Shown: one piece after another, positions 1 through 64,000 of the stretch
How positions within the stretch are numbered: the stretch's first letter is position 1
How the letters are laid out: every line of letters begins with the position of its first letter
Virus record (IMG/VR): IMGVR_UViG_3300005537_000001
Location: 62,001 to 126,000 of that record
Length of the DNA stretch: 64,000 nt
Reading direction: 5' to 3' (one strand)
The notes under the pieces: model-generated
Database searches by the model: none
What the model was told of the DNA's origin: nothing
The model's input: only the letters and a program-made list of their open reading frames with translations
Made by a program: the position numbers and the translations under genes

Positions 1-141
1 CGGTGAGCTCTGGATTCGACAGAATGACGATGGTACATTCTCGTACGACACCGAGTGCATGGGGGCAAAATCAGTCCGCAAGTTTCTTCACGCGCTGGCT
101 GACAAGATTGCAGATGATCTCGTAAAGCAGGGTGCGTTCAA

Positions 142-522
142 GTGAAGCTTAACCACGAATACGCACCAGCTGGACATGGTTGCACCTGTCCTTGTCACGG
201 TGGTGCTCAGCTGTTTGAATACTTGCCGTGCTGCAAGTATGAAGGCATGCTTAATTCACCAACCGAAGATAAAGTAAAACTGTCAGATGATGACTGGCAG
301 AATAACGTTAAAAATTCTGCAGACTTTCTTAGCGGTCTTATCCCACTGGTGAGGAAAATGAATCCTCAACGAATTGCCGAAGATATCTGCGACGTTCAGC
401 CAATGCCGAATGATCTCATGAAGCGCACGATGGAAGCTGCTAAGGATGAGAAATGGCTAATCGAAAATGGATATGAGCCAGTCTCTCACCACCGCCTCAT
501 GTGGACTAAGAAACATGATTAG
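142..522 (+). CDS. hypothetical protein, Cys-rich N-terminus
   Basis: ORF track; coupled to neighbours. Confidence 0.6.
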   Translation: MKLNHEYAPAGHGCTCPCHGGAQLFEYLPCCKYEGMLNSPTEDKVKLSDDDWQNNVKNSADFLSGLIPLVRKMNPQRIAEDICDVQPMPNDLMKRTMEAAKDEKWLIENGYEPVSHHRLMWTKKHD

Positions 523-760
523 CTTTGACATCACGGACAAGTCTGTCACGTTCGACCGCGATCACTACTGCAAGCATCGTGAAATTTATGAGCGGTGCAC
601 TCAAGATTTCGGTAGCTCAATCGATTTAAACCCGCGGTGGAAGTGGCAGCAAATTTTTGGCTATACGACTATCTGGTTTAATAGCTTAGAAGATTATCGA
701 GCATTCAGTAAGTGGGTTAGGAAAAACAGAAAATCACTCGTTTACAATGAAGCCATTTAA
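515..760 (+). CDS. hypothetical protein
   Basis: ATG at 515 overlaps upstream stop. Confidence 0.6.
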   Translation: MISFDITDKSVTFDRDHYCKHREIYERCTQDFGSSIDLNPRWKWQQIFGYTTIWFNSLEDYRAFSKWVRKNRKSLVYNEAI

Positions 761-856
761 CATCTGGGAAAGAATTCTCTGGGGATTAATCCTCACCGTA
801 GGAATCCCACTAAATTGGGTTGTGAGAAATATCAGGAAATTTTTCAAGGCGAAAGC

Positions 857-1180
857 ATGAAGTTTACGATACAAGATCTCAAAAATGCCGTCGAAGGTGA
901 GCTAGGTGAAGCTACCTACGATACATCTATGTGGTTGGTAAATGCATCCGCGCATGTAGAATTCCCCATGACAGAAAAGGAAATCATTGAGGTTGGACGG
1001 AAGCTGGGAGCTTCCGGGGCGCTGACCATGTGGGATAACAGGTGTCTAGAAGAAAAAACAACTTATCATGAGCCAGAAAATGTTGTCTTTTTCATGGGCC
1101 CGAAGGAATATTTGTGGTGGGCGCGGGAGAGACTTGAGCATGGTGGCATCGTTAGTGTTGTTCCGCTAGATGGCGTTTAA
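857..1180 (+). CDS. hypothetical protein
   Basis: ORF track, ATG 857 preferred. Confidence 0.6.
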   Translation: MKFTIQDLKNAVEGELGEATYDTSMWLVNASAHVEFPMTEKEIIEVGRKLGASGALTMWDNRCLEEKTTYHEPENVVFFMGPKEYLWWARERLEHGGIVSVVPLDGV

Positions 1181-1643
1181 ACTCGACATTTTTGAACTTT
1201 TGGGAAAGCTGAACAGCCCTCACAGCGGGGATATCTATTCAAAGCTTACCGAGGAAGAGAAGAAAGGGTTCGCGCCGCTTGTCGTAATGCGCTGGTTGTC
1301 TGGAACATCCGACAAGCGGCAAATAATGATGCTCAACGAATTTGTCAACCCATACATCTTCGCCTTGGGCAAGCACCCCCACCTGCTGATGCAGCTCCTA
1401 CAGGTTGCTTCGTCCAAGACGGGTGGTCGAAACAACTGGTTGGGCATCAAGAGCAAGAAGAAAAATGTGGAGGCGCTGAAGGTAGTTGGGGAATATTTCG
1501 AGATGTCCGAGCGTGAAGCTAGAACGCTAAACCCATTCCCGTCAGATCAAGAAATCTTCGAGATGGCTGAAGAGCTTGGATGGCAAAAAGACGAGCTTAC
1601 CAAGCTCAAGAAGGAGTTGAAAGATGCAAATACTGCAGCATGA
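1170..1643 (+). CDS. possible clamp-loader small subunit (gp62-like)
   Basis: size and FAPLVVMRWLS...LNEFVN segment recall T4-like gp62 proteins; from memory, unverified. Confidence 0.4.
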   Translation: MAFKLDIFELLGKLNSPHSGDIYSKLTEEEKKGFAPLVVMRWLSGTSDKRQIMMLNEFVNPYIFALGKHPHLLMQLLQVASSKTGGRNNWLGIKSKKKNVEALKVVGEYFEMSEREARTLNPFPSDQEIFEMAEELGWQKDELTKLKKELKDANTAA

Positions 1644-1911
1644 TTATACCGGTATTCGGGAAGTTGCAAAATATGAGCATGTCATTGTTAGAAAATGTCT
1701 TGGCGTGCTCATTACGCGGCGCGGGGAAAATGATCCGCATGTAGTTCTACAGCCCATCATCGAGGATGACAAAACTTGGCATACACCATCCGGTGGTTTC
1801 AGCAGTTTCTGGCTGCCAGAGTATATTGATGTGCTGAATGAAGCGCGAACGTGGATTCAAATGAACTGTGATTCAGATCCATCCGGATATGGTTGGAAAT
1901 TTAGGAGCTAA
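1624..1911 (+). CDS. hypothetical protein
   Basis: ORF track. Confidence 0.55.
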   Translation: MQILQHDYTGIREVAKYEHVIVRKCLGVLITRRGENDPHVVLQPIIEDDKTWHTPSGGFSSFWLPEYIDVLNEARTWIQMNCDSDPSGYGWKFRS

Positions 1912-1912
1912 C

Positions 1913-2239
1913 ATGGGCATATCTTTGTTTGGTGGAAGTAGATGTTCGAGCAGTCCGTATGCCGTAGCCAATTCCAACCCGCGACCGGAAAATTTCAAGA
2001 TTGTCAAGGAGAAGTATCTCAATGGATATCTCATCCTCATCGTTAAGTATCCGGATTGCAGCAATTATGAAGGAAAGAAGCTGCTGGTCTATGAGGGTTT
2101 CAAAACCAGCTTAGCGCTTCTCAAGTACAACAAGGGACGCTTGGACCCGCACTTCTCACGAGATAAGGGTTCACCCATCGCAAGATTTAAACCAACTCCA
2201 GAATCAATGGATTTGGTTTCACGCATGATAGGAGTTTAA
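1913..2239 (+). CDS. hypothetical protein
   Basis: AGGAG RBS before ATG 1913. Confidence 0.65.
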   Translation: MGISLFGGSRCSSSPYAVANSNPRPENFKIVKEKYLNGYLILIVKYPDCSNYEGKKLLVYEGFKTSLALLKYNKGRLDPHFSRDKGSPIARFKPTPESMDLVSRMIGV

Positions 2240-2241
2240 CA

Positions 2242-2430
2242 ATGTGGAAAACCGCGCTCAAGGCAATTGGCTATGCAGTTGGAGGATTCGTCGGCATCAA
2301 CGTCGCCGCGATGCTAATCATGTATTTCATGGAATGGCTGATCTTTAAACCATTTTCGGTTACGATTGGATTTATTCTAATCATTTCAGCCATCGTATTC
2401 TTCTTCATGAATAAGAAAAATGCCTCGTAA
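2242..2430 (+). CDS. small two-TM membrane protein
   Basis: two hydrophobic stretches. Confidence 0.65.
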   Translation: MWKTALKAIGYAVGGFVGINVAAMLIMYFMEWLIFKPFSVTIGFILIISAIVFFFMNKKNAS

Positions 2431-3028
2431 CATCAGCAGCGTGCGAAATGAGCGAAACCGCACCGAGCGCAAGGCGCGATACATTCGCCTCAAGAACAAG
2501 ATGAGGAAATATCCAGATAGCTCGTTTGGTGGAGAGTTCTACTGCGATCAGCTGCTTGGAGCGTATGGCCCATCGCTTGGTGCTGACTTTAGCTTCTTTC
2601 ACACCCAGAAGAAGCGCTATTACGCTTGTTGTCTGCAGACGCTAGAATGCAAGGTGTATACCGATTTTGAAGATTATGCCCATGAACAGGCATCTCAGAT
2701 ATTTCCATATCCATCAAGCTATTTTGACGAATCCTTTAACTACATACCTGATGCGCATCACGTTGAACGCCAAAAGCTGCACAACAAGCTGATGGATGAT
2801 TTTATCGTTCCGGTAAAATCAGCACCAAGCATTCACGTGAAGAATTACGGACCTGTCGCGGTAGGGCTTTGGGCAACGGTAAATAAAGAGTACGTAGACG
2901 AACATGGCATTAGAGAATTCATTGCTTTCTTTCGATCTCTCGGAGAACCAATTAAAGCAGGATGGTCTTGGTATGGTGAAGAAATCGAAGTTGACCCGCG
3001 GCGGATCCACCGAGCTAAAGCTGCTTAA
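2420..3028 (+). CDS. hypothetical protein
   Basis: 202-aa ORF. Confidence 0.65.
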   Translation: MPRNISSVRNERNRTERKARYIRLKNKMRKYPDSSFGGEFYCDQLLGAYGPSLGADFSFFHTQKKRYYACCLQTLECKVYTDFEDYAHEQASQIFPYPSSYFDESFNYIPDAHHVERQKLHNKLMDDFIVPVKSAPSIHVKNYGPVAVGLWATVNKEYVDEHGIREFIAFFRSLGEPIKAGWSWYGEEIEVDPRRIHRAKAA

Positions 3029-3761
3029 CGCTGAACAAATTGCCGCGCGCCGCATTCCGCTAGAAGATGCGGAAATTAAAACATCAAGCCATAGTAAGTG
3101 GCACTGCGCGTTTTGCGATAAACGCTTTGCCGCTGAAGGCAACTTCATGAAGCATCATTGCGAGGAGAAGCGAAGGCTTGAGCAGCTTAAATCTCCGCTT
3201 GGTCAAGCCGCTCTCGGGTATTATCGAGATTGGATGAAGCTGAAAAAGTTCAGCCAACCAAGCGCCGAAGCCTTCATGGAGTCTAGGTACTACCGTCCGT
3301 TCATTACGTTCGCGCAGCTTGTCATCGACGCAAACATCTCACGACCGGATCGCTACGCGGAGCTTATGGTTGAGGGAGATATTTCTCCAACGCTGTGGTG
3401 TCGAGGCCAGTGCTACGCGATGTACCTTGAGTGGACTGATAAGCTGACCGATCCTCTAGATCAAGTGCAAGAATCAATCAACTATCTTCTCGATCTGTGC
3501 GAGAAGGAGGGCGTCGAACTACCAAAAATATTTGAGCATCTCGGAGCGCAGCGAGTTTTATCACTCGTCAGGCAGCGCCGGCTAACACCATGGCTGCTCT
3601 TCTGCTCACCAAAATTTGGTAAATTTCTCAAGCTGCTAGATCAATCGCAGCTTAAGGTGTTTGACGGCGTTGTTAGCTCCTCCTATTGGGGCAACCGGTT
3701 TCAGACAGAAAAAGCAACCATCAACAACATCAAGATGATCGTAGCTGAGGTTGGGCTATGA
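2904..3761 (+). CDS. C2H2-type zinc-finger protein (true start probably near 3020)
   Basis: CAFCDKRF...FMKHHC motif. Confidence 0.6.
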   Translation: MALENSLLSFDLSENQLKQDGLGMVKKSKLTRGGSTELKLLNAEQIAARRIPLEDAEIKTSSHSKWHCAFCDKRFAAEGNFMKHHCEEKRRLEQLKSPLGQAALGYYRDWMKLKKFSQPSAEAFMESRYYRPFITFAQLVIDANISRPDRYAELMVEGDISPTLWCRGQCYAMYLEWTDKLTDPLDQVQESINYLLDLCEKEGVELPKIFEHLGAQRVLSLVRQRRLTPWLLFCSPKFGKFLKLLDQSQLKVFDGVVSSSYWGNRFQTEKATINNIKMIVAEVGL

Positions 3762-3940
3762 TCGTTTGCATCTGCAACAACGTTAGCGATCGCAAGATAA
3801 AAAATGCCGTGATAAAGCATGAAGACGTGCACGGCATCAAGGATCTGCAGAAGTACATGAAGATTTGTGATTCATGCGCGGGTTGCACGCTGTACCTGGA
3901 AAAGATCATACAGCAGATTGATGGCGCGAGGTTGAAATGA
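3758..3940 (+). CDS. bfd: Bfd-like [2Fe-2S] ferredoxin
   Basis: MIVCICNNVSD...CDSCAGC matches Bfd pattern. Confidence 0.85.
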   Translation: MIVCICNNVSDRKIKNAVIKHEDVHGIKDLQKYMKICDSCAGCTLYLEKIIQQIDGARLK

Positions 3941-4091
3941 TCGATATAACCTGGAACAGGGATGAGCGCTCGATAGAGTACTATCGCGATAAGAACCACG
4001 TCATCGTGATAGGATTATTCGAGCAAGGTGCTCTCTTCAACTGGGCCATCAGGTGGAACGGAAAATCGCATTCTGGCAGGTTTCCAAAAAA

Positions 4092-4670
4092 ATGAAGCTA
4101 CCAGATATCGACATCGATTTACAGACATCCTTCGACCCGAAGGATTTGTTTCCATGGACGCGCGCGTCTCTCGTGAAGAACGAAGAGCTAGTGCAGCATC
4201 CGTGTGGCGTCTATCCACAGGCGATACCAGAAGATAAACTAACCGGCCTATCGGCGATTCCCTACAAGGAAGCTGAGCAAGTTGGTTATCTCAAGATTGA
4301 TTTTCTCCACCTCAACATCTACGACAATTTCAAGTCTCGTTCAGAAATTGATGAACTGCTAAAGGTAGAACCGGATTGGGGGCTGCTGACCATCCCATCG
4401 GAACAGGTGAAGCTGTTCCAGCTGTCCAAGCATGGTGATGTTCTCACGGCGGTTAAACCGAGGTCGATAGAAGACCTAGCTGACGTTCTCGCTCTCATTA
4501 GACCCGGCAAGAAACAGCTTGTCAAGCTCTACAACACCCAAAAGGAAGCCACCCGTCGCATCCTCTATGCCAAGGGAGAAGATGGTTACCAATTCAAGCG
4601 CTCTCATAGTGTGGCTTATGCGATGGTAATAGTTCTCCAGCTCCACCTCATCTCCGCGGGAATAATATGA
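4092..4670 (+). CDS. miniature DNA polymerase III alpha (DnaE)-like protein
   Basis: PDIDID, HPCGV, KIDFLHL, RPG, FKRSHSVAYA motifs in DnaE order. Confidence 0.8.
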   Translation: MKLPDIDIDLQTSFDPKDLFPWTRASLVKNEELVQHPCGVYPQAIPEDKLTGLSAIPYKEAEQVGYLKIDFLHLNIYDNFKSRSEIDELLKVEPDWGLLTIPSEQVKLFQLSKHGDVLTAVKPRSIEDLADVLALIRPGKKQLVKLYNTQKEATRRILYAKGEDGYQFKRSHSVAYAMVIVLQLHLISAGII

Positions 4671-4730
4671 GATCAACCCAAAGTATCTCCGGTGTTACAT
4701 TATCGTCACCTGTGACTATAACGTAATACA

Positions 4731-4760
4731 GTGTACGTCAGGTTGACATCAGGGTATAAT
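4731..4760 (+). promoter_or_regulatory. sigma70-like early promoter
   Basis: GTGTACGTCAGG...TATAAT, same pattern as other intergenic promoters. Confidence 0.55.
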
Positions 4761-5319
4761 GACTCCTACATCAATAGGAGATTTCACCATGCTGCTCGAA
4801 GGCAAGAATCTTTTCCCCCTGACATACATTGAGGCCCGGCTTATCGGGTATTTCATGGATTCGTTCCACTACATCTATTCCAACCGCACTCGAAAGGGAC
4901 AGCTGACGAAGCTTCGTGGATCTTTAACTTCCTCTGGCCAATACTACACCTTGGCCGGCGTCGCCTACCGTGCTGATGCGCTGGCGGGCGACGCGAGAAA
5001 ACATCCGGCCTGGGCTAAAGAAACGTCGCCAAACATCTTGGATCAAATTCGATCTAGTGACTCGCGGTTGAGCGCGCAGGACAGCACCTTAGATCGCAAC
5101 TATGCCGTTTCTATGGATTTGGCCATCAAGGGTCGGGCTGTCATCATTGCCACCGTCCAAGGCGATAAGCTTATCTTCGGTACCAATCCAAGAATGCACA
5201 TCGGCGAAAAATCCTGGAAGTCAGAAATGGAGCGGCTTGCTAAACTTAATTCGGGAACAAAATTCGTTGCCCTGCAGTTGGTTTCGTCTGTAATCTCTGG
5301 TGGAATTCGCTGGGAGTAA
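4759..5319 (+). CDS. hypothetical protein (start likely 4789)
   Basis: AGGAGA RBS before ATG. Confidence 0.65.
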   Translation: MTPTSIGDFTMLLEGKNLFPLTYIEARLIGYFMDSFHYIYSNRTRKGQLTKLRGSLTSSGQYYTLAGVAYRADALAGDARKHPAWAKETSPNILDQIRSSDSRLSAQDSTLDRNYAVSMDLAIKGRAVIIATVQGDKLIFGTNPRMHIGEKSWKSEMERLAKLNSGTKFVALQLVSSVISGGIRWE

Positions 5320-5321
5320 TC

Positions 5322-5606
5322 ATGGGCTGCTACATAAATTCTCGGCACTTAACGAAGGAAGCTTGGCTCAAGCAGAACGCGGTTATGACGGCCGGGCCGA
5401 CACCTATTTCTGAAACAATGATCCCAATCTGTCTTGTCGACAATGGGCCGTTCACCGCCGCCGCGGTATGCTTCAACGATGGTGAGCTTCAAGCGTTCCA
5501 GCGTCCCGACGGTAGACCGAAAATCTGGTTTACCGCTCCTCGCGAGCTTGTTCGCCAGGTGTCGGATCTTGAAAATTGGGAAAAGGAACGCGGACGAATC
5601 CGATGA
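5322..5606 (+). CDS. hypothetical protein
   Basis: GGGAG RBS. Confidence 0.6.
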   Translation: MGCYINSRHLTKEAWLKQNAVMTAGPTPISETMIPICLVDNGPFTAAAVCFNDGELQAFQRPDGRPKIWFTAPRELVRQVSDLENWEKERGRIR

Positions 5607-5869
5607 TCTACGTCGACGAACCAATCTACGCTCGCGCGGGAGTAAAGAAACCACGCACGCTGTACGCGCACATGGTTGCCGACACGTTTTCAGAGCTGCA
5701 TGAATTTGCAGCTAAGATTGGGGTTCGTAGGCACTTCTTCCACAAATCCAAGGCAGCGCATCACTACGATATCAACGGCACGCAATGGTACAAAGCAATC
5801 ATCGCCGGCGCCAAGCAAGTTTCGTCGAAAGAAATCGTTAAAATCGGAAAAAAGTTAACAGGAGAATGA
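5603..5869 (+). CDS. DUF4031-family protein
   Basis: IYVD...HMVADT..ELHEFA..IG...HYDI pattern. Confidence 0.8.
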   Translation: MIYVDEPIYARAGVKKPRTLYAHMVADTFSELHEFAAKIGVRRHFFHKSKAAHHYDINGTQWYKAIIAGAKQVSSKEIVKIGKKLTGE

Positions 5870-5870
5870 C

Positions 5871-6725
5871 ATGATTGGATTTTTATTGGGCATCCCATTT
5901 CTTTGGTGGATGGTGATATTAGCGACGCTGTTCATCATTGACGTGGCCTGCTTTACGTATGAAGCTTATGGTTGGTCTCTATCGATTATGGCTCTATCGA
6001 TCGCTGGTGCGATCTACCTCGATCACCACACCGCGGCTCCATGGCTAGCGACAAACCTGCATGGCATTCTGCTCTACTACATTCCTGGATATCTTGCTCT
6101 TGGACTCGGCACCGCCTTAATTAAGTGGGTGCTTTACGCGGCGAAGCGTGTCGGTTGGATCAAGGAAGCAAAGCATCAGTTTGATGAGAAGGAATTCAAG
6201 CCGGAAAAACCCGATTTCTCCGACAAGGCAAAGCTTAAAACTCAAGATGAGATGCATGCTGAGCTTATCAGAATTAATCGATTTGATCACGGACAGCTTA
6301 CTGACGCGCAAGCTGGAAATCGCGCCGATACGATGGGAAAGTTTAACGCTAGGGCAGCGGAGCTCGAAGCTGGGTATGATGCAGCTTGGACTGCTACAAT
6401 TCCAGCCCTAAAGCGCAAGGCCTTCATCGACTTCTACCAGCATGGAATGAGCGTTGGGATGTTCGGTGCGCCCTCCAACTCAAAGCATAAAATCTATGAC
6501 GTCAATCACGCCAAGGAAACTTCGGTCATTGACGCCCTGGCACCGCGCGCCAAGGACAACATCGGAAAGATCACCATCTGGATCTTCCAGTGGCCGGTAG
6601 TTATCGTCTCCTCGCTGATCGAAGACTTAATCATCAAGCTTGCCAAGCACTTCGCGACGGCGCTTGATGCGATGTTCTCAAGGGTCGTTCGTGGCATGGT
6701 CGCGAAAGTTACCAAGGGTCTGTAA
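5871..6725 (+). CDS. membrane protein
   Basis: several TM segments; AGGAG RBS. Confidence 0.75.
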   Translation: MIGFLLGIPFLWWMVILATLFIIDVACFTYEAYGWSLSIMALSIAGAIYLDHHTAAPWLATNLHGILLYYIPGYLALGLGTALIKWVLYAAKRVGWIKEAKHQFDEKEFKPEKPDFSDKAKLKTQDEMHAELIRINRFDHGQLTDAQAGNRADTMGKFNARAAELEAGYDAAWTATIPALKRKAFIDFYQHGMSVGMFGAPSNSKHKIYDVNHAKETSVIDALAPRAKDNIGKITIWIFQWPVVIVSSLIEDLIIKLAKHFATALDAMFSRVVRGMVAKVTKGL

Positions 6726-6822
6726 TGAAATCCTACTTCATAGGCGGTGGCGTTATGATGGTACTTTGGATTGCGCATGACTGGAGTTGTGGGCGGTTTA
6801 AGGGTTGGTTTAAGAGGAATAC

Positions 6823-7947
6823 ATGAAAACGTATCTCGTAGGTGGAGCTGTTCGCGACCAGCTGATGGGTAAAGATGTTAGCGACCTCGATTGGGTAGTG
6901 GTTGGAGCTACCCACGATGAAATGATCGTCAGCGGATACGAGCGCGTTGGTGCTGATTTTCCCGTCTACCTTCACCCCGAAACTAAGGATGAGTATGCTC
7001 TGGCTCGCACGGAGCGAAAGAGCGGTAAGGGATATCTCGGCTTTGAGGTTAAATTCGGTACGGATGTTACCATCGAACAGGATTTGGAACGTCGCGATCT
7101 CACCATCAATTCAATCGCCATGGAGCGAGGTAGCGAGGGTTGGTATTTCACCGACCCATTCAACGGTCGCGCTGACATTCAGAATAAGGTGCTGCGCCAT
7201 ACGAGTCCAGCATTTTCTGAAGATCCGCTGCGCGTTATTCGTCTCGCGCGCTTTTACGCGCGCTTTGAGGATTTTACGATAGCTCCGGAAACAGTAGAGC
7301 TTGCATCTAAGCTTGTTGATTCAGGTGAGCTCGAGCACCTATCACGTGAGCGCTTTTGGGCTGAAATGGAAAAGACGCTCGATCAGACGGCGCGGCTTGA
7401 TAGATTCTTTAGCGCGCTTGATATCTTTGGAGTTATGGATAAGGTATCGTTCTTCAAGGACGTGTTTGGCACTCCATGGTGTCAGCGCCAAACATTCTTG
7501 ATTCCAGCTATCGCGGCAAACCTTGATAATTTCTACATCCCGCTGACTTTACAGCTTGATGCGTTCGTGGCTCTTATCGCAAGCGACAATGCCGAGCAAA
7601 AATCGCAAGTAATTCCGCTAAAGGCGAAAAAGCTTACAAGCGCCATTCGAGCAATTCGAAGTGGAGTAGCTGGACGATCCCTTGCCGAAAATATTTTAGG
7701 ATTCTTGAAAAGTCAACGGGCATTTACCGCTGGTAGCGGCATGGATGATATCATCAACACTATGCGACTTGGTGAACATGTTGGAATTGACTTTCCGATT
7801 AGCTCTTTACAGCTTAGTCGCGCGTTCCACTACGCGTCAGCTATTACTGGTGTCAACTATCAGCACCTGAGCGGACCAGCTGTTGGTAGAGCCATCGACG
7901 CTGATCGACTTGAAGCTATTGACGTGTCGCTTCGCGATCAATCATGA
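6823..7947 (+). CDS. cca: class II tRNA nucleotidyltransferase (CCA-adding enzyme)
   Basis: VGGAVRD, DLD, ARTERK, RRDLTIN, EDPLRV.R.ARF. Confidence 0.92.
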
Positions 7948-8231
7948 ACCTACCGACATCAAACACTGGAAGATTTTTCTTCTACTTTTCCGTCCAATTT
8001 TTGGTCTATGGACTAGTTGTTGCAAACGGCAGAGCGTATGTTCAGGGACTATACGCGTGGACGGCGGTAACCGACGCGCTAATAGCGGCGGTTAATTTTC
8101 TGGTTGTTAGGAAGATGGCAAAAGAGTCGCAAGATGACCTTCATGGTCCATCATTTATCGGCTACGTTTTGGGTGGAACAATGGGATCATTGTTCTCAAT
8201 CTGGATCACCAAGATGGTTTACGGGCAATGA
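7944..8231 (+). CDS. small membrane protein
   Basis: three hydrophobic helices. Confidence 0.65.
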
Positions 8232-8341
8232 AGTGGCTGAAGCGACTTTGGAATAAAATAAAGCCGAAGCGGTGGATGTGCCCAACATGTCTAGGTTATG
8301 GGTGCTACGAGTGTGATTACCGAGGTGACATAGACACATGA
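8228..8341 (+). CDS. 37-aa Cys-rich mini-protein (CPTCLGYG-CYEC)
   Basis: ATGA overlaps at both ends; not in ORF track. Confidence 0.55.
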   Translation: MKWLKRLWNKIKPKRWMCPTCLGYGCYECDYRGDIDT

Positions 8342-9423
8342 AAGCCAAGAAAGAAACAACCCTTTTCACCGTGTTGACTGGATCACATCTCTACGGTAAC
8401 GCGAGCGAAACATCGGATTTTGACTACAAGGCCGTCTGCGTCCCTCCTCTCGATGAACTGCTTCTCAACACCAAGATAACAAACCGCAAGGAAAAACCGG
8501 TTGGTCTCAAGCAAGGTGATAAGATGGCGGCCGGTGAAGCTGAAACCGAATATCTTCCGCTCCAAGTTTTCCTCGATGACTTCTTCAATGGTCAAACCTA
8601 CGCCCTTGAGGTAGCCTTCGCGGTGAAGCAGGGAAAGTTTGAGCTCTTCTCGCCCAATGATCGAGATACGTTAGAAGCATCTACTTCCCGCGATATCGAC
8701 ATCGATCCAGGCTATATTAGGGATATTATTTCCGATCTCATAAATCTTTATCTCACGAAAAACGTCAAGAAGATGGTTGGTTACGCGGTATCGCAGTCCA
8801 AGCTGTATGGTTTGAAGACTCAGCGCTACACTTCGTTGAACGAAGCTTTGTGCATCATCGAGGAATATTCGCACGACTTCTTGAGTCCAAATGACAACAA
8901 TGAGAAGCTTACCTTCAATGATTCGCCAATTCTTCTCGCTCGACTGCTTGCGCTACCACACATCAAGGAAATTCAAATCTTCAATGCTGATGGTGGAAGC
9001 GCGCTTGCACCAGCTCTCGAAATCTGCGGAAAGCAATATCCGTACACGAGTCGAATTTCTACCGTCGTAAAATCAATGCTGAAAACAGTTGGTGATTATG
9101 GTGCCCGCGTTAAGGAGTTCGACGGGCAGGGTGTTGATTGGAAAGCGCTATCCCATGCCATCAGGATAACTGATCAGGTTCTCGAGTTGTGCAGCACAGG
9201 TTTTCTCACATTTCCACGCCCGAACGCTCAGTTCTTATTGGATGTAAAGACCGGGAAATTGACGCTTGACGAGGCGACAGACTACCTCAATGCCGCATTT
9301 GCGAAGGTGGATGATGCGATTATCACCTCAAAATTGCAAGAACGGACGCCTGAACTAGAGAAAAAATTCAGGGAATGGAAAATTCAGGTTCTCAGGTCAA
9401 TCTACGGAGTTGACGTTGGATAA
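8338..9423 (+). CDS. Pol beta-superfamily nucleotidyltransferase (RlaP/NrdC.11-like)
   Basis: GSHLYG...SDFD motif; K...HA.R helix. Confidence 0.8.
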   Translation: MKAKKETTLFTVLTGSHLYGNASETSDFDYKAVCVPPLDELLLNTKITNRKEKPVGLKQGDKMAAGEAETEYLPLQVFLDDFFNGQTYALEVAFAVKQGKFELFSPNDRDTLEASTSRDIDIDPGYIRDIISDLINLYLTKNVKKMVGYAVSQSKLYGLKTQRYTSLNEALCIIEEYSHDFLSPNDNNEKLTFNDSPILLARLLALPHIKEIQIFNADGGSALAPALEICGKQYPYTSRISTVVKSMLKTVGDYGARVKEFDGQGVDWKALSHAIRITDQVLELCSTGFLTFPRPNAQFLLDVKTGKLTLDEATDYLNAAFAKVDDAIITSKLQERTPELEKKFREWKIQVLRSIYGVDVG

Positions 9424-9736
9424 AACCAAAAGCTTTCTTTGGATGCTGCTCGGCGCGCTCGTCGTACTAAGCTTGTCAGACTTCGTGATAACGCGCTCCA
9501 TCATTTTCCAGGTTGGCAACGGTGGTGAGGCCAATCCGCTTCTCAAGCTTGCCATCGATCGGTTTGGGGTCAACTTCATCGCTTACTTCAAGATCGCAAC
9601 TCTCGCGCTTATGGCAGGTTGCATATACTTTGGCAGACCATTTGTGTATAATCGCATTCGGATAGCTTTGATCGCGCTGAACGCTGGAGCTATCGCGATA
9701 GTTTGTTACGGATTTTTCTGCCTGTTGAGCATTTAG
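9410..9736 (+). CDS. DUF5658-like membrane protein
   Basis: D..IT...G..EANP motif with TM helices. Confidence 0.65.
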   Translation: MTLDKTKSFLWMLLGALVVLSLSDFVITRSIIFQVGNGGEANPLLKLAIDRFGVNFIAYFKIATLALMAGCIYFGRPFVYNRIRIALIALNAGAIAIVCYGFFCLLSI

Positions 9737-9743
9737 GAGAAAG

Positions 9744-10250
9744 ATGATGTCGCACGGTGAAGTCTCCACCCCTCCAAGCAAGGGTATCGTTCGGATACTT
9801 GAGCTCGCTTTATTCAACGTTCGTTGGATACTCATTCCATTTTACTTCGGTCTGGTAGCCGTTCTTTTCTATTACGGCATCGCCTACTTTCATGAGCTGA
9901 TGATGTTTCTTCGCGCCGCGTCTTTGAACATCGAGCAGGTAAAGATATTCGCGCTTGACACCATTGACATCGTCATGGTCGCAAATCTCATCAAGATGAT
10001 TATTACCGGATCCTACAATTCCTTCGTAACCAAGGGGCACGGATATACCGGTGAAAACGTTAGCAGCGGAGAGCTTAAGATAAAAATCGCCACAAGCGTG
10101 GTCGTGCTTAGCATGATTCATCTGCTCAAAACCTTCATCGGCACTGAGGAATCATGGTTGATGATTGAGAAACAGCTGATAATTTTCGGCGCGTTCGTCG
10201 TGACGGCGCTCGTTCTTGCCGTCATTGAATACATCCACAACAGGAGTTGA
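9744..10250 (+). CDS. yqhA: UPF0114/YqhA-family membrane protein
   Basis: RW.L.PFY.GL, ID...ANL..M...GSY.SFV, LK.K...S......IHLL..F. Confidence 0.8.
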   Translation: MMSHGEVSTPPSKGIVRILELALFNVRWILIPFYFGLVAVLFYYGIAYFHELMMFLRAASLNIEQVKIFALDTIDIVMVANLIKMIITGSYNSFVTKGHGYTGENVSSGELKIKIATSVVVLSMIHLLKTFIGTEESWLMIEKQLIIFGAFVVTALVLAVIEYIHNRS

Positions 10251-10251
10251 A

Positions 10252-10740
10252 ATGAAATTTATCTTCGCGCTTCTCGTATCGGTCGCTCTAGCTGCATGCG
10301 GTGGGCATCATCACTCGCGCGCAAAGCTAGCTTACGGTGGTGGCAATGTAAAAGAATATCGGGTTCAGCAATCCGATAATTCTTGGATGTATTGGTATGT
10401 CCTTTACTCAAGCATGGACCATCAAACAAGCGTATACTACTATCGAAGCTCAACCCCACTCACGAGCTACAGTTCTGCAAGCTTTACCAGAGCGGCGGGA
10501 AATCAGCTTCCGGATGAAGTAGCTTCCGAAGTTGGGCGCGGACAAGAGGTTGGTGAACAGCAGCTTAACGAGCAGGAACTCCCGGGAAGCGTTGAACAAG
10601 ATGTAGCAGCTCAACAGGAGGCGTATTCAGAATATGAAGCTACGCAAAATGCAGCTGATTCGGAGTCAAGCGCGCCTCCTTCTGATTCTTCACCATCTTC
10701 TGACTCAAGCTCTTCAGACAGCAGCTCTTCTTCAGATTAA
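10252..10740 (+). CDS. predicted lipoprotein with Ser/Asp-rich tail
   Basis: LAAC lipobox. Confidence 0.65.
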   Translation: MKFIFALLVSVALAACGGHHHSRAKLAYGGGNVKEYRVQQSDNSWMYWYVLYSSMDHQTSVYYYRSSTPLTSYSSASFTRAAGNQLPDEVASEVGRGQEVGEQQLNEQELPGSVEQDVAAQQEAYSEYEATQNAADSESSAPPSDSSPSSDSSSSDSSSSSD

Positions 10741-10751
10741 GAGAGGATAAC

Positions 10752-10961
10752 ATGGGAAACAAAGTCATAGTGCTGAAATTTAGCTCACCGCTGCTGTTGG
10801 ACACCGGTGTTATTCGTTCAACGATATTCGTTGATGAGGCGAAGGGACAGCGGGCGATTGATGAGGTGCGACGGGTCATTGATGGAATGTATGAGGATGA
10901 GCGCTTCGTTCGTGGTCGATTCGTTATTTCGGAAATTACCACGCTGTGGGAAGATACATGA
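10752..10961 (+). CDS. hypothetical protein
   Basis: GAGGA RBS. Confidence 0.6.
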   Translation: MGNKVIVLKFSSPLLLDTGVIRSTIFVDEAKGQRAIDEVRRVIDGMYEDERFVRGRFVISEITTLWEDT

Positions 10962-11161
10962 TCGAATGGGAATTCATCGCGGATGAGCTCAACACGAAAG
11001 TAGGTAAAGCCATTTTCGCAATCGGTGGTAAATCTATCGTACTTCAAGTTGACAGCTTTGCCCATGCCCACAAGATTTCGGTGTTAATGAATGAAGCGTA
11101 TATGACCGGCCGGGCAACTGGAATAGCTGAAGTTAAAAGCTTGGTTAGGAATTTTTCTTAA
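10958..11161 (+). CDS. hypothetical protein
   Basis: ATGA overlap. Confidence 0.55.
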   Translation: MIEWEFIADELNTKVGKAIFAIGGKSIVLQVDSFAHAHKISVLMNEAYMTGRATGIAEVKSLVRNFS

Positions 11162-11576
11162 GGCGAATTGCAACGCCTTCTGGAATAGGTACAACTCGTC
11201 GGCGTCTAACCTTCGACTTGTTCATTCCGTCGTAGTTGAAAGCATGACCAACTATTCGAGCGACGTAGGTTGTATCGAAGGTTCGATAGAGGGGAGCGCA
11301 GCGCTCAGTTAATCCCTGCTTAGCAACTTCAACGCTAAGTGGGTGATCATCTGACTTGCTGTAAAACCACTTTGTGACTACGCTAAGAAATTCCTGAACT
11401 GGAACATTTTCCTGTTCGGCAAAATCGAGCACGTAAGCACCAATTTCAGTCGGCGTAATTTGATCGATAATGCAAAGATAGATTTCGCGCTTATATTCTA
11501 GCAGTGACATGAAGTGTAGATTTGAACGCTCATTTATCTGTTCTATCTTCAGCTCCGGAATTCGCTTTTTGGTCAA
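11145..11576 (-). CDS. hypothetical protein
   Basis: RBS on minus strand; divergent from promoter at 11648. Confidence 0.7.
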   Translation of the reverse strand: MTKKRIPELKIEQINERSNLHFMSLLEYKREIYLCIIDQITPTEIGAYVLDFAEQENVPVQEFLSVVTKWFYSKSDDHPLSVEVAKQGLTERCAPLYRTFDTTYVARIVGHAFNYDGMNKSKVRRRRVVPIPEGVAIRLKKNS

Positions 11577-11647
11577 ACTGGATCTCCCAGGTTACAATAT
11601 TGTTTGAAATATTTAATCAGACGCTGACCTGTAGCAGGATAAAATAA

Positions 11648-11677
11648 ATGTACTTTTCAGGTCTAGCGTGATAGAAT
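11648..11677 (+). promoter_or_regulatory. sigma70-like early promoter
   Basis: ATGTACTTTTCAGG...TGATAGAAT. Confidence 0.6.
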
Positions 11678-11696
11678 TCTTCTACTGAACAAGGAG

Positions 11697-11942
11697 ATGA
11701 TCATGTGGCAAGGTGACTTCGTTCAAAAACCTGAAGCTTCAGTTCGTGAAAAGCTGCTCGCGCAGCGGGCAGAGCTGGTGAAGCAAGTCAAGGCAGTTCA
11801 GGCGCGCAAGTTTCCCAAGGGTGCCGACATCGAGCAACTCAAGCGCTTTCAGAAGAAGGACCTTCTCGAGCTGGCCGCAAAGATCGTCAAGATTGACAAC
11901 AAGCTTGGACGCAACGAAGGCGTCAAGATGCTTCGGGTGTAG
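11697..11942 (+). CDS. basic coiled-coil hypothetical protein
   Basis: AAGGAG RBS. Confidence 0.7.
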   Translation: MIMWQGDFVQKPEASVREKLLAQRAELVKQVKAVQARKFPKGADIEQLKRFQKKDLLELAAKIVKIDNKLGRNEGVKMLRV

Positions 11943-12153
11943 CTTGATTCTCGAGGGTAAAACCGGAAAAGGTAAAAACCGGATTCGTGAAAATGGATCC
12001 GAGTGGGTTCTCCTTCAAGAAGCCGATCACGTCATGTTTAACCCCGAACGCGGTCCTTGGCTTCTCATTCGCCCAGCTGCAAGAACCGACGACGCCAAGG
12101 ATCGGTGGATTCACTCAAAGCACGATGTTGACTTCCGCATCCTCCCAGACCCA

Positions 12154-12230
12154 ATTTAACAATAATGCTCCATTTAACATAATGCGCTGTCTCACGAAGA
12201 AGTGTACTTTCATCAGGTTCAGTGTAGAAT
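12154..12230 (+). promoter_or_regulatory. paired ATTTAAC(A)ATAATG boxes plus promoter
   Basis: same cassette at 14861-14924 and 23428-23510. Confidence 0.7.
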
Positions 12231-12241
12231 AGGCATACGAA

Positions 12242-12616
12242 TTGAAACTGATGAGGATACATTCGATGAATAGCAAAGTGAACGTGAATGAGTCCAAGGT
12301 GTTGAGCATCCTTAACCAGATCTCTCACCTCACTCTCGAAGACATGTTGGTGCTGAACAAGGGTTTGGTTCAGATGATCAACCAAAAGTCGCGTCTCTCC
12401 CATCTCGAAGCTTCCATGAAGTTCACGCCTGGTCAGATCATCAAGTTTACCAAGCTGGGTCGTGGGCGCGACGCCGGAACGCACTTCATCAAGATCGAAG
12501 GTTTCAACCGAGCCGGCACCGCGGTTAAGGGATATCCGGTGCATCCCACCTCCTACGAGAAAATTCCTGGTCCGAGTTGGACGGTATCCACCACTTCCTG
12601 CACGTTGGTCAAGTAA
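12242..12616 (+). CDS. hypothetical protein
   Basis: ORF track. Confidence 0.65.
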   Translation: MKLMRIHSMNSKVNVNESKVLSILNQISHLTLEDMLVLNKGLVQMINQKSRLSHLEASMKFTPGQIIKFTKLGRGRDAGTHFIKIEGFNRAGTAVKGYPVHPTSYEKIPGPSWTVSTTSCTLVK

Positions 12617-12857
12617 TGGCTAACGTGCTGAAGGTTTCGGGAACCAATTGGTTGTGCATGCAGGTGGGATCAAGGTGGATTCCGATTTGCCAGCTTACGA
12701 GCGAGCAGATCAAATCGTACGACGAGGTCGCGCGAATGGATCCACACGTCCGACACGTCAAAAGTAGACCACCTTGCGACTGCGGTGCGTTGGATTTTAG
12801 CCAGGGTCCACTACCCCACGCGATTGGTTGTTCATCGAAATTCGTGGGAGATAAATC

Positions 12858-13115
12858 TTGAGCAAAAATCTTTCTTCGGCAGTTTGGCCGGCGATCTTCA
12901 ACAGCTCAGCCGCGCTGAAAACTCGAGATCCAATCTCCCTCTGCAATGACCTTCTGTTGGCGTGGGCGATGGTCAAAAGCAGGGCATCAAATTTCGCCCC
13001 TCATCCCAGGCTTGGAGCCACATTTGAGGCGGCGAAAAAGCAGCTAGGAATTCCGAGCACTTCACCAACTTATCTCGCGTACCATCTCAAGATGCTCCAG
13101 GAGAAAGCGGCATGA
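12858..13115 (+). CDS. hypothetical protein
   Basis: GGAG RBS, TTG start. Confidence 0.55.
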   Translation: MSKNLSSAVWPAIFNSSAALKTRDPISLCNDLLLAWAMVKSRASNFAPHPRLGATFEAAKKQLGIPSTSPTYLAYHLKMLQEKAA

Positions 13116-13705
13116 GCAAGCGACAGGATACCCAGCTTCTGAAGCTTTTAACCCCCGAGTTGAAGGCCAAGGTTGAACAGAAGACGAAGGAGTGCTTCGC
13201 GGCAGCGGCCAAGCACTTCAAGACCGAATTTCCGGATTTGGAAATTCGCTACGACATCAAGAACTGGACCGGTGGAATTGCCTACCGCGGCCGAAATCTG
13301 GTTCGCTACAACCTTATCCTTCTAGTAGAGAACGAGAAGCACTTCATCGAAAACATCGTGCCTCACGAGGTCGCCCACATTGTGGTCAACAAGACCGCGC
13401 GGTTGGAACCGGGTGACAAGCGGAAACGGATCATGCCTCACGGCAAGGAGTGGAAGTTCGTGATGACGGAAATCTTCAAGGTGCCCGCCAATCCCAAGCA
13501 CACGTATGACTGCTCGTCTATCGAGAAAAATTCGAAACGGAAGAGTTCGAGGCGGGCCCGAGTTGAGAACGCGCTCAACGTCATCAGCTCCGTGGTTCGC
13601 CGAGCTAACAAGAAGTTTACCCCTGAGGAGCTCGCCCGGTTCCATCGTGAGGTCTTCAACATATTCAGCGTCTTTGGGTCAAATCACGAGCGGGAAGCAG
13701 CATGA
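13112..13705 (+). CDS. sprT: SprT-family zinc metalloprotease
   Basis: HEVAH and PHGKEW motifs. Confidence 0.88.
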   Translation: MSKRQDTQLLKLLTPELKAKVEQKTKECFAAAAKHFKTEFPDLEIRYDIKNWTGGIAYRGRNLVRYNLILLVENEKHFIENIVPHEVAHIVVNKTARLEPGDKRKRIMPHGKEWKFVMTEIFKVPANPKHTYDCSSIEKNSKRKSSRRARVENALNVISSVVRRANKKFTPEELARFHREVFNIFSVFGSNHEREAA

Positions 13706-13869
13706 GCGCAGCTCGCTTCATTTTGGCTATTCAGCCCTATCGTCCACCAGTTTCAAACCCCGAAACTGAACGACTTCTGCGTGAGGCGATCAAGATCATC
13801 CACGCGAATTCCCGGAACATCAACAAGGATTGGCTTGCTCGCGCGCGAGCCCACATTGGGAGATTGAAA

Positions 13870-14042
13870 TGAGCAGAATGCAAATTGTTCTTGAGAACAG
13901 TCCCGATTCGGTGATTTACCGTTCGGATCCGATTGAGGTTACCGAAACAATGGATATCACCGAAGTGGTTATCCAAGTTCTGCAAAATGACTGCATCGAT
14001 TTAGCCGTAGGTGACACACTCAAAATTATGGAGCTAACATGA
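13870..14042 (+). CDS. hypothetical protein
   Basis: 3' part of ORF-track 13830..14042; start approximate. Confidence 0.5.
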
Positions 14043-14228
14043 TCATCATCGATTTGTATTCCATCGCTGGATTTCTCGTTGCCATTCTGGCAACGTTCAC
14101 CTTCAAGATGTGGCATTTGCCGCTAATTCAGTGGTTCGTGGCATTTTTGCTCGCGATGTTCGCGTGGCCGTTAGCCGCGCTGATAATTTTTGTTTACCGC
14201 TTAGATAAACACGGTACGTGAGGAGATT

Positions 14229-14612
14229 ATGGGCTACCGAACGGTTGTTATTCTGTACAATGATCAAGCTCATGAATGGGAGAATGATCCGAAGCTTGGA
14301 GAGAAGATTTCTCGGGCAATGCACGAGGTAGCCCAAAGATCAGAACCATCAAGCTTGTCATATTCTACCGGAGCATCAATTCATTACGGAAATGTTGTGG
14401 AGTGCGCTCATGCCGATGGAGAAACTCTCGCGATGATCGAGAGCTACAGCTTCTATCCACTCGCGTATGGGTCGTGGCATTCCGGTAAATCGATCATCAA
14501 GCAGAAGCTGGAACTGCTCACGCGTGCTGCCGAGACGATGGGATACCATTTGGTAAAGAATAAACCCGAGCCGGAAATCGTCGGCACGAATCACGACGGA
14601 CACGACATCTGA
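14229..14612 (+). CDS. hypothetical protein
   Basis: GAGGAG RBS. Confidence 0.7.
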   Translation: MGYRTVVILYNDQAHEWENDPKLGEKISRAMHEVAQRSEPSSLSYSTGASIHYGNVVECAHADGETLAMIESYSFYPLAYGSWHSGKSIIKQKLELLTRAAETMGYHLVKNKPEPEIVGTNHDGHDI

Positions 14613-14866
14613 TGCCGAAGCTAAAGCTGCGCGATCGATACGTGGTTGAGGATGGAATACCTATCATCCGCCAAATCAACCGAACAACAGGGGCACCCAT
14701 TCCAACTGAGCGGGAAAAGCAGGCTGCGATCGATAGGTATCATGCCTCACGCATGATCATCGACCAAAGCTGGGCTTCTCAGATGATTGAAGTCGAATTC
14801 GAACCAGAAGATTTGGATGTCAAGCTTGACGTCTGGGATCACAGCCGCAACCTCTGGCCAATTTAA
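14612..14866 (+). CDS. hypothetical protein
   Basis: TGATG coupling. Confidence 0.6.
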   Translation: MPKLKLRDRYVVEDGIPIIRQINRTTGAPIPTEREKQAAIDRYHASRMIIDQSWASQMIEVEFEPEDLDVKLDVWDHSRNLWPI

Positions 14867-14924
14867 CATAATGTGCATTTAACAATAATGCGATTGTGTA
14901 CTTCTGTCAGGTTCAGTGTATAAT
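14861..14924 (+). promoter_or_regulatory. paired ATTTAAC(A)ATAATG boxes plus promoter
   Basis: GTGTACTTCTGTCAGGTTCAGTGTATAAT, near-identical to 12202-12230. Confidence 0.7.
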
Positions 14925-14953
14925 ATCTTTACGCTGACAAACACGAGGATGGT

Positions 14954-16255
14954 ATGACAAATTTCGTCAAGGTGATTAAGGCTTGTGAAAGCGCAAGCGG
15001 AGCTGGAACCAAGGAGACCATCAAGGCCGCCCTGAAGACAGCAGATCCTACTGCGGTTCGCCTCATCGCGGAAGCCCTCAACCCATACCGCGTCTTCGGT
15101 ATCCGGAAGTACGATCGACCAAAGGCTTACGGAGCTGCTCCGAAATCCGCAGCATCATTCAACGTTTGGTTTGATCTCCTCGACAAGCTGGCCTCACGTG
15201 AGCTTACGGGAAATGCCGCTTCGATCGCGGTAACCACCGACCTTGCTTGCTACGATGTGGAGACGGCTTCCTACCTCGAGCGTATCCTCGACAAGGACCT
15301 CAAGGCCGGCTTTAGCGCAGACACGGTCAACAAGATTCACAAGAACGCGATTCCCACCTTCGAGGTGATGCTTGCCGACAAGTGCGACACTCCGGAGGAG
15401 CTAGAAACTGAAATCACGTTCCCTTGCCAAGCTGATTTCAAATACGACGGCGAGCGGACAATCGCGGTCGTGAAGAAAGATTCCGTGATCTACTACTCGC
15501 GTAGCGGCAAGGAAGCTACCCACGTCAACGGTCTCTTCGATGATGAGCTTCAGCGCCTCCGTGATCTTTCCGGTGAAGACATCGTCCTCGATGGCGAACG
15601 CTACGCTTCTAACTTCACCGAGACGATGAACGCCAAAAAGAGTGGCAACGATGAGGCGAAGGCGAATCTCCGCTTCCGCGCCTTCTTCATGATGCCGCTC
15701 TCCGATTGGATCGCGCAGAAAACCAACATCACGATGAAGGCAGCTCGTGAGACCCTCATCTTCCTCCTCAAGAAAGCCAACTGCAAGAAGATCATCATCT
15801 CGGAAGGTCGGGAAGTCAAGAACTACCAGGACATGATGAATTACTGCAACGAGGCCATCGACAAGCACGGCGTCGAAGGTCTCATCTTGAAGAATTGGAA
15901 CTCACCCTATATCTGGGATCGCAAGCTGGCCTGGTGCAAGGTGAAGCGGTTTTTTGATGTTGATTGTCGCGTCGTCGGATTTTATCCTGGCCGGCCGAAG
16001 AGCCGGTTGGAAAATAGTCTTGGTGGCATCAACGTGGTTGGCTTCACCGAGGATGGTACCCGAGTTGAAGCCAACGTCGGAAGCGGGTTCAGCGATGAAC
16101 TCAGAACCGAGATATGGAACAACCAGAAGGCTTGGATGGGACGCACTGTGGTCATCAAGTACCAAGAAGTCAGCAAGTCCAAGAGCAAGGCGGTTGCTTC
16201 CCTGCGGTTCCCCACCTTCGAACGTGATCGTGACGACAAGGAAGTGGAGATCTAG
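14954..16255 (+). CDS. lig: ATP-dependent DNA ligase
   Basis: KYDGER, EGLILK, WCKVK, VGSGF, LRFP.F motifs. Confidence 0.93.
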   Translation: MTNFVKVIKACESASGAGTKETIKAALKTADPTAVRLIAEALNPYRVFGIRKYDRPKAYGAAPKSAASFNVWFDLLDKLASRELTGNAASIAVTTDLACYDVETASYLERILDKDLKAGFSADTVNKIHKNAIPTFEVMLADKCDTPEELETEITFPCQADFKYDGERTIAVVKKDSVIYYSRSGKEATHVNGLFDDELQRLRDLSGEDIVLDGERYASNFTETMNAKKSGNDEAKANLRFRAFFMMPLSDWIAQKTNITMKAARETLIFLLKKANCKKIIISEGREVKNYQDMMNYCNEAIDKHGVEGLILKNWNSPYIWDRKLAWCKVKRFFDVDCRVVGFYPGRPKSRLENSLGGINVVGFTEDGTRVEANVGSGFSDELRTEIWNNQKAWMGRTVVIKYQEVSKSKSKAVASLRFPTFERDRDDKEVEI

Positions 16256-16257
16256 CG

Positions 16258-16560
16258 ATGAGCGAAATCGAGCTCCGTCGAGCCACGCCGGAAAACTCGG
16301 CCGCCATTCGTCAAGATATGGCGGAGGAAGAAGTCCATATCAGTAGGGGTGCCTACAATGGCAAGTGCAACATTATGCGTTGCATAACCGTACTTCCCGC
16401 TAACTGGTATAACGCCTCGACCCACGCCTACTACTGTCTAAATTGCGCGGACTACATCAATTCTTTTGATCACGTGATTTGCAGTTTCTGCGATCATGAT
16501 CTTTCCTTCGAGGAAAAGGATAATCTGAATCGGGAACTCTACAAGAGGTTGAAACCATGA
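16258..16560 (+). CDS. Cys-rich hypothetical protein
   Basis: several CxxC. Confidence 0.6.
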   Translation: MSEIELRRATPENSAAIRQDMAEEEVHISRGAYNGKCNIMRCITVLPANWYNASTHAYYCLNCADYINSFDHVICSFCDHDLSFEEKDNLNRELYKRLKP

Positions 16561-16802
16561 GCCGTAACGCGCTTGAAATTTTTCAAGCTGAAGATCCTGA
16601 AGGATTTCAACTGCTCCAAGTAGCTGCTCAGATGTCTCGAAGCGAGAAGGTTGATCCAATCGATCGGTTGGTTCTTCTAGCTGAAATATCAACGGCAGTT
16701 GGGCCGTACATGATTAAGGCAGCGGTTGAACAGCTCGCCGAAGAAGAAAAACCAAAATATGAATGGCGAAATGGAGCGCGGGTTCGCGTTAAAAATTCAT
16801 GA
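16557..16802 (+). CDS. hypothetical protein
   Basis: ATGA overlaps. Confidence 0.6.
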   Translation: MSRNALEIFQAEDPEGFQLLQVAAQMSRSEKVDPIDRLVLLAEISTAVGPYMIKAAVEQLAEEEKPKYEWRNGARVRVKNS

Positions 16803-18346
16803 GCGCTACAGCCGAAAGGGTTTGCTTCAGCATCGAGGGTGAATGGCTTGCCAACTTTGCCCGAACTAGAGTCATGGAGGGTGCTTGGGAAAGCGCCTTA
16901 CAGATTCTGGTTCGAGATTGCAGCTGCACCCATGAACAGGCCATTCAAATTCTCAAGGGTCATGCTACCTTCACCGGCGTGAGTTCGGATGAGGACGGTT
17001 TGGGCTGGAAGGAGCTTCCGCCAAAAGGTAAGATAGCTAAGGACATGCAGCACCAGCTTGACTACTTGTACGGCGCTGTATTCAAGCACGGTGACAAGTA
17101 TTGGAAGCCGTACGCCTACGTCCAAGGATGGGGACCCGAGGACATGAAGTTCAACCACGAATATTCCGGTAGCAGAAATATTCTTGGAAGCAGTGAGAGA
17201 CAGAAGTATCTGCTTCGCAGCCTGTATTACGCAAACGATCCTGGTAGGGATATGTTGATCTATATCGATGCAGCACCCGACAAAATTTCTGACGTGCTTT
17301 GTGAAGAAACTCCGATGCCGCCGCTGTGGTATGAGGTTTCTGTCAATCGACCAATCGAGCATCTTCTCAAGCTTCGAAATTCGGGCAAGCTGCGAATTGA
17401 ACGGCGCGGCGCATCTTCTGAACCATATCTTGGTGTCTCGACCATACGCTACAACGACATCGTCGAGCCCGGCTACAGAGGCTCCGCTCGCGAGGAAAAG
17501 AAATCTGCTGCCGAGATTACCACCGAATTTTTGGATGAACTGAACAAAGCTACGACCATTGATCAAATACGGGCGATAGAGCAAAAGTACGAGGGTGCCG
17601 ACGCTGAAGCCTACGATCAAAGTCAAGCCATCATCGAAAAAATTACCTGTAAGCGCATTCAAAAACAGGCCGATGAGGTTGGTGGTTGGTACGAATTGAA
17701 TCTTCGGACTGAAAATAACCCCAACTATGACCCTCCGACGTTACGAGTTCCCAAGAACGCCTTTCTCCGCTGGGCACTCCGTGGATTTCACTTCGAAAAT
17801 TTTGGCAAGGTAACGCCTGAGTGGTCATGCGTTACTTCATCCGGTTGGAAGCTTCCTCTAGACGACCCATTTCACACGGATTGGGTGATTGGAGCTGGAA
17901 TACCGTTAGCGCAAACGTACGATCGAAATTCTGAAAGCCTTGGCGCGGTCGCTATGACCGCCGCTCATGAAGCGAAATACAACCTCGTCAAGGAGTGGAC
18001 TGGAGTAGAATTCTCCATCCTCGCTCGCGGTGATGAATCGTGGATTGGCGGTGAGATAGTTCATCCCAAGCCCAACAATCGCGTTGCTCCCGGCAGCATC
18101 GCGATTGTTCCTTCGGCAGGGCCTGACTACTACAACGCGATGGTGAGTGCCTGCAAACCAGATCCCAAGTATGATCGACCGGGCTTGATTATCTGCGAAA
18201 CTGGAGGTAAGCTTGCCCATCTCGCGATAGTTGGTCGAGAGCAGAAATGCACGGTGCTGCTGGTGCCTAACGCGCTCAAGAAATACCTCCCTGGTGATCG
18301 CATTTCCATAAATTTTGAAACCAATCAAATAACGGTAACTCTATAA
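16799..18346 (+). CDS. large protein with C-terminal PEP-utiliser mobile (phospho-His)-like domain
   Basis: IICETGGKLAHLAIVGRE resembles GG..SH.AI.ARE. Confidence 0.6.
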   Translation: MSATAERVCFSIEGEWLANFARTRVMEGAWESALQILVRDCSCTHEQAIQILKGHATFTGVSSDEDGLGWKELPPKGKIAKDMQHQLDYLYGAVFKHGDKYWKPYAYVQGWGPEDMKFNHEYSGSRNILGSSERQKYLLRSLYYANDPGRDMLIYIDAAPDKISDVLCEETPMPPLWYEVSVNRPIEHLLKLRNSGKLRIERRGASSEPYLGVSTIRYNDIVEPGYRGSAREEKKSAAEITTEFLDELNKATTIDQIRAIEQKYEGADAEAYDQSQAIIEKITCKRIQKQADEVGGWYELNLRTENNPNYDPPTLRVPKNAFLRWALRGFHFENFGKVTPEWSCVTSSGWKLPLDDPFHTDWVIGAGIPLAQTYDRNSESLGAVAMTAAHEAKYNLVKEWTGVEFSILARGDESWIGGEIVHPKPNNRVAPGSIAIVPSAGPDYYNAMVSACKPDPKYDRPGLIICETGGKLAHLAIVGREQKCTVLLVPNALKKYLPGDRISINFETNQITVTL

Positions 18347-18726
18347 TGCCACGCTTAAAGAAGAGTGACCTAAAGGCGATCATCGCCCACCACAACAACA
18401 ATCCGATACTTGAGGAGTTGCAGCGGCGCAGAACCTCAGATGAGGCAACTTGCCCACGCTGCGCTGGTACCAAGCGCATGCCAGTTCCAGAATCAAGCCG
18501 GCGCTGGGTAGGAATTATCGCTGGATATGATCCGGCAACCGATACCTTCGAATGCAACAACTGTGGAGCGCAGCGCATGTTTGAACGCGCCACTGGAAAG
18601 GTGTTCGTGAGAGCGGATGGTACACCATGCCTTCACGAATATACGAGCAAGACCATCCGAAACTGCCTGACGCAGTATGACTGCAAGCACTGCCCTGAAA
18701 GTCACGTTATCGATAGCGGAGATTGA
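18346..18726 (+). CDS. zinc-ribbon protein
   Basis: CPRC, CNNC, CKHC. Confidence 0.65.
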   Translation: MPRLKKSDLKAIIAHHNNNPILEELQRRRTSDEATCPRCAGTKRMPVPESSRRWVGIIAGYDPATDTFECNNCGAQRMFERATGKVFVRADGTPCLHEYTSKTIRNCLTQYDCKHCPESHVIDSGD

Positions 18727-18953
18727 CATGTCCACATTTGAAATTCCCGGAGCGATCGATACGTTGGAGGAAGCTCAAGCTTTCTATTCCGATCTGCATC
18801 TGGTCTATTGGTTCTCTCGACCGCCAGAAAAATTCAAGCAGGGCCCAGCTTGGCAGAGCACGTGGTATCTTCGCCAGCATACTGAAGAGCTTATCGAGCT
18901 CTTGGTTGCTGAGGTACAAAGGGAACATCTGGCGAGGAGAGCGGCATGAGTGA
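18723..18953 (+). other. small ORF cluster; real gene probably ATG 18728 to 18949
   Basis: frame of 18677..18949. Confidence 0.45.
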
Positions 18954-19431
18954 AGAAGTAGAAGCGCGGGCCGCCTTAAGACTAGTGCTGGTGCAGCTCG
19001 AGGAAGCAAAATCAACCATCACGAAGGCGCTGCTTTGGACTTGTCCGCACAACGACGGCTTCGGGGTTATAACAACGCACGATGCCTGTCCAGCTTGTGG
19101 CAGGCTGAAGCCTTCGCTGGCCAGCTGAATCACGTTTGATATTTATGCCGGTGCCGTAAAAAGCGCCGTCGCGCCAATTTCGAAAATCGTCTTTCTAGGT
19201 TGACATGAAATAAATACGACTATGAAGATAGTCGACCTCAACCGTTATCGTACCCGCCGAACAATCGAAAAACTTGAAAAGAGAATCGGTGAGCTCGCTA
19301 TTACCCCACAAATTGGGGTAGTGCGTGAAATGAAAACCTGCTTCAAAGAATGGCTGAAGATGAATTCCCGCTAGTATACGCTAACGCGTATTTGTGTTAA
19401 GATAATTTTATCCCCGCTGAATGAGATACCC

Positions 19432-20424
19432 ATGCTGCACATCCGAGAAGTTTCCGATCTCCACCTGGAATTCATGTACGATTTGTATGATCGTGGTTCA
19501 GATCATGCAAAGAAAGAGCTACTCAAAATATTACCGCCGCTGCCTACCGACAAGAAATCCGTGCTAGTTGTAGCTGGAGATCTTGCGACGGCGAAACAGC
19601 CGCAGCGCATCGCTACATTCTTCGAAATTCTTCAGCCAAGATTTAAGCATTTCATCTACGTGCTTGGCAATCATGAGCATTATGGAATGTACATGTCTGA
19701 TACCCTGGACGCGATTGCTTCCCGCCTGAAGGATTCACCAACGCTCAACATGAAGAAAATTACAGTTGTTGGCAACGAGCCTGTTAAGGTGAAGATTGGT
19801 GAGGTGACGTTTATTTGCGGCACGCTGTGGACTGACTATAGCCTGGGGCCGAGCGATTCAGCTGACCTCCAGCTGTTTATCCGTGAGCAGTGGGCCCGTG
19901 AGGCGGCATACCGCAGGCGCGGTAAGATAGAAGATGCTGAACACTTGAAAAGATTCATCGAAGAACATTTCGAGAATAGCTCGGATCTTCAACAGCTCCA
20001 CCTCATAATTTCAAGATCAATCACCGATCACAAGCGCATCCTCGATGATACCGGATTGGGCGTTACGCCGTCACAGCTGGCTGCTGAGGTGTTCAACCCA
20101 ACTTTGGTCAAGTTCGAGGAATGGCTTAAAGAGGGCGATAATAGCAAGACGGTCGTTGTTACGCATCACATGCCTTCGTTTGACGCGGTGGCGCTGCAGT
20201 ACACAACCGATCCAGCTACCAGGATGCTAAATCACGCGTTCGCGTCAAACCTAAACGACTTCATCAAGCTGCATCAACCAGCTATGTGGTTTTTCGGTCA
20301 CACTCACGTAAAGTACAATGGGACTATCGGTAAAACCATTCTGCACTGCAATCCGCTTGGGTACCCGCACGAGCCTACCTCCGTAAACAATGAATACGAC
20401 ACTACGAAAATTTATTCGCTATGA
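19432..20424 (+). CDS. calcineurin-like metallophosphoesterase
   Basis: DLH, GD, GNHE, THH, GHTH. Confidence 0.88.
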   Translation: MLHIREVSDLHLEFMYDLYDRGSDHAKKELLKILPPLPTDKKSVLVVAGDLATAKQPQRIATFFEILQPRFKHFIYVLGNHEHYGMYMSDTLDAIASRLKDSPTLNMKKITVVGNEPVKVKIGEVTFICGTLWTDYSLGPSDSADLQLFIREQWAREAAYRRRGKIEDAEHLKRFIEEHFENSSDLQQLHLIISRSITDHKRILDDTGLGVTPSQLAAEVFNPTLVKFEEWLKEGDNSKTVVVTHHMPSFDAVALQYTTDPATRMLNHAFASNLNDFIKLHQPAMWFFGHTHVKYNGTIGKTILHCNPLGYPHEPTSVNNEYDTTKIYSL

Positions 20425-20876
20425 CGGCAAAAATTTTTCAATTTAAATCGAAGGAAGCTCGGAAACCTCAAACTAAGAAGCAACCTCCTACCGTATTCAA
20501 GAAAACCAACAGCGAGATATACGGTGACGTGATGGAAGATGTTTTGGGAGAATGGCAGGCCGCGGCTGGAAGAGATCAGCTAAACGGATATCTCACCAAG
20601 AAAATTCCAGCTTCAGCTAGACACGGTTGGCCAGAACCAGATTTTGTTTCAGATTTAAACTTGTTGTCTACGATAGAAAAGAAGCTGAAGATGAAGGTAG
20701 CTATCTTTTATCCCGGCTGCACCTCAACCAACAAAATCGGCTGGCTGGCAGCATTTCACATTGACAAAGAAATTTTTACAACTCCACCAGACATGGCTTC
20801 AGAGGGATACGCGCGCGCGATCTGCGTAGTCCTCTTTTTGGAATTTAACCGTCTCATGAAAACTTTAGGTCGATAA
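20421..20876 (+). CDS. hypothetical protein
   Basis: ORF track. Confidence 0.65.
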   Translation: MTAKIFQFKSKEARKPQTKKQPPTVFKKTNSEIYGDVMEDVLGEWQAAAGRDQLNGYLTKKIPASARHGWPEPDFVSDLNLLSTIEKKLKMKVAIFYPGCTSTNKIGWLAAFHIDKEIFTTPPDMASEGYARAICVVLFLEFNRLMKTLGR

Positions 20877-20890
20877 TCTAGGAGAATAAG

Positions 20891-21157
20891 ATGCAAGATA
20901 ACACAGCAGTTTCACTCTACGTAGTCAAAAGCGGTAATGGAAATTATTTCGCTGGGTTTGACGCCGCGAAGGGTCAAGCTAACTTCGTTGATGATCCGCG
21001 CGCTGGTAAAAAGTTTACGAACAAATTTGACATCAAGCTTCGCCCAGATGAAATGCTGGTAGAACTCGTAGTAGATCTGACTACCGTTCCCGTGAAGGTT
21101 TCTGAGCCATTTCGCCCTCACCGGCGCACCCAGAAGATCGTAGCCCTACCGAAATAA
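20891..21157 (+). CDS. hypothetical protein
   Basis: AGGAG RBS. Confidence 0.7.
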   Translation: MQDNTAVSLYVVKSGNGNYFAGFDAAKGQANFVDDPRAGKKFTNKFDIKLRPDEMLVELVVDLTTVPVKVSEPFRPHRRTQKIVALPK

Positions 21158-21422
21158 ATGTTTACGCCAGGTTAACTTTGTGTTACAGTTAACCTAACGG
21201 AGATGCACTCCGGAGGTGACAACAGATGTCGATGACGGTAAGAGAGCTGATAGAGCATCTTGCTCAGTTTGAGAGCGATATGGACGTCATGTACTTGGAT
21301 GATGGTTGCGTGTTGAAGGATATACGCGCCATCGAAGTTCAGGAAGATCCATATCATTATCCAGCGTATGATCGAACAAATTCGGCAGCTGGTCGTCTTC
21401 CCGCAAACGTCGTGGTGATCGA

Positions 21423-22580
21423 ATGATCAACGTTGACCTCCTTTGGTATCTGATCGTTCCATTCCTGTTCACCATTGGAACGATTTTCATTCTCCACAAA
21501 TTTGTTGCTGGAATAAATTGGAAGCAATCGGTTGGTGCCGCGGCGATAGGATTGGTGATTACAGCCGGAATTACAGCTGGAGCATTCTACGCTGGTAAGG
21601 GATCAAAAACGGCCGACAACGAAATTTGGAACGGTGAGATGCTTTCCAAGGCGCGAGTGCACGGTTCCTACGTGAGAAGCTATTCGTGCAACTGCTACAC
21701 TACGTGCAGTGGCTCTGGAAAGAATCGATCGTGCTCACAAACATGTCAAACGTGCTACGAAGATCACTACACCGTAAAGTGGGGCTGCGATTCGAACATT
21801 GGACACTTCGGAATTGATTCGAAGGATTGGACTTCCAGCTCAGTTTATCTGGTTCCGGATCCGCCGCGCTACACGATCATCCAGAAAGGTGACCCAGTTG
21901 CGGTAGAACATTCCTATACGAACTACATCAAGGCAGTTCCGGAAACTCTGTTCCGGCCAATTCAGGCGTCGCTTAAAACCCAGTTCATGGGAAAGATTCC
22001 TGAGTATCCAATTGAGGTTTACGATTTCTACCACGTAAACCGCGTTCTTGCCGTCGACGTTCCAGTTCCCAATATTCAGCAGTGGAACGACAAGCTGGCT
22101 GAAGCGCTGAAGAAGCTTGGTCCAGCTAAGCAAGCCAACGCGGTAATCGTAATCACGAAATACGGCCCCGATTACTTTTACGCTCTGCAAGATGCGTGGC
22201 TCAACGGAAAGAAAAATGACATCGTGCTCGTCATTGGTGCTCCAGAATTTCCTGGAAAAGCAGCTTGGGTGAAGATCATGGCGCTAACCCAAGACGATAT
22301 CTTCCAAGTCAAGCTGCGCGATGACATCTTGGCGCTCGATTCACTTACCGCCGACAGCGTGATCGACACCCTCACCAAGGAAGCATACGCTACCTTCAAG
22401 CGCAAGCACATGCATGACTTCGAATATCTCAACGCCGAAATTGATCCTCCAGCTTGGGTCATGGTTGTAACCATGATTCTTATCACCGGCGCGTATCTCG
22501 GTTTTTGGTTCTACGCATTTCGAAATGGAAATGCAAGCTCTTACGGCAGGTTTGGTTCGCCGCGGTTTAGGAGATACTGA
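21423..22580 (+). CDS. membrane protein with periplasmic domain (TPM-like, tentative)
   Basis: two N-terminal TMs, Cys-rich loop, C-terminal TM. Confidence 0.7.
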   Translation: MINVDLLWYLIVPFLFTIGTIFILHKFVAGINWKQSVGAAAIGLVITAGITAGAFYAGKGSKTADNEIWNGEMLSKARVHGSYVRSYSCNCYTTCSGSGKNRSCSQTCQTCYEDHYTVKWGCDSNIGHFGIDSKDWTSSSVYLVPDPPRYTIIQKGDPVAVEHSYTNYIKAVPETLFRPIQASLKTQFMGKIPEYPIEVYDFYHVNRVLAVDVPVPNIQQWNDKLAEALKKLGPAKQANAVIVITKYGPDYFYALQDAWLNGKKNDIVLVIGAPEFPGKAAWVKIMALTQDDIFQVKLRDDILALDSLTADSVIDTLTKEAYATFKRKHMHDFEYLNAEIDPPAWVMVVTMILITGAYLGFWFYAFRNGNASSYGRFGSPRFRRY

Positions 22581-22783
22581 TGGGCTGGACGGGTGGTGCG
22601 GAAATATTCGACAAGGTGTTGGACAAGCTTTTGACCGATGCTCCCAAGGAAGAAATTATCGAAGCGTTGATTAACGCGCTTGAAGATAGAGATTGGGATA
22701 CCCAGATGGAAAGTTCCTATTTCGAGCATCCGTTGGTCAACAAAATTTTTAGGAAGTTACATCCTAGTTGGTTCTTTATCTAA
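22580..22783 (+). CDS. hypothetical protein
   Basis: TGATG coupling. Confidence 0.6.
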   Translation: MGWTGGAEIFDKVLDKLLTDAPKEEIIEALINALEDRDWDTQMESSYFEHPLVNKIFRKLHPSWFFI

Positions 22784-22795
22784 GGAGAAACGTTT

Positions 22796-23377
22796 ATGAT
22801 GAGGCAAAAAGGTGCAGTTTCAACCGGTTTAGTTGTCGCGTTGGCCGCGACGGCATTTTTATCGTTCTTGGTCTTGATTGGTTTTATTTCCTACGTGAGT
22901 GCCTACAATTACGGCAACAAGATGGAAAATCAGCTGGTCGCTGTGCAGCAGGACAACAAGAACATTCTCGCTCAATACGGGCAGAAGGTCATGGAGGTAG
23001 CTCAAGTTCCTACGATGTATCGAGATGACTTGGTCAAGGTCACATCCGCCGCGATCCAGGGTCGCTATGGCGCCGATGGTTCCAAGGCTACGTTCCAGTG
23101 GTTGAAGGAGCAGAACCCGAATCTAGATGCAAGCTTGTACAAGCAGATTCAGCAGGTGATTGAAGCTGGTCGCGACAACTTCGAGAATGGTCAGCGCGGG
23201 CAGATCGATCTACTTCGACAGTACAACACCCAGCTTGGTTCCTTCTGGGGAGGTATGTGGTTGAAGATGGCTGGTTATCCAAAGGTCAATCTTGCTGACT
23301 TCGCCATCGTGTCAACTGGACGCGCCGACGATGCCTTCAAGAATCACAAGGAAGATGGACCTATTCAGCTTCGCTAA
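22796..23377 (+). CDS. LemA-like membrane-anchored coiled-coil protein
   Basis: N-terminal anchor, YN...EN, helical body, YN...F.G...GY tail. Confidence 0.55.
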   Translation: MMRQKGAVSTGLVVALAATAFLSFLVLIGFISYVSAYNYGNKMENQLVAVQQDNKNILAQYGQKVMEVAQVPTMYRDDLVKVTSAAIQGRYGADGSKATFQWLKEQNPNLDASLYKQIQQVIEAGRDNFENGQRGQIDLLRQYNTQLGSFWGGMWLKMAGYPKVNLADFAIVSTGRADDAFKNHKEDGPIQLR

Positions 23378-23401
23378 ATTCGAGAAATCTTGTAGAGATT
23401 C

Positions 23402-23424
23402 GACGGACCGCCCTGCGGTCCGTC
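23402..23424 (+). terminator. hairpin terminator candidate
   Basis: GACGGACCG/CGGTCCGTC stem. Confidence 0.6.
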
Positions 23425-23427
23425 GTC

Positions 23428-23510
23428 ATTTAACATAATTGATTTAGCTTCAATTTAACAATAATGCAGTCAAAATTGTTGTTTACATTTCTTTCAGGTT
23501 GTGATACAAT
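23428..23510 (+). promoter_or_regulatory. paired ATTTAAC(A)ATAAT boxes plus promoter
   Basis: TTTACA...TCAGG..TGATACAAT. Confidence 0.65.
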
Positions 23511-23534
23511 AGCTTCACGTACAGATGAGGATGC

Positions 23535-23798
23535 GTGATGAAAGTTGATGATATTTCTGATGTTGGACAAAACATCATCGATGATGGAATAGTGAAAACT
23601 GAAATCATTCGATCCCGCCATGGCGATACGATCATCGTCAAAACAAAATTCAACGCCAAATTTAACCGCAGCATCGAGCACATCGAAATAGTTGGAGCTT
23701 CAATCTTGCTCCCAACCGTGCCGCCGCCTCGGTTGGGTAGAGAATACCTTGTCTCGTCACGGGAACCTTTCGACTTCTCAGGGGTTTTGAAATCATGA
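23535..23798 (+). CDS. hypothetical protein
   Basis: GAGGA RBS. Confidence 0.6.
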   Translation: MMKVDDISDVGQNIIDDGIVKTEIIRSRHGDTIIVKTKFNAKFNRSIEHIEIVGASILLPTVPPPRLGREYLVSSREPFDFSGVLKS

Positions 23799-24070
23799 TT
23801 GACAGAGAATCCACTGTAAATACTCGAACGCACCAAGTTAAATCGTTGGGCAAATACAAGTGCATCCAAATACGCGAGATTGATGGGGCGCAGTGCTATC
23901 GAAAGATGGACGAAAAGCGTAGGACGTCCCAAGATCTGGTGTGGTTGGTTGGCATCGATCGAATTCAGGGTATCAAGGTGGGAGATGAGGGAGAGATGGT
24001 CTACCTATTTTCCCACACTCGCGGCAAAAACTTCTTCACAAAGGATGAAACAACACCATGCTTTCTCTAA
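23795..24070 (+). CDS. hypothetical protein
   Basis: ATGA overlap. Confidence 0.55.
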   Translation: MIDRESTVNTRTHQVKSLGKYKCIQIREIDGAQCYRKMDEKRRTSQDLVWLVGIDRIQGIKVGDEGEMVYLFSHTRGKNFFTKDETTPCFL

Positions 24071-24182
24071 TTGTGCAGCGAATCGGCCTCTACATCGAGC
24101 GCGGAATCCTGAAATTCCAAATCGCTTGGTTGAAGAGTGAATTAGAGTTGGTTGACCGCCAGCTTGCTAAGCTTGGTGCGAC

Positions 24183-24485
24183 ATGAGAGCAAAAAAGATC
24201 GAGCGCATCGCTGAAATTCATCGAGCTCGTAATGCCACGGATGGTGCCCCGAATGGCGGCACCAGTGGTATTTTCTCAAAACCCGAACAGCTGTACGCAA
24301 GCTTGGTCGGACCGCTGATCGGGTGTTATCTACCGATGTCGAGCTCGGACATCCACGAAGCTCGCATCAACCTCAACAACTCGAAGTTGGCCAAGCTTTG
24401 GTGCGCCGTCTATCCGGAATCGGTCGTGGACGAGCAGATCAAGAAATCCGGCGGCTTCAAGCTTCCCCTGGTGAACGCGCTATGA
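24183..24485 (+). CDS. hypothetical protein
   Basis: ORF track. Confidence 0.6.
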   Translation: MRAKKIERIAEIHRARNATDGAPNGGTSGIFSKPEQLYASLVGPLIGCYLPMSSSDIHEARINLNNSKLAKLWCAVYPESVVDEQIKKSGGFKLPLVNAL

Positions 24486-24769
24486 GCCACTTCGACAAAT
24501 TTCCGATTCTCCAGCTGGCTCTCTTCGAGATGGCCTATGATAATGGAGCGATCAACCGCGAGCGAACCGAAGAGTCGGTTATCGAAAGTGGAATTGCCAG
24601 CCTCGTTGGTTATTCCGACGAAGATCTCGCGGAGGTTTCAGCTGAGCTGTCCACCCTCACGCTCGAGGAGCTGGGTACTGTCTGCACCGGTGATCAGGAC
24701 GACCCGGTTTGTAAGGCCCGCTCCGCGAAGTTGAACGATGTCCTCAACGCGCTTTTCGAGTCGCTATGA
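24482..24769 (+). CDS. acidic hypothetical protein
   Basis: ATGA overlaps. Confidence 0.6.
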   Translation: MSHFDKFPILQLALFEMAYDNGAINRERTEESVIESGIASLVGYSDEDLAEVSAELSTLTLEELGTVCTGDQDDPVCKARSAKLNDVLNALFESL

Positions 24770-25109
24770 AGTTCTCTGTCATAGCTCTCCAATACGGAAA
24801 CGCGCACTTTGGCTGGACGGGTACCGGCTATTCATCCCTAACTGAAGCTGAAATGGCCAAAAATGACCACGTCACGCGCAGCTTGAAAATCGTCGCCAGC
24901 GGGTCATTCAGTACCACGAAGGGCTACTTGATCATCAGCAGCGATGGCTCAATTCATTACTACGACAGCGAGGGTCGTTACCTCGAAGCTCACGCAATTA
25001 GGTGGCAAGCATGAAAAAGTTGTTTTCCTTGATTAGATTTCGCATTGCCCTCAAGCGCTGGCAGAAATCGCTGCGCAACGACTATGACGTGAATGATTTG
25101 GGCATCTAG

Positions 25110-25715
25110 GTGGAGATACTTTCACTGAATGAAGCCCGGGTTCTTGGCGTTCTGATAGAAAAGGAAAATATCCTACCCGGATACTACCCGCTGACCCTGA
25201 ATTCCGTTAAGCGGGGGTGCAATCAGAAAACAAATCGACACCCGATAATGCACATCTTCGAAGCTGACGTGCTAAATGCAATTCGGGGGCTGCAGTCAAT
25301 GGGACTTGTCAGCGAGTATAAAACTCGAAATGGATTTCGATATTCCCACAACGTGGCTAAGGTGTTTCACATCGCAAATCAAGCTGTTCCTCTTCTTGGG
25401 ATATTGCTGCTGCGCGGGCAGCTAACACCATCTGAGATGCGCTTGAATGTCGATCGAATCTACAAGTTCGACAATATTTCGACGATAAAGGGCTTGCTCC
25501 TACACATGTCGCGCGATCGTGAAGAGCCGCTTGTGTCACCGCTACCTCGCCAGCGCGGTGAACGTGAGATTAGATGGACTCAGCTGTTGACCGGTGATAC
25601 CGTGGAAAAAACGGAGAAGCCGGAGATGTCCATCCGCGAGATGATGGACATGGTCTTCGATTTACAGCGCAGGATAAGGGAGCTCGAGGAGGATGCCCTC
25701 GTCAGGTCAAAGTGA
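25110..25715 (+). CDS. yceH: UPF0502/YceH (DUF480) winged-helix protein
   Basis: EARVLGVL.EK...YPLTLN...CNQK.NR.P, LLLRG. Confidence 0.85.
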   Translation: MEILSLNEARVLGVLIEKENILPGYYPLTLNSVKRGCNQKTNRHPIMHIFEADVLNAIRGLQSMGLVSEYKTRNGFRYSHNVAKVFHIANQAVPLLGILLLRGQLTPSEMRLNVDRIYKFDNISTIKGLLLHMSRDREEPLVSPLPRQRGEREIRWTQLLTGDTVEKTEKPEMSIREMMDMVFDLQRRIRELEEDALVRSK

Positions 25716-25835
25716 GATGTTGTACTTGTACAGGCCTGCGTGATATAGTGTATTTCATGGTTTCTTCAGTCCATAAAACTGAAGTGGAGTACCGGGTATG
25801 ATGAGGCAATCGAATTTTTTGTTAGAGGAGATTTT

Positions 25836-26345
25836 ATGACGAAGACCTTAACAGTAGCAAGTGAAGTCCAGAAAGCGGTCTTCCTCGAGATCCTTCTCGG
25901 CGAGATCGCAACGGGGTTTTGGAAAAATGCACGACCTTCCGACCACGCGGATTCGTGGAAGGGCATTTCGGTTGTGGTTGGATCGGATCTTGGATCCAAC
26001 GGATTCGACGTACCGCGAAATTACAATTTCGTGAATCCCGATTTCTTTCGCAAGGCCGAAGAGCGGCTGATGGCATCAGCCAAGACGGTCAATCCGGATA
26101 TTACCGTGAAGCAGCTTAAGAAGCAGCTCATCTCGCTCAACCAAATTCTTGGTGCCCGTCTCAAGGAGATTGGTGGCGCGGTGACGAAGCTTCCGCGCGG
26201 CCGAAAGCAGACATCTGAAGCTGCCGTCATCAAGTCGACGAAGTCGGCAAAGTCAACCGTTCGCAAGGTAGCTGCCAACATCGTTGAGCCGACATCTGCG
26301 TCAACAGAGAAAGTTGCTCCGGTGAAGCAGGCCGAAGCAGCCTAA
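25836..26345 (+). CDS. hypothetical protein
   Basis: GAGGAG RBS; promoter at 25721-25749. Confidence 0.75.
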   Translation: MTKTLTVASEVQKAVFLEILLGEIATGFWKNARPSDHADSWKGISVVVGSDLGSNGFDVPRNYNFVNPDFFRKAEERLMASAKTVNPDITVKQLKKQLISLNQILGARLKEIGGAVTKLPRGRKQTSEAAVIKSTKSAKSTVRKVAANIVEPTSASTEKVAPVKQAEAA

Positions 26346-26365
26346 GCGTCAAGCTCGAGGCAAAC

Positions 26366-26392
26366 GAAAGGGGATCAACTTGATCCCCTTTC
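26366..26392. terminator. bidirectional terminator
   Basis: GAAAGGGGATCA/TGATCCCCTTTC between convergent genes. Confidence 0.75.
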
Positions 26393-26411
26393 CAGCTTAA
26401 AATTTTCTAAA

Positions 26412-26978
26412 CTATGAAGCTTCGTCTTCCCTGTGCTTGTCAGCTACCTTCATCGCTTCTTGATAATCCTTTCCATGACCTACAAACGTAGTTCCCTTCG
26501 TTACGTGATAAACTCCACCTTCTTTTCTCGAAAGCTTATATCCTTTGTATGTTATTTCTGCTCGTTCAAACACTTCTGCTTCGTTAGCTAAACCCTGTAC
26601 CCAATCACGTTCTGCTGCTCGAGCCATCGCGGCATTCTGCTGGTTGCTTGGTATCTTGTCAAATTTCTTTTGCGCTGATGGATTCTTTTGAGAAGCAACC
26701 CAATTCATCCATTCCTTATTTTTATCCAAAGCTTTCGTATTCTTAGCTAGAGCTCCCTGCTTTGCGGCTATAGATGTTTGCAACCCAGCTTTCTTAGCCT
26801 TGAGATCCGCAACGGCGCTTGCCTTCGCCGCGGGAGATTTGTTACCAAAGAAGGCACCGAATATTTCAGTTAGCTTCTCTTCCGAAACTTGATCTTCGGT
26901 AAGATTGGCGAGCGCGGAATATTGCTTAAACGACAATTTCATGAGTTTATCCTTAGGATGCGCTGAATGCGTGATCAT
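26412..26978 (-). CDS. hypothetical, possibly late/virion protein
   Basis: minus-strand ATAAATA upstream; AAGGA RBS. Confidence 0.65.
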   Translation of the reverse strand: MITHSAHPKDKLMKLSFKQYSALANLTEDQVSEEKLTEIFGAFFGNKSPAAKASAVADLKAKKAGLQTSIAAKQGALAKNTKALDKNKEWMNWVASQKNPSAQKKFDKIPSNQQNAAMARAAERDWVQGLANEAEVFERAEITYKGYKLSRKEGGVYHVTKGTTFVGHGKDYQEAMKVADKHREDEAS

Positions 26979-27317
26979 ATTTATCGGGCGGTTAAAATTT
27001 TGAGGTTGATTTTGACGTAAATATCCTTACCAAATCAATTCAGGTTGTAGGCAAATGCAGCTGATGGTAATGATAAGCGGCGAATACACTGAAGCTGAAC
27101 TCGAGGCGGCCAGAAAGCACATGAGCATCTTGCGCCAGCTGCACCCAGAGTGCGGGTTGGACATGATAGTGCCGCCCAACACAGCATCAGATCGTATCAT
27201 CCGCGCGATAGCTAAACCATTCGACGATCAAGGTTATCCGCTTTTGAAGGTTTCGGCGCGCGAATTCACCTCGTATAGCATAAATAATCTATCAAGCACC
27301 ATTAACTGAGAGTCAAC

Positions 27318-28052
27318 ATGAGTCTACTTCAAGATCTATTTCAGCTTAACGAAAAAGCTGCCTATGTTACGCACGCTGAAAAGGGTAACCTAAAGGCGTT
27401 CATAGACTCATTTGAAGACAAGCACAACAGTTCAGCTTCAATCTACCTCAGCGCTGCCCAGCAGAAGAAGCTCATGAAGAGCGTTGCTGACGGTCACGAG
27501 GTAAAGGTTCTCCCATTCAAGAGCGAGGATGCCGTTTACAAGGCAGAAGAGGAGCTCAAGAAGAAAGATTGGACTCTGCTTGGCGATGGAGATAACGGTG
27601 GTGGACAGGTAGAAGCTATCTTCACGCGTGATAGCATTAAGGAAGGCGAAATATTTGAATCCTCGGAATCCATCAAGAAGCTCGTGTTCAATTTCCTTGA
27701 CAACCTCGAGGACAATGGTGATGAGGCTCATACTCAATCGCTAGAGAAGCTCGCTGATGCTCTCGAAGAGCACCATGAAGAGCTTCGCGATGTTGGCACA
27801 ATGCGATTAGTTCAGAACATTCGTGCATGGCGTGAAAAGCACCCTAAGCCAGTCAAGGAAGCACGTGGTTCAGACGATCATTGGGGTCCTAATGCAGACA
27901 AGATGGTTAAGATCAAGCAAGTTTACGACATGATCATATCATCAGCATTTGAAACGTGGTATAAGAAAGATTTTGAGCATCACACAGAAGGCGAAGATGA
28001 TTCGAAGGATGAGATCGCTATCATCAACGATCTTTACAAGATGCTTCACTAG
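27318..28052 (+). CDS. hypothetical, possibly internal head protein
   Basis: charged; N-terminal ...LNE. Confidence 0.65.
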   Translation: MSLLQDLFQLNEKAAYVTHAEKGNLKAFIDSFEDKHNSSASIYLSAAQQKKLMKSVADGHEVKVLPFKSEDAVYKAEEELKKKDWTLLGDGDNGGGQVEAIFTRDSIKEGEIFESSESIKKLVFNFLDNLEDNGDEAHTQSLEKLADALEEHHEELRDVGTMRLVQNIRAWREKHPKPVKEARGSDDHWGPNADKMVKIKQVYDMIISSAFETWYKKDFEHHTEGEDDSKDEIAIINDLYKMLH

Positions 28053-28232
28053 TGAAAAATTTTACACTTGCCAACAAGCAGGCGCTGCAGTTGTTTCTGA
28101 AAACAAGCAAGAGCCAGGTAGCAGAAGTTGCATACAATCCTGGAACGGTTTCAAGCAACCCAGAAACAACCGCGGTTGCGAACGGATGGATTCAGTACTA
28201 CAAAGAAGTTAATCCTGGTTTGACTGAAGTGA

Positions 28233-28261
28233 TTTACACCAGACCAGATGCGTGATAGAAT
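28233..28261 (+). promoter_or_regulatory. sigma70-like promoter of tmRNA
   Basis: TTTACA-17-TAGAAT with TG. Confidence 0.7.
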
Positions 28262-28267
28262 AAGTTT

Positions 28268-28623
28268 GAAAACAGCGTAAACGTAGATTGCGAAAATTGG
28301 TGACACCCGGGTTCGAATCCCGGCATCTCCACCAAAAGCATCTTCTTTTGGGGCAGACCTTTGAGGAGTCGAGGTAGCAACGTAAACCCTCCAGTAAATG
28401 TTGCATTGAGGATGCTTTTGATGGGGATGATACATGGCATTCGACCATCAGTGAATAACCTTCTATGCGCTCGATAGGCGTTCGCCGTAAGCGAAGCAAA
28501 TCCAATAAAAGCTAATGATGCTTTTTTCGGGGAAGAACTACGCCTAGCGGCCTAGTCCCTGCGGGGCTTAAACCACCCTGTAACCTAACGGTTAGGGAGG
28601 AGATCAGACAAGGGTCTCCTCCC
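28268..28623 (+). ncRNA. ssrA: circularly permuted two-piece tmRNA, tag ANDAFFGEELRLAA
   Basis: T-arm and CATCTCC-ACCA at 28306-28334 precede GGGGATG at 28423; G3:U70 pair; tag 28511-28555. Confidence 0.9.
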
Positions 28624-28646
28624 GCTCCTACGCTAGGAGGCGTGAA

Positions 28647-28931
28647 TTGAAAGAAGAAAAATCCGTTCACCGGGTAACAAAGCTTGAAGTAGATATTCTA
28701 CTCATTTTCTACAACTTCTCCGATCAAAACGGAGTTGTCGATATCAAGAACGCGTCAGTTTGGGCTAAGAATAAGCTTGGCGTTGACATTCCGCAAAAGC
28801 CGTTTACGCTCACGCAAAAGCACTTTGATTTTCTCATGGATAGAGGCGTGATCCCAGATACCCGCACGATGATGCAGAACTTGTTGAATCCGAAACCACC
28901 GGTTGATATTCCGGAAGAACCATATCCTTAA
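28647..28931 (+). CDS. hypothetical protein
   Basis: AGGAGG RBS. Confidence 0.6.
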   Translation: MKEEKSVHRVTKLEVDILLIFYNFSDQNGVVDIKNASVWAKNKLGVDIPQKPFTLTQKHFDFLMDRGVIPDTRTMMQNLLNPKPPVDIPEEPYP

Positions 28932-28945
28932 AAGAGAATTTAAAT

Positions 28946-29269
28946 ATGGCAGATAAAATTAAAATTTACGTAGATTGGGAAATCGAAAGAGTAATTTTTG
29001 AGCTCGAGAAGCTCGCTTTCGAAAAAGCTCACATAGCCAATCGCGCTCGCGCGGAACGTGGTTTGAAATGGAAGGATGGTCTAGAGATAGCTACGATTGA
29101 ATGTACCGCCATTTCGATCATCCGTCAGCTTCAGCAGCAAGTAATTGATCAAGCGAAGATGGCCGCAGTTCCAAATGCAGATATCAAGATTGATCTCCCT
29201 CCTATCGTTGATAAACCGATTCCCAAACGGCGCAAGAAGCCGGTAGCTGGTGTGTTGGTGGGATCATGA
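28946..29269 (+). CDS. hypothetical protein
   Basis: ORF track. Confidence 0.6.
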   Translation: MADKIKIYVDWEIERVIFELEKLAFEKAHIANRARAERGLKWKDGLEIATIECTAISIIRQLQQQVIDQAKMAAVPNADIKIDLPPIVDKPIPKRRKKPVAGVLVGS

Positions 29270-29586
29270 TGGGTGATGGAGATACATTAACTGTTACGAT
29301 AGACGTAGCAGGTATTATCGCCGCGATCAATGCCCAAACGGCAGCTATCACCGCGCAAACTGCCGCTATAAACGCTCAGGGAGCTGCGATAGCTAGCGCG
29401 GTAGCTGTAGCCGCTGACAACGTTAAGTCGCTGGCGATCATCACCGAATATTGGCGCCAGCTTGATTTCGCATTCGGTCAACTTATAACCAAAAAGCCGG
29501 TCGATTTTCCTGGAGCTGAAGCGATAGCGCGAACGCCACCAATCGTACCTGCCCATAACACAGTTCTAACTAAAATAGAGTCATAA
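29266..29586 (+). CDS. Ala-rich protein with AI(N/T)AQ heptad-like repeats
   Basis: AAINAQTAAITAQTAAINAQ. Confidence 0.6.
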   Translation: MMGDGDTLTVTIDVAGIIAAINAQTAAITAQTAAINAQGAAIASAVAVAADNVKSLAIITEYWRQLDFAFGQLITKKPVDFPGAEAIARTPPIVPAHNTVLTKIES

Positions 29587-29587
29587 T

Positions 29588-29944
29588 ATGTCAGAAATTT
29601 CAGAAATTCTCGCGTTCAAAATGATCATAGGTGAAGAAGTAGTCGGCGAAGTAGTCGACGTGGTTAGAAGCACGTGGCTGCTTGAAGGTAAGTCGGGTAA
29701 CGGTGGTGAGATCACCGCCTACAAGGTCCGCCGTCCGCACATTCTTCGCTTTATTCAATCAGCAGGTGGTGCCAACTTGGCTTTCATTCCATGGACGCTC
29801 TGCAACCCTACCATTGAGGTCATTACCATTCCAGCTTCAGCTGTTCTTCTAACGTTTCCACCCGCCGCCAACGTTGAGAAGCAGTACATCGAGCAGACAA
29901 GCGGTATCGCTCTCGCATCTCCAGGAACGCGAATTAGCAAATAA
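29588..29944 (+). CDS. Sm-like-fold protein of T4-like phages (tentative)
   Basis: K..IGEEVVGEV...PW...Y...TSGI pattern. Confidence 0.5.
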   Translation: MSEISEILAFKMIIGEEVVGEVVDVVRSTWLLEGKSGNGGEITAYKVRRPHILRFIQSAGGANLAFIPWTLCNPTIEVITIPASAVLLTFPPAANVEKQYIEQTSGIALASPGTRISK

Positions 29945-30240
29945 TATGCAGTCAATCATCCTCATAATACTCGGTGGAATTGGTTTAGGCCTATCCTTGG
30001 AAGTTCCTCACCGTGAGAACTTTACACCTGACCACGCGGTTGGTGCCGGCGTCTGCGGAATTTTGTGGGTTATGCTCTGCTTCGCGCTAGCGATGAGGCT
30101 AACGTTTGCCGCGTAATCTACATAAATGAAGATCACGGTTACGCAGGTTAAGAGAAAGTTTACTTTTTGGGGATTCTGTATATAACTATATCAAATCAAC
30201 TAAACGCTAGTTGATCACTTCTAACCAACGTGGAGCACGT

Positions 30241-31359
30241 ATGGACAAAAAGAAAGAAATTACCGTATTCATCGGTCGATTTTCCCCATTTCACAATGGT
30301 CACGCTGAAGTGCTCAAGCGGGCGCTGGAAACCTCACAAGTAGTTCTCGTGCTGGTTGGCAGCTCTGGGCAGGCACGGACCACCAAAAATCCCTTCACCT
30401 TCGAAGAACGCCGTCAGATGATTACCGACTACGTTCGATACCTAGGCGCGATATGGCGCCCTGGTCAGGGAGGTGAGCTAATTGTCGAACCAATCTACGA
30501 TCATCCCTACAACGACAACAAGTGGATTGAAGGCGTCCAAGCCGTTGTCAACAGGGTAAAGGCAGAAAATACCAGCCTTCGTGGACTGTCAAACTGGTAC
30601 AATTATCTTACCGGCTCAGATCGCGACGCAACTACCTGGTATCTCAACGCCTTCGGTGATTTCTTCGAGAAGGACCTTATCACCAACCATTCAGCTGGAT
30701 TAGACTTAAGCGCGACAAAGATTCGTGACATTCTATTCAACACGGAAACGCTGGTTGAGCTTGAAGTCAAGCTGAATAAGCTTGTACCGTCATCGACTCT
30801 CAGCCACCTGATCGCGTTCGTGGATCATCACCCAGCATATTCGGAGCTGGCGAAGGAATACCTGTACATTGAAAGGTACAAGGAGAGCTACAAGCTGGCT
30901 CCCTATCCGGTAAGCATTCAAACCGTCGACGCGTGCGTGATTCAATCCGGACACGTGCTTGTCTGCGTTCGCGACAACTTCCCCGGCAAGGGGCTTTGGT
31001 GCCTGCCGGGTGGACATCTTGACATTGATCTCGGAGAACGCCTCCTTGACGCGGCCATCCGTGAGCTCACGGAGGAAACTCGAATCGAGCTTTCAAAAGC
31101 GCAGCTTTATGGCTCCGTGCGTGACAAGGAGGTGTTCGATCATCCCGGCCGCAGCCTCAAGGGTCGAGTTATAACGATGGCCTACCTCTTGAAGCTGGAC
31201 GATACGAAACCCCTACCGAAGGTGAAACCTCAGAAGGGAGAGGTTAAGAAGGTAATGTGGTTGCCGATCGCCGAAGCGCTGTCGAGCAAGAACATGGACA
31301 AGTGGTTCGACGATCACTATTCGATTTTGGAAACCCTATACGGGCGGATTAAAAACTGA
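30241..31359 (+). CDS. nadM: bifunctional NMN adenylyltransferase/Nudix ADP-ribose pyrophosphatase
   Basis: GRFSPFHNGH; Nudix box GG...GE....AA.REL.EET. Confidence 0.92.
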   Translation: MDKKKEITVFIGRFSPFHNGHAEVLKRALETSQVVLVLVGSSGQARTTKNPFTFEERRQMITDYVRYLGAIWRPGQGGELIVEPIYDHPYNDNKWIEGVQAVVNRVKAENTSLRGLSNWYNYLTGSDRDATTWYLNAFGDFFEKDLITNHSAGLDLSATKIRDILFNTETLVELEVKLNKLVPSSTLSHLIAFVDHHPAYSELAKEYLYIERYKESYKLAPYPVSIQTVDACVIQSGHVLVCVRDNFPGKGLWCLPGGHLDIDLGERLLDAAIRELTEETRIELSKAQLYGSVRDKEVFDHPGRSLKGRVITMAYLLKLDDTKPLPKVKPQKGEVKKVMWLPIAEALSSKNMDKWFDDHYSILETLYGRIKN

Positions 31360-31398
31360 GAGAACGACTCTCAGGTCATTCACGATAAGGAGCTTATC

Positions 31399-32889
31399 AT
31401 GGCAGCAAAAAGAAAAGAATTTACGGTCGAGCAATACCTCTCTCCTTCCAAGAAGGATATTGAGTATATGCAGCCGGATCAGTTGAAAATCAGCTTGATC
31501 TGCCGCATGGACAGCTACAAGTTTGCGCACCCCTTCGCTTACCGTAAGGGAATTCAGGCGATGAGCGCCCACATGCTGGCGCGAGTCAAGAGCCACGTTA
31601 CGATCATTCCAGCCGGAATGCAACTGCTGACCAAGAAGTATCTAACGCAGCGCATCACGATGGCCGACGTGGACGCCGCAGAGCAATTTGCGATTGGTCA
31701 CTTTGGCCGCAAGCTCTTCGCTCGCGACAGCTGGGAAGGCGTTGTCAACGAGCATGGCGGAGCCATTCCCATCATCATCCGCGCGGTGCCGGAAGGTACT
31801 CGAATTCGCGGTGGGCAGCCGCTGTATTCAGTAACGGCGTTCGGTGAGCTGTATTACTGGATGTCAACCGCCTTCGAAACGCTCCTGCAGCGCGGTATCT
31901 GGTATCCAACGACCATCGCCACGATGGACTACGATATCAAAAATGATATTCGTATGTTCTACGAAGATACTGGCGCGGACATGGCGATGCTTCCATTCGC
32001 TCTCCACGATTTCGGTGCTCGCGGTGTGACCGCACCCGAACAGGCAGAAATTGGCGGTTTTGCCCACACGATTGGATTCATGGGTTCAGACAACATCGAA
32101 GGAATACTTACCGCAAACTTCTACTACAAGTGCGCGATGTCGGCTTTCTCGGTCTACGCTACCGAGCACAGCGTTGAGTGCTCCTTCGGGCTGGGTTCTG
32201 AGGATGAGGTTGAGTACATTCGACATCAGCTGCGTCAAGCTCCAGCTGGATCGATAGTTTCGATCGTCATCGACGGTAAGGATACCTACCGAGCAACCGA
32301 AGCGATCTGCACAACGCTTCGAGATGAGGTGATCGCGTGCAAGGCGAAGGTAGTTCTTCGCCCAGACAGCGGTGATATGCAGGAAATCGTTCCTCGCCTG
32401 CTCCGCCGGCTCGATCAAGCGTTTGGGCACGTCGTTAACAAGAAGGGCTTCAAGAAGATCAACTACGTTGGTATCCTGCAGGGAGACGGAGTCGATCACC
32501 TCGCGATTCGCAGCCTGCTTGGCAACATCATGTCGCGTGGATATTCGGCCGACAACGTTATCTTCGGCAGCGGAGGTGCGCTGCTGCAGAAGGTCAACCG
32601 TGACACCTACAAGTTCGCCCAAAAGGCGAGCGCCATGATGGTTGATGGGAAGTGGATTGGATTGGCGAAAGATCCCATCACCGACAAAGGTAAGAAATCG
32701 GAGGAAGGCGTGCTCACCTTGCTTCGCAGTCGAATGACCGGAGAGCTGATGACCGGTCGGTTGGACGATGGTCCATTCGACACCGAGTGGGAAGATGTTC
32801 ACCAGCTTGTCTATCACTGCGGCCGTCTCTTCAACGAGACAACCCTCGATGAGGTTCGCAATCGGGTTGAAGCCCTAGGAAACTACTGA
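31399..32889 (+). CDS. nadV: nicotinamide phosphoribosyltransferase
   Basis: DSYK..H, HDFG.RG, ATEHS, RPDSGD, QGDGV, FGSGG.LLQK..RDT. Confidence 0.93.
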   Translation: MAAKRKEFTVEQYLSPSKKDIEYMQPDQLKISLICRMDSYKFAHPFAYRKGIQAMSAHMLARVKSHVTIIPAGMQLLTKKYLTQRITMADVDAAEQFAIGHFGRKLFARDSWEGVVNEHGGAIPIIIRAVPEGTRIRGGQPLYSVTAFGELYYWMSTAFETLLQRGIWYPTTIATMDYDIKNDIRMFYEDTGADMAMLPFALHDFGARGVTAPEQAEIGGFAHTIGFMGSDNIEGILTANFYYKCAMSAFSVYATEHSVECSFGLGSEDEVEYIRHQLRQAPAGSIVSIVIDGKDTYRATEAICTTLRDEVIACKAKVVLRPDSGDMQEIVPRLLRRLDQAFGHVVNKKGFKKINYVGILQGDGVDHLAIRSLLGNIMSRGYSADNVIFGSGGALLQKVNRDTYKFAQKASAMMVDGKWIGLAKDPITDKGKKSEEGVLTLLRSRMTGELMTGRLDDGPFDTEWEDVHQLVYHCGRLFNETTLDEVRNRVEALGNY

Positions 32890-33092
32890 TGAATTCCATT
32901 GACCTCTGCGGGTTGATCAAGGGAATGAAGCTGCCGGCGGCGATAGCTGAAATCGAAAAGGCCGGGTGTACCGCGCGGTACACCTACCTTAACGGTAAGA
33001 ACCTGGTTGACAATGTAACGAGCGATTTCGTTGATACCCGCCTCAACCTTCGGGTTGAGCGCGACATCGTTAAGCACGCGAGAATCGGTTGA
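32889..33092 (+). CDS. peptidase inhibitor I78-like small protein
   Basis: VTSDF...RLNL.V...I...G. Confidence 0.5.
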   Translation: MNSIDLCGLIKGMKLPAAIAEIEKAGCTARYTYLNGKNLVDNVTSDFVDTRLNLRVERDIVKHARIG

Positions 33093-33250
33093 GCAAGAAG
33101 CCAAAATTCAAGAAGGTAACGATACCGGTAGGCAAGCGCTGCTTGTATTGCCGAGGTACCGGGCTGAAGCGAGCGTATGATCCGACGCGGACCGACGATT
33201 GCACGTGCTACTATTGCGCCGGCACCGGTTACGACGGAACCCGGTCATGA
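33055..33250 (+). CDS. DnaJ-type CxxCxGxG zinc-finger mini-protein (start uncertain)
   Basis: CLYCRGTG and CYYCAGTG; stop overlaps pnuC ATG. Confidence 0.55.
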
Positions 33251-33819
33251 TCCTCGAAATCGCAGCAAACGCTGTTACCGCGGCATCGATACTTCTCGCA
33301 ACTAGAAACAGCATTCATACCTGGTGGACTGGCATAATCGGCTCACTGCTGTTTCTCGCGCTGTTCTATCTCAACCAGCTCTACGCCGATTCGATGCTGC
33401 AAATTTTCTTCGTCGCTACCAGCTTGATGGGATGGTGGCAGTGGAAGCACTTTCGGGGTAAGAAAGTAGATAGGCCAATCTCCAAAACGGATGGTTCTAC
33501 CGCCATCATTATCTCGTGCTTAGCGATCGTAGCGACCATGGGATATGGATGGCTGCTAAAAACATTCACGAATGATTTTATGCCCTACGTCGATGCCGCG
33601 GTAATGGCGCTCAGCATAATCGCGCAGTGCCTGCTGATGCAGCGCAAGCTTGAAAGCTGGTGGGTTTGGGTAGTCGTGAATACCATCTCAATTCCTCTCT
33701 ACGCCTCACGTGGAATGTATGTTACGGCGGCGCTCTACGCTGCCTACTGGATCAACGCATGGATTGGAGCAGCATCATGGAAAAACATAGCGCGGTCTCA
33801 AATGTTGAGCGCGGCATGA
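33247..33819 (+). CDS. pnuC: nicotinamide riboside transporter
   Basis: W..GII, LYAD..LQ.FF...GW..W, DA....SI.AQ.L...K..E.W..W. Confidence 0.9.
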   Translation: MILEIAANAVTAASILLATRNSIHTWWTGIIGSLLFLALFYLNQLYADSMLQIFFVATSLMGWWQWKHFRGKKVDRPISKTDGSTAIIISCLAIVATMGYGWLLKTFTNDFMPYVDAAVMALSIIAQCLLMQRKLESWWVWVVVNTISIPLYASRGMYVTAALYAAYWINAWIGAASWKNIARSQMLSAA

Positions 33820-33966
33820 GCGAAGAAACGTGGCGGTGGAACGTCGGTGAAGGTACAGAGGAGCAGAGAAATCTCGCTCTCATCTACTGCGCGATGGATC
33901 ATCCGAATCCAGTAACTCGTCACGTCTGCCGTGAAATCTTGGCGCGGAAGTTAACGGAGAAATCAA

Positions 33967-34977
33967 GTGAAGACATACGGCCTAATCGTCGGTAAGTTCT
34001 CCCCGCTTCACCGCGGTCATGAGCACCTCATCAGTGAAGCTGAAAAACAGTGTGATAGCCTGTTGGTTCTGAGCTACTCGAATCCGGAATTTCGCAAGTG
34101 CGAGGCAAAGATTAGAAAAGAATGGTTGCAGGCACGGTTTCCTTCGGTTCGCTGCGTCGTTCTTGACCCGATTAATTTTCCATCGATGCCAGACAACCAA
34201 GCGAGCGACGCTGAACAGCAGGAATTTTTCAGCTGGATAGTCAACGACGTTTTGGAATATCCGGTGACCCACCTGTTCGCTAACGAGCGATGGGCTGAAA
34301 AGTGCGCACTAAACCTTTCGATTGGCGCGGGGCACCATGTAACAGCGGTAGCATTGGATCCACTGCGGGTGAAGAATCCGATCAGCGCGACATCCATCCG
34401 AGAAGCTCCACACCTCAACGCAAATTGGATGTCACCATTCGTTCGCGCGTCATACGTTACGCAGAAGATAGTTCTTCTTGGTGGTGAATCAACGGGTAAA
34501 ACGACTCTCGCGAAAGCCCTTGCTGAAAAATTCGATACCAGCTGGGTACCTGAATATGGCCGTGAGCTGTGGGAAGAAAAGAATGGTGAGCTTGTTTTTA
34601 GCGACATGTTGAGAATCGGTCATGAGCAGAAATTTCGTGAAAAGTATTTCAACATCGGCGCTAATCGCTATCTCTTCTGCGATACCTCTCCTCTTACCAC
34701 GATGGGGTACAGCATGTGGCTGTACGGTAAAGTTGATGACAAGCTCGTGAAGCTGGCTGAAGAACTATACGACGGCGTCATTTTTTGCCAGGCAGATTTT
34801 GCGCACGTGAACGACGGGACGAGAGTTGGGCATGATTTTCGAAGCATGCAGCAAGATTGGTACAAGCACGTCATTCCGAAGATGAAGTGCCCAATCATCT
34901 CGGTGACCGGTACCATTGAGGAACGCGTTCTTACCGTGACCAACTGGCTGAAGACATCCAACCACAATTGGAACTAG
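33967..34977 (+). CDS. nadR: NadR-like NMN adenylyltransferase/ribosylnicotinamide kinase
   Basis: GKFSPLHRGH; GGESTGKT; EYGR; DT. Confidence 0.92.
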   Translation: MKTYGLIVGKFSPLHRGHEHLISEAEKQCDSLLVLSYSNPEFRKCEAKIRKEWLQARFPSVRCVVLDPINFPSMPDNQASDAEQQEFFSWIVNDVLEYPVTHLFANERWAEKCALNLSIGAGHHVTAVALDPLRVKNPISATSIREAPHLNANWMSPFVRASYVTQKIVLLGGESTGKTTLAKALAEKFDTSWVPEYGRELWEEKNGELVFSDMLRIGHEQKFREKYFNIGANRYLFCDTSPLTTMGYSMWLYGKVDDKLVKLAEELYDGVIFCQADFAHVNDGTRVGHDFRSMQQDWYKHVIPKMKCPIISVTGTIEERVLTVTNWLKTSNHNWN

Positions 34978-34985
34978 GAGATAAA

Positions 34986-37194
34986 ATGAAGGCGATGATG
35001 CTCGCTTTACTGTTGATCGGTGCCGCTCAGGCGGATGAGCTTGATGAGGTAGTTGTAACAGCTTCGCGGCAAGGTATCCAGTCGCTCCAGAAGATACCAG
35101 CTTCCATCACGGTAGTTGACCTAAAGGCTGAAGGACGCCTTGGAGCTACCGATCTCAGCGATGTCGCTAATTCGATTCCATCTCTCACCATCGAGCAAGG
35201 TGGACCAGGGTTAAACAAGATTGACATCCGTGGAATTACCGTTGAAAATGCCGACGTTCTCAACAACATCGACAGCAGACCTCTTGTCGCGGTCTACGTT
35301 GACGATACCCCGCTCGCCCTCGACGGCTTCAATCCGGATCTTAAGGTATTTGACCTTGACCGCATCGAGGTGCTGCGCGGTCCTCAGGGCACCCTCTACG
35401 GTGCCAGCTCCATGGCCGGCACGATTCGCTACATCACGAAAAAACCGAATCCCCAGGAATATTCTGGATCCGATGAAATTACGGTTTCAGATACGGTTGG
35501 CGGCGGCGTCAACTACGGCATCAAGGCGAGCGTCAACCTCCCGCTCAGCGCTCAAACGGCGCTGCTACTAAGCGGATACAACGCGCGCAATTCTGGATGG
35601 ATCAACAACATTCAGAATGGTCAGAACGGTGAAAATTGGGATCGGTCAACTCAAGGTCGAGCCGCGCTGCGTTGGACGCCGTCTGACTATTTCACCCTCG
35701 ACGCGAGCGTTCTCTTCGAGGAGCTTAACACCGGTGGAAGCAACTTTTCCTTCTCGGGCTTGGGCAAGAACGAATACGCAAGCTTAACTCCAACTCCAAT
35801 CACCGACAACATGAAGGTGTACAACCTAACCGAAACGATTACCCCGGATTTCGGTACTATCATCTCCTCAACCTCGTACACCACGCGAACTACCGGTTTC
35901 AACGACCAGGGGCAGTACCTTTCGGAGCTGTTCTTCGGAGTAACCGAGCCTACCACCTACGTCAACCAGAACACCCTGTCGCAGTTCTCCCAGGAATTTC
36001 GAGTCGTTTCTCGCCAAGATCAGCGCACGCGCTGGATTGTTGGCACCTTCTTCAATCACCTCAGCCGCGTCAACTACCAAGATGACAGCGGCGTCGGTTT
36101 TGGGCAGTACATTGGCTTCGATCCTCGAACGATCGGTGGATTTACGGCGGACAGCGTTTTCTCTGGAACTCAGGGCGTTAGGGAACGCGATTTTGGCATC
36201 TTTGGTGAGGTTACGTGGGCGCTAACGGATCGCCTCGACTTTACGGCCGGAGCCCGCTACTTCAACTGGCGACAGCGCTTCAACCTGCAGTTTGGTGGAC
36301 CAGGTGGATACGGAGCGTACGATACCGGCAGCAACGTTGTCAACAAGCAGCTCATCGAGGACGTTGGAGCTAAGGCGCAGGGAGTCAACCCGCGCTTCAT
36401 CGTTAGCTACAAGCTTTCCGATGACGCTATCGTCTTCGCCGAGGCGGCTGAAGGATTTCGCTACGGTGGTGCGAACGAGGCGGTACCAAACGCCAACGTT
36501 CCTGGCGCGTGCGGTGGGCAGCTGCAAAGTCAATTTCACCTGACTTCAGCTCCACCGTCCTACGGCCCAGATCACCTGTGGAGCTACTCGCTTGGTGAGA
36601 AGTCGCTCTTCCTTGACGACAAGCTTCGCGTCAACGCGACCATCTTCCTCATCGATTGGAAGAACGTGCAGGAGGCTGCCTACCTCGGTTCTTGCTCGTA
36701 TACGTACACAACCAACGCTGGAACGGTTATTAGCAAGGGCGGAGAGCTGGAAGCGACCTACAAGCTGGCACGCTATCTTACGCTCGGAATTAACGGATCC
36801 TTTACCCATGCCGCGGCAGATGGTGCTCTTCCCAACGTTGGAGCTCAAAGCGGAGATCTTACTCCGTACAGCCCAGAATGGCTTGGAGCCGCAACTGTTG
36901 ATTACAAGCTTGGTTTCAGCCGGTTGAACGTTGAATATTCGTACCACGGTCGAAGCGGAACGCGCTTCGACCCAGCTGATCCCAGCTACGTAGTTCTACC
37001 AGCCTACAAGAATCTCAATCTGGCTGAAACGTTCGAAGTTCGGTAGGACGCAGGTTAGCTTGTTCTCGCGGAACGCGTTGAACAGCTCACAGGTAACGAT
37101 GATCTACCCGGATCTTCTCGGCACTCAGCCTGGAAATCAGGTAGCGTACGCCAGACCCAGAACCATTGGGGTTCGATTCTCACAGCAATTCTAG
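34986..37194 (+). pseudogene. TonB-dependent receptor with +1 frameshift near 37041
   Basis: signal peptide, EVVVTA, plug RIEVLRGPQGTLYG; 50-aa tail ...PRTIGVRFSQQF in next frame 37042-37194. Confidence 0.88.
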
Positions 37195-37272
37195 GAGCAC
37201 CTATGAACTTTTCTATCAAGCATCTTCCGAATGGTGATTTCGAAGTAATTTACCCAGCGCAACAGTAAGTTT

Positions 37273-37301
37273 GAAGGCTGAGAATTCTCAGCCTTCTTTT
37301 T
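37273..37301 (+). terminator. rho-independent terminator
   Basis: GAAGGCTGAG/CTCAGCCTTC stem plus T-run. Confidence 0.8.
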
Positions 37302-37364
37302 GCGCGGGATTTGACAGGTATCCCAAGGGGCAATAAATAAAACTGAACCCCTGGAGAACTTCCC

Positions 37365-38444
37365 TTGTCAAATCCCCGCCTACTTTTTATAGTCAAGCGT
37401 CGTGAAGACTATTCCGACGACACCTCATACTCCTACCAAGGTGTATCGACCGGCCTTTGGAACTCAGCTAGATTTGTCGTTGACATGCTCAATAGAAATC
37501 ACATTGAAGCAAAGCTTGTAGAAGTTATCGACAACAATTGCATAGACAGAGAAGTCTTCAACTACAAACCAACTGACGTCATCATTGAGGGCCTGTGGGT
37601 CGTTCCAGAAAAATTCGAAGTCCTTACCAAGCTCCACCCGACGGTAAAGTGGAATATCCGACTGCACAGTGATCTACCATTCTTAGCGAATGAAGGTATC
37701 GCTATGCAATGGATTACCGATTACGTAAAGTTTCCTTCAGTTTCGATATCGACGAATTCTCCTAGAATGCTTGACGAGCTAACATTCTTGCTAGATCTTC
37801 AAAACTATTGGTCAGATGAAGAGCTACGCGAGAAGGTTTACTACACACCAAATTACTACATGCCAGCCATCGTAAGCCCAGCTGATAAATTGTCTATCGA
37901 CTATAGGGATTACATTGACGTTGCCTGCTTTGGCGCAATTCGTCCTTTGAAGAATCAGTTGCTTCAGGCTATCGCCGCCCTAAAGTTTGCTGATGATCTC
38001 GGTAAAAATTTGAATTTCCACGTCAATGTGGGTAGAGTAGAAAATAAAGGAGATCCAGTTCTACGCAACCTCATCGATTTATTTGACTCAGTTAGCGCCC
38101 AAGGTCATACCCTTGTTATGCACCAATGGACCACACACGATAAATTCATCGAAATAGTTCGCAACATGGATATCGGATTGCAAGTCTCATTTACGGAAAC
38201 ATTCAACATTGTTTCTGCTGACCTGGTTGCATGTGGTGTTCCAATCGTCGTATCTAAGGAGGTCAATTGGGCTGTACCTCCACATGCTGATCCTACCGAC
38301 TCAAATGACATAGCGCGTAAGATGAAGCTCGTTTGGGAATTCAAGCGCTGGGATTGCATGAACCTGAATGCGTCTGCCAATCTCGATGCCCTGAAGGAAT
38401 ATTCTCGCAAGTCGATTAAGATTTGGAAGAAGAAATTCGTCTAA
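37365..38444 (+). CDS. GT-B (GT4-like) glycosyltransferase
   Basis: RPLKN and ETFNIVSADLVACGVPIVVS. Confidence 0.75.
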   Translation: MSNPRLLFIVKRREDYSDDTSYSYQGVSTGLWNSARFVVDMLNRNHIEAKLVEVIDNNCIDREVFNYKPTDVIIEGLWVVPEKFEVLTKLHPTVKWNIRLHSDLPFLANEGIAMQWITDYVKFPSVSISTNSPRMLDELTFLLDLQNYWSDEELREKVYYTPNYYMPAIVSPADKLSIDYRDYIDVACFGAIRPLKNQLLQAIAALKFADDLGKNLNFHVNVGRVENKGDPVLRNLIDLFDSVSAQGHTLVMHQWTTHDKFIEIVRNMDIGLQVSFTETFNIVSADLVACGVPIVVSKEVNWAVPPHADPTDSNDIARKMKLVWEFKRWDCMNLNASANLDALKEYSRKSIKIWKKKFV

Positions 38445-38473
38445 TTTACATCTGATTCACCGCGTGATATAAT

Positions 38474-39148
38474 GTGCAGATGGATGCACCTCTATCATTC
38501 AATGCTTTAGCAGCAGCTGAACGAACTATCAGTTCGAACGCGTTCTTTTACATCGTCGCCCACAACATCCTCAACCACACAGCACTTTCTGTTGTTAGGA
38601 TGGGTGATGGCGAGCGCCTTCTGCTCGATGCAAATGGCGCCGATGGTGAAATCATTCGCCGATTCGATGACGCATGGTTAGAAAGAATGGGTTTGACAGG
38701 GATGACTTATGGTGAGCTTCGGCGGCGATTGCAGCTCGCGGTAGACACCACTCAATATTTTGCGCCATCCATAACCGGCCTAGTCAACAAAAGTTTCGAT
38801 CTTCACTCGTATTTTTCCCATAAGAAGCTCGTGGACAATTTCTTTATCAACCAATGGGACGCTGCTCAAAAAGAAGAACTCTTGATGAAGGCCGATGGTG
38901 TCCTTTTAATTCACGCAAATGCTGAAATCGCTGACGCGATGCAGCGCAAGTATACCAGATTCAAAGTTTCATTCTTGAAACTGTCAATGTGGGATCAAAC
39001 TGAAGATGTGATCGCTAAATCGCGAACCAATCCTGCACAACTCGTTCTATTTTCTGGTGGCTGCGCTGGAAAATACATTGGTCCTGCGATCGCCAAGCAG
39101 GGAAAAGTAGTTATCGACGTTGGTAACTCGATGAGCGTTTGGCTGTAA
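38474..39148 (+). CDS. GT-D-fold glycosyltransferase-like protein
   Basis: SVVRMGDGE and VIDVG; promoter TTTACA-17-TATAAT at 38445. Confidence 0.65.
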   Translation: MQMDAPLSFNALAAAERTISSNAFFYIVAHNILNHTALSVVRMGDGERLLLDANGADGEIIRRFDDAWLERMGLTGMTYGELRRRLQLAVDTTQYFAPSITGLVNKSFDLHSYFSHKKLVDNFFINQWDAAQKEELLMKADGVLLIHANAEIADAMQRKYTRFKVSFLKLSMWDQTEDVIAKSRTNPAQLVLFSGGCAGKYIGPAIAKQGKVVIDVGNSMSVWL

Positions 39149-39217
39149 TCTACAGTTTACTTTCGCCTGAAACATGATAGTATTAGAATCACCACGTTAC
39201 TTGCAGGAACAACTATA

Positions 39218-39517
39218 ATGGGTAAATTGACTGTCAATCCTGATTCAGGGCTCTCTGATGTAGAAGTCAAGAAGCTCGAAAAGATCTTCGCGAAGCTGGA
39301 AGATAAGGTAGAAAAGCTCAAGCCCCTCGAAAAGGCTGCCGAAGAGTATTTCGATCTTCTCTATGAACTCGGTGAAGATATGAATGAGCTCTCTGAAGAT
39401 CAAGAGCACATCCTACTTGATGGTGACGAAGATTCATTCTACGTCAACGAGGACAACCCTTTGTCTGGCGCGTCAGGTACATTCGGGTTCTGGGTTCCAT
39501 CGTCGATGGAGTGCTAA
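39218..39517 (+). CDS. FW[IV]PSSM[ES]C-tail paralog 1
   Basis: ends FWVPSSMEC. Confidence 0.85.
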   Translation: MGKLTVNPDSGLSDVEVKKLEKIFAKLEDKVEKLKPLEKAAEEYFDLLYELGEDMNELSEDQEHILLDGDEDSFYVNEDNPLSGASGTFGFWVPSSMEC

Positions 39518-39518
39518 C

Positions 39519-39833
39519 GTGGCAAAGTTTACACTTACCGAAGGTTCAGAACTGACACCCGCTCAAGTTAAGCGGCTCAAGGCATCCTTCACGAGGATTG
39601 AGGCGAAGGCTGAGAAGCTCCGTCCGCTGGAAAAGAAGGTGATTGCCGCCAACGCGGTGATTGAAAAGTACCTCGAAAAGCTGTATGAGCTTGGTGAGGA
39701 ATTCCAATCTGAATTAAGCCATGATTCTGATCAATTTCTGGTGAATGGCGATGAAATCTACTTCGGCGATTATCCTGAAGCCGCGATAGCCAACGCCTTC
39801 GACTTCTGGATTCCCTCATCGATGTCCTGCTAG
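39519..39833 (+). CDS. paralog 2
   Basis: GTG start; ends FWIPSSMSC. Confidence 0.85.
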   Translation: MAKFTLTEGSELTPAQVKRLKASFTRIEAKAEKLRPLEKKVIAANAVIEKYLEKLYELGEEFQSELSHDSDQFLVNGDEIYFGDYPEAAIANAFDFWIPSSMSC

Positions 39834-39841
39834 GAGTGACC

Positions 39842-40132
39842 ATGTCTAAATTCACCATCAACGACAGCGCCAATCTCACCGCCGCTGAAACCGAAAAGCT
39901 TCAGGCCACCTTCAAGGAATTTGAAGAACGAGCCGAGAAGCTCAAGCCACTCTCCGAGCAAATCGAAAAGTATTTCGATGAGCTCTACACACTTGGCGAC
40001 GACATGAACAACGCGTTCGGTTCGTACGAAATCGACTACGGTGACCGAGAATTTTACGCCAACGTGGACAACCCGGTGGCTGGAGCGGCCTATACCTTCG
40101 ATTTCTGGATTCCCTCATCGATGGAGTGCTAA
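39842..40132 (+). CDS. paralog 3
   Basis: ends FWIPSSMEC. Confidence 0.85.
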   Translation: MSKFTINDSANLTAAETEKLQATFKEFEERAEKLKPLSEQIEKYFDELYTLGDDMNNAFGSYEIDYGDREFYANVDNPVAGAAYTFDFWIPSSMEC

Positions 40133-40135
40133 ACG

Positions 40136-40411
40136 ATGGCTATTTTCAAAATCAATAAAGATGCGAAGCTGACTACCGCTGAAGTCGATAAGCTGAAGGA
40201 AGCCTTCGTAAGCTTGGAGGCTAAGTATCAGGAAGTAAAGACCCTGGAAGCTCAAGCTAGTCAGTACTTCAGGTCACTCTACGAGCTGGGTGAGCAGCTG
40301 AGCGAAATTCGCGCCTATCGAGAAGATTACACGATGGACGGGGAGGAAGCTTGGGTTGGTGAAGCTGGATATCCGACCGGCTTTTGGGTTCCATCGTCGA
40401 TGGAGTGCTAG
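40136..40411 (+). CDS. paralog 4
   Basis: ends FWVPSSMEC. Confidence 0.85.
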   Translation: MAIFKINKDAKLTTAEVDKLKEAFVSLEAKYQEVKTLEAQASQYFRSLYELGEQLSEIRAYREDYTMDGEEAWVGEAGYPTGFWVPSSMEC

Positions 40412-40470
40412 TGTACTTTTGCCAGGTTTTAGTGTAAGATATCTTATCTAAACCGATGAGGGCTGAAACT

Positions 40471-40764
40471 ATGGCTGCATTCAAGATCAATGATAGCGCG
40501 AAGCTGACCGCCACCGAGGTCAACAACCTGCAGAAGGCCTTTGAGAAAATTTCGGCTAAGATCGAGGAGGCAAAGGCCCTCGAGCGGCCGGCGCGAGATT
40601 ATTTTAGCGCTCTCGAAAGCATCGGTGAACAGCTGATCGAGCTTCACAAGTACTCCGATGATATCACCTACAACGATCACGAAGTTTGGATAGACCAGGA
40701 TAATTACTACGGCACCGCCCAGAGCGTAGTGCGATTCTGGATTCCTTCCTCGATGAGCTGCTAA
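40471..40764 (+). CDS. paralog 5
   Basis: ends FWIPSSMSC; own promoter at 40411-40440. Confidence 0.85.
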   Translation: MAAFKINDSAKLTATEVNNLQKAFEKISAKIEEAKALERPARDYFSALESIGEQLIELHKYSDDITYNDHEVWIDQDNYYGTAQSVVRFWIPSSMSC

Positions 40765-40765
40765 C

Positions 40766-41701
40766 GTGCTGCTCATCGGCTCTCACGCTGCGATCCTAAA
40801 CGGTCTTCCGCTCACCCGCAAGCCCATCGACATCGATCTGATAATGTCGCCGAGCGATTTTGTGCAGCTCAAGGAGTTCCTCAATGACGACATCGAGCGA
40901 ACAATCCTAATTGACAAGAGGCGGGTCGCCCTCAAGCTGAAGTCCAGTGAGATCGTTGAAATCGAAATCGCCTGGCCCGATTCTAGCGCCGAGTGGCTGC
41001 TTCGCGGTGATCTGATGTGCCCTGAGATTCCCTTCTTCAGGATAGCTGAAATTCAGGTGGGACCACATACCCTATCGGTAGATGTTCCGCTGCTCAACGT
41101 GCTCCTCGCGCTCAAGCTGTCCCACCGCTACAAGAAAAATTCGCCGCACTTTCTCAAGACGATGCACGACATCCACGCGCTGCGGAAGACGGGAGCTGAC
41201 GTTGACGGTCTTCAAGACTTCATCAAGCTGCGCGAGAAGGAAACTTACGACTACGCGCATCCGAGCTTGAAGCGCGACAAGAAGAACTTCTTCAAGGACG
41301 ACGGCATCAAGTACGTTTACGACCACGACTCCATCCACGAGGCGGTGGCGCTTGGTGACAAGCCGGCCTACCGCTCTTTCTCGGCGGAAGGACAGGAAGT
41401 TTACTCCTCCAAGGAGCTGTTCAACAAGTGCTCCGAGCAGCTGAAGCTGAGCGCCGTCGTAGAGGAATCCTATGTGCTCGCGCTGGAACGCAGCCAGATT
41501 CCGTTCAAGGGTCAGGTAGATCCGGATCGATCATTCACCATGGCGCTGCAGAAGGTTTGCACCTCCATTACGAGTGGTTGGTTCCGCGAATATGCGTGGG
41601 AACATTACTGGGAAGCTATGTCGATGTATTCTCCCGACTACGTCAATGTGTTCTGGAACGCAGTCGAGAAGAACAAGGTCAAACCTCATAAGGTGACATG
41701 A
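40766..41701 (+). CDS. nucleotidyltransferase-like phage protein
   Basis: LIGS.A...DID at N-terminus; K..SH, DHD..H. Confidence 0.6.
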   Translation: MLLIGSHAAILNGLPLTRKPIDIDLIMSPSDFVQLKEFLNDDIERTILIDKRRVALKLKSSEIVEIEIAWPDSSAEWLLRGDLMCPEIPFFRIAEIQVGPHTLSVDVPLLNVLLALKLSHRYKKNSPHFLKTMHDIHALRKTGADVDGLQDFIKLREKETYDYAHPSLKRDKKNFFKDDGIKYVYDHDSIHEAVALGDKPAYRSFSAEGQEVYSSKELFNKCSEQLKLSAVVEESYVLALERSQIPFKGQVDPDRSFTMALQKVCTSITSGWFREYAWEHYWEAMSMYSPDYVNVFWNAVEKNKVKPHKVT

Positions 41702-42315
41702 TGAATGAATCGCGTGGGCATCATTTAATTAAACAGCCAAAGAAAAGAATAGGATCTAGTGGTGGTGGGTCATGGTGGACATCAACTCCTCGGCGGCTTG
41801 CTTGTAAATTTCGAGCACGTGAGCTAATTGAAATTGAATTAGGAGGAGAAGAGCTCATGCTCAGTGGTAGGGGCATTTATAGCACCGTACCGAAAATATT
41901 TGAGCAAGTAAAATCTGAATTCCCAGATGTTTTTGAAGAATATTTGAGAGATAAAGGTAAGGATATTACGCAAAAAATTTTGGGTGATAGAGTTCACAAA
42001 ATGTACTATTCCTACTTGCCTAAAGAAGGAAAGAAATATCATGGTAGATCAACTGAACATCCAATTTTTAATGGTGAAAAGAATACTGAGCCAAGTGATA
42101 GATGGACCATAAAGCCGAAACAAATCGGTATGGACATCAAGCTGGTTATAATTGTTGATGATCAAGCTTACGAAGGTAATCACGACAAGCTTGTTGACAT
42201 AATTCGTGCTGACATACTTGCTAAGGGTAAAAATTGGTCTAGATATGAAAGAACTAGATATGATGGTAAGGGATTACGTGGTGGCGCTGAAGTTTGGTCT
42301 AAAATAGAAAAATAA
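41698..42315 (+). CDS. AT-rich hypothetical protein
   Basis: ORF track; visibly lower GC. Confidence 0.6.
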   Translation: MMNESRGHHLIKQPKKRIGSSGGGSWWTSTPRRLACKFRARELIEIELGGEELMLSGRGIYSTVPKIFEQVKSEFPDVFEEYLRDKGKDITQKILGDRVHKMYYSYLPKEGKKYHGRSTEHPIFNGEKNTEPSDRWTIKPKQIGMDIKLVIIVDDQAYEGNHDKLVDIIRADILAKGKNWSRYERTRYDGKGLRGGAEVWSKIEK

Positions 42316-42352
42316 CTGTTTACTTTTAGCGTCAACTGTAGTAATATGTCAT

Positions 42353-42834
42353 CTCGGTAGCAATACTGATGTCTACACAGGGGCAAAACGACCTGAAGGC
42401 AAAACCTTCAGGTCGTTCTCAAAAACGGTGGAGATCCATAAATAGATTCACGTTTAAATGTCTTCTGGAGTAGTTTGTGTCTTCGATATCAGTTCTTCCG
42501 CAGTCCTATCTAGCGATTCTCGCTACAGGTAGCGTATTGCCAGCAGGAACAGAGACTATCTGACCCTTAATCAACGAAAGCGAAGATTAAGGGGAGCTCA
42601 AAGCTCCCCAAATTGTTTCTGAAGACGAAGATTTGAAAATTAGCGGTTCAAGGCTCCGCTAGGAAGAGGACAGATGAGTCCCACCAAACAAAAGTCGGAC
42701 CGCGAAGAAGCCGATCGGTGCCCTTGCCTGAGATCGGAATGAGTGCGAGACAAGGTACCTATGGTATCCGGGTTAGGCAACTAGCCCGGGTACTATTTTG
42801 AAGCTCATTTACACGAGTGAGCTTCAAAATAGTA
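42353..42834 (+). ncRNA. candidate large structured ncRNA
   Basis: promoter 42319-42347, no ORF, many perfect hairpins and GNRA loops. Confidence 0.55.
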
Positions 42835-42835
42835 T

Positions 42836-42910
<75 letters not shown>

Positions 42911-42915
42911 TTTTT

Positions 42916-43001
42916 GGGTGTGTATGCAAGAGGCCAAAGCGCGCAGTCTGTAAAACTGACTCCTTCGGGATTCGTAGGTTCGACTCCTACCGCACCCACC
43001 A
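42916..43001 (+). tRNA. tRNA-Tyr(GTA)
   Basis: cloverleaf, long V arm. Confidence 0.92.
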
Positions 43002-43005
43002 TTTT

Positions 43006-43139
43006 AGCAAACCGTTGATTAGGATTATCTGGCGCAGTGAGTTTCGATACCACGCCTACAGGTGCTAACATCTGTAGAGCCTCAGTTTAGGGAGAGGCAT
43101 CTGACCGCCTACGGGCACCCCTATCGCTCTTTGTTTGCT
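43006..43139 (+). ncRNA. element copy 1, permuted, around T-arm-like/acceptor/D-arm pieces
   Basis: AGCAAAC-CG..GATTATC ... TTT-GTTTGCT. Confidence 0.7.
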
Positions 43140-43217
43140 CTTTTAAAGGGACACGGCTGCAGTTGTGAACGTGGAGAAATCCATTCGGTGGCATGCTGCA
43201 GCAACCTCCCTACTTTT

Positions 43218-43324
43218 TGCAACCGCTTAAAGAAGGTTATCTAAGTTCAACTCTTAGGCTGCTCACGCAGTCACGGCATATCCTCACGGATACGGCGCCA
43301 ACTCCGTCTTTTACCTTTGTTGCA
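43218..43324 (+). ncRNA. element copy 2, permuted
   Basis: TGCAAC-CG..GGTTATC, CTAAG-TTCAACT-CTTAG T-arm, TTT-GTTGCA. Confidence 0.7.
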
Positions 43325-43524
43325 TTTCTTTCGAAGTGTCTCGTTAAAAACGGGTCTTACAGGTCCACGAAGATCGAGTCAACCGTCACTTTGAATCCTT
43401 CCTCTTGATCGACTAAGCCAAAAGTCACCGGCTCACGATGCTGGAAACGTCGCATAACCGACTGTAGAGGACCATTTTACAGCTACCAGAACGATCTCTG
43501 CTTAAGCAAATCGCTGGGGCTCCT

Positions 43525-43598
43525 GCGGGTTTGGTATAGAGGTTGTGCCAAAGCCTTCCAAGCTTTAGAGGCGGGTCCGAGTCCCGCAACCCGCTCCA
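43525..43598 (+). tRNA. tRNA-Gly(TCC)
   Basis: cloverleaf. Confidence 0.9.
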
Positions 43599-43783
43599 AT
43601 TTAATCCTTCCCGAGATGATGTGAAGGGCTGGTCTTCGCCAGTGAAGCTGGACAACCCAGCGATCATCAAATACTACTCTGCTGCATCCGGTAACAAGGG
43701 CCTAGGTAAGCTCTTGGGGTGCAGTGGGACCAGTGAAAGTCTGGCGCATGGATCGCTTGCGAAACGGGTCCCTTGAATTTTAT

Positions 43784-43871
43784 GCGCTTGTAGGCGAATT
43801 GGCATAGCCACTGGTTTGAGGTACCAGAACTCGAAAGGGTCCTGTGGGTTCGAGTCCCACCATGCGCACCA
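43784..43871 (+). tRNA. tRNA-Leu(GAG)
   Basis: cloverleaf. Confidence 0.9.
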
Positions 43872-44202
43872 AATACAGGAATTAAATTCCTCCGGAAGTC
43901 CGGCGTGCGGGTTCCACGATAACGCGCCCAACATCTAAGTCCTATTTGAGAACGCGGGTTGAAATCCTCCCCTCATCTAGGCGCATTTTTGTTCGCTGGT
44001 AAGCAAACGGTACATAGCCGTGGGTCTAACTGTCGGAATTAGCCGGCTCATTGACGAGCAAGTGACAGTCGAACAAATTAAACCCGACCGAAGCTGATTT
44101 AGTTCGGCTTAGCGTAGAAGAACCGCCGCAGGATATTGCGGCGAGACGGGCATCGCCACTCAGGGCGTCTGGGCACAGCCCATAAGTACTGAGACGATTT
44201 AT

Positions 44203-44280
44203 AGCGGATGAGTGAAACGGTTTACATTCAAGGCTCATAACCTTCGAGACACTAGGTTCGACTCCTAAGATCCGCTACCA
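44203..44280 (+). tRNA. tRNA-Met(CAT)
   Basis: cloverleaf; Met versus Ile2 not certain. Confidence 0.8.
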
Positions 44281-44308
44281 CCAGGTTAGGGTGATGCATA
44301 AATAACTA

Positions 44309-44944
44309 ATGCATCACCTTTTATACAAAACCACAAATATTCTCAACAATCGCTTCTACGTTGGGATGCACTCTACTAAGAACCCTAAAGACAGGTATCT
44401 TGGGAGTGGCAAGCGAATAAAGTACGAGATCCAAAAGTATGGTAAAGAAAACTTCAAGAGAGAAATCTTGGAGGAGTTCCCAACTCGTAAGGCGCTCGAA
44501 GATGCTGAAGCAGAAGTCGTGAATGAGGAACTTCTTTCCGATCCTCTCTGTCTCAATTTGAAAAATGGTGGAGAAGGTGGTGGTAGAATATGGAATTCTA
44601 ACCATGCAAAGAAATTTCATCGGGCTGGTTGGGAAGCGATGCATAGAAACAAAGATCATGTAGCAGCCGGATTAAAATCGGGTAAAACTAGAGAAAAAAG
44701 AAATCAAGAAGGATTGTACCCTCCTGGAACTTTTACGAGTCATTTTGGTGGAATGCAGCATTCTGAAAAATCTCGTGCGCAGATGAAAAATACTCATGCT
44801 AGAAACGCTCATCAGCGGGCTGAAAAAAATTCAAATTTTGGCAAGCGAAATGCTTGTGTTAACAAGGACGGAAAGAATAAAAGAATTCCACTAGATCAAC
44901 TTGAAATGTTTATAACTGATGGATGGACTAAAGGTCTAGTTTAG
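44309..44944 (+). mobile_element. free-standing GIY-YIG (Seg-like) homing endonuclease
   Basis: LLYKTTN..N.FYVG.H....D.YLGSG. Confidence 0.85.
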
Positions 44945-45015
44945 AAATACGTTTTTCGAGGTGGCGGAGTTTCCACCATTTGTAGGCCATGGATGGCCCA
45001 AAAGTTTACGCGAAT

Positions 45016-45105
45016 GCCTGGGTGGCGAAATTTGGTATCCGCGGCGGGCTTAGAACCCGTTGATCTTGATCGGTCGTGCAGGTTCGAGTCCTGTCCCAGG
45101 CACCA
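45016..45105 (+). tRNA. tRNA-Leu(TAG)
   Basis: cloverleaf. Confidence 0.9.
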
Positions 45106-45179
45106 ATTAGCGTCGGCAAAACCGACGAAAGCGCGGGCAGCCATTGTGATTTAGAGATCACGTATGGTCCGCGCAGTTT

Positions 45180-45259
<80 letters not shown>

Positions 45260-45465
45260 AAATTCGCTCAACAAGAGCGCGTCAGTTTGATCGGAAAAAT
45301 CCAGTGTTCACCTGGATAATGCACTGCAAGGCCAAATGTCCTAGGAAACTTTTGGTACTCAGTTATTGGTAGAAGAAATAGAGAGTAAGCTTCTCAGAAA
45401 TAAGCTACCAAGCTAAAAGCAAACGGCAGCGGGGCTAGCGTTGTCCATAACGATCAATTTAATTC

Positions 45466-45540
45466 GGGGGTATGTTGAAGCTGGGATCATAAGACGTTCG
45501 CAACGTCTAGTCGCGAGTTCGACTCTCGCTACCTCCACCA
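45466..45540 (+). tRNA. tRNA-Ala(CGC)
   Basis: G3:U70. Confidence 0.85.
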
Positions 45541-45556
45541 AATCTAGGAGAATAAT

Positions 45557-45739
45557 ATGAACCCATTAGATCAAGAGGAACACATCAAGCGCATCGTTTG
45601 CGAAAGTCAAACGTATACTGAAGTGATTAAGAAGCTGGGTTTCTCCAAGAATGCAAATTATGAGTGGATCGTCAATTTTATCAAGGAAAACAACCTTAAG
45701 TTGAAACCACTCTCGTTCGAGAACGCTAATTTAAGTTAG
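45557..45739 (+). CDS. small hypothetical protein
   Basis: AGGAG RBS. Confidence 0.6.
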   Translation: MNPLDQEEHIKRIVCESQTYTEVIKKLGFSKNANYEWIVNFIKENNLKLKPLSFENANLS

Positions 45740-45787
45740 CTGCAGTAGAAGTCTGCCGTTTGGGCGTCGAAAAGTCCACAAGATTAC

Positions 45788-45913
45788 GAGGTAATAGCTC
45801 AATAGTAGAGCATCAGGGAAGTAGAAGAAATAGGAACTACGCTGAAGTACAAAGCGACTATCTAAAGTATTGAAAACCGGAAGACAATGGTGCGATCCCA
45901 TTTTACTTCACCA
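45788..45913 (+). tRNA. tRNA-Phe(GAA)-like gene with 52-nt insert
   Basis: acceptor, D and T arms intact; TTGAAAA loop after insert. Confidence 0.65.
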
Positions 45914-46021
45914 TCAAATAAAGCTGCTACGAGCGAGTGAAAAATAGCAGCGCCGCCGGAAACGGTCCCACCTGGAGTGGTTAAGAGAATCTCGCATGCG
46001 GCAGAAATGCCGTCTCTTTAT

Positions 46022-46166
46022 GAAGTTGTAGGGAAGTGGTTAAACCCAGCGAAGCCGAAAGGCATATCCATTCTCGCCTTTTGTTGCGCAAGCAACCGAT
46101 AGAAAATGGTTATCATTAAGTCGCTGCCGAAAGGCTACGCCGGTTCGAATCCGATTGCCAACTTCA
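46022..46166 (+). tRNA. Tyr-like tRNA body interrupted by element copy 3 (46066-46114)
   Basis: GAAGTTG/CAACTTC acceptor; anticodon unresolved. Confidence 0.55.
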
Positions 46167-46219
46167 CTCCCAATCTTTTTGCTGGTTCTTATAAATATTC
46201 TCGTAAGGAGAATTTTAAA

Positions 46220-46930
46220 ATGAAGCCTGCAAAATATGTAAGACAAGAAAATCGAAAATATCACTACATTTACAAAATTACTCGATTTGATAATCATTAC
46301 TATTATGGCCGTCATTCAACGGATAATTTAGATGATGGATATTTTGGTAGTGGCAAACGTCTTTGGCATTCCATAAATTATCATGGCATAGAAAAACACA
46401 CTAAGGCGATTTTGGAATATCTTCCAACACTAACCTCTCTAAAAATAAGAGAAAGCCAGATAGTAAATGAAACATGTCTAAATGATCCCCTCTGCTTGAA
46501 CCTCCAATTAGGAGGTGGTGGTGGATTCATTAGTGAAGAACATCAGCGAAAGGCCTCATTAGCAGGTAGAGATAAAGCTCTCACTGCAATGAGGGAAATT
46601 TTTAAAAGTGGTAGCGAAGAAGCGGCGCGAAGAGCAAAAAATTCTGCTGCTACTCAAAAGCGTATGAGGCAAAATGGTGAGTTAACATATACCAAAAGAG
46701 AGCGAAATAACATCACCACTGTAGCCGCAACATTAGCCGCCGCCACTCCTAAATCTAGGGAAAAGAAAAAGAAAACATTTGCTGAGCGAAAACATCAGCA
46801 GGGTGAAAAGAATTCAAATTTTGGAAAGAGAAATGCTGTCATCAACAAAGATGACAAGAATAAGAGAATCCCTCTGTCAAAATTAGATGAGTATCTAAAT
46901 GCCGGATGGACCAGAGGTCTAATACGATAG
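46220..46930 (+). mobile_element. second GIY-YIG (Seg-like) homing endonuclease
   Basis: YIYKIT...YYG.HST....D.Y.GSG; C-terminus shared with 44309. Confidence 0.85.
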
Positions 46931-47012
46931 GGAGGTTGTCTATGTCATCGCTAAACGCAACAAGGGTAATCTACGCCACAGCGTAGGTGGAACCACCGCA
47001 AAATTTAGAAGG

Positions 47013-47273
47013 ATGTGCGAGGTATATCGATACTTCTCGCGTCACTGGGAACACGTTTTAGATTTTAGCGACGAGTCGCTAGTCGAACTGTTCAACCATG
47101 AGTCCTACGGAACTCCATGTTCACCAAAGAACGGATTTCTAGTAGGCAAGCAGCACCTTAACGTCAACGTTGCCATGTGGAAGGAAGACATCATCAAGGG
47201 AGTTCTGTTTAAACAGGAACTTTACGATGGTGAATTTCCAACTTGGTGGCTTGACAGTATTTTCAGGGTATAG
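47013..47273 (+). CDS. hypothetical protein
   Basis: ORF track. Confidence 0.6.
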   Translation: MCEVYRYFSRHWEHVLDFSDESLVELFNHESYGTPCSPKNGFLVGKQHLNVNVAMWKEDIIKGVLFKQELYDGEFPTWWLDSIFRV

Positions 47274-47338
47274 CTCAGCGGGAGAGCGCTCGTTTTGGAA
47301 ACGAGAGGTCGCACGTTCAATCCGTGTTACCCTGACCA
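47264..47338 (+). tRNA. tRNA-Pro(TGG)
   Basis: cloverleaf. Confidence 0.88.
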
Positions 47339-47401
47339 CTTTATACGTCCACCATGCTGTGGAATGTGCACCTAAGACCGTCACGCGGTCTTTGCCTATA
47401 T

Positions 47402-47477
47402 GCCACTTTAGCTCAGCTGGTAGAGCAAAGGTTTTGTAAACCTGAGGTCGTGGGTTCGATCCCTACAAGTGGCACCA
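47402..47477 (+). tRNA. tRNA-Thr(TGT)
   Basis: cloverleaf. Confidence 0.9.
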
Positions 47478-47625
47478 AATTCAGCTCTCGCAAGAGAGTT
47501 CGAGCGCGGCTCGAAGGCGCTCCGATGCTGTCCAGCGCGACAGTGGCTTTCTTCGAAAGGCGGATTCGAACCGCCGGGTTAGTAGCCAGTGATTGTTAAT
47601 CTCAAAACCCCGAAAAATTTTTCAT

Positions 47626-47748
47626 GAGGAAGTAGCTCAGTGGCAGAGCAGCCGCCAAACATCGTTTACGATATTTTGTCGAGCAATCGACCGTTGTATA
47701 ATGGTTATCCAAAGCAGCTTGTCGTAGGTTCGAATCCTATCTTCCTCT
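47626..47748 (+). tRNA. tRNA-Trp(CCA)-like gene interrupted by element copy 4 (47661-47709)
   Basis: GAGGAAG/CTTCCTC acceptor; TCCAAA directly after element. Confidence 0.65.
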
Positions 47749-47782
47749 CTTATTCTTTGAATATACGATTGATAAATATCGT

Positions 47783-48325
47783 ATGGCAAATCAATTTACA
47801 AAAGCAAAGGCATTAGGATTACCCAATCCTATACCATCCGAAGCTACATTAAAGAAATGGTCAGTTTCAGCTACAATAACCAATAATCGTAGATTTTCAG
47901 ATCCCAAAAATAGGGATCGTCAAAGTGCAGCTATGAAGCTTGCTGTTGAGAAATATCCAGAATCTTATGGTCCTTCGAATAGAGGTAGAACCAAGCGGAT
48001 AGATAAACATGGTCAAGCCTTTCAGGGAAAGTGGGAGCTGTATTTCTTTGAATGGTGCTTAGAAAATAACGTGGAAATTAAACGAGTTACTGAATCATTT
48101 CCATATGAATGGAATGGTAGTAGAAAATATTTTCCGGATTTTTATTTACCACAACTCAGCATGTATGCTGAAGTTAAGGGATATGAAACTCCTAGAGATT
48201 TAGCAAAATGGCGTGATTTTCCACATCGTCTAAAAATTATTAGGCGGGCGGATATCGAAAAGATATTAAAGAGGAATTTTGATTTAGGGTCTCTAGCTCA
48301 ATTGGTTAGAGCAGGAAACTCATAA
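47783..48325 (+). CDS. PD-(D/E)XK endonuclease
   Basis: Y.PDFY......EVKG. Confidence 0.8.
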   Translation: MANQFTKAKALGLPNPIPSEATLKKWSVSATITNNRRFSDPKNRDRQSAAMKLAVEKYPESYGPSNRGRTKRIDKHGQAFQGKWELYFFEWCLENNVEIKRVTESFPYEWNGSRKYFPDFYLPQLSMYAEVKGYETPRDLAKWRDFPHRLKIIRRADIEKILKRNFDLGSLAQLVRAGNS

Positions 48326-48363
48326 TTTCTTGGTTGCGGGTTCAAGTCCTGCGGGACCCACCA
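48287..48363 (+). tRNA. tRNA(CAT), Ile2-like
   Basis: body resembles bacterial ileX-type tRNAs. Confidence 0.85.
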
Positions 48364-48370
48364 CATATTT

Positions 48371-48445
48371 GCGACTGTAGCTCAGGGGTAGAGCAAACGA
48401 CTGATAATCGTTAGGTCGTAGGTTCAAATCCTACCTGTCGCACCA
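48371..48445 (+). tRNA. tRNA-Ile(GAT)
   Basis: cloverleaf. Confidence 0.92.
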
Positions 48446-48461
48446 TCAAAACGAGGAACAA

Positions 48462-48767
48462 ATGAATCGCGAACTCATCTATGTATTTCCGGATTATTGC
48501 TCCACCGGGTTGTGGAGAGCATCGACGGGTGTAAATCTTGAACCATCGAGTCTTGGTATATCTTCGGGCTTGCAGATAGCCCTAAAGTACTGGCACGCTC
48601 ACTGGGAACTCAACTTGACCGACATGGATAACTTGACATCGGATAGTCAAACTGATCTAACTTATGGTCAGAAAAGAGCCTTTGCGAGATGGACTGTTGA
48701 TGGCTACGAGCTTGCCCGTCGAATGACAAATGAGAGTGAGCGATACGAATTTCAATTCAAAGAATAA
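48462..48767 (+). CDS. hypothetical protein
   Basis: GAGGA RBS. Confidence 0.65.
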   Translation: MNRELIYVFPDYCSTGLWRASTGVNLEPSSLGISSGLQIALKYWHAHWELNLTDMDNLTSDSQTDLTYGQKRAFARWTVDGYELARRMTNESERYEFQFKE

Positions 48768-48918
48768 AGTTTTACTGCAAGAGCTGGAGGACGGGGGTAT
48801 CACCGAAATTGACCTCTCCTCGTTGGGCAGCGGCTAGTCGGTATGCCGGTTGTGTTGGAGCGTGATTTCACGCTGTCTTGGAGGAAACTAACAAGGCGTT
48901 GCGAGCACAAATTTTTAC

Positions 48919-49001
48919 GCGAGTGTGGATAATGAGAATTGGCAGATCTAACAGGCTCAAACCCTGTACCTTTGTGGGTTCGACTCCCACCACTCGTACC
49001 A
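48919..49001 (+). tRNA. tRNA-Leu(CAA)
   Basis: large D loop, short V region. Confidence 0.82.
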
Positions 49002-49006
49002 GTTTA

Positions 49007-49102
49007 TGGGAGATTAGTCAGCGCGCATCCGACTCGAGACAACGTATGCGTGAGGGTGATAGCGGCTTAAAATATTGGTTCGACCCCAATATCTCCCAGC
49101 CA
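49007..49102 (+). ncRNA. atypical tRNA-like RNA with 8-bp acceptor stem
   Basis: TGGGAGAT/ATCTCCCA-GCCA; T-arm ATTGG/CCAAT. Confidence 0.55.
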
Positions 49103-49110
49103 AAATCTAT

Positions 49111-49193
49111 GCGAGTGTGGATAATGAGAATTGGCAGATCTAACAGACTTAAAATCTGTTCCCTTGTGGGTTCGACTCCCACCACTCGTACCA
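49111..49193 (+). tRNA. tRNA-Leu(TAA)
   Basis: near-duplicate of Leu(CAA). Confidence 0.82.
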
Positions 49194-49271
49194 AGCTTTG
49201 AGTAAGGAAAGTAAACGGAGGATGGGCAGGCCGCGAACGTTAGCGGGCGGATACCCCACCGGCTCAAAACA

Positions 49272-49401
49272 ATTTCCAAACCGTTGATCGTTGATTATCG
49301 GTAAAATCGTCCCCTCATTAAAGGGTACAGATGAGTTTCAGGTTCAAGCCCTGCACCCTTCCGCGAGGAAGGTCTATCGACTTTCGCTTTTGTTTGGAAA
49401 T
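49272..49401 (+). ncRNA. element copy 5, permuted, around degenerate tRNA pieces
   Basis: 10-bp ATTTCCAAAC/GTTTGGAAAT; T-arm; CCTTCC-GCGA-GGAAGG. Confidence 0.72.
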
Positions 49402-49408
49402 TTATCAC

Positions 49409-49487
49409 GCGCTTGTGGTCAAACTGGCAAAGGCGCTCCGTTCAGACCGGAGAGATTCTGTGGGTTCGAGTCCCACCTTGCGCACCA
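49409..49487 (+). tRNA. tRNA-Leu(CAG)
   Basis: cloverleaf. Confidence 0.85.
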
Positions 49488-49492
49488 AATTT

Positions 49493-49569
49493 CAGGGTAT
49501 TGGAAAGTCTGGTAATCCGCTTCCCTCGGACGGAAGAGATCGCCCGTTCAAATCGGGCTACCCTGACCA
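49493..49569 (+). tRNA. tRNA-Pro(CGG)
   Basis: cloverleaf. Confidence 0.88.
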
Positions 49570-49608
49570 ACTGTTTACTTTTTACGATGTTCATGGTACA
49601 ATGAGCAA

Positions 49609-50622
49609 ATGAAACAAGCGCTAATCTTCTTGCTGCTGTTTATGACGCTGCCCGCGGTGGCATCTCATCGCCACCGCTCGCGATCACCGATAGCTATGAC
49701 GACGTCAAGCGTTGGCGCGAAGATCGATGCCTTCTCAGCTAGGATGGCCGCTCAGCATCAGTTTGACCGGCAGGAGATTCATGATTTCCTTACCCGCACC
49801 GAACCAAACATGGACGTGTTCAAGTTCTTCAACCGCAAGGCGAAGAAGAACTTCACCCCAGAAGAGCTTGAGGAGCTGAAGCTTCTCGCTCAACTTCGAA
49901 TTCAGCATGGAGTGGAATTTTGGAACAAGAACCAGAAAGCCCTCGACAAGGCGCAACTCGTTTACGGTGTTCCAGCTGAAGTCATCGTCGGTTTGATCGG
50001 CATCGAGACAAGCTACGGCTCCTACCTTGGCAAGTTCAAGGAACACCAGGTACTGGTCACCCTCGCGTTCTACGGTGATCATCGTTCTAGCTACTTTCAA
50101 ACCGAGCTAGAAAGCTTCTTGGTGTTATCACGCGAGTTTGGCTGGGATCGAGAAAACATCCCATGCTCCTACGCTGGAGCCGTTGGCATTCCGCAGTTCA
50201 TGCCCGACAACATGAAGCCATACGCGGTAGACTTTGATGACGATGGACGAGTTGATCTCATGGACCCTGCCGACGCGATCGGCAGCGTCGCGAGCTTTCT
50301 TTCTCAGCATGGCTGGGTAAAGGGTGAAGCGATAGCAACTCGAACAGGCGCTAGGATAGCCCGCAAAACCTTCGTGCTCAGAACTCTGCCTGGTCCAGCT
50401 CCTACGATCTGGAAGAAGCAGGAAAATTTCACGGTGATTCGACGGTACAATCCGCTCGACTCATACGCGATGGCGATCTTCATCCTAGCAAACAAGGTGA
50501 AGGACGTTAAAGATCATCAGCTTGAACCTATCGAGATCGATTCGGTTCAGATTGAAGCTCCTCCGGAATCTGATGAGGAACCCATGATAAATAGTAACGA
50601 GATTTCAAATCTCATGTTTTAA
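49609..50622 (+). CDS. mltB: lytic murein transglycosylase B-like
   Basis: IGIETSYG, SYAGA.G.PQFMP, AVDFD.DG.VDL, S.A..L..HGW. Confidence 0.9.
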   Translation: MKQALIFLLLFMTLPAVASHRHRSRSPIAMTTSSVGAKIDAFSARMAAQHQFDRQEIHDFLTRTEPNMDVFKFFNRKAKKNFTPEELEELKLLAQLRIQHGVEFWNKNQKALDKAQLVYGVPAEVIVGLIGIETSYGSYLGKFKEHQVLVTLAFYGDHRSSYFQTELESFLVLSREFGWDRENIPCSYAGAVGIPQFMPDNMKPYAVDFDDDGRVDLMDPADAIGSVASFLSQHGWVKGEAIATRTGARIARKTFVLRTLPGPAPTIWKKQENFTVIRRYNPLDSYAMAIFILANKVKDVKDHQLEPIEIDSVQIEAPPESDEEPMINSNEISNLMF

Positions 50623-50735
50623 CCGTTGGTATTCAGTTATCTTAAACTTGTGTGTATAACCCGAGGACGTTCGATTCGTTCGTGGCCATTTGGAAAAGGG
50701 GGCCAATCTCTGAATCCGCTTTTGTTGAATCATGA
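50612..50735 (+). ncRNA. element copy 6, permuted
   Basis: TTTAAC-CG..GTTATC; GGACG-TTCGATT-CGTTC T-arm; TTTT-GTTGAA. Confidence 0.7.
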
Positions 50736-50865
50736 GCTTTGAAATTTCATAATTTGGAGAATCGCGATGATTGGTTTAGTTGCTCGGTGGGGACACAACG
50801 TCCTCTTGGTTTCGCTGGTGCTGTTGACGATCGTGTACGTCATATCTACGCGATAGGAGCCCAAA

Positions 50866-51132
50866 ATGAATTTTGAAGAAGAGCTTAACAAGCTGGTGGC
50901 AGAATCTGGAAGCGCTACAACTCCAGAAGAACATCTCGCTATTCTTCGCAAGCTGCAGAAGCTTTTTGAGGACAACCGTAAACACGCGTACGATCATGGT
51001 GTTGAAACGTCAGCTTCTTACTATGACAACCCGGCGTACTGCATCATGGAAAATGCTGAGAACGGTGGGATCAACGTTTACACGGCAACCAACTACTACG
51101 AGTGGTTGCCATCGAGCTGGGATCGATGTTGA
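50866..51132 (+). CDS. distant W.PSS..C-tail protein
   Basis: helical N-terminus; ends EWLPSSWDRC. Confidence 0.65.
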   Translation: MNFEEELNKLVAESGSATTPEEHLAILRKLQKLFEDNRKHAYDHGVETSASYYDNPAYCIMENAENGGINVYTATNYYEWLPSSWDRC

Positions 51133-51402
51133 ACTGGCGATAACCGAGCTAGCCAGCGGTACGGGACGAGCTCACCCATAAGCGAGCTCACTGAATTTGA
51201 TCACCCTACCCAAGGGGTTCGAGAGAGTGGTTGGAAGCATCTCGGCAAGCGCGGCAATGCAAACCGCCGTGATCAAACGCATGCATCAGTTGACGGCGAC
51301 TGCGATAGCCGAGACTAATCGGGAGAGACCGATTGACACGCCGGTACAGACGGCGACGCGGCGAACTTTGAACCGGCCAGGGAGAAGTTCTCCAAGTATA
51401 CT

Positions 51403-51492
51403 GGAAGTGTGGCAGAGTGGTTGATTGCACCAGTCTTGAAAACTGGAGGCTACGCAAGTGGCTCGTGAGTTCGAATCTCACCGCTTCCGCCA
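51403..51492 (+). tRNA. tRNA-Ser(TGA)
   Basis: cloverleaf. Confidence 0.92.
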
Positions 51493-51735
51493 ATTTGATT
51501 TAGCGAAAAATTCTGACAATGCACTGCTTGATGTCGAAACATCGTGATGATGTAATCAAGTATCAGGTTAAACGTTTGTCGGCGCGCTAGTAGATTTTTG
51601 AAGTAGATTGTAAGAGGTCCATAACGCAGAGCGTAGCTTAGCGGCTCGCGCTGCCGGATTCGCGATACGGATTGCATTGCCGGGTTATTTGTACCGCGCG
51701 GATGTATGAAGTACCTGTCTACTTCACTTGTTTAT

Positions 51736-51811
51736 GGGGGATTAGCTCAGCTGGGAGAGCGTACGGTTTGCATCCGTAAGGTCATCGGTTCGATCCCGAT
51801 ATTCTCCACCA
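51736..51811 (+). tRNA. tRNA-Ala(TGC)
   Basis: identical to Ala(GGC) outside anticodon arm. Confidence 0.92.
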
Positions 51812-51813
51812 AT

Positions 51814-51880
51814 TTTGAAAAACCGATAGACATGGTTATCTATCATTCACGCTACCCGTGTCGAACTTTTGTTTTTCAAA
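51814..51880 (+). ncRNA. element copy 7, permuted, near-empty
   Basis: TTTGAAAAAC/GTTTTTCAAA; about 17 nt enclosed. Confidence 0.7.
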
Positions 51881-52022
51881 TTCGATTTTGAGACCCGAGA
51901 AATCGGGGTTATGGACCGCGGTGGTTGGCACGCTTAGACGTTGAGCTGAATATACCTGGGTTAGAAGCTCACCGAACGGGATTCTAGGCCTCTGCAGTGC
52001 ACGAACTATCTCTCAAAATTTT

Positions 52023-52098
52023 CGGAGTGTCGCCTAGCGGCCATGGCACTGGTTTTGGGTACCAGCTCTCGCGAGTTCGAGTCTCGCCACTCCGACCA
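52023..52098 (+). tRNA. tRNA-Pro(TGG), second type
   Basis: cloverleaf. Confidence 0.82.
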
Positions 52099-52266
52099 TT
52101 TATGCACACCTACCATGTTGTAGGATGTGTTATGAGGTAGTCTGACTGCCTCAGTCTATTTTACTGGTTTTCGTAAAACCAGTTGGGGTGGGTTAGCAAT
52201 AGCCGCCGGTTACTGGACCTAAACCAGTTGGTGGGGCGGTCGACTAAGTCGGCCCCGCGTTTGAAT

Positions 52267-52400
52267 TGACAACCGTTGATGATTGGTTATCTTTCGCCAA
52301 AACTGAAAGGCTAGCACAATTGGAATAGTGCACCCAACTTAGACTTGGGAGATGAGGGTTCGAGTCCCCGCTAAAACATCGATCTTCGCTTTTGTTGTCA
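52267..52400 (+). ncRNA. element copy 8 around a circularly permuted tRNA
   Basis: TCTTTC-GCCA precedes GAAAGG; D arm; CCCAA-CTTAGAC-TTGGG; T loop. Confidence 0.75.
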
Positions 52401-52424
52401 TCATAATTTTCAAGGAGATTGCTC

Positions 52425-52748
52425 ATGAATAAAATCGCAGCAGCTTTGCTTCTCTCGATTATTGCTGGATGCACGATAACTCCAGCTCCGTATACGTACG
52501 CGCAGGAAGTCTGCACGGTTAACGGCGTTGTCGTCGCGTGTTATAATCCAGACTACGTAGTTTATCCAGCTTACGCCGACGCGTATATCTGGGACGCAGA
52601 ATTTGGTGCCTACTACTTCTGGGGTGGTGGATATCGTCACTACATGGATCGAGATTGGCGCTATGGACACGGTGTTCCACGCGGATACTGGCATGGTAAC
52701 CGAGTCTACGGTGGTCATGGCGGATTCCATGGCGGTCATCACCGCTAA
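52425..52748 (+). CDS. Tyr/Gly/Trp-rich lipoprotein
   Basis: IAGC lipobox. Confidence 0.7.
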   Translation: MNKIAAALLLSIIAGCTITPAPYTYAQEVCTVNGVVVACYNPDYVVYPAYADAYIWDAEFGAYYFWGGGYRHYMDRDWRYGHGVPRGYWHGNRVYGGHGGFHGGHHR

Positions 52749-52778
52749 TTTAATTTCTCTAGCATGAGAGTGACGTGA

Positions 52779-52849
52779 GCGGGATTGGTGTAGTGGTAGC
52801 CCGAAACCTTGCCAAGGTCTAAGTACCGGTTCGATTCCGGTATCCCGCT
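52779..52849 (+). tRNA. tRNA-Gly(GCC), CCA not encoded
   Basis: cloverleaf. Confidence 0.85.
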
Positions 52850-52886
52850 CAGGTCACTTTTGTGCTTTGATGTTTAGAGCTAAATC

Positions 52887-53390
52887 ATGATAACGATCGA
52901 AAGAAATGGTTGGGCTGTTTCTCGCCGGCTTGGCGTCGGTGATCGAGAACACGTTAGAGCTGGGCTGCTTCAGGTTTACTGCATGGATACGACCGATGTC
53001 GTTAAGCAGTGCGAGGGTGCCCTTGCCGCGGCAAAGAAGCTGCAAAAGACGGCGCGCATCTACATCAACGCCAAGAAGCTACCACCGGAAATCACCAACC
53101 ACATCATCATGTCAACCTTCGGGCAGCACCGCGATCACGATCTCATGGAGGAGAAAGATCTAAGCCGCAAGCGCTTTGAGTGGGTGCTTGGACGCTGCGA
53201 CATCATCGTTGCTCCCCATGGAGGATCCGTTACAGCTCTTCGAGACATCATTGTGGAACTTTGGAATTCTACTGGTGGAAGAGAGATTACTGGCGGCAAC
53301 CATGGACAGCTTACTGAAGCTGAGCTGCGCAAGCTTCATCCCCAGTTCTACGGTGGCGAAGAAGATCTTTGGACTGAGTACAACAAATAA
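52887..53390 (+). CDS. hypothetical protein
   Basis: ORF track. Confidence 0.65.
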   Translation: MITIERNGWAVSRRLGVGDREHVRAGLLQVYCMDTTDVVKQCEGALAAAKKLQKTARIYINAKKLPPEITNHIIMSTFGQHRDHDLMEEKDLSRKRFEWVLGRCDIIVAPHGGSVTALRDIIVELWNSTGGREITGGNHGQLTEAELRKLHPQFYGGEEDLWTEYNK

Positions 53391-53394
53391 ATTT

Positions 53395-53486
53395 GGAAGT
53401 GTGGCAGAGCCTGGTTTATTGTACCTCCCTGCTAAGGAGGAGCTGACTAACGTTGGCCGTGAGTTCGAATCTCACCACTTCCGCCA
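53395..53486 (+). tRNA. tRNA-Ser(GCT)
   Basis: cloverleaf. Confidence 0.9.
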
Positions 53487-53628
53487 AATAAGGAAATCGT
53501 CATGACCCTCAAGAATAACACCGTAGCAAGCATTCTACTCAACGTTTGCAGTCGTTCAAGCGATATTGATCTGATAATTTACGGCGAGTGGCTCAAGAGT
53601 CACGGAGCCGTCCCACTGGAATACCCAA

Positions 53629-53952
53629 ATGAATCTCAAGAACTCAAATGTTCACCAGGCCTTGCTGAACGCCTACGCGTATTTCAAGAATCTACTGCTG
53701 GTGATCAAGGATCAGCTACCGCTTAAGCGCTTTATTCGGAATTTCTTCATCACGCGCAACGCGTGGGGATTGTTCCACGTAAACTCGCACGTTGCTCAGG
53801 GTACCGGCAAACCGAAGGTCGCGTACAATACGAAGAAATCAGCGGTTAAAGCGGCAGAGTCTATGGGCAAGAAGCATGGAAAGCACTTCAGTCCGTACAA
53901 ATGCCTGCACTGCAGCGGGTTTCATATCGGTAGAAATCGAGACAACAAATAA
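53629..53952 (+). CDS. hypothetical protein with Y.C..C..FH motif
   Basis: YKCLHCSGFHIG. Confidence 0.6.
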   Translation: MNLKNSNVHQALLNAYAYFKNLLLVIKDQLPLKRFIRNFFITRNAWGLFHVNSHVAQGTGKPKVAYNTKKSAVKAAESMGKKHGKHFSPYKCLHCSGFHIGRNRDNK

Positions 53953-54067
53953 TTCTGACTGTTGACAAGCCGTCGTAACGAGAAGGTGGACCTAGGGACT
54001 TTTACGGCTTTCTACCTAGGGCGTCAACGCATTGGCACTCGAGCGCTAAAATCGTTACAGTCAGATT

Positions 54068-54158
54068 GGAAGCATGGCAGAGTGGTTTATTGCACCTGGT
54101 TCGAACCCAGGAAATCATAAATGTTGGTTCGTAGGTTCGAATCCTACTGCTTCCTCCA
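54068..54158 (+). tRNA. tRNA-Ser(CGA)
   Basis: cloverleaf. Confidence 0.88.
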
Positions 54159-54199
54159 CATAAATAGCCCAGTGTTATCACCCCATCTAGGAGAATTTC

Positions 54200-54463
54200 A
54201 TGAGTGACGTAGAACAGACAGTTGAGGCTCCAGCCTCTGGCGACACGGTAGCCGATGGTTTTTTCGCCAGCGTTTACAGCAAGATCGTTGCCGAGGTAAA
54301 AGCCGTTGAGAAGGATGCGCTTGCCGTTGAAGCGAAGGTCAAGGCTTCAATCGAGGCATTCGCGGCCGGCATTTCAGCTAAGCTCCACAGCCTTCACGCT
54401 GAAGCTGCCGTTGTTGCAGCTGACGTTAAGACGGATGTTGCTGAAGTAGAAACGAAGGTCTAA
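54200..54463 (+). CDS. Ala/Val-rich helical protein
   Basis: AGGAG RBS; ATAAATA upstream. Confidence 0.65.
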   Translation: MSDVEQTVEAPASGDTVADGFFASVYSKIVAEVKAVEKDALAVEAKVKASIEAFAAGISAKLHSLHAEAAVVAADVKTDVAEVETKV

Positions 54464-54466
54464 CTT

Positions 54467-54745
54467 TTTCAAAGTCCGACCTATCGCTGGTTGAACAGCT
54501 GAAAGGCACGTGTGGATGCTAGCGTCCACCAACCAGAGGAAGCTCGGGACTGGCACAAGAGACGTGTGGGAGGGAAACCGTTAAACCACCGTGATCGCCA
54601 GCAAGCCAAACAGAACGAGGGAATCTCTTGCTTATTCGTTCGGGTTGGTGCGGCGATGATCTGGATTTAAACCCAGGGAGCACGTTCGTAAGAGCGTAGT
54701 GGAATGATAGGATAAAACAAAATCCCGGCTATTTGGACTTTGAAA
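54467..54745 (+). ncRNA. rnpB: compact RNase P RNA-like gene
   Basis: P1, P2, P3, P5 helices; P4 AGC(T)CGGGA/TCCCGGCT with bulged U; GAGGAA and ACAAAA flanks. Confidence 0.78.
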
Positions 54746-54764
54746 ATTATTTAGGAGAGATGCA

Positions 54765-54968
54765 ATGACACCGCGAGAACGAGTTAAGGCAGCAGAAGAG
54801 CGTCTGAAAGCGCTTGGCGTTAAGGACGTAAAGTTCGCTTGGAACTATGAAGCGGTAGCCAAGAATACACCAGATCAGGTTTTTACCGACGTGGCTGTCG
54901 CGCTTGAGGCATACCTTGACGGTAAGTACACTCCTCTAGCTGAGCTTAACGACCGTCCTGCTGCATGA
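54765..54968 (+). CDS. hypothetical protein
   Basis: AGGAG RBS. Confidence 0.6.
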   Translation: MTPRERVKAAEERLKALGVKDVKFAWNYEAVAKNTPDQVFTDVAVALEAYLDGKYTPLAELNDRPAA

Positions 54969-55118
54969 AAAGCTTGAGGCATCGGCGAGGAGGTGGTAGC
55001 TTCAACCTCAAGGGGAAGCTTACCAAAGCGTGCGCCTGTCGGTGCTGCACGATGATAAACCCTAAATACAAGATAAAGAAAAAGGAAGATCAAAGAGAAC
55101 TTCATCTTGCGCTAAGAG

Positions 55119-55658
55119 GTGTTTAACGTGGAATCAGTACCCTATTCTGTCGGTCGCAGCCAGATTCAAGATGGCGACATCGTATTCATGGCTCACCGTA
55201 AAACGGTTATGTCATTCATAATCAGGCTGTTCACGCGATCAATCTACTCGCACTGCAACATTGCATTTTGGATTGATACGCCAGCTGGAAAGAGGCTGAT
55301 GGCCGTTGAAGCGCAGGGCGGAACGGCGCGTCGAGTCATCAATCTTAGCTGCTATGAAAAGCTTAGCGACATGCACGTCGTATCTCCTCCTAAAGATTGG
55401 AACACCGTGGCACCGGTCGCGCTGGTTGAGCTTGGATTTCAGAAATACAGCTACATCGACGCGATCTACGTTGGGCTGAGAGAATTTCTCCTGCAGTATT
55501 TTGACATCAAGATAGCCGAAAAGCGACTTGGTGAAATCTGTTCTGAATTTGTTGCGCGTATTAATCAAATGCCGGACCAACAGATTAGTCCAGAGCTTTT
55601 GATGCAAGAGCTTAACCGTGAAGGTCATCAAATCAAGCTGATGATTTCACGCCCATAA
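55119..55658 (+). CDS. permuted papain-like amidase (YiiX/YebB, NlpC/P60)
   Basis: GDIVF...YSH...ICSEFV. Confidence 0.75.
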   Translation: MFNVESVPYSVGRSQIQDGDIVFMAHRKTVMSFIIRLFTRSIYSHCNIAFWIDTPAGKRLMAVEAQGGTARRVINLSCYEKLSDMHVVSPPKDWNTVAPVALVELGFQKYSYIDAIYVGLREFLLQYFDIKIAEKRLGEICSEFVARINQMPDQQISPELLMQELNREGHQIKLMISRP

Positions 55659-55661
55659 CTT

Positions 55662-55753
55662 GGAAACGTGGGAGAGTGGCTTAATCCACCAGATTGGAAA
55701 TCTGGAGAGTCACGCAAGTGGCTCCGTGAGTTCGAATCTCACCGTTTCCGCCA
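55662..55753 (+). tRNA. tRNA-Ser(GGA)
   Basis: cloverleaf. Confidence 0.92.
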
Positions 55754-55758
55754 ATTAT

Positions 55759-55851
55759 GCTTCTGTAGTTTAATGGTAGAACGCCGGCCTTATACCCCGG
55801 ATAGCGCCAGATTAGCGCGTGGTGGAGGTTCGATTCCTCCCAGAAGCACCA
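55759..55851 (+). tRNA. tRNA with TAT anticodon and long variable region
   Basis: GCTTCTG/CAGAAGC; loop CTTATAC. Confidence 0.7.
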
Positions 55852-55859
55852 ATTTCAAT

Positions 55860-56011
55860 GCGTCGATAGCTCAGAGTTCTGGCGACTACCTTGTACAGGG
55901 GAAAGTTGGATGCTTGCTGCGACGGAGGCGGTTGATCACGCTTCTATAGCTCAAGCGAAGAGCAGCCGGTATTTAACCGGCGTGTCGGTGGTTAGAATCC
56001 ATCTCGGCGCT
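55860..56011 (+). tRNA. tRNA-Lys(TTT)-like gene with 80-nt insertion and ATAGCTCA direct repeat
   Basis: GCGTCGA/TCGGCGC; GCCGG-TATTTAA-CCGGC. Confidence 0.6.
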
Positions 56012-56168
56012 CCTCAACATAGGTACCTGATTGAAGTTGTAATCTTCACGTGACGCGTGATATAATTCTAACTTGAAAGTTTTTCAGGTTGAGTCCTGAT
56101 TAAATATTTTGTGCGATGCTGATCGCATTTTTGCACTTTACAATTTATTTTTAGAAGGAAAAACTTTA

Positions 56169-57233
56169 ATGAAGAAAAACTATATCGGCATTTCTCGTGA
56201 CCATTCTGGTTCCATGTTCTCGATCGCTCGCCCAGCAGCCCGCGACTACAATGACAACATAGCTTCCATTCAAGAAGCGTCGCAATCCCAAAATCAAGAC
56301 ACGATCGTTTCGGTAGTTGAGTGTGGTGGAAACCACGGCATTCCGATTCGGCGCGTCATCGTGAACTCAAACGTATCCACGTTACAGCCAATCGCAGAGA
56401 GCTCATATCATACCGGTGGCGGCACCGCCCTGTTTGATTCAATCGGTGAGCTCATCGAGATGTTTGAAAAGGTACCTGATGCATCCAATCCGGATGTTTC
56501 GTTTCTCATCATGGCGGTTACCGACGGTGAGGAACAGCACTCGCGCAAGTACAACGCGCGCAGCCTTGCAGCTAAGATTCGTGAGCTGCAAGCTACCGAC
56601 CGCTGGACATTCGTATTCCGGGTTCCCGTTGGTTATGGTCGTAAGCTTGCAAGCTTAGGTATTCCGGATGGCAACATTCTTGAGTGGGAACAATCATCAC
56701 ACGGCGTGCAGGTAGCTTCTGCTGCCACCCGCTCGGCATTTACGGATTACTACAGCGCTCGTTCGGCTGGTGCAACTTCTACCAAGAAGTTCTACGCTGA
56801 TCTTTCAAGCGTTTCAAGCAAGGACGTCGCCGTAGCTCTCCGCGATATTTCATCTGAAGTTATGCTGTGGCCGGTATCAACAAAGGATGATGGTGCCGCG
56901 ATTCGCGACTTCGTAGAACAGCGCCTCAACGGTGACCCTCTTTTGAAGGGCGCCGCATTTTACCAGCTTGTCAAAACCGAGAAGGAAGTGCAAGATCACA
57001 AGCGTCTAATCATCCGCGATAAAACTTCAAATGCAATCTACGAGGGAGCCGCGGCGCGTAAGATGATGGGCCTACCAACGTATGGAACCATCCGCTTGGC
57101 GCCAGATGATCTTGGTAACTTTGATCTTTTCATCCAATCGACTTCTGTAAACCGTAAGGTCGACAAGGGCACGCAGGTGCTGTACTGGAAGAATGTAGGC
57201 AAAGCTTACAAAGAAGGACCGTCCGCTCGCTAA
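56169..57233 (+). CDS. vWA-domain protein
   Basis: DHSGS MIDAS, T.L.D.IG, TDGEE. Confidence 0.82.
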   Translation: MKKNYIGISRDHSGSMFSIARPAARDYNDNIASIQEASQSQNQDTIVSVVECGGNHGIPIRRVIVNSNVSTLQPIAESSYHTGGGTALFDSIGELIEMFEKVPDASNPDVSFLIMAVTDGEEQHSRKYNARSLAAKIRELQATDRWTFVFRVPVGYGRKLASLGIPDGNILEWEQSSHGVQVASAATRSAFTDYYSARSAGATSTKKFYADLSSVSSKDVAVALRDISSEVMLWPVSTKDDGAAIRDFVEQRLNGDPLLKGAAFYQLVKTEKEVQDHKRLIIRDKTSNAIYEGAAARKMMGLPTYGTIRLAPDDLGNFDLFIQSTSVNRKVDKGTQVLYWKNVGKAYKEGPSAR

Positions 57234-57239
57234 AGCTGC

Positions 57240-57271
57240 GTGAAGTCCCGAACCATTATTCGGGACTTCAC
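57240..57271 (+). terminator. hairpin terminator candidate
   Basis: GTGAAGTCCCGAA/TTCGGGACTTCAC. Confidence 0.65.
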
Positions 57272-57288
57272 TTCACAAGGAGATTTAC

Positions 57289-57516
57289 ATGCGTCAGAAA
57301 GGTTTTACCTTCATTGAGCTATTCATCGTGATTGCTATCATCGCGGTCCTAGCGATAATAGCAGTTCCAGCTATCAACGACGTCATCTCGCGTGGCAAGC
57401 AAGCTGCTACCCAAAATCAACAATTTCAGGGAGTTCCTGGTATTTCGTGCGCACCGGCCCCAGATGATAGCTCACTGCTCGTATGTTCTAACGGTCAGAC
57501 CTACCGAGCAAATTGA
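57289..57516 (+). CDS. type IV prepilin-like protein
   Basis: KG/FTFIELFIVIAIIAVLA class III signal. Confidence 0.85.
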   Translation: MRQKGFTFIELFIVIAIIAVLAIIAVPAINDVISRGKQAATQNQQFQGVPGISCAPAPDDSSLLVCSNGQTYRAN

Positions 57517-57740
57517 TGCCACGTCCTACCCAAAAGCAGAAGATCGAGATGTATGAAGGACTCCTTCACGATATCAATTCTTCTGCTGCCATCGCGATGC
57601 GAGCTGAAGACGTTCAGAGGTTGATTCGAAACATCTGCGATTGGTCATACGCGCACCGACAGGGAAATGGTGAACTTACTGACAAGCAACAACGAAATCT
57701 CATCAATGGAGCCTTCTGGCGGCTGAGAAATCGTAAGTAG
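57513..57740 (+). CDS. hypothetical protein
   Basis: ORF track. Confidence 0.55.
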   Translation: MMPRPTQKQKIEMYEGLLHDINSSAAIAMRAEDVQRLIRNICDWSYAHRQGNGELTDKQQRNLINGAFWRLRNRK

Positions 57741-57870
57741 AATAATCACGCGCTCAAGACGCGTGATGCCAGGATTATAAATATCCGATATGGCTATCAG
57801 ATCAAAACCAGCAACCAAAGCCTATCGTGATGGATGGGATGCGATCTTTGGACGATCAAAGAAGAATAAA

Positions 57871-58138
57871 AATGAACTTTCAAGTAACACCAGAAGAAGA
57901 ATCAAAGATAGACAAGTGGCTCCGAGAAACGGTTTACCCGCCAATTCTCGAAGAGCAAAGGAAAGATCCACATCTAGCGTCGCTCCACTTTGAGGATGAA
58001 GAAGGATATACGTATCCTTACTTCGGAGCCGTAGGCGGCGACCTAACGTATTCATTCAGACCAACTAGCATCGGCACAATCTTCACGGTAAAATCTTGTG
58101 GTCATGAGCTCGACTTGACCGACTATGAGAGCTGGTAA
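57871..58138 (+). CDS. hypothetical protein
   Basis: 3' part of ORF-track 57827..58138; start approximate. Confidence 0.55.
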
Positions 58139-58140
58139 GC

Positions 58141-59079
58141 ATGCCGCGCCCTAAAGAAACACCAACGTTAAAGATTAAGCGTCTATCACCAAATCTTGCT
58201 GGTCGCGACTTTGTGTGTGGAGATATCCATGGCAGCTACTCATGCGTTACGGCAGCTCTCAACGGACTCAATTTCGACAAGACGAAGGACCGTCTAATCT
58301 GCGCGGGTGACCTCGTTGACCGCGGCCCATCCAACGAAGCGTGTCTTGACTTAATCAACCAACCATGGTTCTTCGCGTGCATGGGTAACCACGAGCAGCT
58401 CATGTTCGAATTTTTCAAAGGCGGCTACTATGGGCAGTGGTGGCAGCCTAACGGAGGTTCATGGGGAACCAGATACAAAACTGAACAAACTACGATGGGC
58501 GAATTTGTTCGAAAGGCGATCAAGCAGATTGAGGATCTTCCGTACCTCATAACCGTTGAAAAGAAAGATGGCAGCTTGTTTCACGTGCTCCACGCTGAGC
58601 TTCCGCCGCGCGCACCGTTTGATTCATCGCATCGAGAAGACTGTCAAGATGAGGTTATTACCGACGCGATGCTAGCAGACCCAGCTACATTTACAAAGGT
58701 AGCTACGATTCAGACCCAAGATGGTGACACGATTACTTGGGGTCGGTATATTTTCTATTCGCTCTACAAGCAGCAGCTTGATGAGCGCTCGATTAAAAAA
58801 TTTAGCACGATGGCTAAGCAGCAGAAGCTTGGTGCCGTTTTTAATCCGGCGCTATCGCACATTTATTCCGGTCACACCATCATGCGCGCTCCAGTAACCT
58901 TTATGGGTCAGACAAACCTTGATACAATGGCCTACGCGTCGTACAAGCTTCCAAGCCGGTACAACGATGGCAGCCCCGAGCTATGGTGTGGTTTGACGAT
59001 AGCTGAACCGGAGACTGGAAAATTTTGGTTGGCCAACGATAGAGAATTCAAAGAAGTTCAGGCGATTGTTATTCTCTGA
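58141..59079 (+). CDS. Ser/Thr protein phosphatase (NinI/PphA-like)
   Basis: GDIHG, GDLVDRG, GNHE, GHT. Confidence 0.9.
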   Translation: MPRPKETPTLKIKRLSPNLAGRDFVCGDIHGSYSCVTAALNGLNFDKTKDRLICAGDLVDRGPSNEACLDLINQPWFFACMGNHEQLMFEFFKGGYYGQWWQPNGGSWGTRYKTEQTTMGEFVRKAIKQIEDLPYLITVEKKDGSLFHVLHAELPPRAPFDSSHREDCQDEVITDAMLADPATFTKVATIQTQDGDTITWGRYIFYSLYKQQLDERSIKKFSTMAKQQKLGAVFNPALSHIYSGHTIMRAPVTFMGQTNLDTMAYASYKLPSRYNDGSPELWCGLTIAEPETGKFWLANDREFKEVQAIVIL

Positions 59080-59139
59080 GTGTACATTCTTCCTAATCTG
59101 TGTTACAATCTTTCTACTTGATTTCCCTTAGGAGAAAAA

Positions 59140-59409
59140 ATGTCTCGAAATTCAAAATCTGCCCGTCTTATCGCCGAAGGAAAAAATAATCGGCGAGCTA
59201 AGAATAATGGGCCAACTGGACCTATTTCAACTGGCAACAAGGGTCCAGCTCGCACAGAGTCTAAGCATGGGAAAAGAAAGGCTTGGTTCCAGCTTTACGA
59301 TTCCCACAGTGATTACATGAAGGCGCAGAAGGGCGGCAAGAAGCGAGAACGTCAGGAAAAAGAAGCTGATGAACGAGCGGAAGCAGCTGAAGATCAAAAG
59401 GCAGCTTGA
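59140..59409 (+). CDS. basic hypothetical protein
   Basis: promoter TGTACA-17-TACAAT at 59081; AGGAG RBS. Confidence 0.7.
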   Translation: MSRNSKSARLIAEGKNNRRAKNNGPTGPISTGNKGPARTESKHGKRKAWFQLYDSHSDYMKAQKGGKKRERQEKEADERAEAAEDQKAA

Positions 59410-59630
59410 ACTCAACAAGAGGGTGCATAGCAAAGGCTACGCGCTTCTCTATTCGATAGTCTTTTTTCAAGTCGGTATTTTCTGCCTTACGATTGGTGTT
59501 CTGGCATCAAGATCAATCTACTCAACTGCTGATATAGCCGGTGGCATTTTCTTCTTGATTAGCGGATATGGCTACTTGACGCGTTTTAGAAAGATGAATA
59601 AATAGTTGGATAGATCCAACCGGAGATAAC

Positions 59631-64000: not shown

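What the first reader, a model, noticed from the sequence alone, without database searches (positions are those of the whole stretch)
45788..45913. tRNA-Phe-like gene with a different 52-nt insert at position 31/32
Removing 45818-45869 leaves TCAGG-TTGAAAA-CCGGA. No intact Phe tRNA occurs in the window. The insert lacks the TTTGT/TTATC motif but shares GTAGAAGAAATAG with a hairpin near 45368-45410, suggesting a second insert class.
Basis: partly seen in the sequence, partly recalled or inferred. Interest (0 to 1): 0.62.

Follow-up and report, generated by a model that had tools for sequence, protein, structure and literature searches.

The report
Interrupted phage tRNA-Phe gene, rare insert family
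A giant-phage tRNA-Phe gene is split just before its anticodon by a 52-base insert from a small, previously undescribed family, one of several unexplained mini-insert families that interrupt phage tRNA genes.

Summary
Window 45788-45913 matches the Rfam tRNA model over its full length (41.8 bits). Removing exactly 45818-45869 gives a 74-nt tRNA-Phe(GAA) with A73 and an encoded CCA. No other Phe gene is in the window.

The window is part of a 368-kb jumbo-phage contig. Its tRNA array is full of free-standing homing-endonuclease genes.

The insert is not group I and not bulge-helix-bulge. It is also not the 'TTTGT/TTATC' class I insert: a covariance model built from 11 class I copies does not hit it.

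It does have relatives. Two other phage lineages (L116 group, L177) carry an insert at the same 31/32 site of a Phe-like tRNA(-like) gene. All three share a hairpin with an invariant loop GAAGUACAA and a covarying stem.

The 13-mer shared with 45369-45381 is exact but marginal, and it is absent from those relatives.

A survey of IMG/VR found more than 100 interrupted phage tRNA genes, in several insert families, mostly 5' of the anticodon.

Most likely (about 0.45) this is an intervening sequence removed from the RNA by a protein-dependent cut-and-join. This is inferred, not shown. A decaying pseudogene or a tRNA-scaffolded RNA remain real rivals, because two of the three host genes are not canonical tRNAs.

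The parts
45788..45817 (+). tRNA-Phe 5' exon: acceptor 5' strand, D arm (D loop AATAGTA lacks the usual GG), nt 26, anticodon-stem 5' strand TCAGG
45818..45869 (+). 52-nt intervening sequence ('class II'), lying between tRNA positions 31 and 32
   Evidence: Unique deletion that restores a tRNA. Homologous inserts at the same site in L116 and L177.
45840..45856 (+). Conserved class II hairpin P2: stem CGCT/AGCG, invariant 9-nt loop GAAGTACAA (45844-45852)
   Evidence: 3 of 4 stem pairs show compensatory changes among the 3 members; the loop is identical in all.
45830..45861 (+). Possible outer helix P1, ATAG (45830-45833) with CTAT (45858-45861). Shared with L177; replaced by a 9-bp helix in L116.
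   Evidence: Weak: no covariation.
45821..45833 (+). 13-mer GTAGAAGAAATAG, repeated at 45369-45381
   Evidence: Marginal, and not conserved in L116 or L177.
45870..45913 (+). tRNA-Phe 3' exon: loop TTGAAAA (anticodon GAA 45872-45874), stem CCGGA, variable AGAC, T arm with unusual loop TGCGATC (G at 55), acceptor 3' strand, A73, CCA (45911-45913)
45366..45412 (+). Upstream hairpin carrying the second copy of the 13-mer; not inside a tRNA
46054..46116 (+). Class I insert copy inside a degenerate tRNA-like stretch, directly upstream of the SegE-like endonuclease gene
   Evidence: 60.2 bits
46220..46930 (+). SegE-like GIY-YIG homing endonuclease gene. The ORF from 46106 is probably over-extended: homologs start near residue 48, and a 236-aa cluster member exists.
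47626..47749 (+). tRNA-Trp(CCA) gene interrupted by a 51-nt class I insert (47657-47707)
   Evidence: 63.4 bits
47783..48325 (+). Endonuclease gene (PHROG endonuclease families), 34 nt downstream of the interrupted tRNA-Trp
44309..44944 (+). GIY-YIG homing endonuclease gene inside the tRNA array

Best explanation
45788-45913 is a jumbo-phage tRNA-Phe(GAA) gene whose transcript carries a 52-nt intervening sequence between positions 31 and 32, at the 5' edge of the anticodon loop.

The insert belongs to a small family ('class II'). The family is defined by a hairpin with an invariant loop GAAGUACAA, and it sits at the same site of Phe-type tRNA(-like) genes in at least three divergent phage lineages.

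I infer that the insert is removed from the RNA. The likely route is an endonuclease that recognises the insert's own hairpin, followed by joining of the two tRNA halves by a phage or host RNA ligase (Rnl or RtcB type). The product would be a functional tRNA-Phe.

Shown: the gene, the exact insert, its family, and its conservation. Inferred: transcription, excision, ligation and function.
For: (1) It is a full-length tRNA match, and a single deletion restores a canonical 7-nt loop with U33, GAA and A37.

(2) It has A73, the Phe discriminator (from established knowledge), and an encoded CCA, as do 23 of the 25 tRNA genes of this array.

(3) The mature sequence folds to a cloverleaf as its minimum-energy structure.

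(4) Phe and Trp are present in the array only as interrupted genes.

(5) The insert is old and constrained. The L116 group is a syntenic ortholog in a phage whose intact orthologous tRNAs are only 65-77% identical. The insert is 69% identical (33/48; shuffle p about 0.018). The hairpin loop is invariant and its stem covaries across three lineages.

(6) All three members have the insert immediately 5' of UUG(A/G)A, that is, at site 31/32.

(7) The same array holds class I inserts. Their RNA structure is strongly supported: 14 pairs, 7 with compensatory changes, and conserved G-U pairs that would not pair as DNA.

(8) More than 100 interrupted phage tRNA genes exist in IMG/VR, in recurrent families that cluster after nt 27-32.

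(9) The class I motif scan returned one true copy among 185,579 bacterial and archaeal species genomes, on a contig binned with an Acinetobacter MAG.

(10) Jumbo phages commonly encode Rnl1, Rnl2 or RtcB (PMC7824862). Short unexplained tRNA introns were reported in Lak megaphages (PMC6784885).
Against: There is no RNA data and no uninterrupted allele.

The window copy has an A-G mismatch in the anticodon stem, no G18-G19 in the D loop, and G instead of U at position 55.

Two of the three class II hosts are not canonical tRNAs after any simple excision. L116 has only a 5-bp acceptor, an 8-9-nt loop and no CCA, and scores 34.8 bits. L177 has no room for a variable loop and is not reported by Rfam at E<=0.01.

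The window insert is weakly structured (z -0.05 to +0.6). It lacks the 9-bp outer helix seen in L116.

The precursor is predicted to prefer a fold in which the insert's 5' end pairs with the acceptor 3' strand (-23.9 against -19.1 kcal/mol for the enforced cloverleaf).

No RNA ligase, RtcB or splicing endonuclease was found in the 64-kb window. No processing gene is shared next to the three class II loci.
Confidence: 0.45

Rival explanations
1. Decaying pseudogene. An ancestral phage tRNA-Phe gene was inactivated by insertion of a small (possibly mobile) element. The window copy is simply the least decayed survivor and is not spliced.
For: The elbow is non-canonical (no GG in the D loop, G55) and the anticodon stem has an A-G mismatch. 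The Rfam score is among the lowest in the array. The orthologs in L116 and L177 have broken or abnormal tRNA features. The array contains other wreckage: a class I copy in a degenerate tRNA-like stretch at 46054-46116, a truncated class I half at 52371-52400, and several homing-endonuclease genes.
Against: All four stems, U33, GAA, A37, A73 and CCA are intact in the window copy, despite a divergence at which intact orthologous tRNAs are only 65-77% identical. The insert itself is conserved, with a covarying stem and an invariant loop, which neutral decay would not preserve. There is no target-site duplication and there are no terminal inverted repeats.
Confidence: 0.25
2. tRNA-scaffolded functional RNA. 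The conserved part is the insert (the hairpin with loop GAAGUACAA). The tRNA-like arms only provide processing, stability or access to tRNA-binding proteins. The RNA is not spliced and does not decode.
For: Across the three lineages the hairpin loop is invariant, while the tRNA parts (acceptor, anticodon arm, variable loop) drift out of the canonical form in two of them. The loop begins with GAA preceded by U or C, so it resembles an anticodon presentation (direct reading of the sequence).
Against: The window copy restores a near-perfect anticodon arm only after exact removal of the insert. UUG(A/G)A is retained right after the insert in all three. No function or partner is known.
Confidence: 0.15
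3. The insert is excised without re-ligation, as with intervening sequences in bacterial 23S rRNA. That would leave a two-piece tRNA held together by its stems.
For: The inserts are hairpins with internal loops. Most families sit inside or at the edge of the anticodon-stem 5' strand, after nt 27-29, where a nick is splinted by the opposite strand. This needs only a common host RNase (inference).
Against: For Phe the break would lie at 31/32, at the loop edge, where it is not splinted. Nicks in anticodon loops made by anticodon nucleases inactivate tRNAs (established knowledge). The hairpins are short for RNase III.
Confidence: 0.08
4. Self-splicing intron of a known type (group I) or an archaeal-type bulge-helix-bulge intron.
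For: Bacterial tRNA introns known so far are group I and lie in anticodon loops (established knowledge).
Against: The insert is 52 nt, against about 200 nt or more for group I. No Rfam intron or ribozyme family matched, even at E<=1. The 5' exon ends in G, not U, and the insert ends in A, not G. No 3-nt bulge / 4-bp helix / 3-nt bulge arrangement can be drawn at the junctions (inspection). The position is not 37/38.
Confidence: 0.02

Closest known systems
'Enigmatic' tRNA introns of Lak megaphages (Devoto et al. 2019, PMC6784885)
   Same: Short, non-group-I inserts in tRNA genes of very large phages, including a tRNA-Phe(GAA). No Rfam match, mechanism unknown, and conserved between related phages.
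   Different: Lak introns are 79-114 nt and were placed 3' of the anticodon (about 37/38) by tRNAscan's eukaryotic mode. They contain T-arm-like segments. This insert is 52 nt, lies 5' of the anticodon (31/32), and shows no resemblance to the Lak intron sequences by eye.
Class I ('TTTGT/TTATC') phage tRNA insert, defined here from 11 copies
   Same: Same array, same size (51-53 nt), and the same general region of the tRNA (after nt 26-32). It is a hairpin with an internal loop.
   Different: No sequence similarity. The class I covariance model does not hit the Phe insert. Class I has a 9-bp P1 with conserved G-U pairs and a GNRA-capped P2. Class II has a 4-6-bp hairpin with the 9-nt loop GAAGUACAA.
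Group I introns in bacterial and phage tRNA genes
   Same: They interrupt the anticodon loop of bacterial-type tRNA genes. They are often associated with homing endonucleases.
   Different: Group I introns are about 200 nt or more, with a conserved P1-P9 catalytic core, a U before the 5' splice site and a terminal G. None of these is present.
Archaeal/eukaryal protein-spliced tRNA introns (bulge-helix-bulge, EndA/TSEN plus RtcB or Trl1)
   Same: Short introns without catalytic capacity, removed by an endonuclease plus a ligase. This is the mechanism I consider most similar in logic.
   Different: No bulge-helix-bulge motif, a bacterial-virus context, position 31/32, and no EndA-like gene seen in the window.
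Intron plus free-standing homing endonuclease 'collaborative homing' (cyanophage psbA; recalled from memory, not read here)
   Same: HEG-less inserts sit next to free-standing endonuclease genes. A SegE-like gene lies about 350 nt downstream of the Phe gene and an endonuclease gene 34 nt downstream of the Trp gene.
   Different: In the known case the intron is a self-splicing group I intron. Here no link between endonuclease target and insert site was tested, and L116 and L177 have no endonuclease gene next to the insert.

Membership tests
tRNA-Phe (bacterial type) | Cloverleaf with 7-nt anticodon loop, U33, anticodon GAA, purine 37 | tested here: met
   Met after removal of 45818-45869: TCAGG-TTGAAAA-CCGGA. 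ARAGORN calls Phe(gaa), 74 nt. Rfam 41.8 bits.
tRNA-Phe (bacterial type) | Discriminator A73 and 3' CCA | tested here: met
   ...TTACTTC-A-CCA
tRNA-Phe (bacterial type) | Conserved elbow nucleotides G18-G19 and T54-U55-C56 | tested here: not met
   D loop AATAGTA has a single G. T loop is TGCGATC (G at 55).
Group I tRNA intron | Catalytic core P3-P9, length about 200 nt or more | tested here: not met
   52 nt. No Intron_gpI or other ribozyme match at the gathering threshold or at E<=1.
Group I tRNA intron | U at the end of the 5' exon and G at the end of the intron | tested here: not met
   The 5' exon ends ...CAGG. The insert ends ...AAGTA.
Bulge-helix-bulge (archaeal-type) intron | Two 3-nt bulges carrying the splice sites, separated by a 4-bp helix | tested here: not met
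   By inspection, the four exon nt before the bulge (AUCA) cannot pair with the required insert nt (AAAG). No such element appears in the predicted folds.
Bulge-helix-bulge (archaeal-type) intron | Splicing endonuclease (EndA family) encoded by host or virus | tested here: inconclusive
   None among about 50 window ORFs scanned with Pfam and PHROGs. Only 64 kb of the 368-kb contig was available and the host is unknown.
Class I phage tRNA insert (this study) | Match to covariance model R1 (AAAACAUCGU...UUUGU-hairpin-ACCG...AUGGUUAUC) | tested here: not met
   No hit on 45818-45869 at E<=10 with filters off. The true copies score 60-63 bits.
Class II phage tRNA insert (this study) | Hairpin with invariant loop GAAGUACAA and covarying stem, inserted immediately 5' of UUG(A/G)A (site 31/32) of a Phe-type tRNA(-like) gene | tested here: met
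   Window, L116 group and L177. There are only three distinct members, so the definition is provisional.
Lak-megaphage tRNA introns | 79-114 nt, placed after position 37, with an internal T-arm-like segment | tested here: not met
   Compared with Table S6 of PMC6784885: different length, site and sequence.
Any spliced intron | A ligated exon-exon product exists in RNA | not testable with these tools

The most novel reading that the evidence does not exclude
Tailed phages carry a whole, so far undescribed repertoire of 40-65-nt hairpin introns in their tRNA genes. I saw class I, class II and at least families A and B. They are inserted 5' of the anticodon (after nt 26-32) and removed by a splicing route new to bacteria: either a phage-encoded recognition nuclease plus an Rnl/RtcB ligase, or RNA-intrinsic chemistry. 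Class II, with its invariant GAAGUACAA loop, would be a Phe-specific member, and its loop would be the recognition or catalytic element.
Probability: 0.3. Interest if true: 0.85.

Novelty: new variant of a known kind. Interest (0 to 1): 0.62.

Why it matters
In bacteria and their viruses, tRNA splicing is thought to rely on self-splicing group I introns. A 52-nt insert cannot be one.

If it is removed, phages must use a cut-and-join pathway, or a new small ribozyme, that has not been described. tRNA-repair ligases in phage genomes would then have a housekeeping role beyond countering host anticodon nucleases.

There is also a practical point. Standard annotation (default ARAGORN, tRNAscan bacterial mode) misses these genes, so phage tRNA repertoires and codon-supply arguments are undercounted.

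The survey here suggests that hundreds of such genes sit unannotated in viral metagenomes. It also supplies motifs and a covariance model to find them.

If instead the RNA is an unspliced tRNA-scaffolded hairpin, that would be a new kind of phage non-coding RNA.

Tried and rejected
- Close relatives or an uninterrupted allele. Exact scans for the 5' exon in IMG/VR and JGI metagenomes found only this contig. Other assemblies of the same sample are 100% identical. blastn of the array against 50,697 GenBank phage records found only generic tRNA matches. blastn of the Phe and Trp inserts found nothing real.
- Using neighbouring proteins as synteny anchors. The 274-aa and 180-aa neighbours turned out to be mobile endonucleases found in many unrelated arrays. 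They were useful only for sampling arrays.
- ARAGORN deletion scans for class I hosts were too permissive to fix the splice junctions. Junctions for class I remain ambiguous by 1-3 nt.
- Link between the Phe insert and the 45369 hairpin: no similarity beyond the 13-mer. The motif is absent from L116 and L177.
- Loop GAAGUAC pairing with the acceptor 3' strand. This is possible in the window and L116, but not in L177, so I treat it as coincidence.
- Promoter/terminator scan around the gene: nothing above shuffled expectation.
- Search for further class II copies in 1.5 Mb of fetched phage loci: none. Most hits of the two class II pattern scans were coding-sequence false positives.
- Shared processing genes next to the class II loci: none.
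- Literature: four full-text searches for short phage tRNA introns returned only the Lak megaphage report, and two broader or looser ones added nothing.
- The protein structure and complex tools were not used, because no protein claim depends on them.

Full report
**What is there**

Window 45788-45913 (+ strand) reads as a tRNA. Its parts are:
- a 7-bp acceptor stem (GAGGTAA/TTACTTC)
- a D arm (GCTC-AATAGTA-GAGC)
- an anticodon-stem 5' strand TCAGG
- 52 extra bases (45818-45869)
- TTGAAAA-CCGGA, then a 4-nt variable loop
- a T arm (AATGG-TGCGATC-CCATT)
- discriminator A and CCA

Rfam's tRNA model matches 45788-45910 end to end at 41.8 bits, with 65 nt where the model expects the 13-nt anticodon hairpin. 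Default ARAGORN does not report it.

I removed every possible segment (all starts, lengths 44-59) and re-ran ARAGORN. Only one deletion gave a tRNA of normal length: 52 nt after gene nt 30, giving a 74-nt tRNA-Phe(GAA). No other Phe gene is called in the window.

**Context**

The window is bases 62001-126000 of a 368-kb viral contig (IMG/VR UViG_3300005537_000001). It has no close relative among GenBank phages.

The window carries:
- a permuted tmRNA
- NAD-salvage genes
- a CCA-adding-type nucleotidyltransferase
- an RlaP-like nucleotidyltransferase
- a DNA ligase
- a + strand tRNA array from 42.8 to 62.3 kb

Of the 25 array genes, 23 encode CCA, including this one.

The array is infested with free-standing homing-endonuclease genes:
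- GIY-YIG at 44309-44944
- SegE-like at about 46220-46930
- an endonuclease at 47783-48325

Homologs of these sit in the tRNA arrays of many other large phages.

**The other insert class**

ARAGORN with introns allowed finds tRNA-Trp(CCA) at 47626-47749 with a 51-nt insert after position 32.

The same insert type turned up in an unrelated metagenomic phage contig (L006). There the insert sits before an intact Asn anticodon stem-loop.

A fixed-spacing motif scan of IMG/VR found it in 8 more loci (7 contigs), and it recovered a second copy in the window at 46054-46116, first seen.

RNAalifold on 11 copies gives a 9-bp outer helix with conserved G-U pairs, an asymmetric internal loop, and a 5-bp inner hairpin. 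Of 14 pairs, 7 show compensatory changes. This 'class I' element is therefore a structured RNA, not a DNA repeat.

Across 185,579 bacterial and archaeal species genomes, the motif gave only one true copy. It lies on a 17.7-kb contig binned with an Acinetobacter MAG, which may itself be phage.

**The Phe insert is a different class**

A covariance model of class I scores 60-63 bits on the two window copies. It does not touch 45818-45869 at E<=10 with filters off.

The insert is also not a known intron type:
- No Rfam intron or ribozyme family matches.
- It is four times too short for group I, and it lacks the U/G splice-site nucleotides.
- The junctions cannot be drawn as a bulge-helix-bulge.

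**The shared 13-mer**

GTAGAAGAAATAG is exact at 45369-45381 and 45821-45833. BLAST E within the window is only 0.03-0.12, and nothing beyond the 13 bases aligns. The upstream hairpin is not unusually stable, it is not inside a tRNA, and the motif is absent from the class II relatives described below. I treat this link as unsupported.

**Relatives of the Phe insert**

A generic scan of IMG/VR asked for a D arm, then 66-92 nt, then a T arm.

One of these, L116, has an insert resembling the Phe insert. It is identical in four contigs of up to 494 kb. A further targeted scan added L177, a 57.8-kb contig.

The three members share a hairpin with the invariant 9-nt loop GAAGUACAA. Its stem is CGCU/AGCG, CGGC/GCCG or AGGU/GCUU, so 3 of 4 pairs show compensatory changes. 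The window and L177 also share the flanking ...GGAA(A)CUAC and GACUAUC segments.

In all three the insert ends immediately before UUG(A/G)A, that is, at site 31/32 of a Phe-type anticodon loop.

L116 is a syntenic ortholog (Ala ... Phe* ... Ala/Pro). Intact orthologous tRNAs of the two phages are only 65-77% identical, whereas the insert is 69% identical (33/48; shuffle p about 0.018). The insertion therefore predates the split of these lineages, and the insert has been conserved about as well as the exons.

**Reasons for caution**

The host genes of the two relatives are not canonical tRNAs:
- L116 has only a 5-bp acceptor helix with extra nucleotides on both sides, an 8-9-nt loop (UUGGACAA) and no CCA. 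Rfam scores it at 34.8 bits.
- L177 has good acceptor, D and T arms and a UUGAAGG loop, but no room for a variable loop. Rfam does not report it at E<=0.01.

The window copy is the best tRNA of the three, but it has its own defects:
- It lacks G18-G19, has G at position 55, and has an A-G mismatch in the anticodon stem.
- Its insert is weakly structured.
- The precursor is predicted to prefer pairing of the insert's 5' end with the acceptor 3' strand (-23.9 against -19.1 kcal/mol for the enforced cloverleaf). The spliced sequence folds to the cloverleaf.

**The wider phenomenon**

For the 119 interrupted genes I threaded the remaining sequence onto a standard anticodon arm. The results were:
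- Family A (intron begins UAA, contains ACAGCAA) lies after nt 28 or 29 in 19 of 24 well-scoring cases.
- Family B (ends ...UUACUU) lies after nt 28 in 7 of 7 cases.
- In both families the 5' exon typically ends in RCG.
- Class I lies after nt 27-32.
- Only two well-scoring cases lie at 37/38, the canonical archaeal/eukaryal site.
- Several of the 119 are not single interrupted genes: family C is a nested tRNA-like arrangement, and others are a complete tRNA followed by a stray T arm.

The Phe insert's position, 5' of the anticodon, is therefore typical of phage mini-inserts. Lak megaphage introns differ: they are 79-114 nt and were placed after position 37.

Four full-text searches for short phage tRNA introns found no description other than the Lak report, and two looser ones added nothing.

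**How it most likely works**

The steps below are inferred. The gene is transcribed with the array. The insert is then removed by an endonuclease that recognises the insert's own hairpin. The evidence for insert-intrinsic recognition comes from class I, which sits at different tRNA positions in different hosts.

The two halves would then be joined by an RNA ligase of the kind jumbo phages commonly carry (PMC7824862). For families inside the anticodon stem, the opposite strand would splint the nick, as Rnl2-type ligases prefer. For Phe, at the loop edge, an Rnl1- or RtcB-type enzyme fits better.

No ligase or splicing nuclease was seen in the 64 kb available. No processing gene is shared next to the three class II loci.

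I give this reading about 0.45. The rivals are:
- a decaying pseudogene, about 0.25
- a tRNA-scaffolded hairpin RNA that is never spliced, about 0.15
- excision without ligation, about 0.08
- a known intron type, about 0.02

**Verdict**

It is a second insert class with conserved relatives, but the proposed link to the upstream hairpin does not hold. It is a new variant within the barely explored category of short phage tRNA introns. Its function and mechanism remain untested.

Noticed in passing
IMG/VR loci L027-L144: More than 100 viral contigs carry tRNA genes with 40-66 extra nt between the D and T arms. They fall into recurrent families. Family A has RCG|UAA..hairpin..ACAGCAA.. and lies after nt 28/29. 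Family B ends ..GAGUUACUUC and lies after nt 28. Family C is a nested tRNA-like arrangement. I found no description of them in the literature searched.
   Followed up: partly
window 46054-46116 and flanks 45990-46170: A third class I element sits in a degenerate long-arm tRNA-like stretch and is flanked by a 10-nt direct repeat GCCGAAAGGC. Its ATGGTTATC end coincides with the start codon of the over-extended endonuclease ORF at 46106.
   Followed up: partly
window 52309-52400: A tRNA-like gene (Rfam 31.4 bits) has an acceptor 3' strand that breaks off after GCTA into the 5' half of a class I element (AAAACATCG...TTTTGT). This is followed directly by a ribosome-binding site and an ORF. It looks like a truncated insert at a different tRNA position.
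   Followed up: no
window 43000-43525: About 500 nt of non-coding, apparently structured sequence between tRNA-Tyr and tRNA-Gly. It gives a weak class I-like hit at 43190-43243 (17 bits, E 0.02) and no Rfam family at the gathering threshold.
   Followed up: no
window 34968-37046: A 692-aa TonB-dependent outer-membrane receptor (Plug plus beta-barrel) is encoded in a phage genome, next to NAD-salvage genes (NadR-like 30211-31359 and 33967-34977, NAMPT 31399-32889, PnuC 33199-33819).
   Followed up: no
window 28242-28646 and 62199-62272: A phage-encoded permuted (two-piece) tmRNA with tag ANDAFFGEELRLAA, and a tRNA with anticodon CTA (an amber-suppressor type, called 'Pyl' by ARAGORN).
   Followed up: no
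window 48916-49001 and 49108-49193: An 86-nt direct repeat (92% identical) duplicates a tRNA-Leu(TAA)-like gene. With introns allowed, ARAGORN reads the second copy as anticodon TTA with a 7-nt insert at position 32.
   Followed up: no
window 53953-54062: Rfam hit to the Rhizobiales sRNA Atu_At1 exactly at its threshold (60.1 against 60 bits), just upstream of tRNA-Ser(CGA). This may hint at an alphaproteobacterial host, as does the permuted tmRNA.
   Followed up: no
window 55759-55851 and 55940-56011: A tRNA with anticodon TAT and a long extra arm (93 nt), which is unusual for Ile. There is also a tRNA-like gene (36.9 bits) whose loop reads TATTTAA, with A instead of U at position 33.
   Followed up: no
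window 6823-7947, 8338-9423, 58141-59079: A CCA-adding/poly(A)-polymerase-type enzyme, an RlaP-like 'RNA repair pathway' nucleotidyltransferase, and a metallophosphoesterase with a weak PHROG link to RNA ligase. These are RNA-end-processing genes that could belong to a repair or splicing pathway.
   Followed up: partly
L116 4412-4705: An ArfB-like RF-1-domain protein (peptidyl-tRNA hydrolase type) is encoded about 500 nt downstream of the class II-bearing tRNA-like gene.
   Followed up: no

What the first reader, a model, noticed from the sequence alone, without database searches (positions are those of the whole stretch)
46022..47748. Same element in linear, intron-like form inside two anticodon loops (Trp-like and Tyr-like)
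Copies at 46066-46114 and 47661-47709 are both 49 nt and capped by a GCAA tetraloop. They sit between intact D and T arms. Removing the insert at 47626 could restore a CT-CCA-AA Trp loop, and no intact Trp tRNA occurs in the window. The 46022 anticodon is unresolved, and GCCGAAAGGC is duplicated on either side of the insert. Established: host anticodon nucleases target tRNA loops and phages counter with variant tRNAs. Inference: the inserts mask loops until they are processed.
Basis: partly seen in the sequence, partly recalled or inferred. Interest (0 to 1): 0.8.

Follow-up and report, generated by a model that had tools for sequence, protein, structure and literature searches.

The report
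Ro-binding Y RNA modules inside tRNAs
The two "introns" are copies of the stem that Y RNAs use to bind the Ro60 protein, grafted into tRNA genes of a 368-kb phage; I found the same layout in many other phages and in giant viruses, and no description of it in the papers I could search.

Summary
Two related ~50-nt hairpins capped by GCAA sit in the anticodon region of tRNA-like genes at 47626-47748 and 46022-46165. Deleting the first gives a clean tRNA with a C-U-CCA-A-A loop. The second host gene is degenerate and looks Leu(UAA)-like, not Tyr-like.

The insert is not a known intron type: no bulge-helix-bulge motif, no group I core, no Rfam ribozyme. It belongs to a conserved, covarying family: a 9-bp stem, an internal loop (UUU on one strand, CG(A)A on the other), a capped stem, then a GGUUAUC tail. 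I found about 64 distinct copies in tRNA genes of uncultured phages and giant viruses, and none in a 596-Gb scan of bacterial and archaeal genomes.

The same two half-elements also occur in reverse order around tRNA-like bodies or short loops, which is the ordinary Y RNA topology. That form occurs in this window and next to Ro60 genes elsewhere, including cultured Streptomyces phages, where it gives sub-threshold matches to Rfam YrlA. CGAA-N6-13-GGUUAUC occurs 57 times in 80 Ro60 loci (about 2 expected).

So the inserts are Ro60-binding Y RNA stems, and these genes are tRNA/Y RNA chimeras. Whether the module is ever cut out to give a working tRNA is unresolved (about 0.3).

The parts
47626..47748 (+). 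tRNA-like host gene; becomes tRNA(CCA) once 47657-47707 is removed. Discriminator is U and no CCA is encoded.
   Evidence: Rfam tRNA 46.6 bits with a 57-nt insertion; ARAGORN -i Trp(CCA), 51-nt insert at 32/33
47657..47709 (+). Y-RNA-type module, closed-hairpin form. J1 AAAC 47657-60; P1 5' strand 47661-69; loop strand ..UUUU; P3 47678-91 (GCAA cap); CG 47692-93; P1 3' strand 47696-705; tail UAUC 47706-09.
   Evidence: R1 covariance model 59.4 bits (this copy is in the model's seed); structure supported by covariation; MFE fold reproduces P1 and P3
46022..46165 (+). Degenerate type-II tRNA-like host gene. Best reading is Leu(UAA) with anticodon stem CAGCG/CGCTG. Irregular T stem and acceptor, no CCA.
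   Evidence: ARAGORN only at 80% threshold; no Rfam tRNA hit; read by hand
46054..46114 (+). Second module copy, a variant that lacks AACAUCGU. P1 = CCAUU(C)UC 46068-75 with GA(A)AAUGG 46102-09; P3 46083-96 (GCAA cap); CG 46097-98; tail UAUC 46111-14. Preceded by the GCCGAAAGGC hairpin 46054-63.
   Evidence: R1 40 bits, E 2.5e-8, not in the model's seed; fold z -2.3; no homologue of this variant elsewhere
46126..46135 (+). Second GCCGAAAGGC hairpin, the variable arm of the 46022 gene.
51815..51879 (+). Small RNA with ordinary Y RNA topology: outer stem UUGAAAAAC/GUUUUUCAA, CGAUA, inner stem, GGU-UAUC, 17-nt loop.
   Evidence: MFE -16.1 kcal/mol, z -3.1
52268..52399 (+). Y-RNA-topology unit enclosing a complete tRNA-Leu(UAG)-like body. 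The acceptor is closed by a loop that contains GCCA, and the stem module branches from the acceptor 3' strand.
   Evidence: ARAGORN calls tRNA-Leu(TAG) only on the circularised insert; MFE shows all four arms inside P1 and P3; the fifth P1 pair is U-A changed to A-U
49277..49397 (+). Y-RNA-topology unit: outer stem CCAAAC/GUUUGG, inner stem GUUGAU/AUCGAC, tail UAUC, with a tRNA-like interior (T arm and closed acceptor).
   Evidence: z -1.9
43006..43139 (+). Y-RNA-topology unit: outer stem AGCAAAC/GUUUGCU, structured interior.
43219..43323 (+). Y-RNA-topology unit: outer stem GCAAC/GUUGC, CG, AAAG/CUUU, GGU-UAUC.
   Evidence: z -3.0
46220..46930 (+). GIY-YIG-type homing-endonuclease-like ORF between the two host genes; paralogue of 44309-44944.
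   Evidence: Pfam GIY-YIG/SegE on the paralogue; the same family lies next to module-bearing tRNAs in 10 phage loci including this window

Best explanation
Each insert is a Ro60-binding stem module of the kind that defines Y RNAs, grafted as a closed hairpin into the anticodon arm of a tRNA-shaped RNA. Reading from the tRNA outwards: an A-rich linker; a 9-bp helix (AUCGU+N4 paired with N4+AUGGU); an internal loop with UUU on one strand and CG(A)A on the other; a distal helix capped here by GCAA; then the single-stranded tail UAUC.

The genes are therefore tRNA/Y RNA chimeras. They are a circular permutation of YrlA-type Y RNAs: in YrlA the chain ends lie in the Ro stem and the acceptor is closed, whereas here the acceptor ends are free and the Ro stem is closed.

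Shown: the family, its structure, its homology to Y RNA stems, and its linkage to Ro60 genes in other viruses.

Inferred: the module recruits Ro60 (phage- or host-encoded) to a tRNA-shaped domain, as Y RNAs tether Ro60 to partner enzymes. The 47626 RNA is an active member and the 46022 RNA a decaying one. Whether the module is later cut out is not settled; I rate retention somewhat more likely than excision.
For: (1) Family and structure. IMG/VR pattern scans plus the R1 model give 64 distinct copies, essentially all inside tRNA genes. 94.8% of cells are paired, 39 cells show double changes, and 0 of 500 shuffles reach this. The outer helix covaries too: C-G to G-C, U-A to A-U, U.G to U-A or C-G.

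(2) The same halves occur in reverse order (3' half, interior, 5' half), which is Y RNA topology. This is seen five times in the window and in cultured Streptomyces phages. There the unit hits Rfam YrlA in 5 of 5 phages tested (30-40 bits, E 2.5e-6 to 2e-3). It lies about 1.7 kb upstream of a Ro60 gene (TROVE plus vWA_Ro60), and its closed acceptor stem covaries across 8 phages.

(3) Locus L336: three tRNAs with the closed-hairpin insert and two small ordinary Y RNAs lie within 850 nt directly upstream of a Ro60 homologue (tblastn, 39% identity). All five carry G(G)AC-UGA(A/U)-N8-GG-UUAUC.

(4) CGAA-N6-13-GGTTATC occurs 57 times in 80 Ro60 loci; 54 are on the Ro60 strand and 50 lie upstream of the gene. 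About 2.2 are expected by chance.

(5) Literature. Y RNAs have a 5'-3' stem with a bulge carrying GNCGAA(N)G / CGAA, resembling the GGUCCGA contacted by Xenopus Ro60 (PMC4201824; PMC12135203). The giant-virus copies carry GGUCCGAA exactly.

(6) Against decoding. Bodies homologous to 47626 carry CCC or CUC where it has CCA (L082, L002/3, L151), and six RNAs sharing the acceptor GCCGAUG carry CUU (twice), GUC, GUU and AUC, with a sixth loop left unresolved. 47626 has U73, which is not the bacterial Trp discriminator (my own knowledge). I found no insert-free allele.
Against: No Ro60 (TROVE) gene in the window or in about 97 kb of the contig examined, nor in the 34 element-bearing loci.

Rfam YrlA and Y_RNA do not hit the window. 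The window copies have ACCG(U/A) rather than a full GNCGAA.

Several points favour real tRNA function. Deleting the module gives canonical cloverleaves with perfect 5-bp anticodon stems and 7-nt loops (U33, purine 37) in more than 15 independent genes. Many of these encode CCA. In this phage the 43 uninterrupted tRNAs cover 18 amino acids and lack only Phe and Trp, which are exactly the two interrupted genes. An Rnl2-type RNA ligase lies about 9 kb beyond the window.

Ro60 binding was not tested.
Confidence: 0.6

Rival explanations
1. The module is a true removable intervening sequence. An endonuclease (possibly recruited through Ro60) cuts at the base of the 9-bp helix, a phage RNA ligase joins the exons, and the product is a working tRNA (Trp for 47626). 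The Y-RNA-like stem would then be the recognition handle of a new protein-dependent tRNA splicing route.
For: Clean cloverleaves after deletion, with a consistent 3' junction (GGUUAU|N, or GGUUA|U in loop insertions) and perfect stems. L140:2171 and L064 pair fully only with that junction. The 7-nt loop format is kept and CCA ends are encoded. Phe and Trp are the only amino acids without an uninterrupted tRNA among 43. Ligases are present: Rnl2-type near the window, T4 Rnl1-type plus Pnkp in TunaTartare. The loop insertion at 32/33 is incompatible with decoding unless removed.
Against: No known splicing signal. The junction differs by one base between the stem class and the loop class, and the 5' linker varies from 4 to 7 nt. 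The anticodon is not conserved within body families. 47626 has U73. No insert-free alleles or spliced sequences were found. The missing Phe/Trp pattern is also what one expects if insertions simply inactivated single-copy genes.
Confidence: 0.3
2. One reading: the inserts mask anticodon loops from host anticodon nucleases until they are processed.
For: The window copy at 47626 does interrupt the loop at 32/33. The phage carries RNA-repair-type genes: a CCA-adding enzyme, a RlaP-like nucleotidyltransferase and ligases.
Against: Most family members are inserted at 28/29 and leave the loop exposed. The family also occurs in giant viruses of eukaryotes. There is no linkage to any nuclease or defence gene. 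The module is explained by Ro60 binding.
Confidence: 0.07
3. Selfish or decaying DNA: the hairpin spread between tRNA genes (helped by the neighbouring GIY-YIG endonucleases) and the hit genes are dead.
For: The 46022 copy is degenerate and unique. GIY-YIG ORFs neighbour module-bearing tRNAs in 10 phage loci including this window. Identical P3 hairpins occur in different tRNA hosts.
Against: Helices covary and host cloverleaves stay intact across diverged phages and giant viruses. The link to Ro60 loci argues for function.
Confidence: 0.1
4. A self-splicing or self-cleaving ribozyme, or an archaeal-type bulge-helix-bulge intron.
For: Presence in both phages and eukaryotic viruses would fit a host-independent mechanism.
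Against: No Rfam ribozyme or intron family even at E<=5. About 50 nt is far below any group I core. No 3-4-3 bulge-helix-bulge can be drawn at the junctions. The conserved bases are those of Y RNA stems.
Confidence: 0.03

Closest known systems
YrlA-type bacterial and phage Y RNAs (Rfam RF02553; Chen et al. 2014, PMC4201824)
   Same: A tRNA-shaped domain joined at the anticodon-stem position to a long stem carrying the CGAA-type Ro60 motif. Encoded in or near tRNA arrays and next to Ro60 in phages. The window's reversed units and the Streptomyces phage units have this topology.
   Different: In the two genes of this finding the chain is permuted: free acceptor ends (often with CCA in homologues) and a Ro stem closed by a loop. 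Many homologues keep a complete anticodon stem-loop as a third branch. No Ro60 gene was seen nearby in this phage. The Rfam model does not detect them.
Metazoan Y RNAs (Rfam RF00019)
   Same: GGUCCGA on one strand (PMC4201824) opposite UUGAC, then a second helix, then a single-stranded UUAUC. The UUGAC and UUAUC correspondence rests on human Y1/Y4 sequences recalled from memory. The giant-virus copies match GGUCCGAA ... GGUUAUC.
   Different: Metazoan Y RNAs have no tRNA body and their ends lie in the Ro stem.
Archaeal and eukaryotic tRNA introns, and circularly permuted tRNA genes of Cyanidioschyzon merolae (PMC3978253, PMC4090602)
   Same: Short inserts at varied positions of the anticodon arm or acceptor, and genes in which the 3' part precedes the 5' part and the ends pair.
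   Different: Those depend on a bulge-helix-bulge motif and the splicing endonuclease. No such motif is present here, and the hosts are bacteria or the carriers are viruses.
Bacterial and phage tRNA group I introns (PMC3984707)
   Same: Located in anticodon loops of tRNA genes, found in phages, associated with homing endonuclease genes.
   Different: Group I introns are at least about 200 nt with a P3-P8 core and a terminal G. This element is about 50 nt and a simple rod.
Deinococcus Yrn1
   Same: Chen et al. note that the order of T-like and D-like arms relative to the RNA ends differs between Yrn1 and YrlA, so permutation of tRNA-like Y RNAs has a precedent.
   Different: Yrn1 is not an otherwise complete tRNA gene with an anticodon loop.

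Membership tests
Y RNA (Ro60-binding module) | Long stem interrupted by a bulge or internal loop carrying GNCGAA(N)G / GGUCCGA / CGAA | tested here: inconclusive
   Window copies have GAC-CGUUG (47626) and AAC-CGAUAG (46022): the CG and its position are kept, but the full motif is only partial. Giant-virus homologues have GGUCCGAA exactly, and L336 homologues have GGAC-UGAAG. Motif taken from PMC4201824 and PMC12135203.
Y RNA (Ro60-binding module) | Second helix followed by single-stranded (U)UAUC, as in Y RNAs next to Ro60 genes | tested here: met
   GGU-UAUC in both window copies. CGAA-N6-13-GGTTATC occurs 57 times in 80 Ro60 loci against about 2.2 expected, and 50 of them lie upstream on the Ro60 strand.
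Y RNA (Ro60-binding module) | Gene lies next to a Ro60 (TROVE) gene | tested here: not met
   No TROVE gene in the window or in contig positions 53,170 to about 150,000. The remaining ~270 kb was not examined. The feature is met for homologues in L336 and in Streptomyces phages.
Y RNA (Ro60-binding module) | Binds Ro60/Rsr | not testable with these tools
   Needs a gel shift or immunoprecipitation.
YrlA (Rfam RF02553) | Match to the covariance model (ends in the stem, closed acceptor, T and D arms) | tested here: not met
   No YrlA hit in window 42000-64000 at E<=2. The Streptomyces phage units hit at 30-40 bits, below the gathering score of 69. The two genes of the finding have the permuted chain order, which the model cannot match.
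tRNA | Cloverleaf with 7-nt anticodon loop, U33, and a T loop | tested here: met
   47626 only after removing 47657-47707. 46022 only loosely.
Archaeal/eukaryotic spliced tRNA intron | Bulge-helix-bulge motif (3-nt bulges flanking a 4-bp helix) at the junctions; canonical position 37/38 | tested here: not met
   Junctions lie at 32/33 or 28/29. Both are at the open base of one helix, and no exon-intron pairing consistent across homologues could be drawn.
Group I intron in tRNA | At least ~200 nt, P1-P9 core, U.G at the 5' splice site, terminal G | tested here: not met
   51 nt, ends in A or U, no Rfam Intron_gpI hit.
Small self-cleaving ribozymes | Match to hammerhead, hairpin, twister, pistol, hatchet or HDV models | tested here: not met
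   No Rfam hit at E<=5 over 45700-47800.

The most novel reading that the evidence does not exclude
The Y-RNA-type stem is the handle of a previously unknown, virus-borne tRNA splicing and circularisation system. Ro60 (or a partner) recognises the stem, both strands are cut at its base, and an Rnl2/Rnl1- or RtcB-type ligase seals the tRNA. This would make these the first protein-spliced tRNA introns in bacterial viruses, and it would give a biochemical reason for the long-noted Ro60 / Y RNA / RtcB gene linkage.
Probability: 0.25. Interest if true: 0.92.

Novelty: new variant of a known kind. Interest (0 to 1): 0.72.

Why it matters
Y RNAs and Ro60 occur from bacteria to humans, yet what the tRNA-like domain of bacterial Y RNAs does is still open.

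These are dozens of natural RNAs in which a Ro60-binding stem is joined to an otherwise complete tRNA, with free acceptor ends, a real anticodon arm and various anticodons. They occur in both phages and giant viruses, often several per genome.

Two outcomes are possible. They may be a new permuted class of tRNA-mimicking Y RNAs, which would point to tRNA-handling enzymes as the partners that Ro60 is tethered to. Or they may be tRNAs that need a Ro-linked excision step, which would be a new splicing route.

Either way, tRNA finders miss them, so phage and giant-virus tRNA and Y RNA inventories are undercounted. Well-studied Streptomyces phages, for example, carry unannotated YrlA-like genes next to their Ro60 gene.

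Tried and rejected
- Bulge-helix-bulge reading: tried both mirror arrangements on several homologues. No consistent 4-bp helix between two 3-nt bulges.
- Group I or group II intron, or a small ribozyme: size, termini and Rfam scans at E<=5 are all negative.
- DNA-level elements (IS200/IS605-type ends, integron attC): considered because of the AAC...GTT ends and the hairpin. Rejected because there is only one hairpin, no cargo, and the helices covary as RNA.
- An ORF-containing intron as the explanation for the reversed halves at 52.3 kb: rejected, because no 3' half follows the downstream lipoprotein ORF.
- Bacterial and archaeal genomes: 99 pattern hits in 596 Gb are at chance level (about 130 expected). 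None lies in a tRNA and all score <=35 bits on R1.
- Insert-free alleles or spliced sequences: none for the giant-virus Ile(UAU) gene or for 47626. The 35 hits for the GCGCC|CGCC junction are unrelated ordinary tRNAs.
- Homologues of the 46022 variant: none, only chance hits.
- Ro60 in this phage: not found by Pfam, tblastn, hhalign, or a walk over about 97 kb. Ro60-based locus searches did not return this contig, but the lists are capped.
- Agrobacterium phage Atu_ph07 (Ro60 annotated as 'Clp protease-like'): no recognisable Y RNA motif in the 650 nt after the gene.
- Literature: no description of tRNA genes carrying Y RNA stems, nor of permuted tRNAs in phages.
Full report
**1. What is in the sequence**

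The window is positions 62,001-126,000 of a 368-kb uncultured phage contig (IMGVR_UViG_3300005537_000001 = Ga0070730_10000005). It has no close relative among GenBank phages.

From 42.8 kb onwards it carries a tRNA array: 23 ARAGORN tRNAs including an amber suppressor, plus a permuted tmRNA at 28.2 kb.

Both are 49 nt and share this layout:
- TTTTGT
- a 5-bp stem capped by GCAA, with two compensatory pair changes between the copies
- CCG
- six variable bases
- AATGGTTATC

The host of the second copy, 47626-47748, is a good tRNA apart from the insertion. Rfam tRNA gives 46.6 bits with 57 extra nt in the anticodon loop. ARAGORN with introns gives tRNA-Trp(CCA) with a 51-nt insert between positions 32 and 33.

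The host of the first copy, 46022-46165, is poor:
- no Rfam tRNA hit
- ARAGORN finds it only at 80% threshold, as a type-II Leu(UAA)-like RNA
- irregular T stem and acceptor
- no CCA
- a further 15 nt, including a copy of its own variable-arm hairpin GCCGAAAGGC, before the element

A third interrupted tRNA lies at 45788-45910. It is Phe(GAA) with an encoded CCA, and it carries an unrelated 52-nt insert.

**2. The insert belongs to a large, structured family restricted to viruses**

Exact-pattern scans of IMG/VR found the same element in tRNA genes of many contigs. I built a covariance model (R1) from 18 of them. It found 66 copies (64 distinct) in 36 loci, many of which the strict patterns had missed.

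The consensus, read 5' to 3', is:
- an A-rich linker ending in AAC
- P1, a 9-bp helix (AUCGU+N4 paired with N4+AUGGU, with U.G and G.U wobbles)
- an internal loop (N3-6 UUU on the 5' strand, CG+N3 on the 3' strand)
- P3, a 4-9-bp helix with a variable cap
- the tail UAUC

Covariation is strong. 94.8% of cells are paired, 39 cells have changes on both sides, and 0 of 500 shuffles reach the observed value. Slid controls give 20-60% paired. In unbiased hits the outer part of P1 covaries as well.

R1 scores the 46022 copy, which was not in its seed, at 40 bits (E 2.5e-8).

One group of carriers is truly giant viruses of eukaryotes. Their loci encode a family B DNA polymerase with an intein, RING fingers, a ubiquitin hydrolase and C2H2 fingers. 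They have arrays of four or five such tRNAs each.

A scan of 596 Gb of bacterial and archaeal genomes gave only chance-level hits. None was in a tRNA.

**3. Where it sits in the tRNA**

I deleted every interval around each element and asked ARAGORN at rising thresholds.

Most copies lie in the 5' strand of the anticodon stem, between positions 28 and 29 (sometimes 29/30). Removing (N)AAAAC...GGUUAU restores perfect 5-bp stems and 7-nt loops with anticodons for Asp, Asn, Lys, Ile, Met, Pro, Val, Gly and Arg.

A smaller class, including 47626, lies between positions 32 and 33. It needs the cut one base earlier (GGUUA|U) to supply U33.

The 5' linker varies from 4 to 7 nt. No bulge-helix-bulge motif, group I core or Rfam ribozyme fits.

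**4. The same halves occur in reverse order**

Weak R1 hits led me to places where the 3' half (P3 3' strand, CG, N, P1 3' strand, UAUC) comes first and the 5' half follows after an interior. There are five in the window:

| Coordinates | Interior |
|---|---|
| 51815-51879 | 17-nt loop |
| 52268-52399 | complete tRNA-Leu(UAG)-like body; see below |
| 49277-49397 | tRNA-like (T arm, closed acceptor) |
| 43006-43139 | structured |
| 43219-43323 | structured |

In 52268-52399 the acceptor strands are GAAAGGC and GC|CUUUC-G-CCA, joined by a short loop. ARAGORN calls a tRNA there only on the circularised sequence.

Minimum-energy folds reproduce the outer-P3 and inner-P1 closure. Z-scores reach -3.1 for some units, but the 52268-52399 and 43006-43139 units are near background (-0.3 and -1.1).

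I first read these as circularly permuted tRNA genes. That reading turned out to be only half right.

**5. Identification as Y RNA**

A BLAST hit to Streptomyces phage TunaTartare exposed an unannotated unit of the same reversed kind, directly after tRNA-Ile. It has a perfect 9-bp P1 (AUCGAUUAC / GUAAUUGGU) and a tRNA-like interior whose acceptor is closed by a 6-nt loop.

The unit is conserved in 34 cluster-BE phages. Across eight of them, the upstream 3' acceptor strand and the downstream 5' strand covary, as do P1 and P3.

About 1.7 kb downstream lies a Ro60 gene (TROVE plus vWA_Ro60). A T4 Rnl1-type RNA ligase and a polynucleotide kinase-phosphatase lie further on.

Rfam's YrlA model matches the unit in all five phages tested, at 30-40 bits (E 2.5e-6 to 2e-3). 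This is below the curated threshold but consistent.

Chen et al. (PMC4201824) describe YrlA RNAs as a tRNA-like domain attached to a stem. That stem bears GNCGAA(N)G, resembling the GGUCCGA contacted by Xenopus Ro60. The Thermus phage study (PMC12135203) uses the conserved CGAA motif in the bulge of the 5'-3' stem to find phage Y RNAs.

The giant-virus copies of our element carry GGUCCGAA exactly at the P3/loop boundary. From memory, human Y1 and Y4 also continue with a second helix and then UUAUC. I did not verify this against a source.

**6. Two independent confirmations**

First, I searched IMG/VR with a Ro60 alignment and kept 80 loci. The strict motif CGAA-N6-13-GGTTATC occurs 57 times in them. 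54 are on the Ro60 strand and 50 are upstream of the gene. About 2.2 are expected by chance.

Second, R1 hit one of these loci, L336. The 850 nt directly upstream of its Ro60 homologue (tblastn, 39% identity) contain:
- three tRNAs with the closed-hairpin insert, one of which becomes tRNA-Arg(UCU) after deletion at 28/29
- a normal tRNA-Met
- two small ordinary Y RNAs

All five module-bearing RNAs carry G(G)AC-UGA(A/U)-N8-GG-UUAUC.

So the hairpin inside tRNAs and the stem of bona fide Y RNAs next to Ro60 are the same module.

**7. What the two genes of the finding are**

They are tRNA/Y RNA chimeras. Topologically they are a circular permutation of YrlA. The Ro stem still leaves the tRNA body at the anticodon arm. 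However, the chain ends are at the acceptor and the Ro stem is capped, here by GCAA.

47626 is a well-formed member. 46022 has lost the AACAUCGU motif, has a degenerate host, and has no homologue elsewhere. It is probably decaying.

**8. Retained or excised?**

This is the open point.

For excision:
- The restored cloverleaves are clean, and many encode CCA ends.
- The 32/33 insertion rules out decoding unless it is removed.
- An Rnl2-type ligase lies about 9 kb past the window.
- The phage's 43 uninterrupted tRNAs cover 18 amino acids. They lack only Phe and Trp, which are exactly the interrupted genes at 45788 and 47626.
- A third copy of the module, in a tRNA(CAU), lies in the downstream array.

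For retention:
- The module is a protein-binding stem with no splicing signal.
- The junction is not at a fixed distance from the helix.
- Bodies homologous to 47626 carry CCC or CUC at the anticodon. A family sharing one acceptor stem (GCCGAUG) carries CUU, GUC, GUU and AUC.
- 47626 has U73.
- No insert-free allele or spliced sequence turned up.
- The Phe/Trp gap is equally what one expects if insertion inactivated single-copy genes.

I put retention (Y-RNA-like function) near 0.5-0.55 and excision near 0.3. Pseudogene or other explanations take the rest.

**9. Limits**

- No Ro60 gene was found in the window or in about 97 kb of the contig. The other ~270 kb could not be read, and a host Ro60 is possible.
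- Ro60 binding was not tested.
- The window copies have only a partial CGAA motif.
- E-values from R1 are rough.
- The human Y RNA comparison rests on memory.

**10. Verdict**

The intron or loop-masking interpretation is only partly supported.

The element is the Ro60-binding stem of Y RNAs in a new, tRNA-embedded permutation. It is widespread in phages and giant viruses, and I found no description of it in the papers I could search.

Noticed in passing
window 45788-45910: A third interrupted tRNA: Phe(GAA), CCA encoded, with a 52-nt insert at about position 31/32. R1 does not match the insert, but it contains CUGAAG ... UAUC. Phe and Trp are the only amino acids without an uninterrupted tRNA among the phage's 43.
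   Followed up: partly
L264 1490-1640 (Streptomyces phage TunaTartare NC_070784.1, about 68,371-68,520) and the equivalent sites in 33 other cluster-BE phages: Unannotated YrlA-like Y RNA directly after tRNA-Ile and upstream of the Ro60 gene. A second reversed unit follows it (P1 CUGAAUGC / GUAUUCAG). In the Gilsonvirus group the anticodon-loop-like strand carries a 4-nt insertion.
   Followed up: partly
L336 2150-3000 (IMGVR_UViG_3300038492_000235): A compact cluster directly upstream of Ro60: three module-bearing tRNAs, a normal tRNA-Met and two small Y RNAs.
   Followed up: yes
window 44309-44944, 46220-46930, 47783-48325: Free-standing GIY-YIG-type homing-endonuclease-like ORFs (the third has unknown function) interleaved with the tRNAs. 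The same family flanks module-bearing tRNAs in 10 phage loci including this window, and a GIY-YIG plus NUMOD1 ORF lies in the giant-virus locus L070.
   Followed up: partly
window 62199-62272; L457 4973-5050: Two tRNAs with anticodon CUA (amber suppressors), which suggests possible TAG recoding in this phage. ORFs were called with table 11.
   Followed up: no
window 28242-28646: Permuted (two-piece type) tmRNA with tag ANDAFFGEELRLAA. There is also an Rfam Atu_At1 (Rhizobiales sRNA) hit exactly at threshold at 53953-54062, with homologous stretches in L082/L144. These are hints of an alphaproteobacterial host.
   Followed up: no
window 48916-49001 and 49108-49193: Tandem pair (92% identical) of odd tRNA-like genes with aberrant D regions. 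One is called Leu(TAA) of 70 nt, the other has a CTCAAAC loop.
   Followed up: no
window 30211-37046: NAD salvage cluster (NMNAT-NUDIX fusion, NAMPT/NAPRTase, PnuC NMN transporter, NadR-like kinase) followed by a TonB-dependent receptor gene, which is unusual cargo for a phage.
   Followed up: no
window 6823-9423 and 14954-16255; L457 12712-13740: RNA-repair-type genes: CCA-adding enzyme, RlaP-like nucleotidyltransferase, an ATP-dependent ligase, and (about 9 kb past the window) an Rnl2-family RNA ligase.
   Followed up: partly
L353 11980-13635 (Agrobacterium phage Atu_ph07, MF403008.1 93591-95246): The gene annotated 'Clp protease-like protein' is a Ro60 homologue (37% identity to the L336 Ro60 over 93% of its length). 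No recognisable Y RNA was seen in the 650-nt gap after it.
   Followed up: partly
L135, L039, L149, L156 (phage tRNAs with the module): Thirteen rather than twelve nucleotides between the T loop and the discriminator (an apparent 6-bp T stem). The window's 52.3-kb unit has eleven. This non-standard acceptor/T-arm length is unexplained.
   Followed up: no
L354-L432 (about 45-kb contigs, mostly from sample 3300045988): A 57-nt sequence (TCCATTTTAAGAGGCTTTTGTTATTAAC...AATGGTTATC) is conserved in dozens of ~45-kb phage contigs in a non-tRNA context. It was picked up by chance by a pattern scan.
   Followed up: no

Follow-up and report, generated by a model that had tools for sequence, protein, structure and literature searches.

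The window analysed here, a 64,000-nucleotide stretch of the 368,054-bp IMG/VR contig IMGVR_UViG_3300005537_000001, contains a 20-kb region of a giant phage genome with at least 26 tRNA genes, all on the + strand. Within this region, a 301-nt gap between two small + strand ORFs (54200-54463 and 54765-54968) encodes a 281-nt structured RNA (54466-54746, +), which resembles a bacterial-type RNase P RNA, the ribozyme that trims tRNA precursors, with a strongly reduced specificity domain (S-domain). The + strand folds better than shuffled sequence (MFE z-score -3.6), and G-U pairs conserved across its relatives fix the coding strand as +. Rfam searches at gathering thresholds recovered the tRNAs, a permuted tmRNA and one borderline sRNA from the window, but no RNase P RNA.

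The helices P1, P2, P3, P4 and P5 proposed in the original prediction are all present. P1 pairs TTTCAAAGTCCGA with TTGGACTTTGAAA (54467-54479/54733-54745) and extends one pair further on each side, giving strands at 54466-54479 and 54733-54746 with 14 bp, including two G-U pairs, and a 12-nt perfect inverted repeat 257 nt apart. P2 (CCTATCG/TGATAGG, 54480-54486/54705-54711) has 7 bp, as in bacterial RNase P RNAs. P3 spans 54487-54536, with a stem (CTGGTTG/CAACCAG, 54487-54493/54530-54536) enclosing a window-specific branched insert of two small hairpins, its last pair using the first G of GAGGAA. The conserved region CR-I (GAGGA) and the P4 5' strand (AGC-U-CGGGA) occupy 54536-54549 and are invariant in 25 members of the family described below. 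The P4 5' strand, AGC(U)CGGGA at 54541-54549 with its bulged U at 54544, forms a pseudoknot with TCCCGGCT at 54723-54730. CR-V (ACAAAA, compared with ACAGAA in most relatives) precedes the P4 3' strand UCCCGGCU, the two together spanning 54717-54730. P5 pairs CTGGC at 54550-54554 with GCCAG at 54597-54601, is 100% paired and nearly invariant in the family, and encloses exactly 42 nt (54555-54596).

Seven of these 42 nt (CAAGAGA, 54556-54562) form the 5' strand of a P6 pseudoknot, which was missed in the original prediction and which pairs as a perfect 7-nt complement with 54624-54630 in the terminal loop of the P16/P17 arm. The S-domain remnant is therefore only about 34 nt (54563-54596), comprising a P7-like helix (54563-54564 and 54566-54569 with 54586-54591), a GAAA-capped hairpin (54572-54579) and a conserved unpaired UGAUC, while P8-P14 and CR-II/III are absent. 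The P5 3' strand is followed by the 3-nt J5/15 linker CAA (together 54597-54604), in which A54603 is the equivalent of E. coli A248. The P15-L15-P16-P17 arm (54605-54649) contains P15 (GCC(AA)/(UU)GGU), the L15 loop (AAACA at 54608-54612 and GGGUU at 54642-54646) and P16 (54613-54618/54636-54641), with P17 and its loop carrying the P6 3' strand. A variable P18-like region (54650-54697) holds hairpins at 54660-54677 and 54682-54697 (GUAA loop), and CR-IV (AGUGGAAUG) runs into the P2 3' strand (UGAUAGG) at 54698-54711.

Relatives of this RNA were found in both cultured phage and environmental DNA. BLAST of three family members against 50,697 phage records identified only one, in an unannotated gap inside the tRNA cluster of the cultured T4-like Stenotrophomonas phage DLP_6, which is not mentioned in the genome paper (PMC5349666). 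Exact-pattern scans of IMG/VR and JGI metagenomes, using motifs shared by the window and DLP_6 sequences, retrieved about 35 distinct members, including the window's own contig and contigs of 277-465 kb, with P1-to-P1 lengths from 192 to about 290 nt. A covariance model of 194 positions, built from the minimal forms, found exactly one copy in the window (54471-54741, 155 bits, E=2e-41) and scored members at 95-210 bits. In contrast, two independent gapped patterns found no true member in one genome from each of 185,579 bacterial and archaeal species, the first returning no hits and the second 18 hits that were all chance matches in coding DNA. In this survey the family was found only in phage and metagenome DNA.

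The structure is supported by covariation rather than by single-sequence MFE folding, which misfolded P2, P3 and P5 even with the P4 strands blocked. RNAalifold on a plain MAFFT alignment of 25 unique members recovered P1, P2, P3, P5, a P7-like helix, P15 and P16/17, with changes on both sides in 29 of 44 pairs. In the model-based alignment of 24 full-length members, 95.5% of cells formed standard pairs, compared with 24-40% when partners were slid by 1-3 columns, 27 of 44 pairs showed double-sided compensatory changes and the covariation score was 0.51, compared with 0.05-0.08. None of 500 shuffles reached the observed values on four of five measures, and one of 500 did so on the count of further pair types. 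Double-sided changes were found in 6 of 6 modelled P1 pairs, 6 of 6 P2 pairs (99.3% of cells paired), 3 of 5 P15 pairs and 8 of 9 P16/17 pairs, and the basal P3 pairs also covaried (AU12, GC5, GU4, UA3 and CG1 at one pair of columns). The RNAalifold structure of the model contained two spurious short helices, inside CR-I and the P4 3' strand, which showed almost no double-sided change (none in one, a single sequence in the other), as expected for false helices.

Both pseudoknots covary. P4 was 98.4% paired, compared with 22-39% when slid, with GC13/CG11 and GC22/AU2 swaps and the bulged U present in 24 of 24 members. P6 occurred in 17 distinct sequence versions across 24 members, and cognate strands formed 7 bp or more in 75% of cases, compared with 15% for non-cognate combinations. 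Within the S-domain remnant, the P7-like helix (GUGG/CCAC) switches to GUAG/CUAC in 7 members (GC16/AU7) and the stem of the hairpin varies compensatorily. The P18-like region is optional, 11 of 25 members going straight from P15 to CR-IV, and two members have a P19-like hairpin.

Homology to RNase P RNA is shown by permissive Rfam scans of small family loci, which gave full-length hits to models of the RNase P clan (CL00002). DLP_6 matched RNaseP_bact_a (RF00010) with 54.7 bits (E=2e-14, gathering score 100), two other members matched RNaseP_arch with 38.4 bits (E=7.5e-8) and 37.7 bits (E=1.2e-7), and a further member gave a weaker hit to RNaseP-T (RF02357) with 24.9 bits (E=0.094, gathering score 60). 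No member reached a gathering score. The window copy itself gave only a very weak full-length RNaseP_arch alignment in a 501-nt scan (11.6 bits against a gathering score of 84, E=0.38) and nothing in a 1.5-kb scan, and as such permissive scans behaved inconsistently with stretch length, the family evidence was relied on. Alone, the window copy fails the Rfam search suggested as a check of the original prediction, and only the family evidence rescues it. In the type-A alignment of DLP_6, P1-P5, J5/15, P15/L15/P16, CR-IV, CR-V and the 3' strands of P4 and P1 were matched, while about 140 model positions of the S-domain were replaced by about 49 nt.

The catalytic-domain landmarks also match E. 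coli M1 RNA (rnpB, from NC_000913.3) position for position. The P4 region of M1 nt 61-74 (GAGGA, AAG, U, CCGGG) has a geometry identical to that of the window RNA (GAGGA, AGC, U, CGGGA), with GAGGA followed by 3 bp, a bulged U and 5 bp, and CR-V with the P4 3' strand reads ACAGAA, CCCGG, CUU in M1 and ACAAAA, UCCCG, GCU in the window. The window copy differs in CR-V from most members and bacteria, and has an A-U pair where M1 has the terminal G-C of P4. The window sequence GCAAGCCAAACAG, which the original prediction had likened to the J5/15-P15 consensus, matches M1 nt 246-258 (GCAAGGCCAAATA), the segments GCCAG-CAAG-CC-AAACA corresponding to GGAG-CAAG-GCC-AAAUA in M1, and CCAGCAA, which is invariant in 25 members, aligns with M1 GGAGCAAGG. 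The 3' side of L15 and P15 reads GGGUU-GGU in the window and GGGUA-GGCU in M1, with GGGT invariant in the family. CR-IV, for which the general pattern is likely AGNNNNAU, in agreement with the M1 sequence, reads AGUGGAAU in the window and AGAUGAAU in several members. The family consensus of this region is UAGAUrAAUG, and several members carry AGAUGAAUG, identical to M1 nt 328-336. These catalytic and substrate-contacting nucleotides are invariant in a family with 47% mean column identity.

The closest known system is bacterial type A RNase P RNA, with which the phage RNA shares the order and topology of helices from P1 to P7 and from the P5 3' strand to the P1 3' strand, the 7-bp P2, the 3-nt J5/15, the P6 pseudoknot between J5/7 and L17, and the L15 GGGU loop for the tRNA CCA end. 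It differs in lacking P8-P14 and CR-II/CR-III, in its length (190-290 nt, compared with about 380 nt), in its optional P18 and in being phage-encoded within tRNA arrays. The archaeal type T RNase P RNA of Thermoproteaceae (RF02357) is likewise a natural RNA with an intact catalytic domain (C-domain) and most of the S-domain deleted, and was also missed by earlier Rfam models (PMC3579882). However, type T has an archaeal-type C-domain, a 3-bp P2, a P15 shortened by 1 bp and a 2-nt P5/P15 linker, and works with several archaeal proteins, so this resemblance is convergent reduction. The phage RNA resembles bacterial type A, not archaeal, RNase P RNA. Engineered C-domain-only bacterial RNAs such as Eco CP RPR are active alone and with the C5 protein, with P18 dispensable and efficiency dependent on a P6-like pairing (PMC5839562). 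The phage RNAs, which keep P6 and often lack P18, differ from these inefficient laboratory truncations in being natural and evolutionarily maintained, and in keeping a conserved P7 stub, hairpin and UGAU motif that may compensate. GOLLD and ROOL, large structured RNAs often adjacent to tRNA genes in phages and prophages (PMC12286853), have no sequence or structure relationship to this family and no known catalytic core.

The genomic context links the family to tRNA gene arrays. Of 31 family loci, 26 contain tRNA genes, up to 43 in 14 kb, and all but one of these tRNAs lie on the strand of the element. In 10 loci the RNA lies about 5 nt after the CCA of one tRNA and about 11 nt before the next, although in the window it is flanked by ORFs. 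Of 26 window tRNA genes, 22 encode CCA and many have U at -1, the features read by L15 and A248 in bacterial RNase P. The window also encodes a CCA-adding enzyme, a two-piece tmRNA, and DNA ligase and NAD-salvage enzymes typical of large phages. Searches with E. coli RnpA by tblastn found no homologue in the complete DLP_6 genome, the fetched family loci or, at E<=10 and with a motif scan, the window, in agreement with the original prediction, in which no rnpA-like ORF was seen there, although the window covers only 64 kb of the 368-kb contig. No protein gene was consistently adjacent to the element, flanking genes being shared only between two close relatives. Promoter and terminator scans around it were at chance level, and a stop-codon read-through test for recoding was uninformative.

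The best explanation, held with fair but not high confidence in the absence of activity or expression data, is that this RNA is an active RNase P ribozyme of type-A ancestry, which retains the complete catalytic domain (P1-P6, P15-P17, CR-I, CR-IV and CR-V) and has lost nearly the whole S-domain. It is inferred to be transcribed with the phage tRNA cluster, released in many relatives by processing of the tRNAs that abut it, and folded around the P4/P6 pseudoknotted core. It would bind the genomically encoded 3'-RCCA of phage pre-tRNAs through the conserved L15 GGU, and the -1 nucleotide through the A248 equivalent, and cleave 5' leaders by the usual metal-ion mechanism. It most likely acts with host RnpA, as suggested in the original prediction, since the binding surface for this protein (P2-P4, CR-IV/V and P15) is retained and no phage RnpA was found in the sequences searched. 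Its probable role is to add or secure RNase P capacity for the flood of phage tRNA precursors. The special link to atypical tRNAs raised in the original prediction is not needed, as most window tRNAs are canonical CCA-encoding substrates. Against this explanation, C-domain-only constructs are much less efficient than full-length RNA in vitro (PMC5839562), the host presumably already has a full RNase P, and the interruption of some alleles by a homing endonuclease gene indicates that the RNA may be dispensable in some phages.

A less likely alternative is that the RNA is a neo-functionalised RNase P paralogue, as in the RNase MRP scenario, in which loss of the S-domain, which reads the tRNA T-loop, has redirected the ribozyme to phage polycistronic mRNAs, the two-piece tmRNA precursor, intron-bearing or otherwise odd tRNAs, or host RNAs. 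This would agree with the conserved unpaired motifs (GAG, UGAU) of the remnant, with the position of the window copy between ORFs, and with the presence in the window of a permuted tmRNA and two tRNA-like genes with about 51-nt anticodon-loop insertions. However, the elements that recognise ordinary pre-tRNA ends are invariant, linkage is to ordinary tRNA arrays, and C-domain-only and type T enzymes still process pre-tRNAs (PMC5839562, PMC3579882). It is similarly unlikely that the RNA is a catalytically poor or dead decoy, which titrates host RnpA or pre-tRNA away from the host enzyme and so modulates or shuts down host tRNA maturation. Retention of the protein-binding side of the C-domain, loss of the efficiency-enhancing S-domain and the lack of a detected phage RnpA are compatible with this role, but the invariant nucleotides (the bulged U, the CR-I/CR-V adenosines, L15 GGU and A248) are those needed for chemistry and substrate docking rather than protein binding, the P6 pseudoknot that boosts C-domain catalysis is maintained by covariation, and inhibiting RNase P would be self-defeating for a phage whose own tRNAs need it. 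A decaying fragment of host rnpB or a chance look-alike is very improbable, since despite the sub-gathering Rfam scores, the deleted S-domain and the disrupted alleles, about 35 distinct copies occur in unrelated phage and metagenome contigs with an invariant core, compensatory changes maintain the stems and two pseudoknots, permuted versions keep the same helices, and the pattern scans of cellular genomes found no counterpart.

RNase P is regarded as a universal cellular housekeeping enzyme that phages borrow from the host, T4 tRNA precursors having been classic substrates of host RNase P. A phage-encoded RNase P RNA would extend the translation-related functions of large phages (tRNAs, tmRNA, CCA-adding enzyme and synthetases) to tRNA 5' maturation, and would provide a second, independent case of S-domain loss beside archaeal type T, a natural experiment on how little RNA a bacterial-type RNase P needs (the C-domain, P6 and a P7 stub), and small, diverse scaffolds for structural and mechanistic work. 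The family also exposes an annotation blind spot, as no Rfam model calls these genes. Literature searches, including the huge-phage paper, a 2026 jumbo-phage review and the DLP6 paper, found no mention of a phage-encoded RNase P RNA, although coverage was incomplete and prior description cannot be excluded. It is somewhat more likely than not that phages ranging from a T4-like Stenotrophomonas phage to genomes above 400 kb encode a catalytically active ribozyme of this kind, working without an S-domain and matured out of tRNA arrays like a tRNA, which would be the first viral RNase P and, at about 190-280 nt, the smallest natural bacterial-type RNase P RNA.

This reading also includes diversification into permuted and endonuclease-invaded alleles. 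Three metagenome members appear circularly permuted, with the strand directly 5' of GAGGAA pairing with a strand at the far 3' end to form P3, the P2 5' strand lying 3' of the P4 3' strand, P1 replaced by a short loop and the P2-CGC-P3 junction conserved. A scan for more permuted members with GACGGTGAGCAGGTCA returned 58 chance matches and no members. Two alleles from huge-phage contigs are interrupted right after the P4 5' strand by a SegE-type GIY-YIG homing endonuclease ORF, an insertion that replaces the P5 and P6 5' strands.

Three family members recovered from metagenome contigs (L053, at the region L053:1883-1966, and also L050 and L068; contigs Ga0307375_10015405, Ga0265297_10004222 and Ga0075116_10023665) appear to be circularly permuted, with the RNA ends falling in P3, P1 capped by a short loop and the P2 5' strand lying downstream of the P4 3' strand. 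The P2 and P3 strands differ compensatorily between L053 and L050/L068, and a P6-like pairing is kept. In two further members, L055:6921-7201 (-) and L061:1794-1990 (-), the P1-P3 region could not be recognised by eye, although the core is intact and the model aligns full length. These could represent recombinant or degenerate 5' parts, or another rearranged topology.

In two huge-phage contigs (IMGVR_UViG_3300034073_003340 and 3300034072_000973), the RNase P-like gene is split by a 199-aa SegE-type GIY-YIG homing endonuclease ORF (PF19835, 27.2 bits), located at L014:2853-3452 (- strand) and at the same place in the other family locus, L023. The ORF is inserted right after the P4 5' strand, and the P5/P6 5' strands are lost. 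There is no room for a group I intron core.

Permissive Rfam scans gave different RNase P results for the same element depending on the length of the stretch submitted. A 54.7-bit hit was lost in the shorter DLP_6 scan (L001:1380-1800 compared with the whole of L001), whereas an 11.6-bit hit was lost in the longer window scan (window 54350-54850 compared with 54160-55655). This is presumably a filter effect.

The window also encodes a tRNA nucleotidyltransferase (CCA-adding enzyme; phrog_2244, E=6e-92) at 6823-7947 (+), which is a second tRNA-maturation function on the same phage, and a permuted (two-piece) tmRNA gene at 28274-28555 (+) (Rfam RF04321, 75.1 bits), for which ARAGORN predicts the tag ANDAFFGEELRLAA. 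Two tRNA-like genes of about 123 nt are present at 45788-45910 and 47626-47749 (+). The latter is called by ARAGORN in intron mode as tRNA-Trp(cca) with a 51-nt insertion in the anticodon loop, while 45788-45910 is called only by the tRNA model of Rfam; the insertions are too short for a group I intron. A tRNA with a CUA anticodon at 62199-62272 (+), called tRNA-Pyl by ARAGORN, would be a potential amber suppressor; a crude read-through test gave no clear sign of TAG recoding in the window.

Directly upstream of tRNA-Ser (54068), the stretch at 53953-54062 (+) gave a borderline Rfam hit to the Rhizobiales sRNA Atu_At1 (60.1 bits, gathering score 60), which may be a real structured RNA or a false positive. 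A small basic Cys-rich ORF (beginning MKSLRHRRGGGSFNLKGKL) lies about 220 nt downstream of the RNA in the window, at 54965-55126 (+), and immediately downstream of it in the family locus L047, at L047:584-730, with 63% identity. This ORF was not found next to other members, indicating that it is probably only a lineage-specific neighbour. Elsewhere in the window, this phage contig carries a full-length TonB-dependent receptor ORF at 34968-37046 (+), with Plug and beta-barrel domains (E=3e-27 and 4e-17), next to the NAD-salvage genes NMNAT-Nudix at 30211-31359, NAMPT at 31399-32889 and a NadR-like gene at 33967-34977.
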